NCBI GenBank assembly: GCA_038245725.1
Contig: JBBRSD010000004.1
Span: 26,591 to 90,590, forward strand
Direction: 5' to 3'
From: Coriobacteriia bacterium
GTDB taxonomy: Bacteria; Actinomycetota; Coriobacteriia; Anaerosomatales; JAAXUF01
DNA length: 64,000 bases
The notes under the pieces are model-generated. The model worked only from the letters and a program-made list of their open reading frames with translations, had not been told where the DNA came from and searched no databases. A program made the translations under genes and the position numbers. Shown in pieces: positions 1-64,000 of this stretch. Each line of letters opens with the position of its first letter. Within the stretch, counting starts at the first letter, position 1.

Positions 1-924
1 GCCGTCTATCTGCGTGCTTTCCTCTTCAGCTTCATGCTGCCGCTCTTCGCGTTCCTGAGCGGATTCGTCCTTGGACGTCCCGGAGGGTTCAGGCCGCGCG
101 GCTACTTCCTCAAACGAACGCTGGGCTTGCTGGTCCCGTACATCTGTTGGGAGACGCTGTACGGGCCGTCGAAGCATCCCGAGATACTCAAGAGCGTCGC
201 TGCGTTTCTCGCGTACTATCCGAAGATCTTCCTGGATCCGCACTACGAGGGTCGCATGTGGTACTTGTATGCGCTCTGGATGGCGTTGATGGCGCTCGGC
301 ATCGTTCGTCTGCTCGGGGACCGGACGTGGGCGATCCTCGCGAGCGTGCCGGTCGTCTGGATTCTCGGCTCGTACGGACAGTTCGGCTGGATCCGTTGGT
401 TGTACTTCTTCGTGGTGCTCGGCGTGCTGACGCGCCGCTTCGAGCTGTGGCTGCAGCCGCGAGTGCGGCTGTTGGGCGTCATCGGCGCAGTGGCGTTCGC
501 CCCGTTGTGGCTCGTGGCCGAGCCTGAGCCGTACGCCGCCGACCGACTCGCCGGCCTCATCTCGGACCCGACGCTGCTTGCCGCGGGGCAGTTCGCGCTC
601 GGGTATGTGCCCCTGCTCGTGGGCACCGCAGCGGTCGCCGCGCTCTTCTGGGCGAGCTTCCACCTGCATGGCATCGTCGAGACGAACCTCGCGTTTCTCG
701 GACGACTTTCGCTCGGCATCTACATCACGCATTTTCCGTTTGTCGAGATGTGGAACCACATGCCGGCGTGGTTTCTGCCGGTCAACGTAGCGCTGGCCAC
801 GACGATCGCCGTCGGCTGGACGCTCGCCCTCGGCATGTTCCGACCGACCGCGGCGCTGCTGCTGGGCGAACCGTGGACGGCCCGCAGGCGGCCGCTCGGC
901 GACGTTCGCACCGAGACGCTGTAG
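1..924 (+). CDS. Acyltransferase_3 (OafA-like) membrane O-acyltransferase, 5'-truncated by window edge
   Basis: Open frame from base 1. Multi-TM protein with FMLPLFAFLSG, LLVPY, MWYL and LGRLSLGIYITH motifs. Confidence 0.8.
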   Translation, partial: AVYLRAFLFSFMLPLFAFLSGFVLGRPGGFRPRGYFLKRTLGLLVPYICWETLYGPSKHPEILKSVAAFLAYYPKIFLDPHYEGRMWYLYALWMALMALGIVRLLGDRTWAILASVPVVWILGSYGQFGWIRWLYFFVVLGVLTRRFELWLQPRVRLLGVIGAVAFAPLWLVAEPEPYAADRLAGLISDPTLLAAGQFALGYVPLLVGTAAVAALFWASFHLHGIVETNLAFLGRLSLGIYITHFPFVEMWNHMPAWFLPVNVALATTIAVGWTLALGMFRPTAALLLGEPWTARRRPLGDVRTETL

Positions 925-927
925 CGC

Positions 928-1683
928 ATGCCTACGTATTCGCTGCGCGCGCTCGTGCTGCGCAAGACCAAGCTCGGCGAGACCGACACGATCCTCACGC
1001 TCCTTGCCCAGGACGGTCGCCAAGTGCGCGCTGTTGCCAAGGGACTCCGCAAGCCCGGCGGACGCTTCGGTGCCCGGCTCGAGCCGTACGCGGTGTGCGA
1101 CCTGCTGCTCAACACCGGGCGCTCGCTCGAGATCGTGACCGAGGCACAGACGGTCGCCTCGCACTCCGGCTTGCGCGAAGATCTCGACCGCTCTGCAGCG
1201 GCATCGGTGGTCGCCGATCTCCTCGACAAGATCTCGGTCGAGGGACAGACGGAAACCAAGCTCTTCGCGCTCGCGACGACATCGCTTGACGTCATGGAGT
1301 CGGCGCCGTGCGAGGTCTTGCCGGCGCTCGTCGTGGCATTCCTGCTCAAGGCGATGGCGATGCACGGCTACCGGCCGCAGCTGAAGTCGTGCGCGTGCTG
1401 TGCCGCGGAGGCCGGCTCGAGCCGCGACTTCTCGGTCGCGCACGGCGGTGCGCTCTGCCCGCAGTGCGGTGCGCTCGACGCGAGCTCACTGCGATTCGGC
1501 GCCGAAGGGCGGGCATGGCTCGAAGCGCTGCTCCGGGCGCGGATGACAGACGTGGCCGCGCTCGGGATGCCGGCGGCCGCCGTCGCGGACTGCTTCGACC
1601 TCGTACGCGCGTTCGTGACGTTCCACGTTCCCGCGCGGCTGCGAGCGCTTGACTACTACGCAGGAATTCTCGCGACGTCCTGA
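928..1683 (+). CDS. recO: DNA repair protein RecO
   Basis: GETDTILTLL and AVAKGLRKP motifs, CACC...CPQC Zn finger, position upstream of glyQ. Confidence 0.95.
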   Translation: MPTYSLRALVLRKTKLGETDTILTLLAQDGRQVRAVAKGLRKPGGRFGARLEPYAVCDLLLNTGRSLEIVTEAQTVASHSGLREDLDRSAAASVVADLLDKISVEGQTETKLFALATTSLDVMESAPCEVLPALVVAFLLKAMAMHGYRPQLKSCACCAAEAGSSRDFSVAHGGALCPQCGALDASSLRFGAEGRAWLEALLRARMTDVAALGMPAAAVADCFDLVRAFVTFHVPARLRALDYYAGILATS

Positions 1684-1782
1684 GGAGTCGACCTCGCCTT
1701 CGCCGCACGCCCGCTATACTGATGCGACCCGCGCACGAGTCGTGGGTCTTGTCGACCGTCACCTGCTTTAGAAGGGGCTTCG

Positions 1783-2724
1783 ATGCACGGAATGACCTTC
1801 CAAGACATCATCCTGGCACTGTCGCGCTATTGGGCCGATCAGGGATGCGTGGTGCTCCAGCCCTACGACACGGAAGTCGGTGCCGGAACCTTCCACCCCG
1901 CCACGACCTTGCGGGCGCTCGGTCCGGACACATGGCGCACCGCCTACGTTCAGCCTTCTCGGCGACCCACGGACGGCCGCTACGGAGAGAACCCCAACCG
2001 GCTGCAGCACTACTACCAGTACCAGGTCATCTTGAAGCCGAGTCCCGACAATGTGCTCGACCTCTACTTCGACTCGCTGCGCGCCATCGGCATTGAGCCC
2101 GCGCAGCACGACATCCGTCTCGTGGAAGACGACTGGGAGTCGCCCACGCTCGGCGCATGGGGGCTGGGCTGGGAGGTCTGGCTCAACGGCATGGAGTGCA
2201 CGCAGTTCACCTACTTCCAGCAGGTCGGCGGTTTCGAATGCCGTCCCGTTCCGGCGGAGATCACCTACGGCCTCGAGCGTCTCGCGATGTACATCCAGGG
2301 CGTGGATAGCGTCTACGACCTCGTCTGGTCGGTCGGCCCCGACGGCCACACGTTCACCTATGGCGACGTGTTCCTGCGAAACGAGCAGCACTACTCGGCG
2401 TACAACTTCGAGATCGCAGACGTCGACATGCTGCTGGGGCTCTTCTCGACATTCGAGGGCGAGTGCAAGCGCACGCTCGATGCCGGGTACGTGCTGCCGG
2501 CCTACGACTACGTGCTCAAGTGCTCGCACGCGTTCAACCTGCTCGACGCCCGCGGCGCGATCAGCGTCACCGAGCGCCAAGGCTACATCCTTCGTGTCCG
2601 AGCCATTGCAAAGGCATGCTGCACCGCGTACCTCGAACTCGTGACGCCTCCCGAGGTCAGCGACGCCGGCGAGCTCGACACGGTCATGCCAGCCACCGCG
2701 CAGAAGGGCGGTGATGCGCGATGA
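1783..2724 (+). CDS. glyQ: Glycine-tRNA ligase alpha subunit
   Basis: [43 protein letters not shown]. Alternative start at 1792. Confidence 0.98.
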
Positions 2725-4790
2725 CTCGCGACCTCGTCTTCGAGATCGGCACCGAGGAACTCCCGTCCGGCCCGCTCTACGGCGCGATCGAGCAGCTGTC
2801 GGTCGCCGTCCCCAAGGCGCTCGACGACGCCCGCCTCGAGTACGACACCGTCTCAGTGCTCGGTTCGCCTCGGCGTCTCGCCGTGCTCGTGAGCGGAGTG
2901 TCCGAGCGCCAGGACGACGCGATACACAACCACAAAGGTCCGGCTTCCAAAGCCGCCTTCGACGCTGAGGGCAACCCCACCCCGGCTGCCATGGGTTTCG
3001 CTCGCGGCAAGGGCGTCGCTGTCGAGTCGCTCGAAGTGATCGCCGATGAGAACGGCTCCTACGTGTGGGCCACAGTCGAGGTCAAGGGCGTCTCGACCGC
3101 CGAAGTCCTGCCGGGCCTTCTCGCTCGCCTTGCCGAGAACATCGAGTGGCCGAAGTCGCAGCGGTGGGGGAGCGGCGATGCTCGCTTCAGCCGCCCAGTG
3201 CGCTGGCTCCTAGCGCTGTTCGGGGGCGAGGTCGTGCCGGTCGTATTCGCCGGCCTGCGGGCCGGATGCGTGACGTACGGCCACCGGTTCCTCGCGCCGG
3301 GGGCCATCGAAGTGCCCGCAGCGCACGAGTACCTGGTCGCGCTCGAGCGCGGCAAGGTCGTCGCCGACCACAACGAACGTGCGAAGATGCTGCGCGAAGG
3401 CATCGAGACCGCCGCCGCGCAGCTCGAGGCCAAGGCCGTCGTTCCCGAGAAGACGTTCGCCGAGGTCGTGAACCTGGTCGAGTGGCCCACGGTTGCGGTA
3501 GGCACTTTCGACGAGGAGTTTCTACAGGTGCCGCGCGAGATCCTCGAGAACGCGATGGAAAGCCACCAGCGTTACTTCCCGGTCGAGAGTGCTGACGGAA
3601 CCCTGACCAACCGCTTCATCGTCGCCCACAACGGTGACCCCGAGCGCACCGACGCCATCATCGCCGGTCACCAGCGGGTGATCCGCGCCCGCCTCTCAGA
3701 CGCCGCGTTCTTCTACCGAGAAGATCTGAGCAGACCGCTCGAAGCCTACGTGGCCAAGCTCGACTCGATTGTGTTCCAGGAGAAACTCGGATCCCTTGCC
3801 GACAAAGTCGGCCGCGTCGTAGCCCTTGCCAGTCGAATCGTCGACCTCGTGCACGCGCCCGCCGATGAGTCCGCCTACGCGGTGCGCGCTGCGCATCTGT
3901 GCAAGGCCGACCTCGTCACCAGCGCGGTCGTGGAGTTTACCGACCTGCAAGGCGTGATGGGTGGTTACTACGCGACCGCCGCCGGCGAGGAGATCGGTGT
4001 CGCGACGGCCATCGTGGACCACTACAAGCCGCGTTTCTCGGGAGACGGGCTGCCCTCGACGATCGCCGGTCGCATCGTCGCGATCGCGGACAAGCTCGAC
4101 ACCATCGTCGGCATATTTGCGGCGGGGATGGCTCCCACCGGCTCGGCTGACCCGTACGCGCTGCGTCGGGCGGCGATCGGCGTCCTGCAGATTACGCTTG
4201 GCGGCACTGCGGCGCGCATCGACGAGCTCATCGAGGCCGCGTTAGCGGGCTATGAGGGCACGTTGCCAATCGAAACCGAGGCGACTGGTGAGGCGATCCA
4301 CGACTTCTTTGTCGGCAGGCTGCAAGGCATCCTACGCGACCGCGGTCACGCTTACGACACCGTCGACGCCGTGCTTGCACTGACCGCGGGCGATCCGAGC
4401 GACGCGCTCGCGCGAGCGGAGGCCCTCACCGAGTTCCGCGCTGCGAGCCGCGATATGGAGGACCTCTCGACCGCATACACGCGTGCGAAGAACCTCTCGA
4501 AGCCGGAGCTTGGCAACGCGGCCGATTGCAGCCTGATGGGCGCAGAGGAGCTGGCGCTGGCCGATGCTCTCGACGCCGCCGAGACCACCGCCGGGAAGCT
4601 CATGGCGGCACGTGCGTACTCGGCCCTGCTGGAATCGTACGCAGGGCTGCGCGCGCCGATCGACGCTTTCTTCGAAGCTGTGCTCGTCATGGATCCCGAC
4701 GAGAACCTCCGCGCCAACCGCTTGCGGCTTCTTAACCGTTTTGTGGACCTCTTCGGGCGATTCGCCGACTTCAGCGCGTTGTCGGGATAG
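2721..4790 (+). CDS. glyS: Glycine-tRNA ligase beta subunit
   Basis: [37 protein letters not shown]. Overlaps the glyQ stop. Confidence 0.97.
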
Positions 4791-4799
4791 GAGGTGGCC

Positions 4800-5618
4800 A
4801 TGGACGACCCCATCACCATTCATATCCTGTCGGACTCGCTCGGCGAGACGGCGGACGCTGTCGCGCGTGCCTCAGCCGCTCAGTTCCCGCCCGACACCTT
4901 CCGGCTCGAGCGTCTCCCGAAGGTTTCGACCGTGGAGCAGCTCCTCGAAGTGGTCGGCGCCCACTGCGGCGCCAGCTGCATATTCTTCTTCACGCTCGTC
5001 GAAGACGGGCTTCGCGCCGAGATGGGCAAGCTCGCGGCGGAGGGCCGAGTGAAGGCCGTCGACATCCTCGGACCGGGGGTCGACCTTCTCGAGAGTATCT
5101 CGGGACTTAAGCCGCGAGGTGTGGCCGGCACCATCCGGGAGCCGGACGAGGCCTACTTCGACCGTATCGACGCCATGGAGTTCGCGATCAAGCACGACGA
5201 CGGCCGTAACCCTGAGGGGCTTCAAAGCGCCGACATCGTGCTTATCGGCGTGTCGAGGACGAGCAAGACCCCGCTGTCGATCTATCTTGCGTCCAAGGGC
5301 TACTACACCGCCAACATCCCGCTCGTGCTCGGCAGCGAGCCGCCGTCGGAACTCTTTGAGGTCGACCCGCGCAAGGTGTTCGGGCTCATCAGCAACCCCG
5401 ACGTACTCGCCGTGGTCCGTTCGAAACGTATGGCTGAACTCGGCACGTTCGTGGCTCACTACGCGGACCGCGAGGACATCGAGGCGGACTTGCAAGAGGC
5501 CCGCGCGATCATGCGCAGGATCGGTTGCCTCGTTGTGAGAACCGACAATCGCGCGGTCGAGGAGACGGCTCAGGAGATCATCCGATACATCCGCGGCCGG
5601 CTCGAGACTCAGGACTGA
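4800..5618 (+). CDS. Pyruvate phosphate dikinase regulatory kinase/pyrophosphorylase (DUF299)
   Basis: SDSLGETA, HDDG, GVSRTSKTP motifs. GGAGG RBS before ATG 4800. Directly upstream of ppdK. Confidence 0.95.
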   Translation: MDDPITIHILSDSLGETADAVARASAAQFPPDTFRLERLPKVSTVEQLLEVVGAHCGASCIFFFTLVEDGLRAEMGKLAAEGRVKAVDILGPGVDLLESISGLKPRGVAGTIREPDEAYFDRIDAMEFAIKHDDGRNPEGLQSADIVLIGVSRTSKTPLSIYLASKGYYTANIPLVLGSEPPSELFEVDPRKVFGLISNPDVLAVVRSKRMAELGTFVAHYADREDIEADLQEARAIMRRIGCLVVRTDNRAVEETAQEIIRYIRGRLETQD

Positions 5619-5710
5619 AAGGTGCGGGCACTTTTAAGCGTGTACGCGCCGGAAGCGTGCGGTATCATGCACCACAACCTCAGTTAACCGGCACTGAAGG
5701 AGAGAAACCA

Positions 5711-8431
5711 TTGTCGGAACCTAAGCGTGTTTACGCTTTTGGCGGCACCACCACCGAAGGCAACAAATCGATGAAGTTCCAGCTCGGCGGCAAGGGTGCG
5801 AACCTCGCCGAGATGGCATTGATGGGCCTCCCGGTTCCTCCCGGCTTCACAATCACGTGCCAGGCGTGCATGGAGTACTACAATTCGACTCCCGCCGCGC
5901 TCCCTCCGGGGCTCGCCGAGGAGATCCGAGAGAACATCGCCCAGCTTGAGGCGAAGATGGTTAAGAAGCTCGGCGACGACAATGACCCGCTGCTCGTGTC
6001 GGTACGCTCGGGCTCGCCGTTCTCGATGCCGGGCATGATGGACACCGTCTTGAACCTCGGGCTGAACGACACCTCGATCAACGGGTTGATCGCCCAGACC
6101 GGCAACGAGCGGTTCGCCTGGGACAGCTACCGGCGCTTCATCCAGATGTTCTCGAAGGTCGTGCTCAACGCCGAGGGCGATCTCTTCGAGAACGCCATCA
6201 ACAAGATGAAGCTCGATCGCGGAGCCTCGAGCGACACTGAGCTGTCCGCCGATGACCTCAAAGCACTCGTCGGCATCTTCAAGGGAATCGTGGCCACGCA
6301 CATTTCGGTGGACGAATACCCGCTTCTTGCCGGCGATGACGGCATGGTCGCGTTCCCGCAGGATGTCACGACTCAGCTCAACCTTGCGATCGAGGCGGTC
6401 TTCAGCAGCTGGATGAACGAGCGCGCGGTCTACTACCGCAAGATGGAGAAGATCGCCGACGACCTCGGTACGGCAGTCAACGTTCAGACGATGGTCTTCG
6501 GGAACAAGGGCGATACCTCCGCGACAGGCGTCGGGTTCACTCGAAACCCGGCCGACGGCACGAAGGAGTACTACGGCGACTTTCTCACCAACGCGCAGGG
6601 TGAAGACGTGGTCGCCGGCATCCGTATCACCGAGCCGATCGCGGACCTGAAGACGGTCCCGGGCCTCGAGGCCGCCGGCGCGGAGCTCGACGATGTTTTC
6701 GCCAAGCTCGAGTCCTCCTATCGGGACATGTGCGACATCGAGTTCACGATCGAGCAGGGCAAGCTGTGGATGCTGCAGACTCGCGTGGGCAAGCGCACCG
6801 CACGGGCTGCCCTGAAGATCGCGATCGACATGGTCGCTGAGGGCATGATCGACCACAAAGAAGCCGTGCAGCGCATCGACCCCGCCCAGCTCGACCAGCT
6901 CCTGCACCCGCAGTTCGATCAGAACTCTTCGTACGAGGTCCTTGCAAAGGGACTCAATGCGAGTCCCGGTGCGGCCGTAGGCGAGGTCGTCTTCTCGTCG
7001 ACCGACGCTGTCGCGGCCGCCGCCGAGGGACGCAAAGTGATTCTCGTGCGATGGGAGACCAATCCCGACGATCTCGCAGGCATGGACGCTGCGCAGGGGA
7101 TCCTCACCTCGCACGGCGGCAAGACCAGCCACGCAGCGGTTGTTGCGCGCGGGATGGGCAAGCCGTGCGTTTGCGGCGTCGAGAAGCTCAAGATCGACGC
7201 CGAGCACAAGATCGCCCGCGTGGGCGACGTCGAAATGCATGAAGGCGACATCATCTCGATCGACGGTACGACCGGTGTGCTGGTCGTGGGCGCGGTCTCG
7301 CTCGTCGATCCCGAGGTCACCGGCGATTTCGACCAGATCCTGAACTGGGCCGACGAGTTCCGCACCATGGGCGTGCGTGCGAACGCCGACACCCCGGACG
7401 ACGCCGCCTTGGGCCGCAAGTTCGGCGCGAAGGGCATCGGCCTCTGTCGCACAGAGCACATGTTCCTTGGCGAGCGAAAGATGATCATTCAGAACTACAT
7501 CCTCGCCGAGAACCAGGACGAACGTGACACCGAGCTCGCGAAGCTGCTCGACGTGCAGGTGGGCGACTATCTCGGCATTCTCCAAGCGATGGATGGGCTG
7601 CCGGTCACGATTCGGCTGCTCGATCCGCCGCTGCACGAGTTCCTCGATAACCCGCGCGAGCTCGAGATCGAGATCGTAAAGGCCGAGTGCGCGGGTGTTT
7701 CCGCCGGTGAGCTCGCGCCGAAGCGTAAGCTGCTTGCCCAGATCGACTCGATGACCGAGGCCAACCCAATGCTTGGCCTTCGCGGCTGTCGCCTCGGTAT
7801 CATGCATCCTGAGATCTACGCTATGCAGGTGCGCGCCATTGCAATCGCGACGTGCGACCTCAAGAAGCGCGGCCTCGACCCGAAGCCCGAGATCATGATC
7901 CCGCTCGTTTCCGTGCTCGCCGAGCTGGAGACGCTGCGCAGCGAAAGTCAGGCCGTCATCGACGAAGTGGCCTCGGCTCAGGGCGTCGAGCTCGCAATCC
8001 CCATCGGCACCATGATCGAGTTGCCGCGCGCCGCGGTGACCGCCGATGAGATCGCCAAGCAGGCCGACTTCTTCAGCTTCGGCACGAACGATCTTACGCA
8101 GACGACCTTCGGCTTCTCTCGGGATGACATCGAGTCGAAGTTCCTGCCCAAGTACCTCGATCGCAAGATCCTTGCACGCAACCCGTTCGAGACGATCGAC
8201 CCGGGCGTCGCCAAAGTCGTGGAAATGGGCTGCAAGCTCGGGCGCCAGACCAAACCGAACATCAAGTTGGGCGTGTGCGGGGAGCATGGCGGCGACCCGG
8301 ACTCTGTCCAGACGTTCTTCGAGATCGGCCTCGACTACGTGTCCTGTTCGCCGTATCGCGTGCCCCTGGCGCGACTGGCGGCCGCTCAGGCGGCGCTCGC
8401 CGCGCGAGCACCTGGTTCCGACAACCGGTAG
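5711..8431 (+). CDS. ppdK: Pyruvate, phosphate dikinase
   Basis: LGGKGANLAEM, SMPGMMDT, GGKTSHAAVVAR phospho-His motif, GTNDLTQ, CGEHGG. TTG start at 5711 after GAAGGAG. Confidence 0.98.
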   Translation: MSEPKRVYAFGGTTTEGNKSMKFQLGGKGANLAEMALMGLPVPPGFTITCQACMEYYNSTPAALPPGLAEEIRENIAQLEAKMVKKLGDDNDPLLVSVRSGSPFSMPGMMDTVLNLGLNDTSINGLIAQTGNERFAWDSYRRFIQMFSKVVLNAEGDLFENAINKMKLDRGASSDTELSADDLKALVGIFKGIVATHISVDEYPLLAGDDGMVAFPQDVTTQLNLAIEAVFSSWMNERAVYYRKMEKIADDLGTAVNVQTMVFGNKGDTSATGVGFTRNPADGTKEYYGDFLTNAQGEDVVAGIRITEPIADLKTVPGLEAAGAELDDVFAKLESSYRDMCDIEFTIEQGKLWMLQTRVGKRTARAALKIAIDMVAEGMIDHKEAVQRIDPAQLDQLLHPQFDQNSSYEVLAKGLNASPGAAVGEVVFSSTDAVAAAAEGRKVILVRWETNPDDLAGMDAAQGILTSHGGKTSHAAVVARGMGKPCVCGVEKLKIDAEHKIARVGDVEMHEGDIISIDGTTGVLVVGAVSLVDPEVTGDFDQILNWADEFRTMGVRANADTPDDAALGRKFGAKGIGLCRTEHMFLGERKMIIQNYILAENQDERDTELAKLLDVQVGDYLGILQAMDGLPVTIRLLDPPLHEFLDNPRELEIEIVKAECAGVSAGELAPKRKLLAQIDSMTEANPMLGLRGCRLGIMHPEIYAMQVRAIAIATCDLKKRGLDPKPEIMIPLVSVLAELETLRSESQAVIDEVASAQGVELAIPIGTMIELPRAAVTADEIAKQADFFSFGTNDLTQTTFGFSRDDIESKFLPKYLDRKILARNPFETIDPGVAKVVEMGCKLGRQTKPNIKLGVCGEHGGDPDSVQTFFEIGLDYVSCSPYRVPLARLAAAQAALAARAPGSDNR

Positions 8432-8436
8432 AACTT

Positions 8437-8471
8437 CCGGGACCCGCCCGCCTTCGCGTGGCGGGTCCCGG
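8437..8471 (+). terminator. Stem-loop after ppdK, probable intrinsic terminator
   Basis: 12-bp inverted repeat CCGGGACCCGCC / GGCGGGTCCCGG just after the stop. Weak U tract. Confidence 0.65.
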
Positions 8472-8491
8472 CGCTTCCGGAAGGGGAGCGC

Positions 8492-8833
8492 GTGAAAGGT
8501 ACGCGGCTTTGGCAGGCTCCGGGGTCGCCCATCATCCAGGGGCGCTCCCGAACTGCGCGACCGTTTTGGGAGGCGTGGCTGCTCGGCGCGGTGGTCGCTG
8601 AGGCGGTTGCCATCGCCGCCGGCTTCGCCCTTGGATTCCAAGGCGCAGGGCATACCCTCGGCACCGGGGCGTCCACCATTTCTCTCGCGAACTATCTGCC
8701 GGGAGTTCCGGGCTCGGTCCTCGGAGCTGCCATCGGAGTCTTGCTTGCTCGGACGATGGGCTGGCGTCGCCAATGGGTCGCCGGAGCGGCGGTCGGGGTG
8801 TTGCTTGCCGGCATCTCCCTGGCGTTCGTCTAG
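8492..8833 (+). CDS. Small hypothetical membrane protein (about 3 TM)
   Basis: GGGGAG RBS before GTG. Three hydrophobic segments. Fills the ppdK-dgt gap. Confidence 0.6.
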   Translation: MKGTRLWQAPGSPIIQGRSRTARPFWEAWLLGAVVAEAVAIAAGFALGFQGAGHTLGTGASTISLANYLPGVPGSVLGAAIGVLLARTMGWRRQWVAGAAVGVLLAGISLAFV

Positions 8834-8865
8834 CGCATCACCGCAACTCTGAAAGGCGCTCACGT

Positions 8866-9909
8866 ATGGCCCAGCGCGCTGTCATCACACGCGAGAACAT
8901 CGAAGCGGAGGAACACGTCAGGCTTTCGCCCTCGGCGTGCTTTGCCGATGAGTCCAAAGGCCGACTCACTCCTGTTGCACCCGATCCCTTTCGAACCGAG
9001 TTCCAGAGGGATCGAGACCGCATCATCCATTGCAAGTCGTTTCGGCGGTTGTCGCACAAGACGCAGGTCTTCCTCGCACCCGAGGGCGACCATTACCGTA
9101 CGAGGCTGACGCACACCCTCGAGGTCTCGCAGATATCCAGATCGATTGCGCGCGCACTAGGACTGAACGAGGATCTCACAGAGGCTATCTCTCTCGGGCA
9201 CGACCTTGGTCACACGCCGTTCGGTCACACGGGCGAAGCGGCCCTCGACGAGGTGCTTCACTCGCTTCATTCCGAAGAGCCGGCGGTGCCGGATGGCTAT
9301 CATCACAACGTGCAGTCACTTAGGATCGTCGACTGCCTGGAGTACGACGGACGCGGCCTCAATCTCACCCAGGAGGTGCGGGAGGGGATTCTCGGCCATT
9401 CAGGCGTGCACGTGCCGGAGACGCTTGAAGGGCGGATCGTTCGAACGGCGGACCGCATCGCCTACGTGAACCACGACATCGACGATGCGGTGCGCGCTGG
9501 CGTGCTGAAAGAAGACGAGTTGCCGTGCGCTGCCCTCGAGGTACTCGGCTTCCGTCACGCTGCACGAATCACGACGATGGTGACGGACATGATCGAGACG
9601 TCTGCGGCCCTCGGCGAAGTGCGCATGTCGGAGCGTGTCTGGGGCGCGATGATGGAGCTGCGTGCCTACCTGTTCGAAAACGTGTACTTCTGTGAGCGGG
9701 CGAAAGCCGAGGAACCCAAGGCGCATGCGGTAGTCAAGGCGCTGTTCCGCCACTACCTCGCGGAGCCCGAGGAGCTCCCCGCCAAGGAGCGTCCCGATGA
9801 TCCGACGATGCTCGTCCAGGCGGTCGTCGACTACGTCGCCGGCATGACCGACAGGTTCGCGATCCGCGAGTACGAGCGCATCTTCGTTCCGAAGAAATGG
9901 CTGCTCTGA
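8866..9909 (+). CDS. dgt: Deoxyguanosinetriphosphate triphosphohydrolase (HD family)
   Basis: FQRDRDRI, KTQVF, RTRLTHTLEV, HDLGHTPFGH, DYVAGMTD. Confidence 0.95.
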   Translation: MAQRAVITRENIEAEEHVRLSPSACFADESKGRLTPVAPDPFRTEFQRDRDRIIHCKSFRRLSHKTQVFLAPEGDHYRTRLTHTLEVSQISRSIARALGLNEDLTEAISLGHDLGHTPFGHTGEAALDEVLHSLHSEEPAVPDGYHHNVQSLRIVDCLEYDGRGLNLTQEVREGILGHSGVHVPETLEGRIVRTADRIAYVNHDIDDAVRAGVLKEDELPCAALEVLGFRHAARITTMVTDMIETSAALGEVRMSERVWGAMMELRAYLFENVYFCERAKAEEPKAHAVVKALFRHYLAEPEELPAKERPDDPTMLVQAVVDYVAGMTDRFAIREYERIFVPKKWLL

Positions 9910-10058
9910 CCGCTCGCAGTCCACAGTGCCCATACCCCGCACGCAGAGTGCCGTGCGATGGGGTAGAATCGTTTTCCACCGCGCCGGGTCGGCGTGGTGC
10001 TTTTGTCGCATGCCCTGGGGAAAAGCGACCGAAGTTCAAGCGTCGGAGAGGAGGTCGT

Positions 10059-11891
10059 GTGGGACGCATATCCGATGAAGACGTGCTCCGAATCCGAGAT
10101 GCGACCGACCTTGTGGCGCTCGTGTCAGAGCGGGTCATTCTCAAGCAGAAGGGACGTCTCTTCTGGGGCTGCTGCCCTTTCCACGCCGAGAAGACTCCCT
10201 CGTTCAAGGTTGATCCGGCAACACAGCTCTGGCATTGCTTCGGCTGCGGTCTGGGCGGCGACGCCTACGGATTCATGATGCGCACTGATAACGTGGACTT
10301 CCTCGATGCCGTCCGAACCCTCGCTGACCGCGCGCGGATCGAGATAACGGAAGAGGCCGGGGGAGTTCCGCGCGGCCTCAAGGAACGCCTCGTTGCGGCG
10401 AGCGAAGCCGCCGCGACGTACTATCACGACGTTCTGACGAAGTCTCGTGACGCTAGAGCTGTGAAGGCGCGCGATTATCTCGCGTCCCGAGGCTACTCGA
10501 GCTCTGTGGCCAAGACCTGGCAGCTCGGATACGCCCCCGGTGGGGGAGCGCTCGTTCGTCATCTGTCGCAGGCAGGCTTCTCGGCTGACGAGATCGTGTC
10601 TGCGAACCTAGGTTTGCAGGGCGACTCTGGAAACGTGCGCGATCGCTTCTACGAGCGAATCATGTTTCCCATTCGCGACCTGCAGGGACGCGCGATCGCG
10701 TTCGGCGGGCGCGTCATCGAACCCAAGGAGCCCAAGTACCTCAACACGCAGGACACGCCGATTTTCCACAAGTCGGCGAACATGTACGCGATCGAACGGG
10801 CGAAAGCGTCTGTCACCTCAAGCGGCGTCGCTGTTGTCGTGGAGGGCTATACAGACGTCATCGCCTTGCATGAGGCGGGAATCACGAACGTGGTGGCGAC
10901 TCTTGGCACCGCGCTCACCCGCGAGCACGTCCGGCTGTTGTCGCGCTTCGCGAAGCGTGTCGTCTACCTGTTCGATGGCGACACCGCCGGGCTGCGTGCC
11001 GCCGATCGCGCGTCGGAGTTTATCGACAGCAGCGTCACGCCGGAGGCAGGCCGGGATAGGGTCGAACTCGAGGTCGCGGTCATCCCCGACGCACTCGATC
11101 CGGCGGACTACGTCTCAAAGAACGGCGCCGCCGGCCTCCGAGAAGTTATCGACCGCGCGGTGCCTCTGTTGCGCTTCTCCATCGACCGGCGGCTTGACCG
11201 GTGGGACCTGGAACGTCCGGAAGAGCGGGCTCGCGCCCTCAAAGAGGCCGCGGAGGTACTGGCGCCCGTCAAAGGCTCCATTCTGGCGGATGACTACACG
11301 AACTACATCGCTGACCGACTACTGGTCGATTTCGAGACGGCGAAGCGGGCTATCGCGGCGGCGAAGACGACGCCCGGCGTTCGCGTGCAGCAGGGGGCGG
11401 AAGCCTCGTCACCTGTTGCCGCGCCACCGGTGGTCGCAGCCGATGCCCGGCAGCTGCGAGCCGAGCGAGATGCCCTCGCGCTCCTCGTCCTGGCACCACA
11501 GATGCGCCCGAGGGCACAGATCTTGCTAGAAAACGACCTGCTCACTGAGGCGAATCACCTTGCAATCGGTCAAGCGATCGCGCGAGCGACTCCGGGCCTC
11601 TCAAGCGCTCAGCTCATGGGCTGGCTGGATGGTGAGGTTCCTGGCGCGGCAGCGATTCTGTCTGGCGCGTCCATCGAAGGCGTCGGCGAGAGCGAACTCG
11701 ATCAGATGGAAGCCGATTTACTGCGCACTCTCAAGGAGATGGCGCTTGAACGGCGTATACGTGCTGAGAGTGCGTGGCTGAGTCTCAACAAAGATCTCAA
11801 GGATTCGGGCAAGTACGACGAAGTGTTTAGAAAGGTATCCACGCTGCAAATGGAGCTGTCGAAGCTTCGTAGCAGCATCGGCCAGTACTGA
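10059..11891 (+). CDS. dnaG: DNA primase
   Basis: CPFHAEKTPSF...HCFGC Zn finger, KYLN, VEGYTDV, FDGDTAG, DPAD. GTG start after GGAGG. Confidence 0.97.
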   Translation: MGRISDEDVLRIRDATDLVALVSERVILKQKGRLFWGCCPFHAEKTPSFKVDPATQLWHCFGCGLGGDAYGFMMRTDNVDFLDAVRTLADRARIEITEEAGGVPRGLKERLVAASEAAATYYHDVLTKSRDARAVKARDYLASRGYSSSVAKTWQLGYAPGGGALVRHLSQAGFSADEIVSANLGLQGDSGNVRDRFYERIMFPIRDLQGRAIAFGGRVIEPKEPKYLNTQDTPIFHKSANMYAIERAKASVTSSGVAVVVEGYTDVIALHEAGITNVVATLGTALTREHVRLLSRFAKRVVYLFDGDTAGLRAADRASEFIDSSVTPEAGRDRVELEVAVIPDALDPADYVSKNGAAGLREVIDRAVPLLRFSIDRRLDRWDLERPEERARALKEAAEVLAPVKGSILADDYTNYIADRLLVDFETAKRAIAAAKTTPGVRVQQGAEASSPVAAPPVVAADARQLRAERDALALLVLAPQMRPRAQILLENDLLTEANHLAIGQAIARATPGLSSAQLMGWLDGEVPGAAAILSGASIEGVGESELDQMEADLLRTLKEMALERRIRAESAWLSLNKDLKDSGKYDEVFRKVSTLQMELSKLRSSIGQY

Positions 11892-11917
11892 CGATCGCGT
11901 GAGAGGGAAGAACCAGC

Positions 11918-13501
11918 GTGGCGGATAAGCCTGGCAAGACCACAAAGACGCAAGACGCCGTAAACGAGAAGTCGATTGCGGTTCCGAAGACGAAGACTGC
12001 ACCCGAGGCGGATGCGACAGTCGAGCCCACAAAGAAGTCGAAGAGTCTGAGTGCTGCCAAGAGAGCAGCGCCAGCCAGGTCGGGCAAGGACGCGGCTTCA
12101 CCAGGCGCACCTGCTGCGGGAAAGGACGCCGCCTCGAAGGTGGCGTTCGAGCCCGAGGAAGCCGTGAAGAAGCAGCCCAAGAAGGCTGCGACTGCGAAGT
12201 CTTCCCTGAAGCTCGCGCCGGAGCTCGAACTCGCCGAGGTCAAGACACTCACGAAGATGGGACGCTCAAAGGGCAACCTCACCGATGAGGAGATTCAGGG
12301 CGCCCTCTCCGACATCGATCTTACGGAAGATCAGTTCGAACGTATCTATGGACACTTCCGCGAGAGCGGGATCGACGTGGTCGATGACACGGGTGACGTC
12401 AGCGGCGCGCTCGCCGTTGGGGCTGGGGTCGATGCGTCGGTCGATATCGCACCTGACGCTGAGGACGGAATCGACGTTGAGGTCGAGGTCGCGGATATCG
12501 TGCTCCCGCCCAAGGTCGCGCCTGCCAAGACCGTGAAGAAGAAGGCCAAGAAGCGCGAGAACCTCAACGCCGTCGCACCGCTAACGGGCGACCCCGTTCG
12601 CATGTACCTGAAAGAGATCGGCAAGGTTCCGCTGCTGACGGCGGCGCAGGAAGTCGACCTCGCGATGAAGATCGAGGCCGGTCTGGAGGCCGCGAAACGG
12701 CTCGAAGACGCCTACGACGCGGGAACGACGCTGGATCGCGCCGAAAAGCGTCGGGTCACGCGCATCGAACAGGTCGGGCTCGACGCCAAGCAGCAGCTCG
12801 TAGAGGCGAACCTTCGACTGGTGGTGTCGATAGCGAAGCGCTACGTAGGTCGCGGCATGCTCTTCCTGGACCTGATTCAGGAGGGAAACCTCGGTCTGAT
12901 TCGTGCTGTGGAGAAGTTCGACTACACCAAGGGCTACAAGTTCTCGACGTACGCGACGTGGTGGATCCGCCAGGCGATCACCCGCGCTATCGCCGACCAG
13001 GCCCGCACGATCCGCATCCCCGTTCACATGGTCGAGACGATCAACAAGCTGATTCGCGTGCAGCGCGGCCTGCTTCAAGAGCTCGGGCGCGAACCTACGC
13101 CTGAGGAGATCGGCGACCAGATGGAGATGACCGCCGACCGCGTCCGAGAAATCCTGAAGATCAGCCAGGAGCCGGTGTCACTCGAGACTCCTATCGGCGA
13201 AGAAGAGGACAGCCAGCTCGGCGACTTCATCGAAGACGGCGAGGCTGTCGTGCCGCCCGACGCAGCGAGCTTTTCGATGCTGCAGGAGCAACTTTCGAAG
13301 GTTCTCGATGGGCTGGCCGAGCGGGAGCGCAAGGTCATTGAACTGAGGTTCGGACTTGTTGACGGACATCCACGCACGCTCGAAGAGGTTGGGCGCGAGT
13401 TCGGCGTCACACGAGAGCGAATCCGGCAGATCGAGTCCAAGACGCTGTGCAAGCTGAGGCATCCGAGCCGGTCGAGCAAGCTCAAAGACTATCTCGAGTA
13501 G
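11918..13501 (+). CDS. rpoD: RNA polymerase primary sigma factor
   Basis: [47 protein letters not shown]. Lys/Ala-rich N-terminus. Confidence 0.98.
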
Positions 13502-13531
13502 GTCTCAAGCGGCCATTCACCAGCAACGCAA

Positions 13532-13557
13532 GAAGGCCCCGCACATTCGGGGCCTTC
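13532..13557. terminator. Hairpin between convergent rpoD and tRNA-Asn
   Basis: GAAGGCCCCG / CGGGGCCTTC 10-bp stem. Confidence 0.7.
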
Positions 13558-13565
13558 GTCATTTC

Positions 13566-13640
13566 TGGCTCCTCGGGTAGGACTCGAACCTACAACAACC
13601 CGGTTAACAGCCGGGTGCTCTACCATTGAGCTACCGAGGA
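13566..13640 (-). tRNA. tRNA-Asn(GTT)
   Basis: Reverse complement TCCTCGGTAGCTCAATGGTAGAGCACCCGGCTGTTAACCGGG...GGTTCGAGTCC...GAGGAGCCA. Cloverleaf with encoded CCA. Confidence 0.97.
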
Positions 13641-13801
13641 ATGCGATACGTCCGGGCGGGGACGCGAAACAGCAGTATACGAACGCGGGTGGAGCAATGC
13701 AACACACGTTTTGTCATTGCACGCCGGCGACTTGCGCCACGTGACCTGCGAGAGCGCGCCCTTGCGCTAGAATCGTACAGCACTCTCGTCTGAATGCTTC
13801 A

Positions 13802-13876
13802 GGGCCCGTAGCTCAATGGTGGAGCAGGGGACTCATAATCCCTTGGTTGTAGGTTCGAATCCTACCGGGCCCACCA
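13802..13876 (+). tRNA. tRNA with CAT anticodon, most likely tRNA-Ile2 (lysidine-modified)
   Basis: GGGCCCGTAGCTCAATGG...GACTCATAATC...GGTTCGAATCC...GGGCCCACCA. G1-C72 pair excludes initiator. Sequence style and position near rpoD fit Ile2. Confidence 0.9.
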
Positions 13877-13887
13877 GGAAGGACTCT

Positions 13888-15048
13888 ATGTCGCTCAATG
13901 ACCTCAAACGAGGCACTACGGCTCGCGGAGAGGCTGTGGCCGCGCCAATCGGTTTCAGTTCGGTCTTGGGCGCATTAGCATTTCTCGTAACAGTGGTGTC
14001 GCTTCTCGCAATCGGTTTCATGATTGGCCGGGCAGTGTTCTTCAGGACGCCGGCATCCAGAAATGTCGCGCCCCGGGACGCTCGCTCCACGTCTCTGACT
14101 CAGGCGGTCGTTCCGGGGAGCAGTTTCCCCGTGTCGTCGTCGATCCTCCCAAGCGCTGGAAGGATCGAAGTGCCTGACCTGCGCGGGATGCGTGCCGACG
14201 AAGCGGTCGTGCTACTGCAGACAGCGGGTTTCGCAGTGTTCGTACGAGACGTGGGTCTCGGCGTCACTTCCGAGGCGAGCCGAACCGTCATATCTCAAGT
14301 TCCCTCTTCAGGAACTGTGGCGGCGGCTGAATCCACCGTCACCATTTCGGCGCCGGCGCTGCGTGGGGTAGCAGCATCCGCTGGCGCCGACTCGAGCAGC
14401 AGCGTGGGCGCGCCGCGCTTGGTCGTTTGCATTGATCCCGGTCACCAGGCCCACTCAGACAGTAAGTTGGAGCCGCTGGGACCTGGATCGAAGACGCAAC
14501 GGCCGCGTGCCACGGGGGGAGTGACAGGCGTTTCAACGGGTATTCCGGAGTTCGAGACAGACCTGCAACTAGCCGTGAATCTGAAGAAGCGTCTCGAAGC
14601 CGCTGGTGTGAAGGTAGTCATGACGAGGACAACGAACGACGTGTCTCTCTCAAACGCGATGCGGGCACGAATTGCGAATCGAGCGCACGCGGATCTCTTC
14701 GTCCGAATCCACGGCGCCGCATCGCCCAATCCGGCAGACTCAGGAGTCACCACGATCTACTCGGCGAAGAATCGGTGGACTACGAAGTACACCAGGCAGA
14801 GTATCGCAGCGGCTAAGGACATCGAGACGTGGGTGTGCACAGAGAGCGGGGCTGCGAACCGTGGCGCTCATCCGCAGTCAGGTTTGGTGGGTTCGAACTG
14901 GGCCCGAGAGCCCTCAGTCATTGTGGAAACCGGCTTCTTGTCAAATCCGGTCGAGGACAAGCTGCTTTCGAGTGCGAACTACCAAGATCGCCTTGCGCGA
15001 GGCCTCGCGAGCGGCATTCTGATGTATCTGGGGGAGAGCCAGCACTGA
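13888..15048 (+). CDS. Membrane-anchored N-acetylmuramoyl-L-alanine amidase (Amidase_3) with PASTA domain
   Basis: N-terminal TM. PASTA motif VPDLRGM...VISQVP. Amidase motifs IDPGH, E, RIH and VETGFLSN. Confidence 0.9.
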   Translation: MSLNDLKRGTTARGEAVAAPIGFSSVLGALAFLVTVVSLLAIGFMIGRAVFFRTPASRNVAPRDARSTSLTQAVVPGSSFPVSSSILPSAGRIEVPDLRGMRADEAVVLLQTAGFAVFVRDVGLGVTSEASRTVISQVPSSGTVAAAESTVTISAPALRGVAASAGADSSSSVGAPRLVVCIDPGHQAHSDSKLEPLGPGSKTQRPRATGGVTGVSTGIPEFETDLQLAVNLKKRLEAAGVKVVMTRTTNDVSLSNAMRARIANRAHADLFVRIHGAASPNPADSGVTTIYSAKNRWTTKYTRQSIAAAKDIETWVCTESGAANRGAHPQSGLVGSNWAREPSVIVETGFLSNPVEDKLLSSANYQDRLARGLASGILMYLGESQH

Positions 15049-15749
15049 TGCGGGAGTCGAGGCTCAGTCCTGTTGTCATCGGCGGACTGCTTGCGGTTCT
15101 GTTTGTCGCCGGCGTGGCTGGATACGTCACGTGGGTATCTCGGACACAGAACGCGGGAACACCGAACTCTGCCGCTACGGACGTTCTCGTTGCGATCGTG
15201 CTGCCAGACCTTGAAGGCGTAGTTGCCCCACGCGCAATCTCGCTGTACGCGACCAGCGGGGGTCGCGTGGCGAGCATCACTGTTGACCCCGGGATGGGAG
15301 CTACCGTTCCCGGCGCGACTTCGCACACGCTTTCAGATGCATACCTGTACGGAGGCGGCGACCTTCTCGCGAGCACGTACGCCAGAGTGACTAAGTCGGC
15401 GACGCCGGAATGGATCGTGATCGACGGCGCCACGCTGAGCCGATTGACTGGTGGGCGCGACGTTCAGGTCACGTTGTCTGTACCCGTTGAGGTATTCGAT
15501 GGCACGACGCTGTCCTCTTTCGCGACGGGGACGGTCGCGGTGTCGTACGAAGAATTGCCCAAGCTCATGGACGGTGTCGCATTCCTTGCGCCGGCCGATC
15601 GGGCGTACGTGCGAGGACGGCTGAGCGAAGCTGCGCTGGTCGGCCTGTCTGGCTCGTCGACACCGTTGTCGGCGGGCGTCCGTACGAACATGCGGCCAGC
15701 GCGACTCGCGCAGTGGTTGGCGGGGCTGGCTCCAACCGCCACTCCGTGA
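15048..15749 (+). CDS. Membrane-anchored LytR-CpsA-Psr (LCP)-like protein, divergent
   Basis: ATG overlaps the amidase stop. N-terminal TM. VPGATSHTLSDAYLYGG resembles the LCP IPG...KINAAYAYGG segment. Confidence 0.55.
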   Translation: MRESRLSPVVIGGLLAVLFVAGVAGYVTWVSRTQNAGTPNSAATDVLVAIVLPDLEGVVAPRAISLYATSGGRVASITVDPGMGATVPGATSHTLSDAYLYGGGDLLASTYARVTKSATPEWIVIDGATLSRLTGGRDVQVTLSVPVEVFDGTTLSSFATGTVAVSYEELPKLMDGVAFLAPADRAYVRGRLSEAALVGLSGSSTPLSAGVRTNMRPARLAQWLAGLAPTATP

Positions 15750-15880
15750 GAGATGAATGACGCCGACGGGTCCGGCTTCAAAACGGGGTGCGCGCGGGTC
15801 CTTCGGACGCGACCAGTATGAAATGATAGAATTCGGCCTGAAAAGTCGTGACAAAGCTGTCCTGGCAACTAGGAGTACCC

Positions 15881-16717
15881 ATGTCGGATCATGTAGCCGA
15901 ATCGAACCAGCCGACATCCGGTCCGGCGCACTTGCCGAAGCGGACTCGACGCGCCTCCGGAGTTCTGGTGTGGGTTCTTGTTCTCGTCGTAGCTGCCGCG
16001 GCTTTCGCAGGTGTGGTCGTCCTCTCCGGTGGGTTCAAGGGGTCGCTTGACGCATTTTCTTCTCTGGGCATTGGGCGTCTGTTCTCCGGTGGTTCCGCGC
16101 CGTCGAAGCCGTCTCCCAGTCCGGCGAGTTCGGCGTCATCGACTTCAACCGGCACGAGCGGTGCTTCAGGCTCCGGCACAAGCACGACTCTGCCAAACCG
16201 AGCGTTTGTGCAGATGTTCAACCAACAAGTTGACTCTCAGGTAGCGATCAGCGAATTGATCCAAGGACACATCGACGTCATCGAGTTCGGTGATCCGATC
16301 GTGACAATCGATACGGCGAGCGTGCCGTTCCACGGCTCGTTCCGAGGGACGCCACTGCCGTTCACCGGCGATCTGAAGCTGAGAAAGTTCCAAAACCTCT
16401 GGTATTTCGACAGCCTGAGCGACAACCGGCGGGCCGGCAGTCATGAGCCATCAAGGATCCCGGTCGACGCGGCCGTCGTGAAAGTGTTGACCGAGCAGCA
16501 GGCTTCGCCGAGCAACCAGGACATGATCACGAACGGGGTTCTCCGCGCAGGATTCAAGAAGGCCACTGTCGTGAGTATTTTGCGGGGGGCCGGCACCGTG
16601 ACGCTCAGAGTGCGCCTCAGTGGTGGTACCTGGACCGAGGAGCTCGGACGCTTCATCGTGCTTTCCAAGAAGGAGGGTTCCAGAACGTACTGGTTCCTGG
16701 CACGTCTTGATAAGTAG
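15881..16717 (+). CDS. Hypothetical membrane-anchored extracytoplasmic protein with Ser-rich linker
   Basis: AGGAG RBS before ATG 15881. One TM, S/T/G/P linker, then a globular region. Confidence 0.7.
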   Translation: MSDHVAESNQPTSGPAHLPKRTRRASGVLVWVLVLVVAAAAFAGVVVLSGGFKGSLDAFSSLGIGRLFSGGSAPSKPSPSPASSASSTSTGTSGASGSGTSTTLPNRAFVQMFNQQVDSQVAISELIQGHIDVIEFGDPIVTIDTASVPFHGSFRGTPLPFTGDLKLRKFQNLWYFDSLSDNRRAGSHEPSRIPVDAAVVKVLTEQQASPSNQDMITNGVLRAGFKKATVVSILRGAGTVTLRVRLSGGTWTEELGRFIVLSKKEGSRTYWFLARLDK

Positions 16718-16786
16718 GGTTACCGATACCGTGCCTGCATTCAGCGATGAGATCCGGTCGCACGGATCCCGAGTGATTGGCTGACG

Positions 16787-18607
16787 ATGGAGCTCCGCGA
16801 CTACCTCGGTATCATCCGCGCACGGAGATGGGTCATCATCCAGGCAGTCGTCATCGTCACACTCACTGCAGTAGTGGTGTCGTTCGTGCAGCCGAAGTCG
16901 TACCAGGGTGTCGCACAGGTGCTTATCTCTGAAAAGGATAGCGGCGCTGCTCTTCTCGGCAGTGTGTTGCCGTTGTCCGCTCAGCCCGAGCGCACGCTGC
17001 AGACACAAGTGCAGCTGATGCAGATCCGCCCGATCGCCGAGACCACGATCAAGCGCCTCAACCTGCAGACGACGCCTGAGGACCTGCTGAAGCGAGTGAC
17101 CGTCTCGGCTGCGGGCCAGACAGACATCGTGAACATCGCCGCAGAAGACCCGAGTGCTGACACGGCCGCCAGCATCGCGAACACCATTGCCGATGCGTAC
17201 GTGGCCGCCGCGAGAGACGCTCGGCGTTCGAGCATCGCAGCCGCGGCGGACGAGGTTCAGAAGCGCCTGGATGAGGCCAGAGCGGAGATCGTCGCTGTCG
17301 GCCACAAGATCGCGTCCACCGGTCAGTCAAACGACTTGACCGCCGAGCTGCAGATCGCCACTGGCACGTATACGACACTCGCCGAGAAGCTCGAGCAGCT
17401 TCGGATCAACGAGCAGTTGGAGACCGGTCCCGGACGCGTTGTCAGCCCTGCCGTGCTCGACATGAGGCCGGTCTCGCCCAAGCCTGTCCGCAATGCGGCA
17501 CTCGCCCTAGTTGTCGGCCTGATGTTCGGCCTCGGCATGGCGTTCCTGTATGAGTATCTCGACAACACCATCAAGACCACCGAGGAAGCCGAGAAGCTCT
17601 TCGGCGCACCTGTGCTGGGGACCATCCCTGGCGACAAGCCCGAGAAGGGTCAGAAGAGGCGACTCGCCATCGTCCAATCGCCCGGATCTTCTACCGCCGA
17701 GGGCTACCGTGTGCTGCGCAACTCGCTGGACTTCATCAACTTCCAGCACGACATCAAGACGCTGCTTGTCACGTCCGCAGCGCCCGGAGAGGGCAAGTCC
17801 ACCGTCGCTTCCAACCTCGCGGCCGCGCTGGCGCAGTCAGGCAAGAAGGTCGTGTTGGTCTCGTGCGATTTCCGGCGGCCTACCACCGAACAGTTCTTCA
17901 ACGTCAACAACATGATCGGGTTGTCGGACGTGTTGCTCGGCACACATTCGCTCAAGGCTGCTCTGCAGCGCCCGGGCGACGAGCAGCTGCTCGTGATGAC
18001 AGCTGGCAAGATGCCACCGAACCCTTCCGAGCTTCTGGGCTCGAGCAAGATGCAAGATGTTGTCAAGGCGCTCGGCGAATGGGGCGAGTGGGTCATCATC
18101 GACACGCCGCCGCTGCTTGCAGTGGCCGATCCTGCAGCCGTCGCTCGCTGGACTGACGGCGTGTTGTTGGTGACGCAAGCGGGCGCTTCGACGCGCGATG
18201 CTGCGAAGAAGGCGATGGAGCTTCTCGGCAAGGTCGGGGCTCGCGCGATCGGTGTCGTGGTCTGGGGCCTTGACGAGAACAGGGGAGGCGCGGGCTACGG
18301 CTACTACGGCGGTGGCCAGTACTACTACTCGAGCTACTACAGCCAGGCGCCCGACGATGGTCGACGCTCGAAGAAGACGGCCGCGCCGGAAGACAACGGC
18401 GCCCAGGCAGTCGGCGTCGGCATCGATGCAGCACGGCCGTGGGTTCCCGAGGTCAGCGCAGGCAGAAGGGTCGCTGCAGTGGTTGGCCGGGTGCTCACGG
18501 CGCTGCTGGCCTTCCTCGTCGTGATCGCGATCGCGGCGGTGGTCGCGTACTTCCTTGACCAGTATTTCGGGTGGGGGCTGGCAAAGACAGTTCTGGGCCG
18601 TCTGTGA
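16787..18607 (+). CDS. Polysaccharide co-polymerase / BY tyrosine autokinase (Wzc/CpsCD-like)
   Basis: MELRDYL Wzz N-terminus, PVSPKP, Walker A GEGKST, DFRRP, IDTPP, Tyr cluster. Confidence 0.93.
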   Translation: MELRDYLGIIRARRWVIIQAVVIVTLTAVVVSFVQPKSYQGVAQVLISEKDSGAALLGSVLPLSAQPERTLQTQVQLMQIRPIAETTIKRLNLQTTPEDLLKRVTVSAAGQTDIVNIAAEDPSADTAASIANTIADAYVAAARDARRSSIAAAADEVQKRLDEARAEIVAVGHKIASTGQSNDLTAELQIATGTYTTLAEKLEQLRINEQLETGPGRVVSPAVLDMRPVSPKPVRNAALALVVGLMFGLGMAFLYEYLDNTIKTTEEAEKLFGAPVLGTIPGDKPEKGQKRRLAIVQSPGSSTAEGYRVLRNSLDFINFQHDIKTLLVTSAAPGEGKSTVASNLAAALAQSGKKVVLVSCDFRRPTTEQFFNVNNMIGLSDVLLGTHSLKAALQRPGDEQLLVMTAGKMPPNPSELLGSSKMQDVVKALGEWGEWVIIDTPPLLAVADPAAVARWTDGVLLVTQAGASTRDAAKKAMELLGKVGARAIGVVVWGLDENRGGAGYGYYGGGQYYYSSYYSQAPDDGRRSKKTAAPEDNGAQAVGVGIDAARPWVPEVSAGRRVAAVVGRVLTALLAFLVVIAIAAVVAYFLDQYFGWGLAKTVLGRL

Positions 18608-18640
18608 GGACGCGGCCTGCCGAGACTTTGCGAGTCGTGC

Positions 18641-19912
18641 ATGGTTGGTGAGGAGACAGTCCGAGTGGGTTTCGGCCGCGACGTGGCGATGATGGTGGGG
18701 GTGCAGTTTGCCTCGGCAGCGCTCTCCCTCTTGCTAGCCATCGCGGCCGCGCGGTTGCTGGGACCATCCGGTAAGGGAGTATTCGCGTTCCTTGTAAGCG
18801 CTGGCGCCCTTGGCGGCGTCCTGCTTGCAGTAGGCATAGGGCCAGCGTCGTCGGCTTGGCTCGTTAGGGACGATTTGGATCGTTGGCTCGCGTTCGAGCT
18901 GTCGTCCGGATGGACTGCCGTTGTGTTCGCCGTGTCGACCTGCGGCATCCTGATCGTCCCGGCTCCATTCGGTTTCATGACCGTGTGGTGGCTGGTGCCG
19001 ATCGCGATCGCAACGATGATGTGGAGCTACTTCCAAGGCTGGGTCGGCCAAGGCCTCGGCAGGAACAAGTCCCTTGCCGCAAATACGCTCGTGTCGCTGG
19101 GTCTTCAAGTCATCGGGTACGCGTTCCTGTTCTGGAGCCATCGATTCCGAGTTGTGCCGGTCGCTCTTGTCTGGCTGGTAAGTCAGAATGTGGGCAGCGC
19201 CATTGGATGGTTTCTCACCCTGCGCGGACGTTCAGTCAGGCGACGCAAAGCGTTCGATTTCAGAGCATTCGGCATGTTCGGGCTCCGGGCCGCGGGCGTT
19301 CAGTGGCTGAACGCTCTGAACTCTAGAGCCGACATACTCATCCTCAGCCTGCTTTCGACTGCGGCCTCTGTCGGCTATTACTCGATGGCCGTTACCGCAG
19401 TCCAGATGATGACGTTCGTGCCGGCAGCATTGGGGCAGGTTCTGGCGAAGCCATTCGGAACCTCGGAGGCCGATAGGTCTTTCAGGCTCGTCTCGCGCGC
19501 CCTGCGAGTGGGCATCCTCGGCAGCGTCTTGACCGGCTTGGTTCTCGCGCTGTCCGCTCCCATCCTCGTTCCGCTTCTGATGGGCGTTGCGTATTCGCCG
19601 GTGGTTCTCATGGTTTGGATCATGGTTCCAGGAATGGTTCTCTATTCTTCGAGCGCGACCACCCTGTCGTTCTTTTGGCACGCATCACGTAAGAGTAGCG
19701 CCCCTGCGATAGTCACTGGTGTATCGCTCATCATCGATCTCACACTGCTGGTGTATCTCGGTCCAAAGTACGCTGGGCTCGGCGCCGCAGTCGCCTCGTC
19801 ATGCGCACTTTCAGTCGCTGGGATTGTGAATCTGACGCTGGTGTCGCGGCACAGCGAACAAGACATCTGGCGTCTCTTCTGGCCATCGCGACACAGCATC
19901 GGGGACGAATGA
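18641..19912 (+). CDS. Polysaccharide flippase (Wzx-like)
   Basis: About 12 TM, ARLLGPSGKG, RADILIL, VGYYSMA, GAAVASS. Confidence 0.85.
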   Translation: MVGEETVRVGFGRDVAMMVGVQFASAALSLLLAIAAARLLGPSGKGVFAFLVSAGALGGVLLAVGIGPASSAWLVRDDLDRWLAFELSSGWTAVVFAVSTCGILIVPAPFGFMTVWWLVPIAIATMMWSYFQGWVGQGLGRNKSLAANTLVSLGLQVIGYAFLFWSHRFRVVPVALVWLVSQNVGSAIGWFLTLRGRSVRRRKAFDFRAFGMFGLRAAGVQWLNALNSRADILILSLLSTAASVGYYSMAVTAVQMMTFVPAALGQVLAKPFGTSEADRSFRLVSRALRVGILGSVLTGLVLALSAPILVPLLMGVAYSPVVLMVWIMVPGMVLYSSSATTLSFFWHASRKSSAPAIVTGVSLIIDLTLLVYLGPKYAGLGAAVASSCALSVAGIVNLTLVSRHSEQDIWRLFWPSRHSIGDE

Positions 19913-21390
19913 CGTCATCTGCAGGTGACAGAGTGTTTCCTGGACAATGGCTGACGGGCATCGTGCTTGGCGTGCTGGCCGCGTTGCTTGGGCTGGGCGT
20001 CGGGCTGGGCCAATGGACCCTCGTCGGGGGGGTTCTGGCAATCATCGTGGCCGCTTGGTCGTGGTCTGACCCGCCCGCTGCGGTCTGCGTCGCACTAACG
20101 GTATCCATCACGCGTGGGCTGCTGATAGACGGGTGGCTTGTGCCGAGGCCCTTCGCGCTGGTGGCCGATCTGATCGTTGTTGCTCTCGTCGTAAAGCTCC
20201 TGGTGGCAGTCGTTCGAAATCGAGAACACGTGAGCGCCGCTACCAGGGGCGTGCTCTTTGGCACCGTGTCGTTCGCCTTGGTCGCGTGCGCGTCGGCCAT
20301 CGTCAACCTTACGCCGCTCGTTGACCTCATCGGTGCGACCAGAGCGTTGGTGTTCGGCCCGCTTGTGTTCCTTGTCATCGGCTCATCGTTCCTGCGAGGT
20401 GCTTCCAAGGCGATTGGTACTCTTATCCGTTCAGGGCTGTGGGCGCAGGCGATTCTTGCCTCGTGGCAGTTCGTCAACGTCATTGGCACAGGGAACGCCG
20501 ATGCGGTCGTCGGGTCGCTTGGGCCGGGTGCAGCTAACGTGCTCGGGATGCTCGCGCTCGTGGGCATATGCTTCCTGCTCACGAGGCCCGCGGGCCTCCA
20601 GAGACGTGGTGACCGTGCACTTGCTGCGGCCTTAGGAGTACCCCTCGTCGCGAGCGCCTCGCGATTCGCGCTGTTCTTGCTTGTGCTGATCGGCATCGTG
20701 TACTTGCTTTTGGGCACGCGGTTCCGGGGGCGCCTCGTGGGGGCTGTCGCTTCGACCGTGGCCCTGGTGGGAGGACTACTCGGCTACTACTCTCTTTCAG
20801 GCCGTCGGGCATCGGTGGACTTCAACCCAGCGACCATAGTTGGCGGCCTCGTTTCGGTGCAGCAAGGCAGTGTTCCGAGGCTCGCGTACTTCGCGTTCAT
20901 CGCTCCGGTGCTGGTCAAGCACCCCTTCGGTGTGTGGTTTGGACTGGGGCCGGGCCAGTACGCCAGCGGATACGGCATCGCTCGCAGCGCACCCGCCGCA
21001 GTAGACCTGACCACGCAGCTGCGCTTGGCGGCTACTGGTCTGTCCGCCAGCGGCTACTTGTACAAAAACGGCGATGTACCCGTGACCTCACAGCTGGCGT
21101 CGACGTGGAGCGAGTACGGCATTTTGGGCGTTGCCGCGTACGCATCGATATTCGTCGCGCTACTCGCCGAGGGTCTGCGGCGGCTGCGCGAACAGCGCGG
21201 CTATAGTGGGTTCCTCGTCATCTTCGCCTTCCTTATGCTGGTTTCGGCGCCATGGGGCAACGTATGGGAGCTTCAAGGCTTTGGTGCGCTCGTCTGGGGT
21301 ATGGCCGCGCTGGACGTGCTTGACTATCCGACCGGGACCAATGATGCTGCTGCGACCGATGATCCATCGAAGGGCGTCTCGCGCCAGTGA
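19909..21390 (+). CDS. Putative polysaccharide polymerase (Wzy / O-antigen ligase-like)
   Basis: Multi-TM with a large loop, WFGLGPG and EYGILG. ATG overlaps the wzx stop. Confidence 0.7.
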   Translation: MTSSAGDRVFPGQWLTGIVLGVLAALLGLGVGLGQWTLVGGVLAIIVAAWSWSDPPAAVCVALTVSITRGLLIDGWLVPRPFALVADLIVVALVVKLLVAVVRNREHVSAATRGVLFGTVSFALVACASAIVNLTPLVDLIGATRALVFGPLVFLVIGSSFLRGASKAIGTLIRSGLWAQAILASWQFVNVIGTGNADAVVGSLGPGAANVLGMLALVGICFLLTRPAGLQRRGDRALAAALGVPLVASASRFALFLLVLIGIVYLLLGTRFRGRLVGAVASTVALVGGLLGYYSLSGRRASVDFNPATIVGGLVSVQQGSVPRLAYFAFIAPVLVKHPFGVWFGLGPGQYASGYGIARSAPAAVDLTTQLRLAATGLSASGYLYKNGDVPVTSQLASTWSEYGILGVAAYASIFVALLAEGLRRLREQRGYSGFLVIFAFLMLVSAPWGNVWELQGFGALVWGMAALDVLDYPTGTNDAAATDDPSKGVSRQ

Positions 21391-22580
21391 CTGAGCTCAG
21401 ATCTCTCGACGCATGCGTCATTGTGGGCAGCACGAGGCGCTCGGCTTGGCGGAAGAACTGGCAGCGGCACCAAGAGCTGGTCTCCCGACTTTCCTCCCAC
21501 ATTCCCGCTCTCTACATTGAGCTCGGAGTCACGAGGAATCATTCCCTCCCTGAGATCGCGGCAAAGATCGCGGGCCGAGGGACTGGAGGCGCGCAACTCG
21601 AAGGAGCTTGGGCGTCTGACGGCATCTCGTGTCTGGAGTTCGTGCACATGCCAGGCGTCCCCGTTCGTGACGCGTGGCCGTTTCGATCTCTGAATGCAGC
21701 GCTTTTGTCTCGAGATGTGACGAGGTGGCTGTCACGCAAGGGCGTTGCGGTCGAGCGAACACTCATATGGGTCGGCGTCCCCACTGATTACGCGCTTGAT
21801 CTCGCCGTTGCGGCAAGGGATGCCTTCGTCGTGTACGACGTTGCACAGCTCTACTCACAGTCGGTACATATGTCGCCACATGTTGTCGGGATCGAGGAGC
21901 GCTTGATCGCGCGTGCCGACCTCGTGGTGTGCGATAGTCCGTGCCTGGCGAAGAGACTTGGGGCACCCGGCGACAAGACGGTGGTGATACCCCAAGGGGT
22001 CAGCGCCGATCTCCTCCGCCGCCCAAAGATTCGGCGGCGCGAGAACACTGTTGGATACCTGGGTTCAGACAATCAGGCATTCGATGCGCAACTGTTGAAC
22101 ACTCTCGCTACGTCATTGCCGGACGTGAGCGTCGAGGTTGTCGGGGCGTTCAGTAATCAAACGTGGCCGAGGAACGTTCGGATGCTGGGGCCGCTGGATC
22201 ATGATCGAGCGATAGCGGCCGTCGAGCAGTGGTCGGTCGGGCTGGTTCCATACATGGTGAACGACTTCACGTCATGCGTGCTCCCCACGAAGGTCCTTGA
22301 GTATCTGGCCGCGGGTCTTCAAGTCGTGGCGACTCGATCGGCCGCACTGGAGTCCGTAGACTATCCCTGCGTCAGAATGGCTGCCTCGAACCGCTCGTTC
22401 GTCAACCACGTCGAGCTTGCGCTCGCGGTCGAGCCGTCATGCCAAGTCGACCCGGCTTGGCTGGTGTTGCAAACGTGGGATCAGAGGTTCAGTGACCTCG
22501 AACGAGCCCTCGCCGAGAAGTCCGTCTCTTTGGGCGGCCCACCGTTTCTGGTAGAGGTCGGACGGGAGGGAAGAGGATGA
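21387..22580 (+). CDS. Glycosyltransferase, GT-B/GT4 (TuaH-like)
   Basis: RHQEL, VYD, ADLVVC, PTKVLEYLAAGLQVV. Confidence 0.85.
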   Translation: MTELRSLDACVIVGSTRRSAWRKNWQRHQELVSRLSSHIPALYIELGVTRNHSLPEIAAKIAGRGTGGAQLEGAWASDGISCLEFVHMPGVPVRDAWPFRSLNAALLSRDVTRWLSRKGVAVERTLIWVGVPTDYALDLAVAARDAFVVYDVAQLYSQSVHMSPHVVGIEERLIARADLVVCDSPCLAKRLGAPGDKTVVIPQGVSADLLRRPKIRRRENTVGYLGSDNQAFDAQLLNTLATSLPDVSVEVVGAFSNQTWPRNVRMLGPLDHDRAIAAVEQWSVGLVPYMVNDFTSCVLPTKVLEYLAAGLQVVATRSAALESVDYPCVRMAASNRSFVNHVELALAVEPSCQVDPAWLVLQTWDQRFSDLERALAEKSVSLGGPPFLVEVGREGRG

Positions 22581-23743
22581 TCGAACAACCAGTCGCGTGC
22601 CATTTCATGCGGCGGTACGCAACTCCCACGGAGACCTTCATCGTCAATCAGATCGCGGCTACTGGTCGTTACCTCGCGTCAGTCATGTGTCGAAATGTCA
22701 CTGGGTATGCCCCGATTTCAACAGTGCCCGCCGCCCCCCCTCAGACGTTCTCCTACCTTACGGGAGCTGGCGCCACCGTACTCGAGGGCATGGCCTACCG
22801 CTACGCACGCATGGCAAGCCCCGCCGAGAAGACGTTCTACGTCGACGCTCTCGCCAGAATCGATCCACAGGTGGTTCACGCGCACTACGGGACGGATGCG
22901 GCGTACCTGGTCAGAACTGGATGCGTGAAGAGCCGAACGATTGTGGTGTCGTGGTACGGGTACGACGTCTCGAGATTCCCGTCTTCACATCTCGGACTTG
23001 GCTCTCGCTATTTCAATCCGTTGTGGGAGGCGTCAGCGTGGCACCTCGCCATGACACCGGCGATGGTGCAGGCCCTGACGAATCTGGGAGCTCCGCCCGA
23101 GCGGATCATCCTTCACCATCACGGTATCGATGTCGACGCATGGTCGACGCCGGTTTACTCCGGTGAACGAGTTCCGGGACGGCTGCTCATGGTCGCGTCG
23201 ATGGTCGAGAAGAAGGGGCATCGTACGCTGCTGCACGCCCTCGCCGAATTGCGCGATCGACACGTCCAATTCCAGTTGCGCCTGGCGGGAGACGGGTCCT
23301 TGAGGAGGGAGCTCGAGGTCCTTGCTCGGGAACTCGGCATCGAAGCACACGTCGAGTTCCTCGGGCACCTGGACCATTCGATGGCCTTGAAGGCCGAATA
23401 CGCCATGGCATGTGCTTTCGTCCACCCCTCGCAAGAAGCTCCGAATGGTGATGCTGAGGGTCTGCCGGGCACCATACTCGAAGCGATGGCCTCCGGTCTG
23501 CCCGTCATATCGACGCATCACGCGGGGATTCCGTTCGCAGTTCGAGATCGCCTGAACGGGCTGCTAGTTCCTGAGAGAGACAGCTCGGCACTGGCTAGGG
23601 CGATTGAGAGCGTGCTGATGAGTCCAAACGACGCTTCCGTCATGGGCCTAGAGGGCCGAGCGATCGTCGAACGAGAATTCAACCTCAAGAAGCAGGTCGA
23701 GAAGCTCGAGCTAATCTACGATCGAGCCGCCGTAGGGGAGTAG
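22577..23743 (+). CDS. Glycosyltransferase family 4 (WcaL-like)
   Basis: TETFIVNQI, HAHYG, VEKKG, GDAEGLP...EAMASGLPV, HAGIP. Confidence 0.9.
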   Translation: MIEQPVACHFMRRYATPTETFIVNQIAATGRYLASVMCRNVTGYAPISTVPAAPPQTFSYLTGAGATVLEGMAYRYARMASPAEKTFYVDALARIDPQVVHAHYGTDAAYLVRTGCVKSRTIVVSWYGYDVSRFPSSHLGLGSRYFNPLWEASAWHLAMTPAMVQALTNLGAPPERIILHHHGIDVDAWSTPVYSGERVPGRLLMVASMVEKKGHRTLLHALAELRDRHVQFQLRLAGDGSLRRELEVLARELGIEAHVEFLGHLDHSMALKAEYAMACAFVHPSQEAPNGDAEGLPGTILEAMASGLPVISTHHAGIPFAVRDRLNGLLVPERDSSALARAIESVLMSPNDASVMGLEGRAIVEREFNLKKQVEKLELIYDRAAVGE

Positions 23744-23785
23744 GAGAGCTCCGTTCACGGGGCCGCACTTGTAGAGCATCTTGCG

Positions 23786-24565
23786 ATGGAAAGGGCTTGC
23801 ATGTCTGTGGATACAGTGAGAAGCCGCAGTAGGCTGTTCGGTATTGAGCTGGATTGCCTGACTCAGGACCAGACGGTTGCGCGCTGCGAGTCGTTGATCC
23901 GCGAATGTCGCCCGGTCCAGCACGTCGTGCTGAATGCCTCGAAGGTCGTCCTCATGGAGGACGACGAGGAGCTCCGAGGTATCGTCCAGCGGTGCGACGT
24001 GGTCAACGCGGACGGCCAATCGATACTCTGGGCAGGTCGGCTTCTCGGCGTATCGATACCTGAGCGAGTGACCGGCATCGATCTGATGCCGCGACTCCTC
24101 GACGTTGCGGAGAGCAACAGATGGGGCGTGTATTTCCTCGGTGCGCGAGAAGAGGTGCTGGACACGTTTCTGGAAGTGGTGAAAGCAAGATGGCCGCTCC
24201 TCGTTGTAGCTGGTTACCATTCCGGATACTTCGAGGACGAGCTGTCAATCGTGGGTGACATACGTGCGTCGGGCGCGCGATTGCTCATGGTCGGCATGCC
24301 TAGCCCGGCAAAAGAGCGGTTTCTGGCGCGCAACCTTCAGCAGATCGGTCCGGTCTTCGCAATCGGTGTCGGGGGTTCGTTCGATGTCTACGCGGGACTC
24401 ACGACGCGGGCCCCAGCGTGGATGAGACGAATCGGGTTGGAGTGGTTCTTTCGCTTCGCGCAGGAGCCGCTTCGGCTCTGGCGCAGGTACCTCATCGGCA
24501 ACGCACGGTTCATACGGATCGTAGCCAGAGACGCGACCCGGCGTCGGCATTCGACCTCGCGCTAA
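23786..24565 (+). CDS. WecB/TagA/CpsF family glycosyltransferase (ManNAc-type transferase)
   Basis: NADG, ERVTGIDL, GVGGSFD, RAP.W...GLEW..R..QEP.RL.RRY. Confidence 0.93.
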   Translation: MERACMSVDTVRSRSRLFGIELDCLTQDQTVARCESLIRECRPVQHVVLNASKVVLMEDDEELRGIVQRCDVVNADGQSILWAGRLLGVSIPERVTGIDLMPRLLDVAESNRWGVYFLGAREEVLDTFLEVVKARWPLLVVAGYHSGYFEDELSIVGDIRASGARLLMVGMPSPAKERFLARNLQQIGPVFAIGVGGSFDVYAGLTTRAPAWMRRIGLEWFFRFAQEPLRLWRRYLIGNARFIRIVARDATRRRHSTSR

Positions 24566-24696
24566 TTCCGACCGCGTTGCTTCCTCGTCGGACAAGTCGT
24601 GCGACGTTGACGTCCTCCAACGTCTACCGTGCGCAAATCCACGTTATCGCGGGTAAGAACCCAACAGGGGAATCGTTCTCTCGGGGGAGGTTGCGA

Positions 24697-25788
24697 GTGC
24701 GCCTGGTGGTCGCCATCGGTGCACGGCCGAACGTGGTTAAGGTAGCGCCCCTTCTGCCCGAGTTCGATCGGGTGGGCATTCAAACCGACCTCGTCTTTAC
24801 CGGATCGCGCGCCTCGTCTCGCTCAGACGACGCGGGCGGCGCACTGTCGTTCTACGGCGCCGAGCTGCCTACGCCGCGCTGGTTCCTTGACGTAGGAGCA
24901 GGCACGAACACCCTGACCACAGGCCGTGCGTGTGCCGCGTTCGAGGAGCTCTTCGACGCCGAGAGACCCGACGCCGTGATGGTCGTTGGGGATGTGAACG
25001 CCACGCTCGCGGCGGCCGCGGCCGCTGCAAAGGCCCGGTTGCCAATCGTCCATCTCGAAGCCGGCACGCGCTGTGCGGACATGTGCGTCCCCGAGGAGGT
25101 CAACCGAGTGTTGATCTCGCGAGTGGCCGCGATGCATCTCACTCCCTCTGAAGGCGCCTTGGAGAATCTGGAGGACGAGGGTATCGAGCCCGAGCGGATT
25201 CATTTCGTTGGGAGTTCTGTGGCAGAGGCGGTCATCTGCACGATGGACGCCAACCCTGGGCTTCACGCGTACGCCGACTACGATCTGGTCCACCGCGGGT
25301 ACGTCCTCGGCTCCTTCCACAGGAGAGACAACTTGGGGGACCGCGGTCGTCTCGGCGGATTGATCGCGGGCCTGGGAAGGTCTCCGCTTCCGGTCCTGAT
25401 TCCCGACACCGAGGGCCTGCGCATGGCGCTGGACGATCTGGACATCGGCCTTCCCGCGGCGATCCGCATCATAGACGCGGTGCCCTACCGTATGATGCTG
25501 GCATTGCAAAAGGATGCGGCGGCAATCATCACCGACTCGAGCGGTATTCAGGTTGAAGCGTGCATGATTGGTACGCAGTGTGTAACGGTTCGATGCTGCA
25601 CCGAGCACGTGACAACCCTCTCCCCCGACGCAAACAGTCTGGTGGAGCCGCAGTCCGAGGCGATTCGCACGGCGCTGGTGGCTGCGGTCTCGCGCCGCAA
25701 GACGTGGGTCGCGCCAAAGCGCTGGGACAGGGCTGTTTCGGACTGGGTTGCTCGGGCGCTCAAGCGTGGGATCATTCCGCTGAGATAG
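24697..25788 (+). CDS. UDP-N-acetylglucosamine 2-epimerase paralog, divergent
   Basis: GARPN, GDVN, HLEAG, PEEVNR, TDSSGIQ. GTG start after GGGAGG. Confidence 0.85.
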   Translation: MRLVVAIGARPNVVKVAPLLPEFDRVGIQTDLVFTGSRASSRSDDAGGALSFYGAELPTPRWFLDVGAGTNTLTTGRACAAFEELFDAERPDAVMVVGDVNATLAAAAAAAKARLPIVHLEAGTRCADMCVPEEVNRVLISRVAAMHLTPSEGALENLEDEGIEPERIHFVGSSVAEAVICTMDANPGLHAYADYDLVHRGYVLGSFHRRDNLGDRGRLGGLIAGLGRSPLPVLIPDTEGLRMALDDLDIGLPAAIRIIDAVPYRMMLALQKDAAAIITDSSGIQVEACMIGTQCVTVRCCTEHVTTLSPDANSLVEPQSEAIRTALVAAVSRRKTWVAPKRWDRAVSDWVARALKRGIIPLR

Positions 25789-25937
25789 CGCAGGGTTGCC
25801 GCGTATCGCCGCCGGCAGGCAGAGACGATTCGGCGAGCGTAATTCGGCGACAACCCGTAGAATGTCAGCCGTCGGTGGCAGACTCGATTCTGCGAGCGGC
25901 ATCCGAACTTCTCGACCTGCGAAAGGGGACTGCGAAT

Positions 25938-27392
25938 ATGCCTGCCGAGGGTTTCTCGACGCGCGGTCGGCGTCGGATCACCCTGCAGTCGGTCCTCCTG
26001 GCGTCAGATCTCCTTATGGTCGGGCTGGGCACGATGGCGTCGTCGCTCATCCGGTTCCACCGTCTCCGTCACATCGCGGCGATCCCGGGCAGCGGCCTGA
26101 ATGTCCAGTTTGCGGACTTATCGCTCGTCATCGGCGTGATCTGGATCGCATCGCTGTGGTTCGAGGGACTCTACGACATCGAACGTGTCTTCTGGGGTAC
26201 GGGCGAATACAGCCGCGTGGCCCGTGCTCTCTCCTTTGGCGTGGTCGTCTTCATCATGGCTACCTATGTCCTCAAGCTGAACGACATCTCTCGCGGATGG
26301 GTCATTTTCGCCTGGGCGCTCGCAATCTTATTCGTGGTGATCGGAAGAACCCTCGTGCGTACCGCACTCGTGAATGCGCATCGCAGAGGCCACCTGCTCC
26401 GACCAACCCTCGTCGTGGGATACAACGAGGAGGCAGCCGCCCTCATTCGCCGGCTTCGCTCCGACACGTCGTCGGGGCTAGACCCCATCGCGTGTCTGGC
26501 GAGTTCACGTCAGGATCAACTCGGGTTGCACTACTGCACCCCGGGCGTGGAATGCCTCGGCGCGGCCGGCGACATCAAGGCCGTCCTCGACGACCATGTC
26601 TTCGACACGGTCGTTATCGCCTCGACCGCTTTCGACCCCGACGTGCTCTCGCGGATCATCACCGACCTGCGCGGCCGCGACATTGAGATCGGACTCTCGT
26701 CGGGCCTACTCGACGTGACGACTTCGAGAGTACTCATCCGCGAGATCTCCGGCGTTCCGCTGATCACCGTGCGAGGTGTCTCGTTTTCGAGAGGCAGACA
26801 GTTCGTCAAGAGGACGTTTGACCTGATCGTGGGTGCTCTCTTCATCGTCGTTGGGACGCCCATGTGGATGATCTTGGCGCTCATGATAACGATCGACAGC
26901 CGGGGTCCCGTGTTCTACAGACAGAGGCGGGTCGCGCGCGGGGGTTCCTTCTTCGAGATGTACAAGTTCCGATCGATGAGCGTGGGTGCCGAGCACGTCC
27001 GTCAGCAACTCGAGGCCAGCAATGAGGCGAGCGGCCCTCTCTTCAAGATGCAAGCCGATCCCAGGGTCACTCGAGTGGGAAGATGGATGCGGAAGTTCTC
27101 TATCGACGAGTTCCCGCAGCTCATCAACGTGATGCGCGGAGAGATGTCTCTTGTAGGTCCTCGGCCGCCGCTTCCTCAGGAAACCGTCAACTACTCGGAC
27201 TACCACTGGCGGCGCATGGAGGTGTTGCCCGGCATGACCGGCTTGTGGCAGATCTCCGGACGGAGCGCCCTGACGTTCGACGAGATGATTCGCCTTGATC
27301 TGTTCTACATCGAGAACTGGTCGGTCGGCTTCGACATGGCCGTCATTCTGAGGACTGTACCCGCAGTGCTGTTGGCCAGAGGAGCCGTCTGA
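25938..27392 (+). CDS. Priming polyprenyl glycosylphosphotransferase (WcaJ/CpsE-like)
   Basis: 4 TM plus CoA-binding-like region, KRTFD, KFRSM, DPRVTRVG, DEFPQL.NV..G.MSLVGPRP, PGMTGLWQ. Confidence 0.93.
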   Translation: MPAEGFSTRGRRRITLQSVLLASDLLMVGLGTMASSLIRFHRLRHIAAIPGSGLNVQFADLSLVIGVIWIASLWFEGLYDIERVFWGTGEYSRVARALSFGVVVFIMATYVLKLNDISRGWVIFAWALAILFVVIGRTLVRTALVNAHRRGHLLRPTLVVGYNEEAAALIRRLRSDTSSGLDPIACLASSRQDQLGLHYCTPGVECLGAAGDIKAVLDDHVFDTVVIASTAFDPDVLSRIITDLRGRDIEIGLSSGLLDVTTSRVLIREISGVPLITVRGVSFSRGRQFVKRTFDLIVGALFIVVGTPMWMILALMITIDSRGPVFYRQRRVARGGSFFEMYKFRSMSVGAEHVRQQLEASNEASGPLFKMQADPRVTRVGRWMRKFSIDEFPQLINVMRGEMSLVGPRPPLPQETVNYSDYHWRRMEVLPGMTGLWQISGRSALTFDEMIRLDLFYIENWSVGFDMAVILRTVPAVLLARGAV

Positions 27393-28477
27393 TGCGAATC
27401 ATCGTGGTCGTAGGTGCACGCCCGAACTTCATCAAAATCGGGCCGCTCATGCCAGCGCTTGCCCGGGCGGGAATAGACGCGCCAATCGCCCACACTGGCC
27501 AGCATTACGACACCTCAATGTCAGATGTGTTCTTCTCCGACCTAGACTTGCCCTCACCGACGTGGTTTCTCGGAGTGGGCTCCGGTACCCATGCCGCGCA
27601 GACCGGCCGGGCGATGATCGCGCTCGAAGAGCTGCTCCTCGCCGAGAACCCTGACGCGTTGTTCGTCGTGGGGGACGTGAACTCCACCCTCGCAGGCGCG
27701 CTTGCCGCAAGCAAGATCGGCGTTCCCGTGGTGCACCTCGAAGCTGGCCTTCGAAGCGGAGACATGTCCATGCCCGAGGAGATCAACCGAATCTTGACGG
27801 ACCAGCTGTCTTCTCTCCTGCTGACACCCACGTCGGCGGCGGGGGGGAATCTCGCCGCGGAGGGGATCGACCCGGCGCGGGTGGAATTCGTCGGAAACAT
27901 CATGGCCGAGTCTGTGCTGCGAAACGCGCCTGGCCTTCAGCGGCGTGGCGTGACGGCCCGCATGTCGCTCACGCCACAAGAATACGTGTTGGCCACCGTG
28001 CACCGTCCTGAGAATACAGACAGTCGCGAGAACCTCGCTGAGATAGTGGCTGCATTCTCGGCACTCGATCTGCCCGTTCTCTTTCCGGTACATCCGCGAA
28101 CGCGGCCGCTTCTCACGGCGGCGGGGGTTGGACAGTCAGGCTCGCGTGTGCGCCTCGTAGACCCGGTTGGCTACCTCGACATGCTCGCTCTGCAGCGCGA
28201 GGCCGCAGTCGTCGTCACGGACTCGGGGGGGATTCAGGAAGAGACCTGCATGTTGCACACGCCGTGTGTGACCGTTCGGCGGAACACGGAACGGCAGATC
28301 ACACTGGAGATTGGCTCGAACCGACTTGTGTCGCCGAGACGTGAGGATATCATCGGGGGCGTCGCACGTGCGTTGGCCGCGTCTCGCGAGTGGCCGGTGC
28401 CGGAACGATGGGACGATGCCGTCTCGTCGCGGGTTATTGCCGCTCTCGAACGCGGTGTCTTACCGCTTTCGCGCTGA
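27392..28477 (+). CDS. wecB: UDP-N-acetylglucosamine 2-epimerase (non-hydrolysing)
   Basis: GARPNFIK, HTGQHYD, HLEAGLRS, PEEINR, HRPEN, HPRT, DSGGIQEE, NTER. Confidence 0.95.
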   Translation: MRIIVVVGARPNFIKIGPLMPALARAGIDAPIAHTGQHYDTSMSDVFFSDLDLPSPTWFLGVGSGTHAAQTGRAMIALEELLLAENPDALFVVGDVNSTLAGALAASKIGVPVVHLEAGLRSGDMSMPEEINRILTDQLSSLLLTPTSAAGGNLAAEGIDPARVEFVGNIMAESVLRNAPGLQRRGVTARMSLTPQEYVLATVHRPENTDSRENLAEIVAAFSALDLPVLFPVHPRTRPLLTAAGVGQSGSRVRLVDPVGYLDMLALQREAAVVVTDSGGIQEETCMLHTPCVTVRRNTERQITLEIGSNRLVSPRREDIIGGVARALAASREWPVPERWDDAVSSRVIAALERGVLPLSR

Positions 28478-28543
28478 CGACACTCCCGCAGCGCAAGGCG
28501 CCGCGGCTGGACTGACCGGAAGCCTCGAGCGAAAGGAGCCGAC

Positions 28544-29524
28544 GTGCGCGTTCTTGTGACCGGTGGCGCCGGCTATATCGGGTCTATCACGACGCGAGTC
28601 CTCCTCGACGCCGGGCACGAGTGCGTCGTCCTCGACACGCTTGAGCGCGGGCACCGCGAAGCGGTCGACCCGCGGGCCGAGTTCGTCCGAGGCTCCGTCG
28701 GCGAGGCAATCGTCCTCGCCGAGGTGTTGCCCGGTTGTGACGCCGTCATGCATCTCGCCGGATACATCGAAGTCGCCGAGTCGGTCGCCGAGCCCGAGAA
28801 GTACATGCGTGCCAACGCTATCGAGCCGACGGTCATGCTGGATGCGATGTCGCAGTTCGGGGTGAGCGCGATCGTGTTCTCGTCGACCGCTGCTGTCTAC
28901 GGTGAGCCTGAGTCCGTGCCGATTCTGGAGAGCGCGCCGACACGTCCCGTGAACCCATACGGTGCGAGCAAGCTCGCGTTCGAGGAGATGCTGGAAGTTC
29001 GTCGCATCTCCGAGAACCTGCGTGCGATCAGGTTCCGCTACTTCAACGTGGCTGGAGCATGGCCTGACGGTTCTCTCGGCGAGGCTCATGAGCCCGAAAC
29101 CCATATCATCCCGCGGATACTGCGCTCGCTGCGCGAGGGCCAGGAGCGATTCGAGGTGTTCGGCGGCGACTACGCGACGCCCGACGGCACGTGCGTGCGC
29201 GACTACATCCACGTGCTCGACCTTGCCGACGCACACCGAATCGGCCTCGAGCGACTCGCCCAGGGCGCAGAGGGCGGCGTCTTCAACCTCGGCAACGGGC
29301 AGGGATTCAGCAATCTCCAAGTCGTCGCCACGTGCGGCGACGTCAGCGGCCGAGAAGTCCATGTCGAGATAGGTCCGAGACGGCCGGGCGACCCGGCGGT
29401 TCTCGTCGCCTCCGCAGAGAAGGCCGAGCGAGAGCTCCGGTGGCGGCCTGAGCGAGGTGACCTCGCAGGTATCGTCGGTGACGCATGGCGCTGGCACCTT
29501 GAACACCCGGACGGCTACAGATAG
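28544..29524 (+). CDS. galE: UDP-glucose 4-epimerase
   Basis: GGAGYIGS, FSSTAAVYG, YGASK, RYFNVAG, DGTCVRDYIHV. Confidence 0.95.
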   Translation: MRVLVTGGAGYIGSITTRVLLDAGHECVVLDTLERGHREAVDPRAEFVRGSVGEAIVLAEVLPGCDAVMHLAGYIEVAESVAEPEKYMRANAIEPTVMLDAMSQFGVSAIVFSSTAAVYGEPESVPILESAPTRPVNPYGASKLAFEEMLEVRRISENLRAIRFRYFNVAGAWPDGSLGEAHEPETHIIPRILRSLREGQERFEVFGGDYATPDGTCVRDYIHVLDLADAHRIGLERLAQGAEGGVFNLGNGQGFSNLQVVATCGDVSGREVHVEIGPRRPGDPAVLVASAEKAERELRWRPERGDLAGIVGDAWRWHLEHPDGYR

Positions 29525-29554
29525 AATGCGGGTTCGCCGATTTGGCGCAAGTGC

Positions 29555-29629
29555 GGGCGATTAGCTCAGGGGGAGAGCGCTTCCTTCACACGGAAGAAGT
29601 CGTAGGTTCAAATCCTACATCGCCCACCA
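29555..29629 (+). tRNA. tRNA-Val(CAC)
   Basis: GGGCGATTAGCTCAG...CTTCC-TTCACAC-GGAAG...GGTTCAAATCC...TCGCCCACCA. Confidence 0.96.
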
Positions 29630-29638
29630 GGACCTACT

Positions 29639-29671
29639 GAAAGCCTCGCCCACTTCCGGCGGGGCTTTCTT
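29639..29671 (+). terminator. Intrinsic terminator after tRNA-Val
   Basis: GAAAGCCTCGCC / GGCGGGGCTTTC stem ending in TTTCTT. Confidence 0.75.
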
Positions 29672-29867
29672 ACGTCCCGAACAGGGCTTCGCTCTTCCCG
29701 TCGTCGCATCTCCGGGTTAGGCGGCTTACGCCTTGCGGTCATTCAGACGCGGGCCTACCCCAATCGACACAAGAGCTGCATAATTACCTGCGCAGGCGCC
29801 GTCGTGCTGCGCGCCACAATTGCCGGTAAGAACGACAGTGTGAGTCGAGAGATGGGGGTACACCGGC

Positions 29868-31445
29868 ATGAATCCCCACCCAATGGACGGACCGCGTTCG
29901 GCGATCCAGGCTACTAGAAACGGTGTCAACCTTCTCGAACTCTTCGACCTCGACGAGCTTCAGGCGCTGCAGGATGGCTTTGCTGATGCGACTCATGTCG
30001 CAGCGATAATCACCCAGCCCGACGGCACACCGATCACCAGGCCCAGCAACTTCTGCCGCCTATGCGCCGAGGTGATCCGTGGCACGGACGCCGGCCTCGC
30101 GGCGTGCATGCATTCCGACGCCGTGATCGGCAGTCCGAATAGTGTCGGACCAACCGTGCAAACGTGTCTGAGCGGGGGGCTCTGGGACGCCGGAGCCAGC
30201 ATCATCGTCGACGGCGAGCACATCGCCAACTGGCTCATCGGACAGGTGCGCATGACCGAAGAGAACAGCGCGGATATGAGTTCCTTCGCGCGTTCGATCG
30301 GAGCGGATGAAGATGAACTCATGTCCGCGCTGGCCGAAGTGCCGCAGATGTCGGAGAAGCAGTTCCGCTCGATCGCCGACTTCCTCTTCGTCATGGCGGG
30401 TCAGTTGTCGAGGAGCGCGTACCAGAATCTGCTGCAGGCACGATTGATGGAGGAGCGGGAGCGGGTGGTCACAGCCCTCGAAGAGAGCGAGCACCGCTAT
30501 CGCAGACTGTTCGAGCGCTCTCCCGTCAGTTACCAGTCGTTGGATGCCGACGGCCGGTTTCTCATCGTCAACTCCACGTGGCTCGACGTTCTCGGCTACT
30601 CTGAGGACGAGGTCTTGGGGAACTGGTTCGGCGACTTTCTCGCCCCCGCATATCGTGACATATTCAAGGAGCGGTTCCCCCAGTTCATGGCCGCAGGCAA
30701 GATACACACCGAGTTCGAGATGGTGTGCAAGACCGGGGAGATCAAGTTCGTCGGTTTAGACGGAGTCATCGGGCTTGACGCGAACGGCGAGTTCCAGCAA
30801 ACGCATTGCGTGTTCAAGGACATTACGGAGGAGCGGCGAGCGGCCTCGGAACTCGAGAGTGCTCACGACAGGCTCGAGCACCTTCTGAGGGACGTGGTGG
30901 CGACCATGGGCAAGGTGGTCGAGGCTCGAGACCCGTACACGCAAGGACACGAGACCGGGGTTGCCAAGCTGGCGGGGTCGATTGCGCGAGAAATGGGTCT
31001 GACCCAGGACGATGTCGACGCCATTGAGGTTGCAGCGCTCGTCCACGACATCGGAAAGCTCTCTGTGCCGGCCGAGATACTGACCAAGCCGGGCAAGATC
31101 ACTGCCGTTGAGTTCGCAATCATCAAACAGCACCCGCAGGCGGGGTACGACATTTTGAAGGAGATCGATTTTGGCTGGCCGGTCGCCGAGATCGCACTTC
31201 AGCATCACGAAAGGATGGACGGCACCGGGTATCCGAACGGACTCTTGGGAGACGAGACTCTGTTCGCCGCCCGCGTGATCGCCGTGGCAGATGTGGTCGA
31301 GGCTATGGCATCTCATCGACCGTACCGAGCAGCATTAGGGCTCGAAGTCGCTATCGACGAGATCAAAGGTCATGCGGAGAAGTACGACGCGGAGGTGGTA
31401 GCGGCCTGCGTGCGCTTGTACGAGGCTGGAGCCATCGAAGTGTAG
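29868..31445 (+). CDS. PocR-PAS-HD-GYP signalling protein (putative cyclic dinucleotide phosphodiesterase)
   Basis: PocR-type N-terminus (LQDGFA, SNFCRLC, CLSGGLWD, WLIGQV). PAS ending in FKDITE. DPYT.GH, HDIGK, HHERMDGTGYP, HRPYR. Confidence 0.9.
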   Translation: MNPHPMDGPRSAIQATRNGVNLLELFDLDELQALQDGFADATHVAAIITQPDGTPITRPSNFCRLCAEVIRGTDAGLAACMHSDAVIGSPNSVGPTVQTCLSGGLWDAGASIIVDGEHIANWLIGQVRMTEENSADMSSFARSIGADEDELMSALAEVPQMSEKQFRSIADFLFVMAGQLSRSAYQNLLQARLMEERERVVTALEESEHRYRRLFERSPVSYQSLDADGRFLIVNSTWLDVLGYSEDEVLGNWFGDFLAPAYRDIFKERFPQFMAAGKIHTEFEMVCKTGEIKFVGLDGVIGLDANGEFQQTHCVFKDITEERRAASELESAHDRLEHLLRDVVATMGKVVEARDPYTQGHETGVAKLAGSIAREMGLTQDDVDAIEVAALVHDIGKLSVPAEILTKPGKITAVEFAIIKQHPQAGYDILKEIDFGWPVAEIALQHHERMDGTGYPNGLLGDETLFAARVIAVADVVEAMASHRPYRAALGLEVAIDEIKGHAEKYDAEVVAACVRLYEAGAIEV

Positions 31446-31530
31446 GAGTCCGGCAACGGCACGCTTCATGTGCCGATACGAGGGGCCGCGATAACAAGAC
31501 CGCGCACGAATCGCCCACCATGAATGACAC

Positions 31531-31574
31531 AACGCCCCTTTGGGTCTCTCCGGAGATACTCGAAGGGGCGTTTT
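31531..31574. terminator. Long hairpin, probable terminator
   Basis: AACGCCCCTTTGGGT ... ACTCGAAGGGGCGTT ending in TTTT on the + strand. Confidence 0.65.
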
Positions 31575-31790
31575 AGCTGGCGGAAGACCGTGAACCCATC
31601 GGGAAGTGAGCTCGGTTGACTCGCCTGATGCGCCATTGCCGTCACATGTGACGAGTGACCAGATACGCGAAGCCATTCTTCCGTTTCCCTGTAAATGAAG
31701 CGGGCCTTTCGGTCGATGAACGAGGTGACGCACACCTCTACACGGCAGGATACTCAGCGAATGAGTTCGGCGACACGAGCGATAAAGAAT

Positions 31791-33341
31791 ATGCCATGCC
31801 GGCGACCGGGCGTGCCGTCTTGGCACGTGGCATGGCTACTGGCCGCCAGCATCGTAGCGGCAAGCGCTTCGGTCGCCGCACCGTCTTTGGCTGCCACTGA
31901 TACGCTTCTCGCGACCTCCAGCGGCGCATCGTCGAGTGTATCGTCGGCGACTGCGAGGACTGTAGCTACACCATGCTCGTCCAGTCCTTTCGTCAGCGAT
32001 TCCTCAAAGAAGACCTGGTACCGCATTCCAGCGATGATCCAGAACGCGCAGGGCCAGCTCCTGGTCTTCGCCGAGAAGCGCGACAACGATTCGAGTTCTG
32101 ACTTCGGGAACTTCAATATCGTCATGCGCAAGTCCACCGACGGCGGTCGCACGTGGGGTGCGCTGAAGACTGTCGCCGATGACGGTGAGAACCGAGTATC
32201 GAACCCGGTCCCGGTACTCGATCCAGGGACAGGAGATGTGCTTCTGATCTCGTGCATCCGCAACGCGAACAGCACGTACAAGGGGCTGTTCCTCCAAAGA
32301 AGCACCAATGGCGGAGACACCTTCTCACCCCTGTCCGCAGGCCAAATCAAGCCCCGCGGATTCTGGAAGGGTGGTCTGACGGGACCCGGTCACGGAGTGG
32401 TTCTGTCGCAAGGCTCGCATGCGGGCCGAATCGTTGTCGCGATGGGCTACCGGAAGGCCGACTACCACGGCGCTTACGGCATCTACAGTGATGATGGGGG
32501 GGTGTCATGGTCCACCGGATACGACCAAGCCGACAAGTCCGGCAAAACCGCGATCATGGAAGGCACAATTGCGGAACTGCCGACAGGCAGACTCTACATC
32601 GGCTATAGAGATGGGAGCAGTACCACACCCGGTAAGACGCGTCTGAGCGCGTTCTCGATGGACGGAGGGGCTTCCCTCTCAACAACTCTCGCGCCTCAGC
32701 CCACCTTGAGGACCCCTTCGGTTGAAGGTAGCGTGGTCAGTCTCAGTGGTACACACAGCGGAACGATGCTGTTCTCAAGCCCCACCTACGTCAACGAAGA
32801 GCACTTGGGCCTTCGCAGATACATGGGCATCTTCCTGAGCGGGGACGATGGCGTTACGTGGCGCCGGCCCTATCACGTCGATTTGGGGCCCAAACCGGCG
32901 GCGTACTCCGATCTCATCCAACTGGATGACGGTTCTGTCGGCATCATCTACGAAACGGGCAAGTCGTCATGGCGCGAAAGGATCACGTTTCGATCGATTC
33001 GTATCGGACAGCTAGTGAACCCGACGAAAGTTGCAGCCGGGCTCGAGGCGACCTTGAGATCCAGGACAGTCACTACCGCTGGACACGCCAAGGTGAAAGT
33101 CGCGGTGAGCCTTGCCGGCGTCACTTCTCCGCCCGGCAGTGTGAGCGTCAGGTTTACGGGTCCGAGCCGCAAGGCCCGCGTCCGGACGGTCACACTGACT
33201 TATTTCAGCGGGGGTGTGAGGTACGTCTCGCTGCCCAAGCTGAAGAAGGGTCGCTACGCCATCTCCGTCCGCTACTCAGGTACTGATCGCATCATCGGGA
33301 GGGTGATGTCGCTGGGCACACTCCGCGTCCGGAAATCGTAG
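31791..33341 (+). CDS. Secreted sialidase-family (GH33) protein with C-terminal Ig-like domain
   Basis: Signal peptide, YRIP, five Asp-box-like motifs (STDGGRTW, STNGGDTF, SDDGGVSW, SMDGGASL, GDDGVTW), AYSDL, IYE. Start uncertain; frame is open from 31695. Confidence 0.88.
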   Translation: MPCRRPGVPSWHVAWLLAASIVAASASVAAPSLAATDTLLATSSGASSSVSSATARTVATPCSSSPFVSDSSKKTWYRIPAMIQNAQGQLLVFAEKRDNDSSSDFGNFNIVMRKSTDGGRTWGALKTVADDGENRVSNPVPVLDPGTGDVLLISCIRNANSTYKGLFLQRSTNGGDTFSPLSAGQIKPRGFWKGGLTGPGHGVVLSQGSHAGRIVVAMGYRKADYHGAYGIYSDDGGVSWSTGYDQADKSGKTAIMEGTIAELPTGRLYIGYRDGSSTTPGKTRLSAFSMDGGASLSTTLAPQPTLRTPSVEGSVVSLSGTHSGTMLFSSPTYVNEEHLGLRRYMGIFLSGDDGVTWRRPYHVDLGPKPAAYSDLIQLDDGSVGIIYETGKSSWRERITFRSIRIGQLVNPTKVAAGLEATLRSRTVTTAGHAKVKVAVSLAGVTSPPGSVSVRFTGPSRKARVRTVTLTYFSGGVRYVSLPKLKKGRYAISVRYSGTDRIIGRVMSLGTLRVRKS

Positions 33342-33372
33342 GTAGCCAGAGTCGCTGGACGGACATGTGCTC

Positions 33373-33942
33373 CTATAACCGCCGAGCATGGCGAATTGGA
33401 TGCGCGACGTCGCGAGAGATCGACGCGCCGATCGCGAGCGACACGAGTCCTGCCATCGAGCCTACATCAATCGGTGAACCTGCAATATAGGATCGGGAGC
33501 TCAGCATGAGGCCTGAACACGGTGTCGGAGACGGACATGGCAACGAGTCCTGCGACGCCGGTCCGCCAAGGCCAGCCGAGCGAACCCATGCCCAACTTCC
33601 GCACGACAGCACAATGAAAACCGCAGGCCCAAACCCCGGAGAACGACGTCTTCGAGCGGATTGAACACGTTCAGCGTATTAGTCGCGAGCGAAAGGGTGC
33701 AGTCGCGACCAACATGATCACGATCGCCGACGCGCCGATGGAGTCGTCCAAGAACGCGAGTGAACAGAGCACTCCCGTGTTCGCCTGCAGACCGAATATC
33801 CCATGGGCAAATGCACCGTCCCGAGAATCCCTGCCAAAGCGAGAATCCGAGTCCGTACGGATATGATGACGAGGTGCGGATGGTGAGCTTGTTCCACGGC
33901 CGCCCGTAGAGCTAATCTTGCCGTCTTGGCTCGCCAGACCAT
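33373..33942 (-). pseudogene. Possible decayed membrane-protein gene remnant
   Basis: Hydrophobic segments in successive different minus-strand frames. No single long ORF. Confidence 0.2.
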
Positions 33943-34029
33943 CGGATGAGCAGCAACTTGACCGGGAACAAGCGTGCAACTGCGACAGGTGGATGTGTTC
34001 GATCGAGGTTTCGCGCGTCAGGAGGGGCA

Positions 34030-34060
34030 GAGGAGCCCTGACGATTCGTCAGGGCTCCTC
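34030..34060 (-). terminator. Hairpin downstream of multicopper oxidase
   Basis: Perfect inverted repeat GAGGAGCCCTGACGA / TCGTCAGGGCTCCTC about 30 nt past the stop. Confidence 0.7.
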
Positions 34061-34092
34061 CGTACCGCAATTCTCGTTTGGTGGTCAGCCCC

Positions 34093-37000
34093 CTATGGCA
34101 GGGTCCGGCTCGTGATCATTGCGGAGTTGGTAGCGCCGCCAGCGTTGACCGCTTGGACTCGGATCCAGTAGTTGGTGTTCGGAATCAGCCCGCCCATCAA
34201 TCTCGATGTGACGGTAGCGGCAAGCGTACCTTGGGTGGTCCAAGGGCCGACGGAACCGGTTCTGCTGAACTGGACGCGCAGACTCGTTGCAGGTGTTCCT
34301 CCGACGGGGTTGGTCCACGCCACCGTCAAGGAGCCTCGAGTCGCAGGTGCCGAGAAGTGGAGATTGGTGCGAGCCAGAGGGGGAGTCGTCGGCGCGATTG
34401 CGTTGGCGACGTTAGTCCACTCTGAGAACGAGACGGAAGTCTCAGCCCTGACGCGGTAGTAATAGTGCACGCCGTTCACAATTGCGCTGTCCACATAGCT
34501 CGAGGGCGTGCCAGCGAGCGTGTGTGTCACCACCCCGGTCGTGAAGGCAGCGTTGGTCGCCCTCTGAACGTAGTAGTTAGTCGCGGCCGGAGACGTTGCG
34601 CGATTGATCCAGTGCAGGGTCAGCTTGATCGGCCCCAGACTCGGTATCAGGGTCAATGTCGTCGGCGCTTCAGGGGAGACCTCGAAGACGAACGGCCGCA
34701 TCATGTCGTTCTCTTCGTGGCCGAGCAGGTGGCAGTGCCACACGTACTCCCAGCCGAAGTTCGTCATTGAGTTAGTGACCGTCGTGCCCAATTGGTCGAC
34801 GAAGGTCGAGCCTACAGGCAGGGCCGGATTGAGCGGACGAATGCTGTCACCAAGCTTGAACGGTAGCTTCGGAACCATCGGTCGCATCGCAATGATGACG
34901 TCTTGACCCGGGTTCATGCGGATCGTCTCTTTCCAACCTAGTTCGTTGGCATCAGGGACGAACAACTGGCCGTCCAGCGCGATGCGGTTGATGAGCTGAA
35001 CGTTCATCAGGTGGAAGTGGATGGCGTGAGTATCCACGCCCTGATGGTCGATTCGCCAGATCTGCGTTCCATCGGCCAGTGCACCGATGGCCGTTCCAGG
35101 AATCGTGTTGGTTGTAATGTCTGTCGGCGGGTCGACGTAATCGAACGGAGTCGCTGCGCCGGCCGCAGGTCCGAAGTTAGGCAAGGTCCCGCCGAGGTTT
35201 GCGTTCATCCGGCCGAAGTCCGGGTCGAAGCCCTCGATGATGGCCTTCTCGTTCATGCTGAAGGTGACCGTCGCCGCGTGGCTTGCGGGCGAGAAGCTAA
35301 TCGACGTGTCGGTGGCATGGACGTAGTTGTTCCTAAACGTCGAGTTGAAGGTGGGTCCGTACACGGCTTCCGGTACGATCGGCTTGTCCTGGGTCGCAGC
35401 GTACGCGGCCTTCAGTCCCGTCGAAAGGGCGGGCAAGCTGAATGTAGCATCCGGCGTCGACGAGGTAACTTGGATCTGCATGACCGTACGCGTGTTGGGA
35501 CCGTAGCCCGGCTGCGTGGTGGGAGCGCCACCGCTCGAAAGTTGGTCCACATCGCCTGTGTAGTAGTCCAAGCGCGCGTCGAATGCGGGGACCGGCGCGG
35601 GCGCGTCGTTGTACAAGATGAGTTTGGAATCGTTCGGCACACCCGAGAAGTCGACGATGACATCTGCGCGCTCGGCCGGGCCGAGGAACAGCGTCTTGCT
35701 CGTGACGTTGAGCACCGTGATGGTCCGGCGGAAGTACTCATAGCCCACTGGGTTGTTCGGAAGCACGGTAGCCGACGGCAGGAACCCGCCCTCGGTGCCG
35801 ATCTGAATCATCGACGGACCAACAGCACTGGGGTCAGGCACTCCGCCATCGCGACCATCGGTCGGCCACGATGCGGGCCACGTCGACGTGCGCGACGCAG
35901 GAACCATCGGGACTTCACCGGCGTTACCATCGACCAGCGTCATACTTGCAGCATTGCTGCCCCACATCTGGCCGTTGGACTTGGCGAAGTAGAGCTGCAG
36001 GTTCAGCGAACGGTCGTTACATGCGTTGAGGATGCGGAAGCGATACGCCTTGCGACTCACCTGAACAACCGGGTAGGCCGTGCCGTTGACGAGCGGCGTA
36101 TCCATGAAGGCTTCAGGCACGATTGTCGGAGTTGGCGTCCCCGGAACCATCTTCGGCTGGCCAACCTGACCCCAGTAAGGGTTCGGAATCGGAGTGCCGA
36201 ACGTGCCTCCTCCAGCGATGCCCGGTATCGGGATGATCGGCGGATAGAACCATGGGTTGTAGTCCCAGCGGCCCATCGCACTCACACCGAAGAGCTCGTT
36301 GTCGAAGATGTCGTTGCCCGAGATCTGGTTCGGCATATAGACGTGCGGCAACCACAGATTGCCCGGGCCGCCCCATTTCGCCTGATCCCAAGTGGGATCC
36401 TCGGACGCGATTTGGCTGACGCTCGGAACGAACGTCTTGTCCTGTATGACCAGCGGAAGCTGAGCGGCAGGGATCGTGCCCGCAGAAACGGTGAAGGTCG
36501 ATCCATTTGCTTTGAAGGTGCCGCCGTTGACGAGCTTCTGCTCAATAGGGTCCTGAAGCAGATACCCGGCGGCTTCACCAGCGTACACGTTGAGGCGGGT
36601 GAGACCGTAGGAGTGATCGTGGTAGAACATCAACCGGGCGCTCTGTTGGTTCGTATAGTAGAACGTAATGGTTCCGCTACCGGCGCTGTTCGACGCACCA
36701 GCGGTTCCCGTAGCGACGGGATTGCCCGACGAGTTGAACCACATGTCCGGGACATTCTTCACACTCACGCCTACGGGATAGGTAGTGACCTCACCGGCAG
36801 GGGTCGTCCACTGGTGCGGCGTGCCGTCGCTGATCCAGGGCGTCGCGCCACCGTGAAGGTGGAGCGTTGCGCGGTTCTGAGAGTAGTCTCCGCCGTTCGG
36901 GCCCATGCCCGCACCCATGATCGTGGTGTCGGTCGGCAGGAATAGGTTGCCGCCTGCGCCAGTCGGCAGCTTGTTGACGAACTTAACGCGGACCGGTCGG

Positions 37001-37665
37001 TCCTTCTGCGCGATGATCAGCGGGCCCAAATAGTGGAATTTGCTCACGGCAGTATCGGTGGTGTTTGTCTGCCGATAACCGCGGAGTGTGGTCGCCGGGA
37101 TGTCAGACCCCAGCTTCTCGGTGTACTGACCCAGCTCGATAACGTAGTAGTCCGAGCCCGGGAACGATGTCTTGTCGGGCACGGCGACCGGCAGATACTG
37201 GCCCAGGTTGTTGGCCGCACCTACACCGAGTCCTGGCAGGGTGTCTACGAACTTCCTGATACCGGTGCCGGGGATGGCATTGCCACTTGCGTCGAGGTCA
37301 GGAAGGGGACTGTTGGCGTAGTTGGCGACGTTGTAATAGTCCGGTGTTGCGTTCGGCGTCAAGGTTGCCGCAACTGCGCTTGGCGCGCGCATGGCGGCGA
37401 GCGGATTGTTGCCCTTGAGCAGCGCACTCAGAGCAGAGTTGAGTGGGCTTGAACTCTTGAGTGCCCGATATTTCGTTAAGCGCGCTGCAGAAGCGCGCCT
37501 CTGAGCGTTAGTGACTTCGTGTACGGCCTGAGCCTTAAGTGATGACGTCGTCTGTTGAGGTACGATCCGCCCGCGACTTCGTTGCGCGGCGATTCCTTGC
37601 GCGGCGCCCCACGACAGGCCCAGTACGAGCACTGTCACGAGAATCCACATACGTCGCTTCCCCAT
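34093..37665 (-). CDS. Large secreted multicopper oxidase with two C-terminal fibronectin type III domains
   Basis: Signal peptide. All four Cu motifs: HLHG, FYHDH, HAIHFH, WHCHLLGHEENDMM. FN3 signatures YYYRVRA and YWIRVQAVN. ATG at 37665 after AAGGGAG. Confidence 0.92.
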   Translation of the reverse strand: MGKRRMWILVTVLVLGLSWGAAQGIAAQRSRGRIVPQQTTSSLKAQAVHEVTNAQRRASAARLTKYRALKSSSPLNSALSALLKGNNPLAAMRAPSAVAATLTPNATPDYYNVANYANSPLPDLDASGNAIPGTGIRKFVDTLPGLGVGAANNLGQYLPVAVPDKTSFPGSDYYVIELGQYTEKLGSDIPATTLRGYRQTNTTDTAVSKFHYLGPLIIAQKDRPVRVKFVNKLPTGAGGNLFLPTDTTIMGAGMGPNGGDYSQNRATLHLHGGATPWISDGTPHQWTTPAGEVTTYPVGVSVKNVPDMWFNSSGNPVATGTAGASNSAGSGTITFYYTNQQSARLMFYHDHSYGLTRLNVYAGEAAGYLLQDPIEQKLVNGGTFKANGSTFTVSAGTIPAAQLPLVIQDKTFVPSVSQIASEDPTWDQAKWGGPGNLWLPHVYMPNQISGNDIFDNELFGVSAMGRWDYNPWFYPPIIPIPGIAGGGTFGTPIPNPYWGQVGQPKMVPGTPTPTIVPEAFMDTPLVNGTAYPVVQVSRKAYRFRILNACNDRSLNLQLYFAKSNGQMWGSNAASMTLVDGNAGEVPMVPASRTSTWPASWPTDGRDGGVPDPSAVGPSMIQIGTEGGFLPSATVLPNNPVGYEYFRRTITVLNVTSKTLFLGPAERADVIVDFSGVPNDSKLILYNDAPAPVPAFDARLDYYTGDVDQLSSGGAPTTQPGYGPNTRTVMQIQVTSSTPDATFSLPALSTGLKAAYAATQDKPIVPEAVYGPTFNSTFRNNYVHATDTSISFSPASHAATVTFSMNEKAIIEGFDPDFGRMNANLGGTLPNFGPAAGAATPFDYVDPPTDITTNTIPGTAIGALADGTQIWRIDHQGVDTHAIHFHLMNVQLINRIALDGQLFVPDANELGWKETIRMNPGQDVIIAMRPMVPKLPFKLGDSIRPLNPALPVGSTFVDQLGTTVTNSMTNFGWEYVWHCHLLGHEENDMMRPFVFEVSPEAPTTLTLIPSLGPIKLTLHWINRATSPAATNYYVQRATNAAFTTGVVTHTLAGTPSSYVDSAIVNGVHYYYRVRAETSVSFSEWTNVANAIAPTTPPLARTNLHFSAPATRGSLTVAWTNPVGGTPATSLRVQFSRTGSVGPWTTQGTLAATVTSRLMGGLIPNTNYWIRVQAVNAGGATNSAMITSRTLP

Positions 37666-38011
37666 AATGCGCGCTCCCTTCCTCTCACTTGCTTGCATCT
37701 ATCTTGCGGTAGCAGCGCCGGATACGTTCCCATGCTCTGACGCCTGCGAGGGCGCGCTTCGCATCCGGAAAACAGGCCGAAAGCGTCGCGAGCAAACCCG
37801 ACAGGGGTTCATCACACTGAAGCCGAGAAGATAAGCTGTCTGTTCGGGAAGACGTGGGGTATCCTAAGGGCAGTCGGTGACTGTCCTGTGGGACAGGTTC
37901 CCGAATGACGACGCGTCCGGCTGTTGCAGTGACTTTGCTGAGACTTTCGTCCGACCCGGCTCGAGAGGTATCAAACGCACGTCGACTGCAAGCCAAGAAA
38001 GCGGGTCTGCG

Positions 38012-38752
38012 ATGAAGTCCGTTGCGAAGAAGGAATCTGCGGGTTCGCACGTGGCGTGTGATTCGGGCATTGCCGCCTCACGCCATGTGAGTGAAGTGAG
38101 GACGTCGTCTTGCGCGCGGAATCACTCGCTCGATCTCGCTGAGCGGCAGCTGAGGCAGATCGCTTTCGATCTGCACGACGGACCGCTTCAAGCACTGTCT
38201 GCGGCGGCGGCGATGCTCGTTGGGGCCGAACGTACGGCTGACATTGAGTCGGCACGCGCACAAGCGGCTGCGGCCAGCGGATTTCTCGATTGCGCATTCC
38301 TGGAGCTGCGTTCAATTGTGGGCGAGCTGCGGCCGCAAGCCCTCGACGCCGATGGCGTCATCGCGAAGTTGAAGGACTACGTAGAGGAATTCGAGGCGCA
38401 CTGGGGTCTCCCCGTCGTGCTCAGTTCATTGGGCAACCCAAGATCGCTTAACGATGCGATGCAGGTGTTGATCTTCCGCGTAGTGCAAGAGTCTCTATCG
38501 AACGCACGGAAGCATGCCGAGCCCAGCCGGGTTGAGGTCGAAGTCGCGTTCGGCGACAGCTGCATCAACATCTCGATCCACGACGACGGTGTCGGCTTTG
38601 ACGAGCAGGCCGTCGACGGACGGTGGAGTCGTGAACGTAGGGGCCTTCTCGGCATGCGGGAGCGGGTGTCTCTCGCCGGAGGGTCCTTGTGCATCACCTC
38701 CGCTCGTCATGATGGAACTCGCGTTACCGCTTGCATCCCTGTGGAGTACTGA
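38012..38752 (+). CDS. Sensor-less histidine kinase (HisKA_3 + HATPase)
   Basis: IAFDLHDGPLQ H-box, QESLSNARKHA, DDGVGF, GLLGMRER. Start uncertain. Confidence 0.85.
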   Translation: MKSVAKKESAGSHVACDSGIAASRHVSEVRTSSCARNHSLDLAERQLRQIAFDLHDGPLQALSAAAAMLVGAERTADIESARAQAAAASGFLDCAFLELRSIVGELRPQALDADGVIAKLKDYVEEFEAHWGLPVVLSSLGNPRSLNDAMQVLIFRVVQESLSNARKHAEPSRVEVEVAFGDSCINISIHDDGVGFDEQAVDGRWSRERRGLLGMRERVSLAGGSLCITSARHDGTRVTACIPVEY

Positions 38753-39423
38753 TGACGAAGAACCCAATGAAGCGCCATGGTATTCGAGTTGAAATCGTCG
38801 ACGACCACGCGTTGATACGTGATGCGATCCGTCTCGCCCTCAAGTCCGAAGAATCTATCGGACACATCGAGGTGGCCCGCAGCGCAGCGGAGGCGATCTC
38901 GGTTGCCCGAGCTACCTCACCTGACGTCATCATCCTTGATTACCGTCTCCCCGACGGCGATGCGCCTGACGTGATCGACCGACTTCGCGAGCAGGGATGC
39001 CAAGCCGAGATCGTCGTCCTGACGAGTTTTGGCGAGAGACGCAACATCCGGGCTGCCCTGGATCATGGAGCCCGTGCGTTCCTGACGAAACGAGCCACAG
39101 ACATGGAGCGGTTGGCGACTGCAGTCGTGAATGCCGCGGCAGGCCGAGACACCATGTCGGAGGACGCACTGGCGGAGTTCTTGAACTCCGTGCGCGAGGG
39201 AGCACCCGCGCACTCGCAGAGAGAGATGACCTCGCGAGAGAAGGAGATATGGCGACTCGTTGCCAAGGGCAAGAGCAATTCCGAGATCGCGGCTGCGGTG
39301 TTCGTCACAGAACGAACCGTGAAGTACCACATCAGCAATCTCTTGCAGAAGACCGGTTCGCGCTCGCGGGCTGAACTCGTCGCCGCCGCCTACATGAGCG
39401 GCTCGATGGATGCTACCGCGTGA
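38752..39423 (+). CDS. NarL/LuxR-family response regulator
   Basis: VDDH, LDYRLPD, LTSF, FLTK receiver motifs. TSREKEI...GKSNSEIA...TVKYH HTH. Confidence 0.93.
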   Translation: MTKNPMKRHGIRVEIVDDHALIRDAIRLALKSEESIGHIEVARSAAEAISVARATSPDVIILDYRLPDGDAPDVIDRLREQGCQAEIVVLTSFGERRNIRAALDHGARAFLTKRATDMERLATAVVNAAAGRDTMSEDALAEFLNSVREGAPAHSQREMTSREKEIWRLVAKGKSNSEIAAAVFVTERTVKYHISNLLQKTGSRSRAELVAAAYMSGSMDATA

Positions 39424-39487
39424 ACGCGGGACATGAGTGGGAGCGAGATACTCCCGCGAAGGAATACAGATGGTAGACTGCTGAGCT

Positions 39488-41575
39488 GTGATTCTCTCTG
39501 TCGATAACGTCACGAAGTCCTATGGTGCGCGCGTCCTGTTCAAGGACGCGCGTTTGCGCGTTGGCGTGCGCGATCGAATCGCGCTCGTCGGGCCTAACGG
39601 ATCGGGAAAGACCACGCTTCTCGAGATCATCGCGGGGAAGCAGGACTCGGACGAGGGTACTGTCAGTTTCGCGCGCGACGCGGTAGTCGGCTACCTGGAG
39701 CAGGAAGCCATCGAGATGCACGGCCGCAACGTCTTGGCAGAAGCCTTGAGTGCAGCCGAACACGTCACGTCCATAGAACACCGTCTTCAACTCCTGACCG
39801 AGGAGATGGAGGATACCGAACCCGGTGACGAACTCGATCGGATCGTCGCCGAGTACGGACGCCTTCACGAGCGGTTCGAGGCTCTCGGCGGCTACGCGGT
39901 GGAATCCCAGGCACGTAGCGTACTTTTCGGCTTGGGGTTCAATGAGTGCGATCTTGAGCGCAAAACCGAGGAGTTCTCGGGCGGGTGGCAGATGCGGCTT
40001 GCGCTTGCGAAGCTGTTGCTTGGCCAGCCCGACGTACTTCTCCTCGACGAACCGACCAACCATCTCGACCTCGAGAGTGTGACGTGGCTTGAGGGGTTCT
40101 TGCGCACGTATGACGGCGCGATAGTGCTCGTCAGCCACGACCGCGCCTTCATGGACAACCTCGTAGATCACGTCGCCGACATCGATCGCGGCCAGATCAA
40201 ACTCTACACGGGCACGTACGCGCAGTTCGAGGCCGCACGTGAACTCGCATTGGAGCAGCTCAGAGCCGCCTATGAAGCTCAGCAGAAAGAAATCGCGCAC
40301 ATGGAAGCGTTCGTGGAGCGCTTCCGATCCAAGAACACCAAAGCCAAGCAAGCTCAGGACCGGCTAAAGAAGCTCGAGAAGATGGAACGGATCGTGTTGC
40401 CCGAGGAGCGAAAGCTCGTCCGGTTCCGCTTCCCGCAGCCACCACGAACCGGCGACCTGGTCATCAAGCTCGACAAGGCTTCGAAGGCCTACGGCGACAA
40501 CGTGGTCTACAAGGGACTGGACTTTGCGCTCTATCGCGGCGACAAGGTTGCTCTCGTGGGACCGAACGGCGCGGGTAAGTCCACGCTGCTGAAGATGCTT
40601 GCCGGTGTGCTCGAGATGGACTCCGGTGAGCGTGCTCTCGGACATCACGTCGAGGTCGCCTACTTCGCCCAGCACCAGCTGCAGGCGCTGAACCTCGATC
40701 ACACCGTCTACCAGGAGTTGGAAGGAATCGCCCCCGCCTGGACCCAGTCCGAGGTCCGCTCGCTTCTGGGCGCGTTTCTCTTTCGCGGTGACGACGTGGA
40801 GAAGAAGGTGCGTGTGTTGTCTGGAGGGGAGCGCGGACGTCTCGCGCTGGCGAAGATGCTGGTGAAGCCGGCGCCGCTGCTCTGTCTGGACGAGCCGACG
40901 AACCACCTCGATATCGCCTCGAGCGACGTGCTCGAACAGGCGCTGCGGCGCTATGAGGGGACGATCGCGCTCATCACTCACGACCGGCATCTCATCCGCT
41001 CCGTAGCCACTCGGATCGTGGAAGTGATGGACGGAGTCGCGACGATTTTCGATGGCGACTACGACTACTACCTGGGTAAGCGGGCGGAGCGGGAGGCCAA
41101 GGCAGCAGCGGCCAAGCCGACCGCGACGGTCGTTGCCTCGAAGCCAGGCGCGAAGTGTGCCGTGCCGGCCACTCCGGCTGCAGAACCTGCGGCCACCGAT
41201 TCCATGCGCGCGCCTCGGCGAACCCACGCGGCGGGCGGCAATGAGATTCGGCCGTCAGAACCGACGGTCTCTCAGGCCGGTCCCAAGACCAAAGACCAGA
41301 AGAGGGCAGAGGCCGACCGGAGGAACCGGGCCTATCAGGTCACCAAGGAACGGAAGAGCCGGCTGTCTACCCTGGACACGGAACTCGCGAAGTCCCAGCT
41401 GCGCTATTCAGAACTCGTCGAGCTAATGGCGTCGCCCGATCTCTACTCCGAGCCGGCCGCATTTGACACCGCCTTGGCCGAGTTCACCGCGCTCAAGAGC
41501 CGTCTTCCGGGACTTGAACAAGAATGGATCGCCCTCAACGAGGAGATCGAAAGATTGTCCGCTGACCCTGAGTGA
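39488..41575 (+). CDS. ABC-F family ATPase (ribosome-associated), with C-terminal coiled coil
   Basis: Two ABC cassettes ([26 protein letters not shown]; [23 protein letters not shown]). No TM. Confidence 0.95.
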
Positions 41576-41627
41576 CCGGTACGGATTTGCCTTCTGACCT
41601 CCATTTCTGCACGTTCGCAGAGTGAGT

Positions 41628-41667
41628 TTGTAACAATCTTTACAAGCGATTGAGGTCTTACTAAACT
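41628..41667 (+). promoter_or_regulatory. nuo promoter with overlapping Rex/CRP-like palindrome
   Basis: TTGTAA-N6-TTACAA at 41628-41645. -35 TTTACA at 41639-41644, 17-nt spacer, -10 TAAACT at 41662-41667. Confidence 0.6.
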
Positions 41668-41763
41668 GGCCACAGCCGGGTCGGGCCGTACAGTCCGCCG
41701 GCGGTATACGTCCTGTCGTACCGGCTCTTCGTCTCGGCGAGAAGACAGACGCAAGGGGGATGG

Positions 41764-42132
41764 ATGCAGGCAGCCTCCGTCCAAGGAATTCTCTTCGTAC
41801 TCGGCCTCGTGACCGCAGCGACGGCCTTCATTCTCGTGGTGTTCGTCGCGAACTCAGTGCTTGCCCCGCGCAACCCGAGTTCCGAGAAGGACGCCCCCTT
41901 CGAGTGCGGCATGGAGCAGGCCGGCGAGGCTTGGAGCCCGCCGCGCATGCGTTTCTCCACGATCGCGATGCTCTTCGTGCTCTTCGACGCGGAAGCGATC
42001 CTACTGTTCGCCGTCGCCCCCGTGCTGCGGGGAAACCCGCTCGCTCTTATTGAGGTTGGTGGCTTCGTGTTTTTCCTCGCGATCGGCCTGGGCTACGCGT
42101 GGGGGAAGGGGGCGCTGGAATGGCGTTTGTAG
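41764..42132 (+). CDS. nuoA: Complex I subunit A
   Basis: K..PFECG, FVLFDAE, AW.KGALEW. Confidence 0.95.
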   Translation: MQAASVQGILFVLGLVTAATAFILVVFVANSVLAPRNPSSEKDAPFECGMEQAGEAWSPPRMRFSTIAMLFVLFDAEAILLFAVAPVLRGNPLALIEVGGFVFFLAIGLGYAWGKGALEWRL

Positions 42133-42695
42133 ACAAGCTTGGGGCCTCACTCGATGAGGGCTTCGGCGGCGTCATCCTTACGAGCGTTGACGCACTCGCC
42201 AACTGGTCGCGCGGCCAGTCGCTGTGGGCGTTTCCCATGGGCACTGCATGCTGCGCTTTGGAACTCATCGCCGCGTCGTTCAATAAGTTCGATTTCGACA
42301 GGCTCGGCACGTTTCCGCGACCGGATCCGCGCCACACGGACGTCATCATCCTGGCTGGAACCATCACCGAGAAGATGAAGCCGGCCATACTCCGGCTCTA
42401 CCACCAGATGCCGGAACCGAAATGGGTCATCGCGATGGGGAACTGCACCGTTTCGGGCGGCATCTTCTACTACGACACGTACTCCGTCGTACGCGGCGCC
42501 GACACCTTCCTCCCGGTAGACGTCTACATCGGCGGCTGCCCGCCCCGGCCGGAGGCGCTTCAGGACGCGATCATGCAGCTCAGAGAGATCGTGAACTCCG
42601 AGTCGATTGCTCCGGGCAAGCGGTACAAGCGCGACTACCTCCTGCCGGGCGGACCGCGCAGCGCCGGACCGGCCGAGACTGGTGGTGACGAGTGA
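42120..42695 (+). CDS. nuoB: Complex I subunit B
   Basis: ACCALE, QMPEPKWVIAMGNC, PVDVYIGGCPPRPE. Confidence 0.96.
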   Translation: MAFVDKLGASLDEGFGGVILTSVDALANWSRGQSLWAFPMGTACCALELIAASFNKFDFDRLGTFPRPDPRHTDVIILAGTITEKMKPAILRLYHQMPEPKWVIAMGNCTVSGGIFYYDTYSVVRGADTFLPVDVYIGGCPPRPEALQDAIMQLREIVNSESIAPGKRYKRDYLLPGGPRSAGPAETGGDE

Positions 42696-43153
42696 GCCTC
42701 GACGAACTCCAGCGACGCCTCTCCGAGCTCTCACCGGTCCTCGCGCCGTTGTTCTCGCGCGAGTTCGGCGACGCCGTTATCGGCGTGGCGCACGACGCGG
42801 TTTTCGAAACGGCCCTGGAGCTCAAGACGATCGGGTTCGACCGCCTCGGCATGGTGACTGCCGTCGACCGTGGCGAGTACTTCACGATGGTCTACCGGCT
42901 GCAGTCGCGTTCGCTCTCGTCGGCGATCTTCCTGAAGACACGGCTGGCGCGCGACGATGCGCACGTTCGCTCGCTGTGCGACGTGTGGCCCGCCGCGCTG
43001 TGGCAGGAGCGCGAGGTCTACGACATGTTCGGGATCATCTTCGACGAGCACCCCGACCTGCGACGGATCCTGCTGCCCGACGATTTCGAGGGCTTCCCGC
43101 TGCGCAAGGACTACGAGAATCCCAACATGATCAGGCGGCCGGATTACATCTGA
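42692..43153 (+). CDS. nuoC: Complex I subunit C
   Basis: TAVD, W.EREVYDMFGI.F..HPDLRRIL, PLRKDY. Confidence 0.95.
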   Translation: MSLDELQRRLSELSPVLAPLFSREFGDAVIGVAHDAVFETALELKTIGFDRLGMVTAVDRGEYFTMVYRLQSRSLSSAIFLKTRLARDDAHVRSLCDVWPAALWQEREVYDMFGIIFDEHPDLRRILLPDDFEGFPLRKDYENPNMIRRPDYI

Positions 43154-43169
43154 CGAGGGGAGGGTCGAC

Positions 43170-44315
43170 GTGACACTGAAGATCGAATCGAGCACCAACG
43201 TACTCTCCGAGGAGGGCCTGCCTGTCCAAGAGGTCATCGTCAACGTCGGCCCGTCACACCCGTCGACCCACGGTGTCGGCCGGGTCCTCGTCCATCTCGA
43301 TGGCGACGTGGTTGTCAAAGCCGACATGATCATCGGCTACCTGCATCGCGGCATCGAGAAGATGGCTGAAAACCGCACATATTTGCAGATCGTGCCGCTG
43401 ACCGACCGCCTCGACTACGTGGGCAGCATGTATGCGAACTGGGCGTACTGTCGGGCTGTAGAGCGTCTCGCCGGGATACGCGTACCCGAACGCGCTGAGT
43501 ACCTGCGCGTGATTGTGTGCGAACTTCAGCGCATCGCGAGTCACATGATGGGCATCGGCGCCGCGTCTGCGGACACCGGAGCCTTCACGATGTTCATCTA
43601 CGCATTCGATGTGCGCGAACGCGTCGTCGAGCTATTCGAAGCGTTGTGCGGGGCGCGGCTTACCTACAACTACGTCAGGCCGGGTGGCGTATCGCGCGAC
43701 GCGCCCGAGGGTTGGGCCGACGACGTGGTGAAGTTCACGCAGGGAGTCCGCAAGGACCTCGACGAGATGGACCAGCTCTTCTTCGGCAACACGATCGCCC
43801 GAGGCAGGATGAAGGGCATCGGCGTTCTGTCGGCTGAAGACGCTGTTGCCTGGGGAGCGTCGGGACCCACGGCGCGGGGCAGTGGCGTGAATTGGGACCT
43901 GCGCAAGCACGACCCGTACTCCGTCTACCCGCGCATTGAGTTCGACGTGGTAGTGGGCGACAACGGCGACTCCTACGACCGCAACCGCGTCCGGCTTCTC
44001 GAGTGCTACGAGTCGGCCAAGATTATCGAGCAAGCTGTCGCTCAGATGGGCGGCGGCGCGGTGATGGCGGACGGCCAGTCGCGTCTCATCGTGCCCGCTC
44101 CCGGTGACGCCTACGACCACATCGAATCAGCCCGCGGCTCCCTGGGCGTCTATCTCGTCTCCGACGGCTCGCCGCGGCCGTATCGCATGAAGGTGCGATC
44201 GCCAGCTTTCTGCAACCTCGCGCTGCTTTCGCAGCTCGCTGTAGGGCACACGCTCGCCGACCTGGTCGTTGTGCTCGGGTCGCTTGACCCCGTCTTCGGG
44301 GAGGTGGACCGGTGA
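43170..44315 (+). CDS. nuoD: Complex I subunit D
   Basis: NVGPSHPSTHG, GYLHRGIEK, DRLDY, DPVFGEVDR. No NiFe CxxC motifs. Confidence 0.96.
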   Translation: MTLKIESSTNVLSEEGLPVQEVIVNVGPSHPSTHGVGRVLVHLDGDVVVKADMIIGYLHRGIEKMAENRTYLQIVPLTDRLDYVGSMYANWAYCRAVERLAGIRVPERAEYLRVIVCELQRIASHMMGIGAASADTGAFTMFIYAFDVRERVVELFEALCGARLTYNYVRPGGVSRDAPEGWADDVVKFTQGVRKDLDEMDQLFFGNTIARGRMKGIGVLSAEDAVAWGASGPTARGSGVNWDLRKHDPYSVYPRIEFDVVVGDNGDSYDRNRVRLLECYESAKIIEQAVAQMGGGAVMADGQSRLIVPAPGDAYDHIESARGSLGVYLVSDGSPRPYRMKVRSPAFCNLALLSQLAVGHTLADLVVVLGSLDPVFGEVDR

Positions 44316-45271
44316 CGAGCCTTGTGTGGGGACTCGTTGTCGGCCTTGTCTCGGGCATGGTCATCGCGCTGGGTGCGCTTGTGGGCGTGTGGGTGGAGCG
44401 CAAGGTCGCTGCCCGCATCCAGATGCGACTGGGGCCTCAGGAGGCCGGCCCGTTCGGCTTGCTGCAGACGCTCGCCGACACCGTGAAGCTGGTCCTGAAG
44501 GAGGACATCACCCCCACCCAGGCCGACGTGCGCATCTTCCGCATAGCGCCGCTGCTCGTGTTCGTGCCGGTGGCGTCCTCGCTCGCGGTCATCCCGCTGG
44601 CGGCCGGCTGGGCACCCCTGAACATCGCGTCGAGCGCGCTGTTCTTCCTCGCCGTGCCCGCGGTCTCAGTCATCGGGATCCTGCTCGCAGGGTGGTCTTC
44701 TCGGAATACGTACGCATCGATCGGCGGAATCCGAGGCGCGAGCCAGATGATCTCCTACGAGCTGCCGAGAACGCTCTCGGTGCTGTCGCTGTGCGTGCTG
44801 TCGGGCACCGTCTCGGCGGTGGGCATCCACGACTCGTTTCGACTGTGGTGGCTGCCGGTCAACGCACTGGGTTTCCTGGTCTATTTCATCTCCTCGCTCG
44901 CGGAGCTCAACCGCGGGCCGTTCGACCTTCCCGAAGCCGAGTCCGAGCTGGTCGCCGGCTACTTCGCCGACTACTCGGGGATCCGCTGGTCGATCTTCAT
45001 GATGGCCGAGTACGGCGGCATCGTGGCCGCATCGATCTTCGGTACCGCCGTCTTCTTCGGCGGGGGCCTGGGACTGCGCGGGTTGCTCGGCGCCGTCGTG
45101 TACGCGGGAATCGCTTCGCTGATCGCCATCGCGATGATCTGGGTGAAGTGGACGTATCCGCGCATGCGGCCCGATCAGCTCATGACGCTCGCGTGGAAGG
45201 TCCTCACGCCGATGGCACTCGTGCAGCTCACGGTTGCCGGAATCATCACGGCGGTGATTCCGTGGCACTAG
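44312..45271 (+). CDS. nuoH: Complex I subunit H
   Basis: ERKV.ARIQ.R.GP, KEDITP, QMISYE, PFDLPEAESELVAG, PRMRPDQL. Confidence 0.96.
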   Translation: MTSLVWGLVVGLVSGMVIALGALVGVWVERKVAARIQMRLGPQEAGPFGLLQTLADTVKLVLKEDITPTQADVRIFRIAPLLVFVPVASSLAVIPLAAGWAPLNIASSALFFLAVPAVSVIGILLAGWSSRNTYASIGGIRGASQMISYELPRTLSVLSLCVLSGTVSAVGIHDSFRLWWLPVNALGFLVYFISSLAELNRGPFDLPEAESELVAGYFADYSGIRWSIFMMAEYGGIVAASIFGTAVFFGGGLGLRGLLGAVVYAGIASLIAIAMIWVKWTYPRMRPDQLMTLAWKVLTPMALVQLTVAGIITAVIPWH

Positions 45272-45324
45272 CCAAACGCGACCCTCGCCGCGACCCCATC
45301 GATCGTACCTCCACGGAGGTCCGC

Positions 45325-47406
45325 ATGCACGTCTCGGCGACCGACGAGTACGCTCCCGGCGTGAGAGGTTTTCTCCAGAGGTGGGCGAGCGCGTGGACCG
45401 GCCTCGCGATCACGGGCAAGCGCGCGCTCGGGAAACCGACGACGGTCCGCTACCCGCTCGAGAAGCTGACGCTCTCGCCGAGATGGCGCGGGCCGCTGCG
45501 CCTGACCGGAATCCTCGGCCGGGACGAGATCTCGACGATATCGGCGGCGCCGACCGAGTACAACGAACTCATCGACACACTGCTCCACGCCGAGCAGCTT
45601 CCGCCGTGCGTGGGCAACTGCCCCGCGAATGTGGACGCGCGCGGCCAGGCGTATCACCTCGCCGAAGACCGCGTCGCTGAGGCCTACGAGCTCGTTCGTG
45701 AGCGCAACATCATGCCGGGCGTGCTTGGGCGCATCTGCCACCATCCGTGCGAGGCGGCGTGTCGCCGCAATTACTACGACGAGCCCATTGCGATCCGCCC
45801 GCTGCACCGGGTAGCGTTCGAACGCTACGCCGAGGTTCGCGATGAGCGCGTCAAGCCGCTTCCGCGAACGCGCGAGCAGGAGATAGCGATCATCGGTTCT
45901 GGCCCCAGTGGCCTTGCGGTCGCGCTCGATCTCATGCGGCTCGGCTATGGCGTGACCGTCTACGAGAAGGAGCAGCACGCTGGCGGCGCCCTCTTCACGG
46001 GCGTTCCGGCGTATCGCCTGCCACGCGAGGTGCTGAAACAGGAGGTCGACGACCTGGTCGCCATGGGCATGCACCTACGACTCGGCGTCGCAGTTGGCGA
46101 CGACGTGCCCATCGACCATCTGATAGGGGAGTACGATGCGGTTCTGATCGCTGCTGGTCTGCAGGAGAGTCGTATCCTGCCGCTGCCAGGAGCCGACGCG
46201 AAGGGCGTCCGAGGAGCCCTGGACTTCCTGCGCGACGGCAACTTCAAGAACGACGCCGGCGTCAAGGGCAAGCGCGTGCTGGTGGTTGGCGGCGGAAACG
46301 TGGCCGTGGACTGCGCTCGAGTCGCTCTGCGGGTCGGCGCTTCCGAGGTCACGCTCACCTCGCTCGAGTCGATGGACGAGCTCCCGGCCCATCCCTGGGA
46401 GATTGAAGAGGCCCTCGACGAGGGCGTGATCGCGAACTGCTCGTGGGGGCCCAAGGAGGTCCTCACCGAGAACGGGCACGTCACTGGAATGCGCCTCCAG
46501 AGTTGCCTGTCGGTCTTCGACGCGCAAGGCCGATTCGCCCCCCACTTCGCCGAGGAGTACACAGACATCTCCGCCGACGTCGTCGTGTTCGCCATCGGCC
46601 AGTCTCCCAAGCTCGGTCCGATCGTCGCTGGCTCCGATATCCTGCTGACGGAGAGAGGCCTCCTGCCTGTCGACGGCGCCTTGCTCACGACCAACGTACC
46701 TCGCGTGTTCGCGTGCGGCGAAGTGGTCACGGGCCCCGGTTCGGCGATCGGGTCGATCGCGAGCGGACACGAAGCGGCTGCCTCCATCCACCGCATGCTC
46801 TCGGGCGTTGACCTGGCTGCGGACAGAACGTATCGGCCCGTTCCGGTGTATCCGCACTATCAGAAAGCCACCGTGGCCGGCGTCGAATCGATGCGCCGAC
46901 GCGTCAAGATGCCGATGGCCAAGGGGCCAGAACGGGCGAAGGACTTCAGGACCGTCGAGCTCGGATTCACACACCTCGAAGGGCTTGCGGAGGCGGCTCG
47001 CTGTTTGCGCTGCGACTCAGGTGTCTGCGTTGGGTGCACGTTTTGCGCGCGCACGTGCCCGGACTACGCCATTCGCGTCGAGCGCGTGGACGACCCGGGT
47101 GGTCGCTGCGTGACCCGATACGACTTCGACCTGTCGAAGTGCTGCTTCTGCGGCCTGTGCGCCGAGCAGTGCCCCACACGTGCGCTTGTGCACACCGGCC
47201 AGTACGAGCTCTCCTTCTACTCGCGTGAGTACACCTTGTTCGACAAGACTGAGATGGTCCGATCGGCGGAAGGCACGAGAGCGACCGGGGTCGAGATGCC
47301 CGACGACGCGCTGGCCGCGCATGGGGGCCCGACGGGCTTGCCGGTGACCTCGGACAGCGCTCCGGAAAACCCCGAGGACCTCCTCGAAGGGCGGGTGCGG
47401 TCGTGA
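45325..47406 (+). CDS. nuoI: NuoI with an internally inserted GltD/NfnB-like FAD/NAD(P)H Fe-S oxidoreductase module
   Basis: NuoI N-part GLAITGKRALGKPTTVRYPLEK...PRWRG. Insert PPCVGNCP, GRICHHPCEAAC, GSGPSG, GGGNVAVD, FACGE, EAARCLRC. NuoI C-part CVGCTFCARTCP and CCFCGLCAEQCP...YEL..YSRE. ATG at 45325 after GGAGG (alternative GTG at 45262). Confidence 0.92.
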   Translation: MHVSATDEYAPGVRGFLQRWASAWTGLAITGKRALGKPTTVRYPLEKLTLSPRWRGPLRLTGILGRDEISTISAAPTEYNELIDTLLHAEQLPPCVGNCPANVDARGQAYHLAEDRVAEAYELVRERNIMPGVLGRICHHPCEAACRRNYYDEPIAIRPLHRVAFERYAEVRDERVKPLPRTREQEIAIIGSGPSGLAVALDLMRLGYGVTVYEKEQHAGGALFTGVPAYRLPREVLKQEVDDLVAMGMHLRLGVAVGDDVPIDHLIGEYDAVLIAAGLQESRILPLPGADAKGVRGALDFLRDGNFKNDAGVKGKRVLVVGGGNVAVDCARVALRVGASEVTLTSLESMDELPAHPWEIEEALDEGVIANCSWGPKEVLTENGHVTGMRLQSCLSVFDAQGRFAPHFAEEYTDISADVVVFAIGQSPKLGPIVAGSDILLTERGLLPVDGALLTTNVPRVFACGEVVTGPGSAIGSIASGHEAAASIHRMLSGVDLAADRTYRPVPVYPHYQKATVAGVESMRRRVKMPMAKGPERAKDFRTVELGFTHLEGLAEAARCLRCDSGVCVGCTFCARTCPDYAIRVERVDDPGGRCVTRYDFDLSKCCFCGLCAEQCPTRALVHTGQYELSFYSREYTLFDKTEMVRSAEGTRATGVEMPDDALAAHGGPTGLPVTSDSAPENPEDLLEGRVRS

Positions 47407-47903
47407 ATCAGTTCTGGTCGATTGCACTGTTGTGGGGACTGGCTGGCGTCGCCGTGAGCAGCGCGCTTGTTGTTGTCTTCGTGCGCGACGTCATGCGCAT
47501 GGTTCTTGGTCTCGGCGTTTTCTTCCTGTCGCTTGCTGGCTTGTTCGCTTACTTCGCGTTCGGCTTCCTGGCGCTCGCCGAACTCTTCGTGTACGTGGGC
47601 GGGGTGCTCGTGTTGATCCTGTTCGCAATCATGCTCGTCCACCGGTCAGAAGCCGGCAGACCGAGCCTCGACCTCCGAGAAGCGTTCGTCCCCGGCTTCA
47701 CTGCCGCGCTCAGCTCGATCCTGCTCGGTTTCATGTTCTGGCCACTGGCCAAGTCGATCGGACCCGTCACATCGCCCGGCGCACCAGAGGCTCTCGGGAG
47801 GGTGCTCACTGGGTCGCTTCTCTCTCAGTTCGAGATCGCCGGGTTCCTTCTCCTCGTCGCCCTGGTCGCGGTCGTGCTCGTGACGGGCGGTGATCGCTCA
47901 TGA
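47403..47903 (+). CDS. nuoJ: Complex I subunit J
   Basis: VYVGGV.VLILFAIML, FEIAG.LLLVALV. Confidence 0.92.
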   Translation: MNQFWSIALLWGLAGVAVSSALVVVFVRDVMRMVLGLGVFFLSLAGLFAYFAFGFLALAELFVYVGGVLVLILFAIMLVHRSEAGRPSLDLREAFVPGFTAALSSILLGFMFWPLAKSIGPVTSPGAPEALGRVLTGSLLSQFEIAGFLLLVALVAVVLVTGGDRS

Positions 47904-48226
47904 TTCTCGTGGCGCTTTCGTGCGCGCTGTTCGGTATCGGGCTGTTCGGAGTGCTAGCTCGCCGCGATATCGTGGCCATCCTCGCCTCGATCGAAGTCAT
48001 GCTGGGGGGACCGCTTCTGCTGCTCATCGGCCTCGGCTCGACCGCTCGCGCTGCCGCGGCGAATGCGGCAGCGGCATCCGGGCAGGCCGCGACGGTCGAA
48101 GGTGCCGCACTCCTCGTCATCGTCGTTGCGGCGGCAGAAGCGTCGGTCGGACTTGCGCTGCTTGTCACCGTTGCGCGCCGATCGCACACGACGACCCTCG
48201 AGGACCTATCGGAGGTGAGGGGCTGA
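47900..48226 (+). CDS. nuoK: Complex I subunit K
   Basis: LFGIG.FG.L.RR, SIEVML, VAAAEASVGLAL. Confidence 0.93.
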   Translation: MILVALSCALFGIGLFGVLARRDIVAILASIEVMLGGPLLLLIGLGSTARAAAANAAAASGQAATVEGAALLVIVVAAAEASVGLALLVTVARRSHTTTLEDLSEVRG

Positions 48227-50085
48227 TGGCCTGGATGCTGAACGCCGCATGGATCGCAGTCGCGGTGCCCTTCGCGCTCGCACTCATCGTGGTCGCTATC
48301 GGCGCCTTCTCCAGGCCGCTTTCGGCCGTGGTTGCCGCGATGGGGCCGACGCTCGTGATCGCTCTTGGAGTCGCGGCGCTGCGCGTCGTCTCTGTAACCG
48401 GGGCCCCGGTGAGGCCATGGACGAGTTCGCTCGCGGCTCACGGCTCCGCCGATTGGTTTGCGGCTGGAGGGCGCGCAATCGAGATCGGCTGGGCGGTCGA
48501 TTCACTCAGCGCGATGATGCTGCTGGTTGTGGGGGTCGTCGCGCTCATGGTGATGGTCTTCTCGGCGGGGTATATGCGCGGCGATCCGGGATGGTCGCGG
48601 TATTTCGCGCTGCTGTCGGCGTTCACCGGGTCGATGGCTCTGCTCGTCATCGGGGACTCGTTCATCTCCCTGTTCATCGGCTGGGAGCTTGTGGGCGCGT
48701 GCAGCTACCTGCTCATCGGATTCTGGTACGAGAAGCCATCCGCCGCGCAAGCCGCGGTCAAAGCCTTTCTCACTACGCGGATAGGCGATGTGGGACTCTT
48801 GCTTGGGATCGTCTTGTTGGGTACGGCGACAGGTTCGCTTTCCTATGCGGGCGTCATAGGTAACCTCGGGGTGATGTCGTCGTCTGCGATCACGCTTGCG
48901 GCGGTTCTTCTCGCCGCAGGCGCCATCGGGAAATCGGCGCAGTTCCCACTTCACATCTGGCTGCCCGATGCGATGGAGGGTCCGACCCCGGTCTCGGCGC
49001 TCATCCACGCCGCAACGATGGTCGCAGCGGGCGTCTACCTGGTCGTGCGCGTGTGGCCGATCTTCGAGGCGGCGCCCGTTGCGCGAACGGTGCTCCTGAG
49101 CGTCGGCGTCGTGTCGGCACTGGGAGCCGCGCTCATCGCGCTGACTCAACGCGATATCAAGCGGGTGCTCGCATACTCGACGATCAGCCAGCTGGGTTTC
49201 ATGTTCGCGGCGCTCGGAGTGGGCGCGTGGAACGTCGCCTTCTTCCACCTCGTGACCCACGCCGCGTTCAAAGCGCTCCTGTTCCTGGCGGCGGGCAGCG
49301 TCATTCACGGTTCGGGTACGCAGGACTTGCGCGAGATGGGGGGACTGCGCACCTCGATGCCGGTCACCTTCGGCGCGTGGCTCGTCGGAGCCGGCGCTCT
49401 GATCGGCTTACCTCCGCTGGCCGGCTTCATGAGCAAGGACGCCGTTCTCGACGCGGTTTGGATCCACAATCCGGTCGCCGGCATCGCGCTCTTTGCAGCC
49501 ACCGCGCTGACCGGCTTCTACACCGTGCGCACTACCAAACTCGCGTTCTTCGGCGGTTCCCGAGGCGAACGCCACGTCCATGAGAGTCCACTGTCGATGC
49601 TAATCCCTATTGTCATACTCGCCGTTCCCGCTGGCGCGCTTGGTCTGGCCAGTTCCTCTGTCGCCGAGAAGCTCGGGCAGCATCCGGTCGGGCTCTCTGT
49701 GCCGGTCAGCGGCATCGCGGCGCTGCTTGCGCTAGCGGGCGGCATGATCGGCTGGAGCGACGCGCTACAAGACCGCCGAGGAGTCGCGCCGTCAGGGACC
49801 GCCGGGCGGGTGTGGGGACTCATCCGCACGGGGTTCGGCTACGACGCGGCGATTGAGAAGCTGGTGGTCGCCCCGACGGTCGCGGCGTGCCGCGCGACAT
49901 GGGCCATCGTTGACCGATTCGTCATCGATGGCGCTGTCGAAGGATCGGGCCTTGCGACGAAGTGGCTAGGCGGGCTCGTGTCACGCGCCCAAAGCGGCGA
50001 TGGTCAGGGTTACGCCGCATTCACCGCCCTTGGGATGGTCGTACTACTTGCGACGCTCGTCTTGGTTGGGCGGTGGGTGGGGTGA
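48226..50085 (+). CDS. nuoL: Complex I subunit L
   Basis: GWELVG..SYLLIGFW, GKSAQFPLHIWLPDAMEGPTPVSALIHAATMV, HAAFKALLFL. Confidence 0.96.
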   Translation: MAWMLNAAWIAVAVPFALALIVVAIGAFSRPLSAVVAAMGPTLVIALGVAALRVVSVTGAPVRPWTSSLAAHGSADWFAAGGRAIEIGWAVDSLSAMMLLVVGVVALMVMVFSAGYMRGDPGWSRYFALLSAFTGSMALLVIGDSFISLFIGWELVGACSYLLIGFWYEKPSAAQAAVKAFLTTRIGDVGLLLGIVLLGTATGSLSYAGVIGNLGVMSSSAITLAAVLLAAGAIGKSAQFPLHIWLPDAMEGPTPVSALIHAATMVAAGVYLVVRVWPIFEAAPVARTVLLSVGVVSALGAALIALTQRDIKRVLAYSTISQLGFMFAALGVGAWNVAFFHLVTHAAFKALLFLAAGSVIHGSGTQDLREMGGLRTSMPVTFGAWLVGAGALIGLPPLAGFMSKDAVLDAVWIHNPVAGIALFAATALTGFYTVRTTKLAFFGGSRGERHVHESPLSMLIPIVILAVPAGALGLASSSVAEKLGQHPVGLSVPVSGIAALLALAGGMIGWSDALQDRRGVAPSGTAGRVWGLIRTGFGYDAAIEKLVVAPTVAACRATWAIVDRFVIDGAVEGSGLATKWLGGLVSRAQSGDGQGYAAFTALGMVVLLATLVLVGRWVG

Positions 50086-51527
50086 TCCGCCTTGACCTCA
50101 TGATCCTCGTCCCGGCCATGCTTGCCGTCGCCTCCATCCTGGTCGGACGGCTTGAAGACACGCTCCCGCGCTGGGTTGCTCTGACGGGGGTTCTGGCGCA
50201 GGGTGCGCTGATTCTCAGCCTCGCTGGCACGGGGGTCCTGCGCGGCGTGCGCGTTCTCGGGGTGGATGGCTCAATCACCAGGGGAGTGTGGCAGTCAGTC
50301 ATCGACGGACTCTCTCTGCCACTCGTTCTTCTCACGGTGTTCATCGGACTCGCCGCCGTGGTGGTCTCGTGGAGTCTCTCCGAGCGAACCGGCACCTACT
50401 TCGGCCTGCTCCTGACCTTGCAGGCTGCGATGACCGCAGTGTTCCTTGCCGACAGCATCCTGATGTTCTATATCGCCTGGGAGTGCGTCCTGATCCCCAT
50501 GTACTTCCTGATCGGGGGCTGGGGCTCTTCGAATCGCAGGCATGCCGCTACCAAGTTCCTGATCTACACCTTCGCGGCAGGTGGCGTCATGTTGCTGGGG
50601 ATTATCTTCCTGTTGGTCCAGAGTTCCGGCACCACGTCCATTTCGACGATGGTCGCGAGGCATGGCCAGATGGCGGTGCCGCCATTGGTGTACTGGCTGC
50701 TCATGATCGGCTTTCTCGTGAAGGTTCCGGTCGTTCCGTTCCATACATGGCTACCGGACGCGCACACCGAGGCTCCGACCGCAGGGTCGATCATTCTGGC
50801 GGGGATCCTGCTCAAGATGGGGGGCTACGGGATCCTGCGCATCGCGATGCCCATCGCCCCCGAGGCGTTCGTTCAAGGTCGCGGGATCCTTGCCGCCCTC
50901 GGCATCATCGGCATCGTCTACGGAGCGGCGATGGCACTGGTGCAGTCTGATCTCAAGCGCCTCGTCGCGTACTCTTCCGTGTCTCACATGGGATTCGTCA
51001 TCCTAGCGATCGCGGCGGCGACCCCGGACTCCATCGGCGCAGCGATGCTCGCCATGGTGAGCCACGGGCTCGTCGCCGGCTTGCTCTTCCTGCTGGTCGG
51101 GGCGGTGTACGAGCGCACGCAGACCCGGGAACTCAGCGGTCTGGGAGGGCTCGGTCGCGCGATGCCCGTCTGGAGTGCCGCGTTCGTCTTTGCGGCTCTT
51201 GCTTCGCTCGGGCTGCCCGGCCTCTCGGGTTTCCCCGGCGAGTTCGTGACGTTCCTGGCGGGCGTCGCGCGATTCGGATGGTGGATCGCCGTCGCCGCTT
51301 TCGGCTTGGTGTTGGCTGCCGCGTACAACTTGCGTGCCGTGCGCGCTTCGGTCCAGGGACCCGCACGTCATACGGGAACACTTTCGGATCTGGGCACTCG
51401 TGAGATCTCCCTGGTCACGGCCTTTTCGGTGGCGATTGTGCTTCTCGGCGTCCAGCCCGTCTTGTTGCTGCGCGCAGCCGAGCATGCGTTCGTCGCGCTC
51501 GCCGCCATCGTGAACGGAGGGTTGTGA
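50082..51527 (+). CDS. nuoM: Complex I subunit M
   Basis: WE..LIPMYFLI, PFHTWLPDAHTEAP, LKMGGYG, LGLPGLSGFPGE. Confidence 0.96.
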   Translation: MIRLDLMILVPAMLAVASILVGRLEDTLPRWVALTGVLAQGALILSLAGTGVLRGVRVLGVDGSITRGVWQSVIDGLSLPLVLLTVFIGLAAVVVSWSLSERTGTYFGLLLTLQAAMTAVFLADSILMFYIAWECVLIPMYFLIGGWGSSNRRHAATKFLIYTFAAGGVMLLGIIFLLVQSSGTTSISTMVARHGQMAVPPLVYWLLMIGFLVKVPVVPFHTWLPDAHTEAPTAGSIILAGILLKMGGYGILRIAMPIAPEAFVQGRGILAALGIIGIVYGAAMALVQSDLKRLVAYSSVSHMGFVILAIAAATPDSIGAAMLAMVSHGLVAGLLFLLVGAVYERTQTRELSGLGGLGRAMPVWSAAFVFAALASLGLPGLSGFPGEFVTFLAGVARFGWWIAVAAFGLVLAAAYNLRAVRASVQGPARHTGTLSDLGTREISLVTAFSVAIVLLGVQPVLLLRAAEHAFVALAAIVNGGL

Positions 51528-51528
51528 C

Positions 51529-53004
51529 GTGACCGCAATGGCCACCTTCGTGCTCACGTACTGTGTCACGCTCACCGTCGCTGTCATCGCTCTGGCGTTA
51601 GACGGTTTCGGGCGGGGCCGCAGCGGCTTGGTCGTGACGATTGCGGGGCTGACCGCGAGTGCGGCAGCTGGTCTGGGTGCGGGGGTGATGCGCACAGCGG
51701 GGCAGCACGTCGGTTCGCTGGAAGTGGGCGGACCGGCGTCCATGGTCTACGGCGTCATCGCCTTGGTTGGACTCGCGGCGGTGTTGGGCGGCCTCGAGAA
51801 CTTGGCTGCACGACCTTCCGGTGCGTCAATCGCTGCTCTGATTGCGTTCGGTGTGGCCACCTCGGGCGCTGTTGCTGCCTCAACAGATCTGATCACGCTT
51901 CTGCTGGTGCTGGAATCAACCGCGCTCGTGAGCTACGCACTCGTCTCCGCCGCCGGGACTCCGCGCGCCGGGGAAGCGGCGATCAAGTATTTCGTTCAAG
52001 GTGCGTTGGCCGCCGCACTGCTCCTTTTCGGTGTCGCAGTGTTCGTGGGCGCTTACGTCCCCTCTGGTCGATACGAAGTGCTTGCCGGCGTGCTCGGCTC
52101 GCCCAAGCTTCTATCTGTCGCGCTCGCCGCTACCGGACTCGTGATCGCTTCTCTCGCGTTCAAGATGGCCGCCTTTCCCTTCCACTCGTGGGCGCCGGAT
52201 GCCTACGAAACCGCTCCCCCCGAAGCCGCCGCATTCTTGGCAGCTGGGCCCAAACTTGCCACATTCGCGGCCGCGGCTGTCTTCGTGTCGATCGTCTCTT
52301 ACGGCGCGATCGCTCAGCGCGTCCTGGTTGTGACGGCGATTCTCGCCATTCTGTCGATTGCTGTCGGGTCGGTGGCCGCCTTGCGCCAGCAGGATTATCG
52401 CCGTCTCCTGGCGTATGCGGGAATAGCCCAAGCCGGCTTCGCCCTCATCGCCGTGGCGCTCGCCACACCGCCCCTGGCGGTCTTCTTTGGAGCGACGTAT
52501 GCGCTCGCAGCTGCGGGCACGTTTCTCGCCGCATCAGAATTTCGCAGGCTGCGTCCCGAGTGGAATGGCTCGGTTGCCGGTCTCGCGGGACTCGGGCGCG
52601 AGGCGCCTTTGTTGAGTGGCTCGGTCGCCATTCTCCTGATCTCACTGGCAGGCGTTCCGCCGTTCCTGGGCTTCTGGGGCAAGTTTCTGATCTTCCTTGC
52701 CGGTATCAGCGGCGCACTGCAAAACGGGCGAGGCGCCCCGGTCGCTTCCACGGTCGTCATCATTGCAGTCAGCGCGGGAGTCATCGGTTCCGTTGTCTCG
52801 CTGGGCTTCTACGGCTCGATTCTGCGCACCATCTACTTCGAGAAGACCGCTGGAGTCGCGGGGTCGCTGACAGGGGAGACGCGCGCAGCTATGGGACCCG
52901 CTGGCATCAGCGTCGTCACGCTCGCGGTCGTGGTCGTAGTCCTCGGGCTGCTCCCGTTGGTCATGGGATCGACCGTCATCTACGACCTGTTCGTGGCGCG
53001 ATAG
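51529..53004 (+). CDS. nuoN: Complex I subunit N
   Basis: EAAIKYF, FKMAAFPFHSWAPDAYE, SLAGVPPFLGFWGK. Confidence 0.95.
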   Translation: MTAMATFVLTYCVTLTVAVIALALDGFGRGRSGLVVTIAGLTASAAAGLGAGVMRTAGQHVGSLEVGGPASMVYGVIALVGLAAVLGGLENLAARPSGASIAALIAFGVATSGAVAASTDLITLLLVLESTALVSYALVSAAGTPRAGEAAIKYFVQGALAAALLLFGVAVFVGAYVPSGRYEVLAGVLGSPKLLSVALAATGLVIASLAFKMAAFPFHSWAPDAYETAPPEAAAFLAAGPKLATFAAAAVFVSIVSYGAIAQRVLVVTAILAILSIAVGSVAALRQQDYRRLLAYAGIAQAGFALIAVALATPPLAVFFGATYALAAAGTFLAASEFRRLRPEWNGSVAGLAGLGREAPLLSGSVAILLISLAGVPPFLGFWGKFLIFLAGISGALQNGRGAPVASTVVIIAVSAGVIGSVVSLGFYGSILRTIYFEKTAGVAGSLTGETRAAMGPAGISVVTLAVVVVVLGLLPLVMGSTVIYDLFVAR

Positions 53005-53023
53005 AGGGAGCGTTAGGTACGTG

Positions 53024-53052
53024 TTGCAGGCTGTCTTAAGAGGTGATAATAT
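53024..53052 (+). promoter_or_regulatory. Sigma-70-type promoter
   Basis: TTGCAG, 17 nt, TAATAT with extended TG at 53044-53045. Confidence 0.5.
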
Positions 53053-53057
53053 TCTCT

Positions 53058-53200
53058 ATGAGTTGCATGCGAATGCAACCCCTTACCCCTGAGCCTCAAG
53101 GTGCCGGCCTTGGGGCTCCCCCTATTCTCGGGAGTTTTCAGGCCCGCGCCCAAGCTTCGCAACGTATGTCGGAGGCGAAGTGTGAGCTGGGTCACTCCGC
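53058..53200 (+). ncRNA. Candidate structured RNA of unknown family
   Basis: Consecutive hairpins starting at the predicted TSS (see findings). No match to a family I recognise. Confidence 0.35.
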
Positions 53201-53224
53201 TTTGAATAGTTCTCTTACACGCCT

Positions 53225-53251
53225 TCAGGTCTAGGTCGAAGTGTCCGATAA
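53225..53251 (+). promoter_or_regulatory. Sigma-28 (FliA/WhiG)-like promoter
   Basis: TCAGGTCT-N11-TCCGATAA versus consensus TAAAGTTT-N11-GCCGATAA, 7 nt before ATG 53259. Confidence 0.5.
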
Positions 53252-53258
53252 ACACCGC

Positions 53259-53513
53259 ATGATGATTTCACACGAACAGGCTCGGGCCGCAGCTATCCGC
53301 CTCCAGAATACCGACGACGCGCCGCATCCAAGTAGGCGGCCAGACGTCTCGGACGAGGTGTTCGCGGCCGCCATGGCCGCCGCCCAGAGTGCGCCCGACA
53401 CCAATCTGCAGCGAATGGCCGGGGTGGAGCACTATCGCTCCGGCGGCTGCGCGGACTCGCGCGTCATCGCATCGATGATGATTCAGCGAATCATCTCCGA
53501 CTCACTGCGCTGA
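53259..53513 (+). CDS. FlgM-like anti-sigma-28 factor
   Basis: 84 aa. C-terminal APDT...R.A......G...DSRVIASMMIQRIISDSLR resembles the FlgM C-terminal pattern. Confidence 0.55.
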   Translation: MMISHEQARAAAIRLQNTDDAPHPSRRPDVSDEVFAAAMAAAQSAPDTNLQRMAGVEHYRSGGCADSRVIASMMIQRIISDSLR

Positions 53514-53591
53514 AATCGCCTTCTCGCTGGTAGAACGCGTACTGACGACGCATAATCGTGTCGTCAATCCTTGCGAGCAGTGGAGGCCCGC

Positions 53592-53885
53592 GTGTCCCCG
53601 AGAAGTTCGAGTTCCGTCAGAACGCTTCTGACCATAGCGATGGACGTGCTGATCGTCTGCGCCATCGTTGTCACCCTCCGACTCGTCATCCGGTTCTTCG
53701 GGGCACTGGCGACTGCGGGTTGGGGTAAGGCGATCGTCGCACTCACCAACCCACTCGTCATTCATTTCGGACTCCACGCTATCAAGACCCCATATGGCGG
53801 TGTATTCGATGTCAGTGCAGCACTAATGATCGGCGGGTACCTAATTGTCGAATGGGTGATCTCCGGCGTGCGCAGCCGCGCGTAA
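53592..53885 (+). CDS. Small membrane protein, YggT-like
   Basis: TM...LTNPL...G.FD.S TM pattern. GGAGG before GTG. Confidence 0.6.
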   Translation: MSPRSSSSVRTLLTIAMDVLIVCAIVVTLRLVIRFFGALATAGWGKAIVALTNPLVIHFGLHAIKTPYGGVFDVSAALMIGGYLIVEWVISGVRSRA

Positions 53886-53920
53886 GAAGGCGCCGTAACG
53901 ACTCTTGAGGGAAGGCCCAG

Positions 53921-55597
53921 ATGTACTACGACGCAGAGCGCCTCGGGGAAGTCCTCCTCCGAATAGGCCACATAACTCAGGAGCAGCTCGATGCGGCATT
54001 GAGCGCTCAAGCTACCAACGGAGGTAGGCTGGGGGACGTGTTGCTCCAAGGCGACATCCTGACTGAAGAGCAGGTCTCCAAAGCGCTCGCGATACAGAAG
54101 CATCTCGAACACTTAGAGATCGCCTCGATCGACGTTGACCGGTCCGCGGCATTGCTTCTTCCCACCGGTCTGGCAAAACGCCGGAACGCACTGCCGGTCG
54201 GGTTCGTCGACGGCGAGCTGGTGCTTGCCATGTCGGATCCTCTCGATATCGAGGTGATCGACGAGACGGAACTCCTCACCGGCTACAAGGTTCGGCCGGT
54301 TGTGGCGGCCAGCTCTCAGATCCGAAACGCTATCGACAAGTATCTTGTCGGAACCGATGACTTGCTCGATCTCGAGGCGAAGTACGCCGCCGCGGCCGTC
54401 GAGGCAAATCTTACGGCCGGCACGGACCTCGCCGATTCCTCGGTACCGCTGGTCAGGGTCGTCAATCAACAACTCCGTGACGCGATCGTTCAGGGCGCGA
54501 GCGACGTGCATTTCGAGGCCGAAGAACACGGGACCCGCGTGCGCTTTCGGATCGACGGTGCATTGAGTGATGTCACGGTTCTTCCGAGGAGTTCCCACGC
54601 CGGCCTCGTGAGCCGAATCAAGGTGATGGCCGAAATGAACATCGCCGAACGGCGTTCGCCGCAGGATGGGCGTATCGCGTTTTGGACTGAGACGGGTGTC
54701 GTTGACATGCGAGTCGCGACGCTTCCGACTGTACACGGCGAGAGCGTGGTAGTTCGCCTGCTCAACCTTGAGATCGCTTATCGATCTCTCGACGAACTCC
54801 AGTTGCCTGCCGAAGAGCGCGTCAAGTTGGAGCGAATGCTCGCGAAGCCCTATGGGACGGTTCTCATGGCCGGCCCGACCGGGGCAGGCAAGACCACGAC
54901 GCTGTACGCGCTGCTCCACCAGGTCACCAATAACACCCGCAAGGTCGTCACGATTGAAGATCCAGTCGAGTATCAGATGGCGGGCGTCTCACAGATCGCC
55001 CTCAACCCGCGTGCGGGCCTGACGTTTGCCTCCGGGCTGCGTTCGATCCTGCGATTCGACCCTGACATCGTGATGGTCGGAGAGGTCCGAGATTCGGAGA
55101 CTGCGGCCATCGCCGTTCGCGCGGCGTTGACAGGACACTTCGTCTTGACCTCCATCCACACCAACGACGCTCCGTCCGCTCTGACGCGACTCACAGAGAT
55201 GGGCGTCGAACCGTATATCACCGCTTCGGGACTCGTTGGTGTTGTGTCTCAGCGCCTCGTCCGCGTGCTTTGCCCAAAATGCAAGAAGCCCATCTCGATC
55301 GCGCCGGAGATTCTTGTCGCCGCGGGCTTCTCCGAGGACGAGGCGCACCATGTGGTTACGTACGGCCCGCAGGGCTGCGAGTCATGTCACCGGACCGGAT
55401 ACTCCGGCCGCCTCGCGGTGTTCGAAATCATGGAGATGGACGACGACATCCGCCGCGCCTTCGTCGCTAACGCTTCCTCGGACGACCTGCGCGCCATCGC
55501 GATCCAGAACGGGATGTCGACGCTTCGGCGACACGCGTTGACTCGGGTGAGCGCCGGTCTGACGAGTCTGGAAGAGATCAATCGGATCGTGGTCTGA
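53921..55597 (+). CDS. GspE/PilB-family assembly ATPase with N-terminal MshEN domain
   Basis: Tandem RLG motifs, ASDVH, ERRSPQDGR, GPTGAGKTTT, EDPVE, GEVRD, CPKC/CESC. Confidence 0.93.
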   Translation: MYYDAERLGEVLLRIGHITQEQLDAALSAQATNGGRLGDVLLQGDILTEEQVSKALAIQKHLEHLEIASIDVDRSAALLLPTGLAKRRNALPVGFVDGELVLAMSDPLDIEVIDETELLTGYKVRPVVAASSQIRNAIDKYLVGTDDLLDLEAKYAAAAVEANLTAGTDLADSSVPLVRVVNQQLRDAIVQGASDVHFEAEEHGTRVRFRIDGALSDVTVLPRSSHAGLVSRIKVMAEMNIAERRSPQDGRIAFWTETGVVDMRVATLPTVHGESVVVRLLNLEIAYRSLDELQLPAEERVKLERMLAKPYGTVLMAGPTGAGKTTTLYALLHQVTNNTRKVVTIEDPVEYQMAGVSQIALNPRAGLTFASGLRSILRFDPDIVMVGEVRDSETAAIAVRAALTGHFVLTSIHTNDAPSALTRLTEMGVEPYITASGLVGVVSQRLVRVLCPKCKKPISIAPEILVAAGFSEDEAHHVVTYGPQGCESCHRTGYSGRLAVFEIMEMDDDIRRAFVANASSDDLRAIAIQNGMSTLRRHALTRVSAGLTSLEEINRIVV

Positions 55598-55598
55598 C

Positions 55599-56791
55599 GT
55601 GCCACGTGAGGCGCGGGCAATAGTCGTCGTTCTCGACAGCGTAGGAGCAGGGGAGTTGCCCGACGCCGCCCTCTATGAGGACCAAGGCAGCAACACCCTT
55701 CGAAACACCTCTCACGCGGCCGGCGGGCTTGAAATGCCGAATCTGGGGGGCATGGGACTTGGGAACGTCACAGACATCCTCGGAGTCGCGCCCACGGCAT
55801 CGCCTGTCGCATCGTGGGGCAGGTGCGCCGAGCAATCCGCTGGCAAGGACACCACCACCGGGCACTGGGAGATGATGGGGATCGTGCTCGACCATCCGTT
55901 TCCCACCTATCCCGACGGATTCCCGCCGGCGGTCATGGACGCGTTCACGCGCGAGACCGGCCTTGGATGGTTGGGGAATTACGCGGCGAGCGGCACCGAG
56001 ATCATCCAGGAACTCGGGTCTGAACACGTTGCGACCGGCAAGCCCATCATCTACACGTCGGCGGACAGCGTCTTCCAGATTGCGGCTCACGAGGACGTCA
56101 TGCCCATCGGTGAGCTGTACCGGATCTGCACGATCGCACGCGAGAAGGTGGTCGTAGGTGAGCACGCCGTCGGACGCGTCATCGCACGGCCCTTCATCGG
56201 CCCGGACGAACGCGGGACGTTCACCCGCACGCATCGCCGCCGCGACTTTGCGCTCGAGCCATTCGAGCCGACGGTGCTCGACCGCCTGGTCGAAGCCGGT
56301 TTCATGAGCTACGGCATCGGCAAAATCGGTGAGATCTTCGCGTGGCGAGGAATCTGCGAATCGCCGCACTCTGAGGACAACATGCAGGGCTTCGACAACA
56401 TCGTGAAGCGCGTGTCGTCCCACGACGACAACGGTTTCGTCTTCGCCAACCTCGTGGATTTCGACATGGTCTGGGGGCATCGCAACGACGTCGAGGGCTA
56501 CGCCCGCGGCCTTGAGGCCGTCGACCGACGGATCCCGGAGTTGTTGGATGCGATGATCGAGGGCGACCTGCTCGTGATCACGGCCGACCACGGCTGCGAC
56601 CCCACGACGCCATCGACCGACCACTCGCGTGAATACACCCCTCTGATCGTCCATATCAAGGGTGTCGACCGAGGCGCGCGTCTGGGCACGAGGTCGACCT
56701 TCGCCGACATCGGCCAGACCGTTGCAGACTTCTACGGTATCTCGGGCTCGGACGGGCGAGGCGCCTCGTTCCTCTCGGAGGTGCGAGACGC

Positions 56792-56795
<4 letters not shown>
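55599..56795 (+). CDS. deoB: Phosphopentomutase
   Basis: LDSVG.G..PDA, GKDTTTGHWE, YTSADSVFQ, TADHGCDP, DHSRE. Confidence 0.96.
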
Positions 56796-58102
<1,307 letters not shown>

Positions 58103-58187
58103 TCCGGAGCGCTCCACATCGTCGTCATAGCCCTCAGATATACTGACGCGAGTCCGCATCGACAACTCGCACGGAGGAACCCGCTGA

Positions 58188-58940
58188 ATGCCTGACCTGC
58201 GCCGTATAGACCCGAGATGGCTCGTTCTCGGCGCCATCGCGGTTGTCGCGATCGCGCTGAACCGTGGGCTGTTCGACCCCACTCAGCTTGGGAACCTCGC
58301 GAGAATACCTTTGCGCTTCGCATTGCTCTTCCCGGCCATTATCTTGCATGAGGTGGCCCACGGATACGTGGCGTACCTGCTTGGGGATCCCACCGCGAAG
58401 CGTATGGGACGGCTGACGCTGAACCCGCTCAAGCACATCGACCCGGTCGGCACGATCATCCTGCCGATCACGTTGCTGCTCGTGTCGGGAGGGGCGTTCT
58501 TCTTTGGCTACGCGAAACCGGTGCCATTCAACCCTCGCAACTTCAAGGACGAGCGCACTGGCATGCTGCTCACGGGGATCGCCGGACCCGTCACTAACAT
58601 CCTGCTCGCGCTTGTGTTCGGTCTAGCCTCGCGCCTGTTCCCCTTGCCAGGTGGCGTTTGGGATCCGGGCAGCTTCAACTCCGTTGGGGCGTTCATGCTC
58701 TTCTTCTGCTACGCGAACTTGATGCTCGCCTTCTTCAACCTCGTCCCAGTGCCGCCGCTCGACGGTTCACGGGTACTGCAGTGGATCCTGCCTGACAGCC
58801 TGCGCAACGTGTACCACTCCATCGAGCGGTTCGGGTTCCTCATCCTCATGGGCCTCATCTGGTTCGTCCCGGGCCTCTTCAACGGGTACCTCGACGTGAC
58901 GGTGTGGCCGATCTTCTCGGCGGTGACGGGAATCCGCTAG
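58188..58940 (+). CDS. Site-2 protease family (M50) metallopeptidase
   Basis: HEVAH, AGP, FNLVPVPPLDG. Confidence 0.93.
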   Translation: MPDLRRIDPRWLVLGAIAVVAIALNRGLFDPTQLGNLARIPLRFALLFPAIILHEVAHGYVAYLLGDPTAKRMGRLTLNPLKHIDPVGTIILPITLLLVSGGAFFFGYAKPVPFNPRNFKDERTGMLLTGIAGPVTNILLALVFGLASRLFPLPGGVWDPGSFNSVGAFMLFFCYANLMLAFFNLVPVPPLDGSRVLQWILPDSLRNVYHSIERFGFLILMGLIWFVPGLFNGYLDVTVWPIFSAVTGIR

Positions 58941-59023
58941 GGTTACCCCTCACCGCGCCAGCCGTCTGCGTTATCATGCGGAAGCGTCCTTACGACCCGT
59001 CTTCGCGAGGAGTTCGCCTCAGC

Positions 59024-60103
59024 ATGACAGCCAAGAAACGCACGCTCACCGGCTACCGTCCGACCGGCAAGCTCCACATCGGGCATTGGTTCGGCAACCT
59101 TCAGAATATGCTCGCGATGCAGCACGAGTACGACGCGTACTACTTCATCGCCGACTACCACGCGCTCACGACGGCGTGGCAGGACCCGAGCCACGTCCGT
59201 GAGTCCACCGAAGAGATGGTGCTCGACTGGCTCGCGGCAGGTCTCGACCCCGATATCTGCACGATCTACCGCCAGTCCGACGTCTCCGAGGTCGTCGAAC
59301 TGATGACGTTCTTCTCAATGGTGACGCCGAAGCCTTGGCTCGAGCGCGTCCCGAGCTACAAGGAGCAGCGCGAGCAGATCACCGACAAGGACCTCGGCAA
59401 CCTTGGCTTCTTCCTCTACCCTCTGCTGCAGGCGGCCGACATCACCGTCGTGCTCGCCGATGCCGTGCCGGTGGGCGAGGACCAGCTCCCGCATCTAGAG
59501 CTCACCCGCGAGATTGTTCGCCGCTTCAACAACGCCTACGGCGACTACCTCGTCGAGCCGAAGGCCATCATCGCGAAAGAGGGCGCTCGCGTTCCCGGGA
59601 CCGACGGCCGGAAGATGAGCAAGAGCTACGGCAACGCCATCTACATCAGCGACTCACCGGACGAGATGCGCGCCAAGGTCATGTCGTTCGTGACCGACCC
59701 GCAACGCAGGCTCAAGACCGATCCCGGCGACCCGGACATCTGCCCGCTGCACGCCGTCCACAAGCTCATCGCCCCTGCCGATGAAATCGCGGACTGGGAT
59801 CGGTGTTGCCGCAGTGCCGAATGTGGTTGTGTTGCGCACAAGCGGAAGCTCGCAGACGATCTCATCGAATACTTCGCCGCGTTCCAGACCCGCCGAGCAG
59901 AGCTCGCAGCGATCCCGAATCACGCGTGGAACGTGCTTGCAGGCGGCGCGCAGAAGGCTCGTCCGATCACGAGCGAGGTCGTCTCGACGTGTCGCGAACT
60001 CATCGGCATCGAGACGCGCACGTCGCTGTCGGCGGGCATCAAGCCGCGCGACCCCAAGGCGGTTCGCGAGGAGTCCGCTCCGAGCTACCTCGACGGCGAG
60101 TAG
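59024..60103 (+). CDS. trpS: Tryptophan-tRNA ligase
   Basis: RPTGKLHIGH, YPLLQAADI, VPVGEDQ, KMSKS. Confidence 0.97.
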   Translation: MTAKKRTLTGYRPTGKLHIGHWFGNLQNMLAMQHEYDAYYFIADYHALTTAWQDPSHVRESTEEMVLDWLAAGLDPDICTIYRQSDVSEVVELMTFFSMVTPKPWLERVPSYKEQREQITDKDLGNLGFFLYPLLQAADITVVLADAVPVGEDQLPHLELTREIVRRFNNAYGDYLVEPKAIIAKEGARVPGTDGRKMSKSYGNAIYISDSPDEMRAKVMSFVTDPQRRLKTDPGDPDICPLHAVHKLIAPADEIADWDRCCRSAECGCVAHKRKLADDLIEYFAAFQTRRAELAAIPNHAWNVLAGGAQKARPITSEVVSTCRELIGIETRTSLSAGIKPRDPKAVREESAPSYLDGE

Positions 60104-60113
60104 GGCGACTCAG

Positions 60114-60893
60114 TTGAGCGGCTACACCGTCAAGACCGACGTGTTCGAGGGTCCCTTCGACCTGTTGCTGCACCTCGTCTCGCGTCAGAAGCTCGATGTC
60201 GCCGCGATCTCAGTATCCGAAGTCGCCGACCAGTACCTCGCCTACATAGACCGAATCACCGACCTCGACCTCGACATCGCGAGTGACTTTCTGCTCGTCG
60301 CCGCCACACTCCTTGAGATAAAGGCGTCCTCGCTCCTCCCCAAAGACGAGCAGTATTTCGGGGACGAACTCGACGACCTATCACCGGATGAGGCTCGCGA
60401 CATCCTCGTTGCGCGCCTCCTGTCCTACAAGCAGTTCAAGAACGCGGCCGGGGAGCTCGCCGCTCGCATGGAGTCCGAGGATCGGATGCATCCGCGCCAG
60501 GCGGGACTCGAGCGAGACTTCCTCACCCTCATGCCGGACTATCTCGAAGGCGTCACGCTGCGCGGACTCGCCGTCATCTGCGCAGACCTCCTGCACCGCC
60601 GCGACGTCTTCTTGCTTGAGGCCGAGCATGTGGCGTCGATGCCGATCTCTTTGGAACTCCACGCCGAGAGCGTCCACCGGCAGCTTCAGCGGCACGGAAC
60701 AGTGCGCTTCAGCGAGATCGTCGCAGGCAACGCGACGCTCGAGGTCATCGTGGTAACGTTCCTTGCTGTCCTCGAGCTGTACAAGCGCGGGCTGGCCGAC
60801 ATCACGCAAGACCATGTCTTCGGCGAGATTGTGGTCACGAACATCGATGCAGAAGAGGCCGCATCGCGCGGCTTCGTTGAGGAGCGGGAGTGA
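60114..60893 (+). CDS. scpA: Segregation and condensation protein A
   Basis: FEGPFDLLLHL, FLLVAATLLEIK, VVTFLAVLEL. TTG start. Confidence 0.94.
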   Translation: MSGYTVKTDVFEGPFDLLLHLVSRQKLDVAAISVSEVADQYLAYIDRITDLDLDIASDFLLVAATLLEIKASSLLPKDEQYFGDELDDLSPDEARDILVARLLSYKQFKNAAGELAARMESEDRMHPRQAGLERDFLTLMPDYLEGVTLRGLAVICADLLHRRDVFLLEAEHVASMPISLELHAESVHRQLQRHGTVRFSEIVAGNATLEVIVVTFLAVLELYKRGLADITQDHVFGEIVVTNIDAEEAASRGFVEERE

Positions 60894-61519
60894 CCATGGC
60901 GCAGGACCTGAAGCTTCGTGGGGCGCTCGAAGCGCTTCTGTTCGTCTCAGACGAGCCAGTCTCGGCGGCCAGGCTCGCCAAGGTGATCGACGCCGCGCCT
61001 TCCGACGTCGACTCGGCGCTTGCCGAACTCGCTCAGGAGTATCAGGAGACCGAACGCGGATTCCAGCTGCGCGAGGTCGCGGGCGGCTGGCGCTTCTACA
61101 CGCATCCGGGATTCCACGACGTCATCGAGACGTACGTGCTGTCCTGGGACACGCGCAGGCTTTCGCAGGCAGCGCTCGAGGCGCTGGCGGTCGTCGCGTA
61201 CCACCAGCCGGTCTCGCGAAACGGGATCAACGCCGTCCGCGGCGTGAACAGCGAGGGTGTCGTCGCGTCGCTCGCCGAGAAGGGCCTCGTTCGCGAAGTG
61301 GGCCGAGACAAGAACGCGGGCAACTCGATCCTGTACGGCACCACGCGCACCTTCCTCGAGAAGTTCGGACTCAAGGACCTCAGCGAACTGCCACCGATCG
61401 AGGAGTTCGCGCCCGACTCCGAGACCGAGCGGGCGGTTCGCGATCGGTTGTCCTCCACAGATGGCCCGGTGTTCGGCGCTGAAGACGCAACCGACGAAGA
61501 CGTCGAGTTGGTTGACTAG
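60890..61519 (+). CDS. scpB: Segregation and condensation protein B
   Basis: LEALLF, LSQAALEAL..VAY.QP, RGV, LYGTT..FL..FGL. Confidence 0.95.
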   Translation: MTMAQDLKLRGALEALLFVSDEPVSAARLAKVIDAAPSDVDSALAELAQEYQETERGFQLREVAGGWRFYTHPGFHDVIETYVLSWDTRRLSQAALEALAVVAYHQPVSRNGINAVRGVNSEGVVASLAEKGLVREVGRDKNAGNSILYGTTRTFLEKFGLKDLSELPPIEEFAPDSETERAVRDRLSSTDGPVFGAEDATDEDVELVD

Positions 61520-61523
61520 AGCG

Positions 61524-62336
61524 ATGAACGAAGCCGACCGCGACCGTCGTGAGACCGGACGCGCTCCTGTTGCCCAGGGCGACGAGCGCCTGGTTCCCAT
61601 GCGCCTCCAGAAGTTCCTTGCGCGCGCCGGCGCTGCATCCCGCCGGGGCAGCGAGGACCTTATGACAGCAGGCCGGGTCGCCGTCAACGGCGTCGTCGTG
61701 ACCGAACTCGGTGCCAAGGTGGATCCTGCGGTCGATTCGGTGACGGTGGATGGTATACGCGTTTCACCCGCGGACGAGCCCGTGTATCTCGCCTTCAACA
61801 AGCCCGCCGGCGTCGTCACCACGATGAGTGATCCGCAAGGTCGCATGACCGTCGCGGCGCTCGTCCCGGTCAAAGACCACCCGGGACTGTTCCCGGTCGG
61901 TCGGCTCGACTACGACACGACCGGCCTGCTGCTCTTCACCACCGACGGCGAGATCGCGCATCGTCTTTTGCACCCGAGCCGCCACGTGGAGAAGGTCTAC
62001 CGCGCGCTCATCGACGGCCGCGCGACCGAGGCCGAACTCGACCGCATCCGGGACGGCGTCGAGCTCGACGACGGCGTCACAGCGCCGGCCCGCGTGCGTT
62101 CGTTGCGCTCGTCGGGCACGACCACCTTCGTCGAGATCGCCATCCGAGAAGGACGCAAGCGCCAGGTGCGGCGGATGTTCTCGAAGATCCACCACCCGGT
62201 CCTCGAGCTGCACAGAGTGAGCTTCGGCCCGGTCGATCTCGGCGATTTGCGCAAGGCCGGGTGGCGTGTTCTTACTCCCGAGGAAGTCGCGGCGCTTCGC
62301 GACGCGGTTGGGATGACGCAGGAGGGGCGCGGCTGA
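61524..62336 (+). CDS. rluB: rRNA pseudouridine synthase (RluB/RsuA family)
   Basis: RLQKFLA...SRR S4 domain, NKPAG, VGRLD, EGRKRQVRRM. Follows scpB. Confidence 0.9.
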   Translation: MNEADRDRRETGRAPVAQGDERLVPMRLQKFLARAGAASRRGSEDLMTAGRVAVNGVVVTELGAKVDPAVDSVTVDGIRVSPADEPVYLAFNKPAGVVTTMSDPQGRMTVAALVPVKDHPGLFPVGRLDYDTTGLLLFTTDGEIAHRLLHPSRHVEKVYRALIDGRATEAELDRIRDGVELDDGVTAPARVRSLRSSGTTTFVEIAIREGRKRQVRRMFSKIHHPVLELHRVSFGPVDLGDLRKAGWRVLTPEEVAALRDAVGMTQEGRG

Positions 62337-62944
62337 TGGCACTCGTAGTGATCACCGGAGGCGCGCGAAGTGGCAAGTCGGGCGCCGCTCAGCGCTTGGC
62401 TGAGGCGCGCGCTCGCGACGGCAAGCGCGTCGTAGTCGCCGTCTTTGCGTCAGAGACCGACGCCGAGATGACCGACCGGATCGCTCATCACCAAGCCAGT
62501 CGCCCCGACGGCTTTACCGTTGTCGAAGCGACGGATTCCGAGTCATGGCTCGATGCGGCAGGTCACGATGATCTGCTGGTCGTCGACTGTCTCGGTACCT
62601 GTGTGGGGCGTGCGATGCTCGAGGTGTGGGAGAGCGTTGTGCCCGCTGGCACCGACATGAGTGACGCCGCAGAGCTGCCCGCCCGCTTCGAGACCGAGTT
62701 CACGGCGCGCGCGACTGCGCTCGTCGGTCGAGTCGCCGCTCGGACCGGCGACACCGTTGTCGTTACCAACGAGGTTGGGTCTGGTATCGTCCCGGCGTAC
62801 GCCACAGGTCGCCTCTTTCGAGACGTGCTTGGCCGCGCGAATGCCGTGCTGATCGGTGGCGCGGATGCAGCATACATCGCCGTAGGCGGCAGGCTGATCG
62901 ACCTCGGCTCGCTTCCGCGCGATATCGCCTGGCCTCGAGACTGA
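62336..62944 (+). CDS. cobU: Adenosylcobinamide kinase / cobinamide-phosphate guanylyltransferase
   Basis: GGARSGKS, RIAHHQASRP, VDCL, TNEVGSG, FRD.LG..N. Confidence 0.9.
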   Translation: MALVVITGGARSGKSGAAQRLAEARARDGKRVVVAVFASETDAEMTDRIAHHQASRPDGFTVVEATDSESWLDAAGHDDLLVVDCLGTCVGRAMLEVWESVVPAGTDMSDAAELPARFETEFTARATALVGRVAARTGDTVVVTNEVGSGIVPAYATGRLFRDVLGRANAVLIGGADAAYIAVGGRLIDLGSLPRDIAWPRD

Positions 62945-62966
62945 CCTTCTGGAAAGGACGACCTGC

Positions 62967-64000
62967 ATGACGCCCGACACCACGTTCGAAGACCAGCTCT
63001 CTGCCGTCATCGGCTCTGTCACCGCGACGGATCCGGCCGCCGAAACGGCTGCGTGGGAGCGGCTCGACAGCCTTACGAAGCCGCCCCGGTCGCTCGGCAG
63101 GCTCGAGACGATCGCGGCTCAGATAGCCCGCATCCAGGGAAACGTTCGTCCGAACGTCGAGCGCAAGCAGGTCCTGCTCATGGCAGGGGATCACGGAGTG
63201 GTCGCCGAGGGCGTCTCGGCGTATCCGCAGGATGTCACGTGGCAGATGGTCGCGAACTTCTCGGCGGGGGGCGCTGCGATCAACCAGATCGCGGCCTCTG
63301 TGGGTGCTGGCGTCGAGGTCTACGACGTCGGTGTCGCGCACGATCTTGAGGACTTCCCGGGCATTCGCCACGCCAACGTCGCGCGCGGGACCGCCAACAT
63401 GGCGCTCGGACCGGCGATGACGCGAGAGGAGTGCGCACGCGCCGTGCTCGTCGGCGTGCAAGCCGCTCGCGAGGCCGCCGAAGTCGGCGTCACGCTGCTG
63501 GGGACCGGCGAGATGGGCATCGGCAACACGACGGCGGCTGCAGCGCTGACGGCGGCGTTCACCGGCGCCGATGTCGAGCGTGTCGTAGGCCGCGGGACCG
63601 GACTCGACGATGCGGGCGTCGCCCGCAAAGCGCAGGTCGTGCGCACCGCGCTCGCAGTGAACTCGGCAGCTGACCTCGACACGCTCGGCGTGCTCGCCGC
63701 CGTGGGCGGGCTCGAGATCGCCGCGCTGGCGGGCGTTATCATCGGAGCGGCCGAGGAGGGCGTAGCGGTTGTCTCCGACGGCTATATCTCCGGCGCGGCG
63801 ACCCTTGCGGCTCTCGCGCTGTGCCCGGTCACCCGCGACTACGTGTTCCCGTCGCACCTCAGCGTGGAGCCGGGACACCGGGTGCTGCTCGACTTCATCG
63901 GGCTTGCGCCCGTGTTCGATCTCGACATGCGGCTCGGAGAAGGCACCGGCGCGGCGCTCGCGATGGGTGTCATCGACGCTGCCTGCCACATGATGTCTGG
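62967..64000 (+). CDS. cobT: Nicotinate-nucleotide-dimethylbenzimidazole phosphoribosyltransferase, 3'-truncated by window edge
   Basis: Absent from the ORF track because there is no stop in the window. Manual translation gives LTKPPRSLGRLE, DHGV..EGVS.YP, GEMGIGNTT, GRGTG, MRLGEGTG. Confidence 0.95.
   Translation, partial: MTPDTTFEDQLSAVIGSVTATDPAAETAAWERLDSLTKPPRSLGRLETIAAQIARIQGNVRPNVERKQVLLMAGDHGVVAEGVSAYPQDVTWQMVANFSAGGAAINQIAASVGAGVEVYDVGVAHDLEDFPGIRHANVARGTANMALGPAMTREECARAVLVGVQAAREAAEVGVTLLGTGEMGIGNTTAAAALTAAFTGADVERVVGRGTGLDDAGVARKAQVVRTALAVNSAADLDTLGVLAAVGGLEIAALAGVIIGAAEEGVAVVSDGYISGAATLAALALCPVTRDYVFPSHLSVEPGHRVLLDFIGLAPVFDLDMRLGEGTGAALAMGVIDAACHMMS

Follow-up and report, generated by a model that had tools for sequence, protein, structure and literature searches.

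A NuoI protein with an inserted, circularly permuted GltD/NfnB-type flavoprotein module in a complex I operon of a Coriobacteriia bacterium

Results

An 11-gene nuo operon without NuoEFG

The window analysed here, a stretch of 64,000 nucleotides from an anaerobic Coriobacteriia bacterium (Actinomycetota), carries an 11-gene operon, nuoABCDH-I*-JKLMN, in which a fused NuoI (I*) lies between nuoH and nuoJ; all features described below are on the + strand. The operon begins with nuoA (41764..42132; NCBIfam NuoA/NdhC models, E about 1e-16), nuoB (42099..42695; NF005012, 209 bits against a cut-off of 116) and nuoC (42692..43153; TIGR01961, 125.9 bits, cut-off 122.45), followed by a nuoD of the quinone type (43170..44315; NF004739, 471.7 bits, cut-off 360) and nuoH (44312..45271; NF004741, 307.5 bits, cut-off 305). 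The nuoB translation contains the CC...C...CP cysteines, which we take to be those expected for cluster N2, and that of nuoD lacks NiFe-ligand cysteines and contains HPSTHG and RLDYV, taken to be the His and Tyr motifs of the quinone site. Downstream of the fused gene lie nuoJ (47403..47903; NuoJ models, E 1e-18), nuoK (47900..48226; NF004320, 56.9 bits), nuoL (48226..50085; NF005141, 594 bits, cut-off 556), whose start was set at the Met aligned with the model, nuoM (50097..51527; TIGR01972, 441 bits, cut-off 263.8), whose start is uncertain, the frame being open from 49962, and nuoN (51529..53004), for which TIGR01770 is the best family, although its 217 bits remain under the cut-off of 332.6.

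No match to NuoE, NuoF or NuoG was found in the operon or in the whole genome, which is 98.5% complete, and the same genome gave no RnfD/NqrB match that would indicate Rnf or Nqr. The operon contains no other nuoI. With nuoA, B, C, D, H, I, J, K, L, M and N present and NuoEFG absent, its gene set is that of an 11-subunit complex I (Nuo11). The same genome also has a second nuo operon, likewise without EFG, which encodes an ordinary NuoI.

The fused gene occupies a stop-free frame at 45325-47406 that translates to 693 aa, and residues are numbered here from the ATG at 45325. The in-frame residues 5' of this ATG resemble the sequence with which homologues 712-716 aa long begin, and the true start is therefore likely to be the GTG at 45262, which gives a probable full coding sequence of 45262..47406 and a protein of 714 aa. 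From this GTG the gene has a 10-nt overlap with the nuoH stop; at its other end, its stop codon runs into the start of nuoJ (47403). A 4,698-nt contig produced by a second assembler spans 45200-47500 without gaps, but the run behind it is probably the source of the present DNA, and the contig is therefore not an independent sample.

A NuoI protein split by an insertion

In a genome-wide search, the NuoI model TIGR01971 matched the fused gene in two pieces that share a frame and together make up the full model. Model positions 1-42 correspond to C4:71990-72115 in contig numbering (window 45400-45525), and positions 41-121 to C4:73607-73846 (window 47017-47256). Since the first piece ends at position 42 and the second begins at 41, NuoI is broken exactly at model position 41/42. 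The first piece (residues 26-67, 45400..45525) is the NuoI N-terminal segment, in which a helix predicted by the structure model at residues 13-34 is followed by a T..YP.EK...R(W/F)RG motif; T40, Y43, P44, R55 and G56 of this motif are invariant in 57/57 homologues. The second (residues 565-644, 47017..47256) comprises the NuoI 2x[4Fe-4S] ferredoxin domain and the NuoI-specific C-terminal tail. All eight cysteines of this domain (C568, C571, C574, C578, C606, C609, C612 and C616) are invariant, Pfam Fer4_7 matches residues 568-620 with 32.6 bits (cut-off 27), and NuoI/TYKY chains of the PDB match residues 566-649 with E values down to 4.5e-20. The protein ends in a poorly conserved tail (residues 653-693, 47281..47403) with a pLDDT below 50 and variable sequence in alignment A2.

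Scored as a whole, the protein reaches only 87.2 bits with TIGR01971, under the cut-off of 113.05, because the model match is split; all PRK05888 sub-models are under their cut-offs as well. In BLAST searches with the ferredoxin domain, the NuoI paralogue of the same genome scored 43.5 bits and forms outside nuo operons up to 51 bits. The domain thus scores alike against NuoI and PRK12771-type proteins, and the tail is covered by the NuoI profile only.

The inserted GltD/NfnB-type module

The insert contains the two Pfam domains of a GltD/NfnB-type Fe-S flavoprotein. Its Fe-S part (Fer4_20; residues 93-168, 45601..45828) scores 56.6 bits against a cut-off of 25.8, matches only from model position 30, is supported by alignments to 4ylf_B and 8oh5_C and by its invariant residues, and carries C95, C99, C138, C142 and C146, while H161 occupies the place of K170 in StnC. 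The FAD and NAD(P)H Rossmann domains follow (Pyr_redox_2; residues 186-481, 45880..46767; 98.4 bits, cut-off 26.1), with the motifs GSGPSG and GGGNVAVD recovered in motif counts and alignments. Downstream of these lies the segment that normally opens the GltD/NfnB fold, here relocated (residues 528-564, 46906..47016); it ends in RCLRC with C560 and C563.

This arrangement is circularly permuted relative to NfnB, because the N-terminal RCLxC piece of NfnB aligns after the flavoprotein. In HMMER alignments, residues 528-569 correspond to NfnB 5-48 (4ylf_B) and residues 93-494 to NfnB 45-461, and residues 524-564 correspond to NfnI 6-46 (5jca_L). The RCLxC piece lies at residues 556-563, C-terminal to the flavoprotein, and the module departs from the canonical GltD order. 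In addition, C563 of the GltD cluster precedes C568 of the first NuoI cluster by only four residues, and the two clusters must therefore be close; this is an argument from spacing, and no distances were measured.

Among solved structures, the closest relatives are StnC (8oh5_C; E 6.3e-89, residues 82-617), 9bov_A, 9n5u_A, NfnB, GltD and DPD, and the same chains are the top Foldseek matches of an AlphaFold model of the fused protein (pLDDT 85.1, pTM 0.81). The equivalog models of the glutamate synthase small subunit and NfnB all fall under their cut-offs (TIGR01316, 260 vs 471.75; TIGR01317, 192.8 vs 447.7; TIGR01318, 208.7 vs 482.95). The best NCBIfam match is NF009410 (PRK12771), which covers residues 87-621 with model positions 42-560 of 566, at 444.6 bits against a cut-off of 516.

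The initial annotation had described an uninterrupted 693-aa frame at the nuoI position, a domain insertion and not an end-to-end fusion, and an insert resembling GltD/NfnB. The first point held, apart from the probable GTG start; the second held with the split of the NuoI profile, and the third with the Pfam, NCBIfam, PDB and Foldseek matches. The circular permutation is an addition.

Conservation and nucleotide-site motifs

The 15 cluster cysteines, including C560 and C563, are invariant in 57/57 homologues, as are G191, G193 and G196, G322, G324, A327 and D329, and R231. Position 161 is His in 50/57 and Lys in 7/57. The binding of FAD and [4Fe-4S] clusters and the oxidation of NAD(P)H are inferences supported by this conservation of ligands and motifs only, without biochemical data.

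The 2'-phosphate site divides the homologues, with xLE in 47/57 and YRR(S/T) in 10/57. Residues at this site of Rossmann folds are generally understood to indicate a preference for NADH or NADPH. The present copy reads SLES, a Leu-Glu pair where NADPH enzymes have YRR(T/S), and YRRT occupies the site in alignments of the NADPH-using NfnB and StnC. Judged by this general rule and from sequence alone, the present copy would seem to be NADH-specific and not NADPH-specific. Among the fetched loci, 14/25 carry the NADPH-type YRR motif.

Distribution, neighbours and origin

The N-terminal junction of the fusion was present in 123/301 sampled Coriobacteriia genomes, with 122/142 in the order of the present bacterium, and the fusion was also found in 19 further Actinomycetota genomes of other classes. 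Among 80 GTDB loci, the full-length form lay in nuo clusters in 7/7 cases and forms without the NuoI N-terminus in 0/73. The loci from other Actinomycetota classes were in nuo clusters in 19/19 cases, which brings the total for the fetched full-length loci to 26/26, and nuoH was directly upstream of the fused gene in 7/7 and 15/19 loci, respectively. Homologues are thus found in many other genomes, and the junction is supported both by the second-assembler contig, with the caveat given above, and by its recurrence in Coriobacteriia. The second-assembler contig, the junction in many genomes and the loci in other Actinomycetota classes together rule out an assembly artefact or a chance reading frame.

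In 81 Thermotogota genomes scanned with profile A2, none of the 150 matches examined (0/150) began before profile position 51; a further 47 matches lay beyond these. No nuo or mbx neighbours were found by tblastn (E 1e-4) at six Thermotogota GltD-ferredoxin loci (L091 and L096-L100), and one of these six adjoins a soluble [NiFe] hydrogenase. Separately, protein cluster P0203, one member of which comes from Neomoorella glycerini, has a variant N-terminal motif; the one metagenome scan with it returned no relative whose match began before residue 28, and identities were 34-42%.

Trees of the GltD core (FastTree, 147 rows; IQ-TREE quick, 52 rows) placed 12 fused representatives in four groups; 4 changes are needed, of which starred branches force 3. 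P0159, P0167, P0182 and P0253 were omitted, their core matches being too short. A single clade of fused forms was nevertheless not rejected by the AU test (p 0.123), and a single or a multiple origin therefore remains undecided.

Discussion

The results above show how the fused protein is built, how well this architecture is conserved, where its gene lies in the genome and that NuoEFG is missing. Cofactor binding, nucleotide preference, cluster order, electron acceptor and direction are inferred only. Our preferred reading, which we consider likely, although it is inferred from sequence alone, is that the fused gene encodes the NuoI of an 11-subunit quinone-reducing complex I, with an inserted NADH-type input module that replaces NuoEFG. 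By supplying an NAD(P)H input, the module would thus stand in for the absent subunits. That NuoEFG had been replaced, as the initial annotation proposed, held as regards their absence from operon and genome; functional replacement remains an inference, as does the suggested wire that leads from NAD(P)H by way of FAD, the clusters, N6a/N6b and N2 to quinone, for which no distances or activities were measured.

In the proposed mechanism, the module sits between the membrane-side helix and motif at the NuoI N-terminus and the 2x[4Fe-4S] domain, and the protein would bind one FAD and four [4Fe-4S] clusters. The second Rossmann fold would bind NADH and the FAD would be reduced, to pass single electrons to a proximal cluster held by C560, C563 and C95, with H161 replacing StnC K170. 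From there, electrons would move to the second GltD cluster (C99, C138, C142 and C146), to the two NuoI clusters and to N2 in NuoB, and finally to menaquinone at the NuoD/NuoH site, while NuoL, M and N would pump protons. The machine may equally run in reverse, with menaquinol and the proton-motive force yielding NAD(P)H.

The quinone-site motifs of NuoD, its lack of NiFe cysteines and the markers of the futalosine pathway for menaquinone (MqnA/D, 258.9 bits, and MenG/UbiE, 237.4 bits, both above cut-offs) lead us to propose a quinone, perhaps menaquinone, as the acceptor; this too is inferred. Several points stand against the preferred reading. MenA (TIGR00751) had no match in the genome, and quinones were 'not detected' in two cultured Anaerosomatales, probably of the same order (PMC9686372). 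The second EFG-less nuo operon of the same genome has an ordinary NuoI, and the whole-protein scores are under the cut-offs of both the NuoI model and NF009410.

The alternative that survives best, although it seems unlikely, is that the complex works in the reverse direction, with menaquinol (from H2 or formate) and the proton-motive force reducing NAD(P)+ at the GltD module to provide biosynthetic reductant. Complex I is generally known to be reversible. In addition, H2 and formate are respiratory donors of cultured relatives (PMC9686372), GltD and NfnB modules operate both ways (PMC10482914), and the NADPH-type YRR of many fetched loci would suit an anabolic role. Against this, the present copy has the NADH-type LE, and the searches revealed no further NADH oxidase of the membrane (NuoEFG, Rnf or Nqr) that could serve catabolic NADH. 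Sequence cannot tell the direction.

A second alternative is bifurcation or confurcation of the NfnB kind, in which the FAD would split or merge electrons between the NuoI chain, towards quinone, and a ferredoxin docked at the second GltD cluster. Three points favour it: the homology to bifurcating NfnB, the invariance of R231 (equivalent to NfnB R201 and StnC R239), and the spacing of four between C563 and C568, which could let the GltD clusters and the first NuoI cluster branch. However, the FAD of StnC, the closest solved relative and of the same permuted form, is not bifurcating (PMC10482914), the proximal-cluster ligand is His or Lys, like the Lys of StnC and unlike the Glu of NfnB, and no NfnA-like partner gene lies in or next to the operon; we regard this alternative as very unlikely. 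An equally remote and bolder version would keep both exits of NfnB, one [4Fe-4S] leading to NuoI and menaquinone and the other to an exposed ferredoxin site. If true, a membrane-bound, proton-pumping complex I would use flavin-based bifurcation or confurcation to couple NAD(P)H, ferredoxin and quinone, and the NADH-type and NADPH-type subfamilies would tune the coupled pool.

That the protein is no complex I subunit, being instead a soluble PRK12771-type GltD-ferredoxin oxidoreductase in the operon by chance or a product of faulty assembly or gene calling, is all but excluded: NF009410 is its best NCBIfam match over residues 87-621 and 73 of the 80 loci are GltD-ferredoxin proteins without nuo neighbours, but the NuoI-specific N- and C-terminal parts are present and conserved, the operon has no other nuoI, full-length loci are in nuo clusters (26/26, against 0/73 for other forms), the junction recurs in 122/142 genomes of the order, and the second-assembler contig covers the gene. 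A soluble enzyme unrelated to Nuo is already rejected by the GTDB loci, with 7/7 against 0/73.

Returning to the preferred reading, the fused protein shares with canonical NuoI (Nqo9; TYKY, NDUFS8) the N-terminal T..YP.E...RG motif, two CxxCxxCxxxCP motifs, the NuoI-type tail and the gene slot between nuoH and nuoJ. It differs in having about 500 extra residues at model position 41/42, and in that the usual upstream partner, NuoG, is missing from the genome.

The closest parallels to the insertion are StnC of StnABC (8oh5) and the A subunits of NfnABC (9bov and 9n5u), which are the best matches in both sequence and fold. They share the permuted GltD order embedded within a complex-I-type Fe-S protein, as well as a Lys or His at the proximal-cluster position. 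In StnC, a GltD domain is inserted in a NuoG-like subunit as a non-bifurcating NADPH input, with the linear chain FAD-C7-C6-C5-C4-C3 (PMC10482914). Its host, however, is soluble and NuoG-like and feeds a HydBC-type bifurcating module, whereas the present host is the NuoI of a membrane-bound, quinone-type Nuo. The present protein also lacks the N-terminal [2Fe-2S] and C-terminal NuoG/FdhF-like domains of StnC (no Fer2 or molybdopterin domain was found), the alignment covers StnC residues 91-624 only, and the nucleotide motif is LE in the present copy and YRR in StnC.

Like NfnB (4ylf_B; E 3e-69), GltD, SudA and the N-terminal part of dihydropyrimidine dehydrogenase, the module combines a two-[4Fe-4S] Fer4_20 domain with FAD and NAD(P)H Rossmann folds. 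In contrast to NfnB and GltD, the equivalent of NfnB 5-48 follows that of 45-461, no NfnA or GltB partner subunit is present, and the fourth ligand of the proximal cluster is His and not Glu or Gln. Proteins of NF009410 (PRK12771) have a permuted GltD with a dicluster domain, as over residues 87-621 here, but are without the NuoI N-terminus and tail, and 0/73 such loci are near nuo genes.

A gltD-related flavoprotein has been reported to substitute NuoI in Mbx-like operons (Degli Esposti 2015; PMC4758237). There too, a flavoprotein of the GltD type that reacts with NAD(P) takes the place of NuoI in a membrane complex related to complex I. The difference is that the report concerns Mbx-like operons, which are of the non-quinone kind and contain Mrp, in Thermotoga and proteobacteria, and a site of NAD(P)+ reduction. 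Our Thermotogota scan did not recover such an arrangement and the figures and supplements of that paper were outside our comparison; the statement is therefore neither confirmed nor refuted. Alternative inputs are also familiar from FpoF (F420H2) in Fpo and from ferredoxin with NdhS in photosynthetic NDH-1. These systems likewise have an 11-subunit core with a lineage-specific input replacing NuoEFG, but their input devices are soluble carriers or distinct subunits whose folds are unrelated, whereas the present module lies covalently within a core subunit.

In the literature searched, supplementary files being outside that search, no account of a NuoI fused to GltD within a nuo operon came to light. 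The relevant sections of PMC4758237, PMC9686372, PMC5736913, PMC6338057, PMC11238625, PMC2678158, PMC7325909, PMC4897734, PMC4453560 and PMC10482914 contain none; gene-map legends in PMC7325909 list gltD and PF07992 beside nuo. The earlier statement that no description of the architecture was known thus holds for the literature searched, with the reservation that the principle of a GltD insertion was known from StnC (PMC10482914). What is already known is a GltD domain inserted in a complex-I-type Fe-S subunit; what appears to be new is the NuoI of a quinone-type Nuo as its host.

The input to the widespread 11-subunit complex I without NuoEFG is a long-standing question, and the electron donor was still called unresolved in a 2024 paper (PMC11238625). 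For cultured Anaerosomatales, ferredoxin was only guessed, and one nuo locus was given without any NuoI (PMC9686372). In the present lineage the proposed donor module is built into a core subunit, and the answer is therefore directly testable. Most genomes of one Coriobacteriia order have the fused form, as do several further lineages of anaerobic Actinomycetota. If our reading is correct, it would represent a further independent link between the nicotinamide pool and the complex I core, in which FAD and a GltD fold replace FMN and NuoF, with natural NADH-like and NADPH-like variants to compare. It would also provide a clean case of domain insertion enabled by circular permutation, and, in these genomes, would correct the annotation of proteins that currently carry the name 'FAD-dependent oxidoreductase' or 'glutamate synthase small chain'.

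Architecture of the fused NuoI

The fused nuoI gene (45325-47406, forward strand) comprises 693 codons in a single uninterrupted frame, preceded by nuoA, B, C, D and H and followed by nuoJ, K, L, M and N. These nuo genes are tightly packed on one strand, with nothing between nuoD and nuoH, and the fused gene's stop codon overlaps the GTG at 47403 with which nuoJ begins. As the in-frame residues just 5' of the ATG at 45325 match the N-termini of homologues of 712-716 aa, the coding sequence probably begins at GTG 45262. The protein would then have 714 aa and the gene would overlap nuoH by 10 nt; residues are numbered here from the ATG. The genes beyond the operon are unrelated (a two-component system, an ABC-F ATPase, a type II/IV secretion ATPase, a phosphopentomutase-like enzyme and a pyrimidine-nucleoside phosphorylase). 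Upstream of the two-component system lies a 1,201-aa protein (34093-37698, reverse strand) with a weak Cu-oxidase_2 (multicopper oxidase) match and a C-terminal fibronectin type III domain.

When the TIGR01971 model of NuoI was run over the whole genome, it matched this gene in two pieces in the same frame, positions 1-42 at 45400-45525 and positions 41-121 at 47017-47256 (both forward strand), a clean insertion at a single point of NuoI. Pfam places Fer4_20 at residues 93-168 (beginning only at model position 30), Pyr_redox_2 at 186-481 and a dicluster ferredoxin domain at 568-620. The protein misses the curated whole-protein NuoI cut-offs because its NuoI match is split. What makes it a NuoI is its coverage of the model, together with its cysteine pattern, its tail and the position of the gene. 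The GltD/NfnB-type module meets the Pfam criteria and scores under all equivalog cut-offs, the best NCBIfam match being NF009410 (residues 87-621, 444.6 bits against a cut-off of 516).

Among solved structures, residues 566-649 match the NuoI/TYKY chains of many complex I structures (E down to 4.5e-20), and residues 82-617 match StnC, a subunit of the StnABC transhydrogenase (8oh5_C, E 6.3e-89), 9bov_A and 9n5u_A, followed by NfnB (4ylf_B, 5jca_L), GltD and dihydropyrimidine dehydrogenase (DPD). An AlphaFold2 model built from 57 homologues was confident (mean pLDDT 85.1, pTM 0.81), with low confidence limited to residues 1-6, 38-52 and 653-693, and Foldseek ranked 8oh5_C, 9bov_A and 9n5u_A first, then NfnB, GltD and DPD.

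Compared with stand-alone NfnB and GltD, the inserted module is also circularly permuted, since residues 93-494 align with NfnB (4ylf_B) 45-461 and residues 528-569 with NfnB 5-48; in 5jca_L, positions 6-46 align with residues 524-564. The chain runs from the 'PPC...CP' cysteines through both Rossmann folds to an 'EAxRCLxC' piece (C560, C563), which normally opens the GltD/NfnB fold and here comes last. Four residues after it, C568 starts the first NuoI cluster motif. Both ends of the insert thus converge on one Fe-S site, which by this sequence argument would lie near the first NuoI cluster, no distance having been measured; with its ends meeting at one site, the module can be inserted into another protein without geometric difficulty. 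StnC and family NF009410 share this permuted order.

The initial annotation had claimed, without database searches, an uninterrupted 693-aa frame at the nuoI position, a domain insertion and not an end-to-end fusion, and an insert of the GltD/NfnB family with Fe-S motifs and both Rossmann folds. All three held, the last by Pfam, solved structures and Foldseek, with the start codon likely further upstream; the permutation, not visible to its author, is an addition.

Conservation and distribution

A word-index search returned 2,336 matches at E <= 1e-3 among 8,000 candidates scored. The best 119 besides the query are 69-85% identical to it, measure 609-733 aa and have the same Pfam set, and are named, where a name is given, 'FAD-dependent oxidoreductase [Coriobacteriia bacterium]' or 'glutamate synthase beta subunit-like oxidoreductase/formate hydrogenlyase subunit 6'. 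An exhaustive search against representatives clustered at 50% identity yielded 23,456 matches; among the best 150, the NuoI N-terminus is present on 11 full-length proteins and one fragment (36-66% identity), and the others begin at about query residue 80-95. Invariant in an alignment of 57 sequences are T40, Y43, P44, R55 and G56 of the NuoI N-motif, the module cysteines C95, C99, C138, C142, C146, C560 and C563, all eight NuoI cysteines, and G191, G193, G196, R231, G322, G324, A327 and D329.

Full-length fused forms account for 7 of the best 80 loci in GTDB species genomes, each of the seven preceded immediately by nuoA, B, C, D and H; at the remaining loci, nuo genes were matched in 0 of 73. 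With a junction query (residues 20-142), the fusion was detected in 123 of 301 sampled Coriobacteriia genomes, the window's own included: 122 of 142 from the same order, and none of 158 from other orders. The best match ran in one frame from query residue 7 or earlier through residue 123 in 119 of the 123. Full-length matches occurred in 23 of 401 sampled Actinomycetota genomes, 19 of them outside the class Coriobacteriia. All 19 lie in nuo clusters, with nuoH directly upstream in 15, a contig end cutting one, and the order nuoB-C-D-I*-A-H (I*, fused nuoI) in three. A 4,698-nt Logan contig from the probable source run spans 45200-47500 without gaps. The fusion is genuine, long established and maintained by selection; homologues in other genomes, one of the checks set by the initial annotation, were found, and the Logan contig spans both junctions.

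Several loci deserve separate mention. At L191, L198 and L199 (distant Actinomycetota genomes G467, G444 and G402), fused nuoI directly follows nuoB-C-D and precedes nuoA-H, so that the fusion travels with the Q-module genes; at L191, nuoBCD-I* lies on the strand opposite to nuoA-H-L-N. Downstream of YRR-type fused nuoI at L194-L197 (G655, G726, G736, G746) there are at least five NuoL/M/N-like antiporter genes, not three, and perhaps an enlarged pumping arm. In a long-read MAG (L016:8001-10024), the gene matched in three overlapping pieces, which may reflect sequencing-error frameshifts or a decaying copy. The window carries one G>T difference from the Logan contig, at 47326 (codon 668, in the poorly conserved C-terminal tail).

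The permuted module has another use in Thermotogota genome G301 (L091:5097-10353), where a 599-aa GltD-plus-ferredoxin protein without the NuoI N-terminus is encoded directly after the small and large subunit genes of a [NiFe] hydrogenase and ahead of genes for a HycI protease and an MvhD/FlpD-like protein. Proteins P0203 and P0297 (in a cluster including the 623-aa Neomoorella glycerini 'Ferredoxin--NADP reductase') are GltD-ferredoxins whose N-terminus has a variant NuoI/HycF-type motif, T.PYP...RG, conceivably a similar insertion in another complex-I-related enzyme of Clostridia or Moorellia.

Genome setting

The genome (2.43 Mb, 47 contigs, 65% GC, 98.5% complete, 1.4% contamination) has no match for NuoF (PF01512), NuoE (PF01257), the NuoG Fe-S domain (PF10588) or RnfD/NqrB (PF03116). 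A second operon, also without nuoEFG (G000:C5, about 75211-84929; L009:3212-12930), encodes nuoA, B, fused CD (578 aa), H, I, J, K, L, M and N, its NuoI being an ordinary 179-aa protein without a flavoprotein insert. The genome therefore has two EFG-less versions of complex I, only one with the insert. A group-4 [NiFe]-hydrogenase or formate hydrogenlyase-like cluster (G000:C1, about 79-86 kb; L010:3367-9715), with NuoL-, NuoB-, NuoH-, NuoI-, NuoC- and NuoD-like genes by tblastn, is possibly a third complex-I-related module.

In the fused-nuoI operon, NuoD has HPSTHG and RLDYV motifs, which we take to be the quinone-site His and Tyr, without NiFe-ligand cysteines, and the cysteines of NuoB follow the CC...C...CP pattern of cluster N2. 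The genome carries an MqnA/MqnD-family gene (258.9 bits) and a MenG/UbiE methyltransferase (237.4 bits); MenA had no match in it.

A putative electron-input module

The simplest interpretation is that electrons enter this complex through the inserted module, which we consider likely on sequence alone, in the absence of biochemical data and inter-cluster distances. By homology with StnC, NAD(P)H would reduce the FAD, and electrons would pass to a proximal cluster (C560, C563, C95, and H161 at the StnC K170 position), then to the second GltD cluster (C99, C138, C142, C146), the two NuoI clusters, N2 and finally menaquinone. In StnC, a GltD domain (residues 102-565) is inserted in a NuoG-like protein, forming a linear chain FAD-C7-C6-C5-C4-C3 with a non-bifurcating flavin (PMC10482914). 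Fused NuoI is not a StnC, as it has no NuoG-like parts; by analogy, however, StnC would be the closest solved model of its probable working mode.

As to the donor, YRRT follows the second Rossmann strand in the NADPH enzymes NfnB and StnC; fused NuoI has SLES there. This position reads xLE in 47 of 57 homologues and YRR(S/T) in 10, and LE in 11 and YRR in 14 of 25 fetched loci. As a general rule for Rossmann folds, NADH is preferred with an acidic residue at this site and NADPH with a pair of arginines. By this rule, the family is probably split into NADH-type and NADPH-type branches, with the window copy likely of the NADH type.

Two observations weigh against the input reading: quinones were 'not detected' in the two cultured Anaerosomatales (PMC9686372), and the second nuo operon has no assigned role. 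A reverse, pmf-driven role of the same complex is a serious rival and remains possible, as direction cannot be read from sequence. A bifurcating module is a less probable though still possible reading, its proximal ligand being His or Lys, as in non-bifurcating StnC, versus Glu in NfnB, and no NfnA-like partner being encoded nearby.

The fusion itself is confirmed, and the proposals that NuoEFG is replaced by an unrelated module and that a wire runs from NAD(P)H through FAD and clusters to N2 and quinone are likely as far as sequence analysis goes: the absence of NuoE, F and G held genome-wide, while replacement and wire remain inference. We found no description of this fusion in nuo operons in the full-text literature searched (supplements and figures excluded), in line with the initial annotation, which knew of none. 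The closest we came in print was a single sentence of Degli Esposti 2015 (PMC4758237), in which a gltD-related flavoprotein substitutes NuoI in Mbx-like operons. That is a different, non-quinone complex, whereas fused NuoI belongs to a quinone-type Nuo complex, and the arrangement was not reproduced in 81 Thermotogota genomes. In the paper that describes the first cultured Anaerosomatales (PMC9686372), NuoEFG is missing from the nuo loci listed, of which one appears as NuoACDHJKLM, without NuoI, and ferredoxin is suggested as donor; the fused gene evidently escaped its authors.

Lineage-specific input modules are known for complex I, as is the StnC-like principle of a permuted GltD inserted in an Fe-S subunit. 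The source of electrons for the 11-subunit complex I is unresolved (PMC11238625). Fused NuoI is directly relevant to this question, and the reading proposed here, in which electrons would enter by its inserted module, is testable in cultured relatives.
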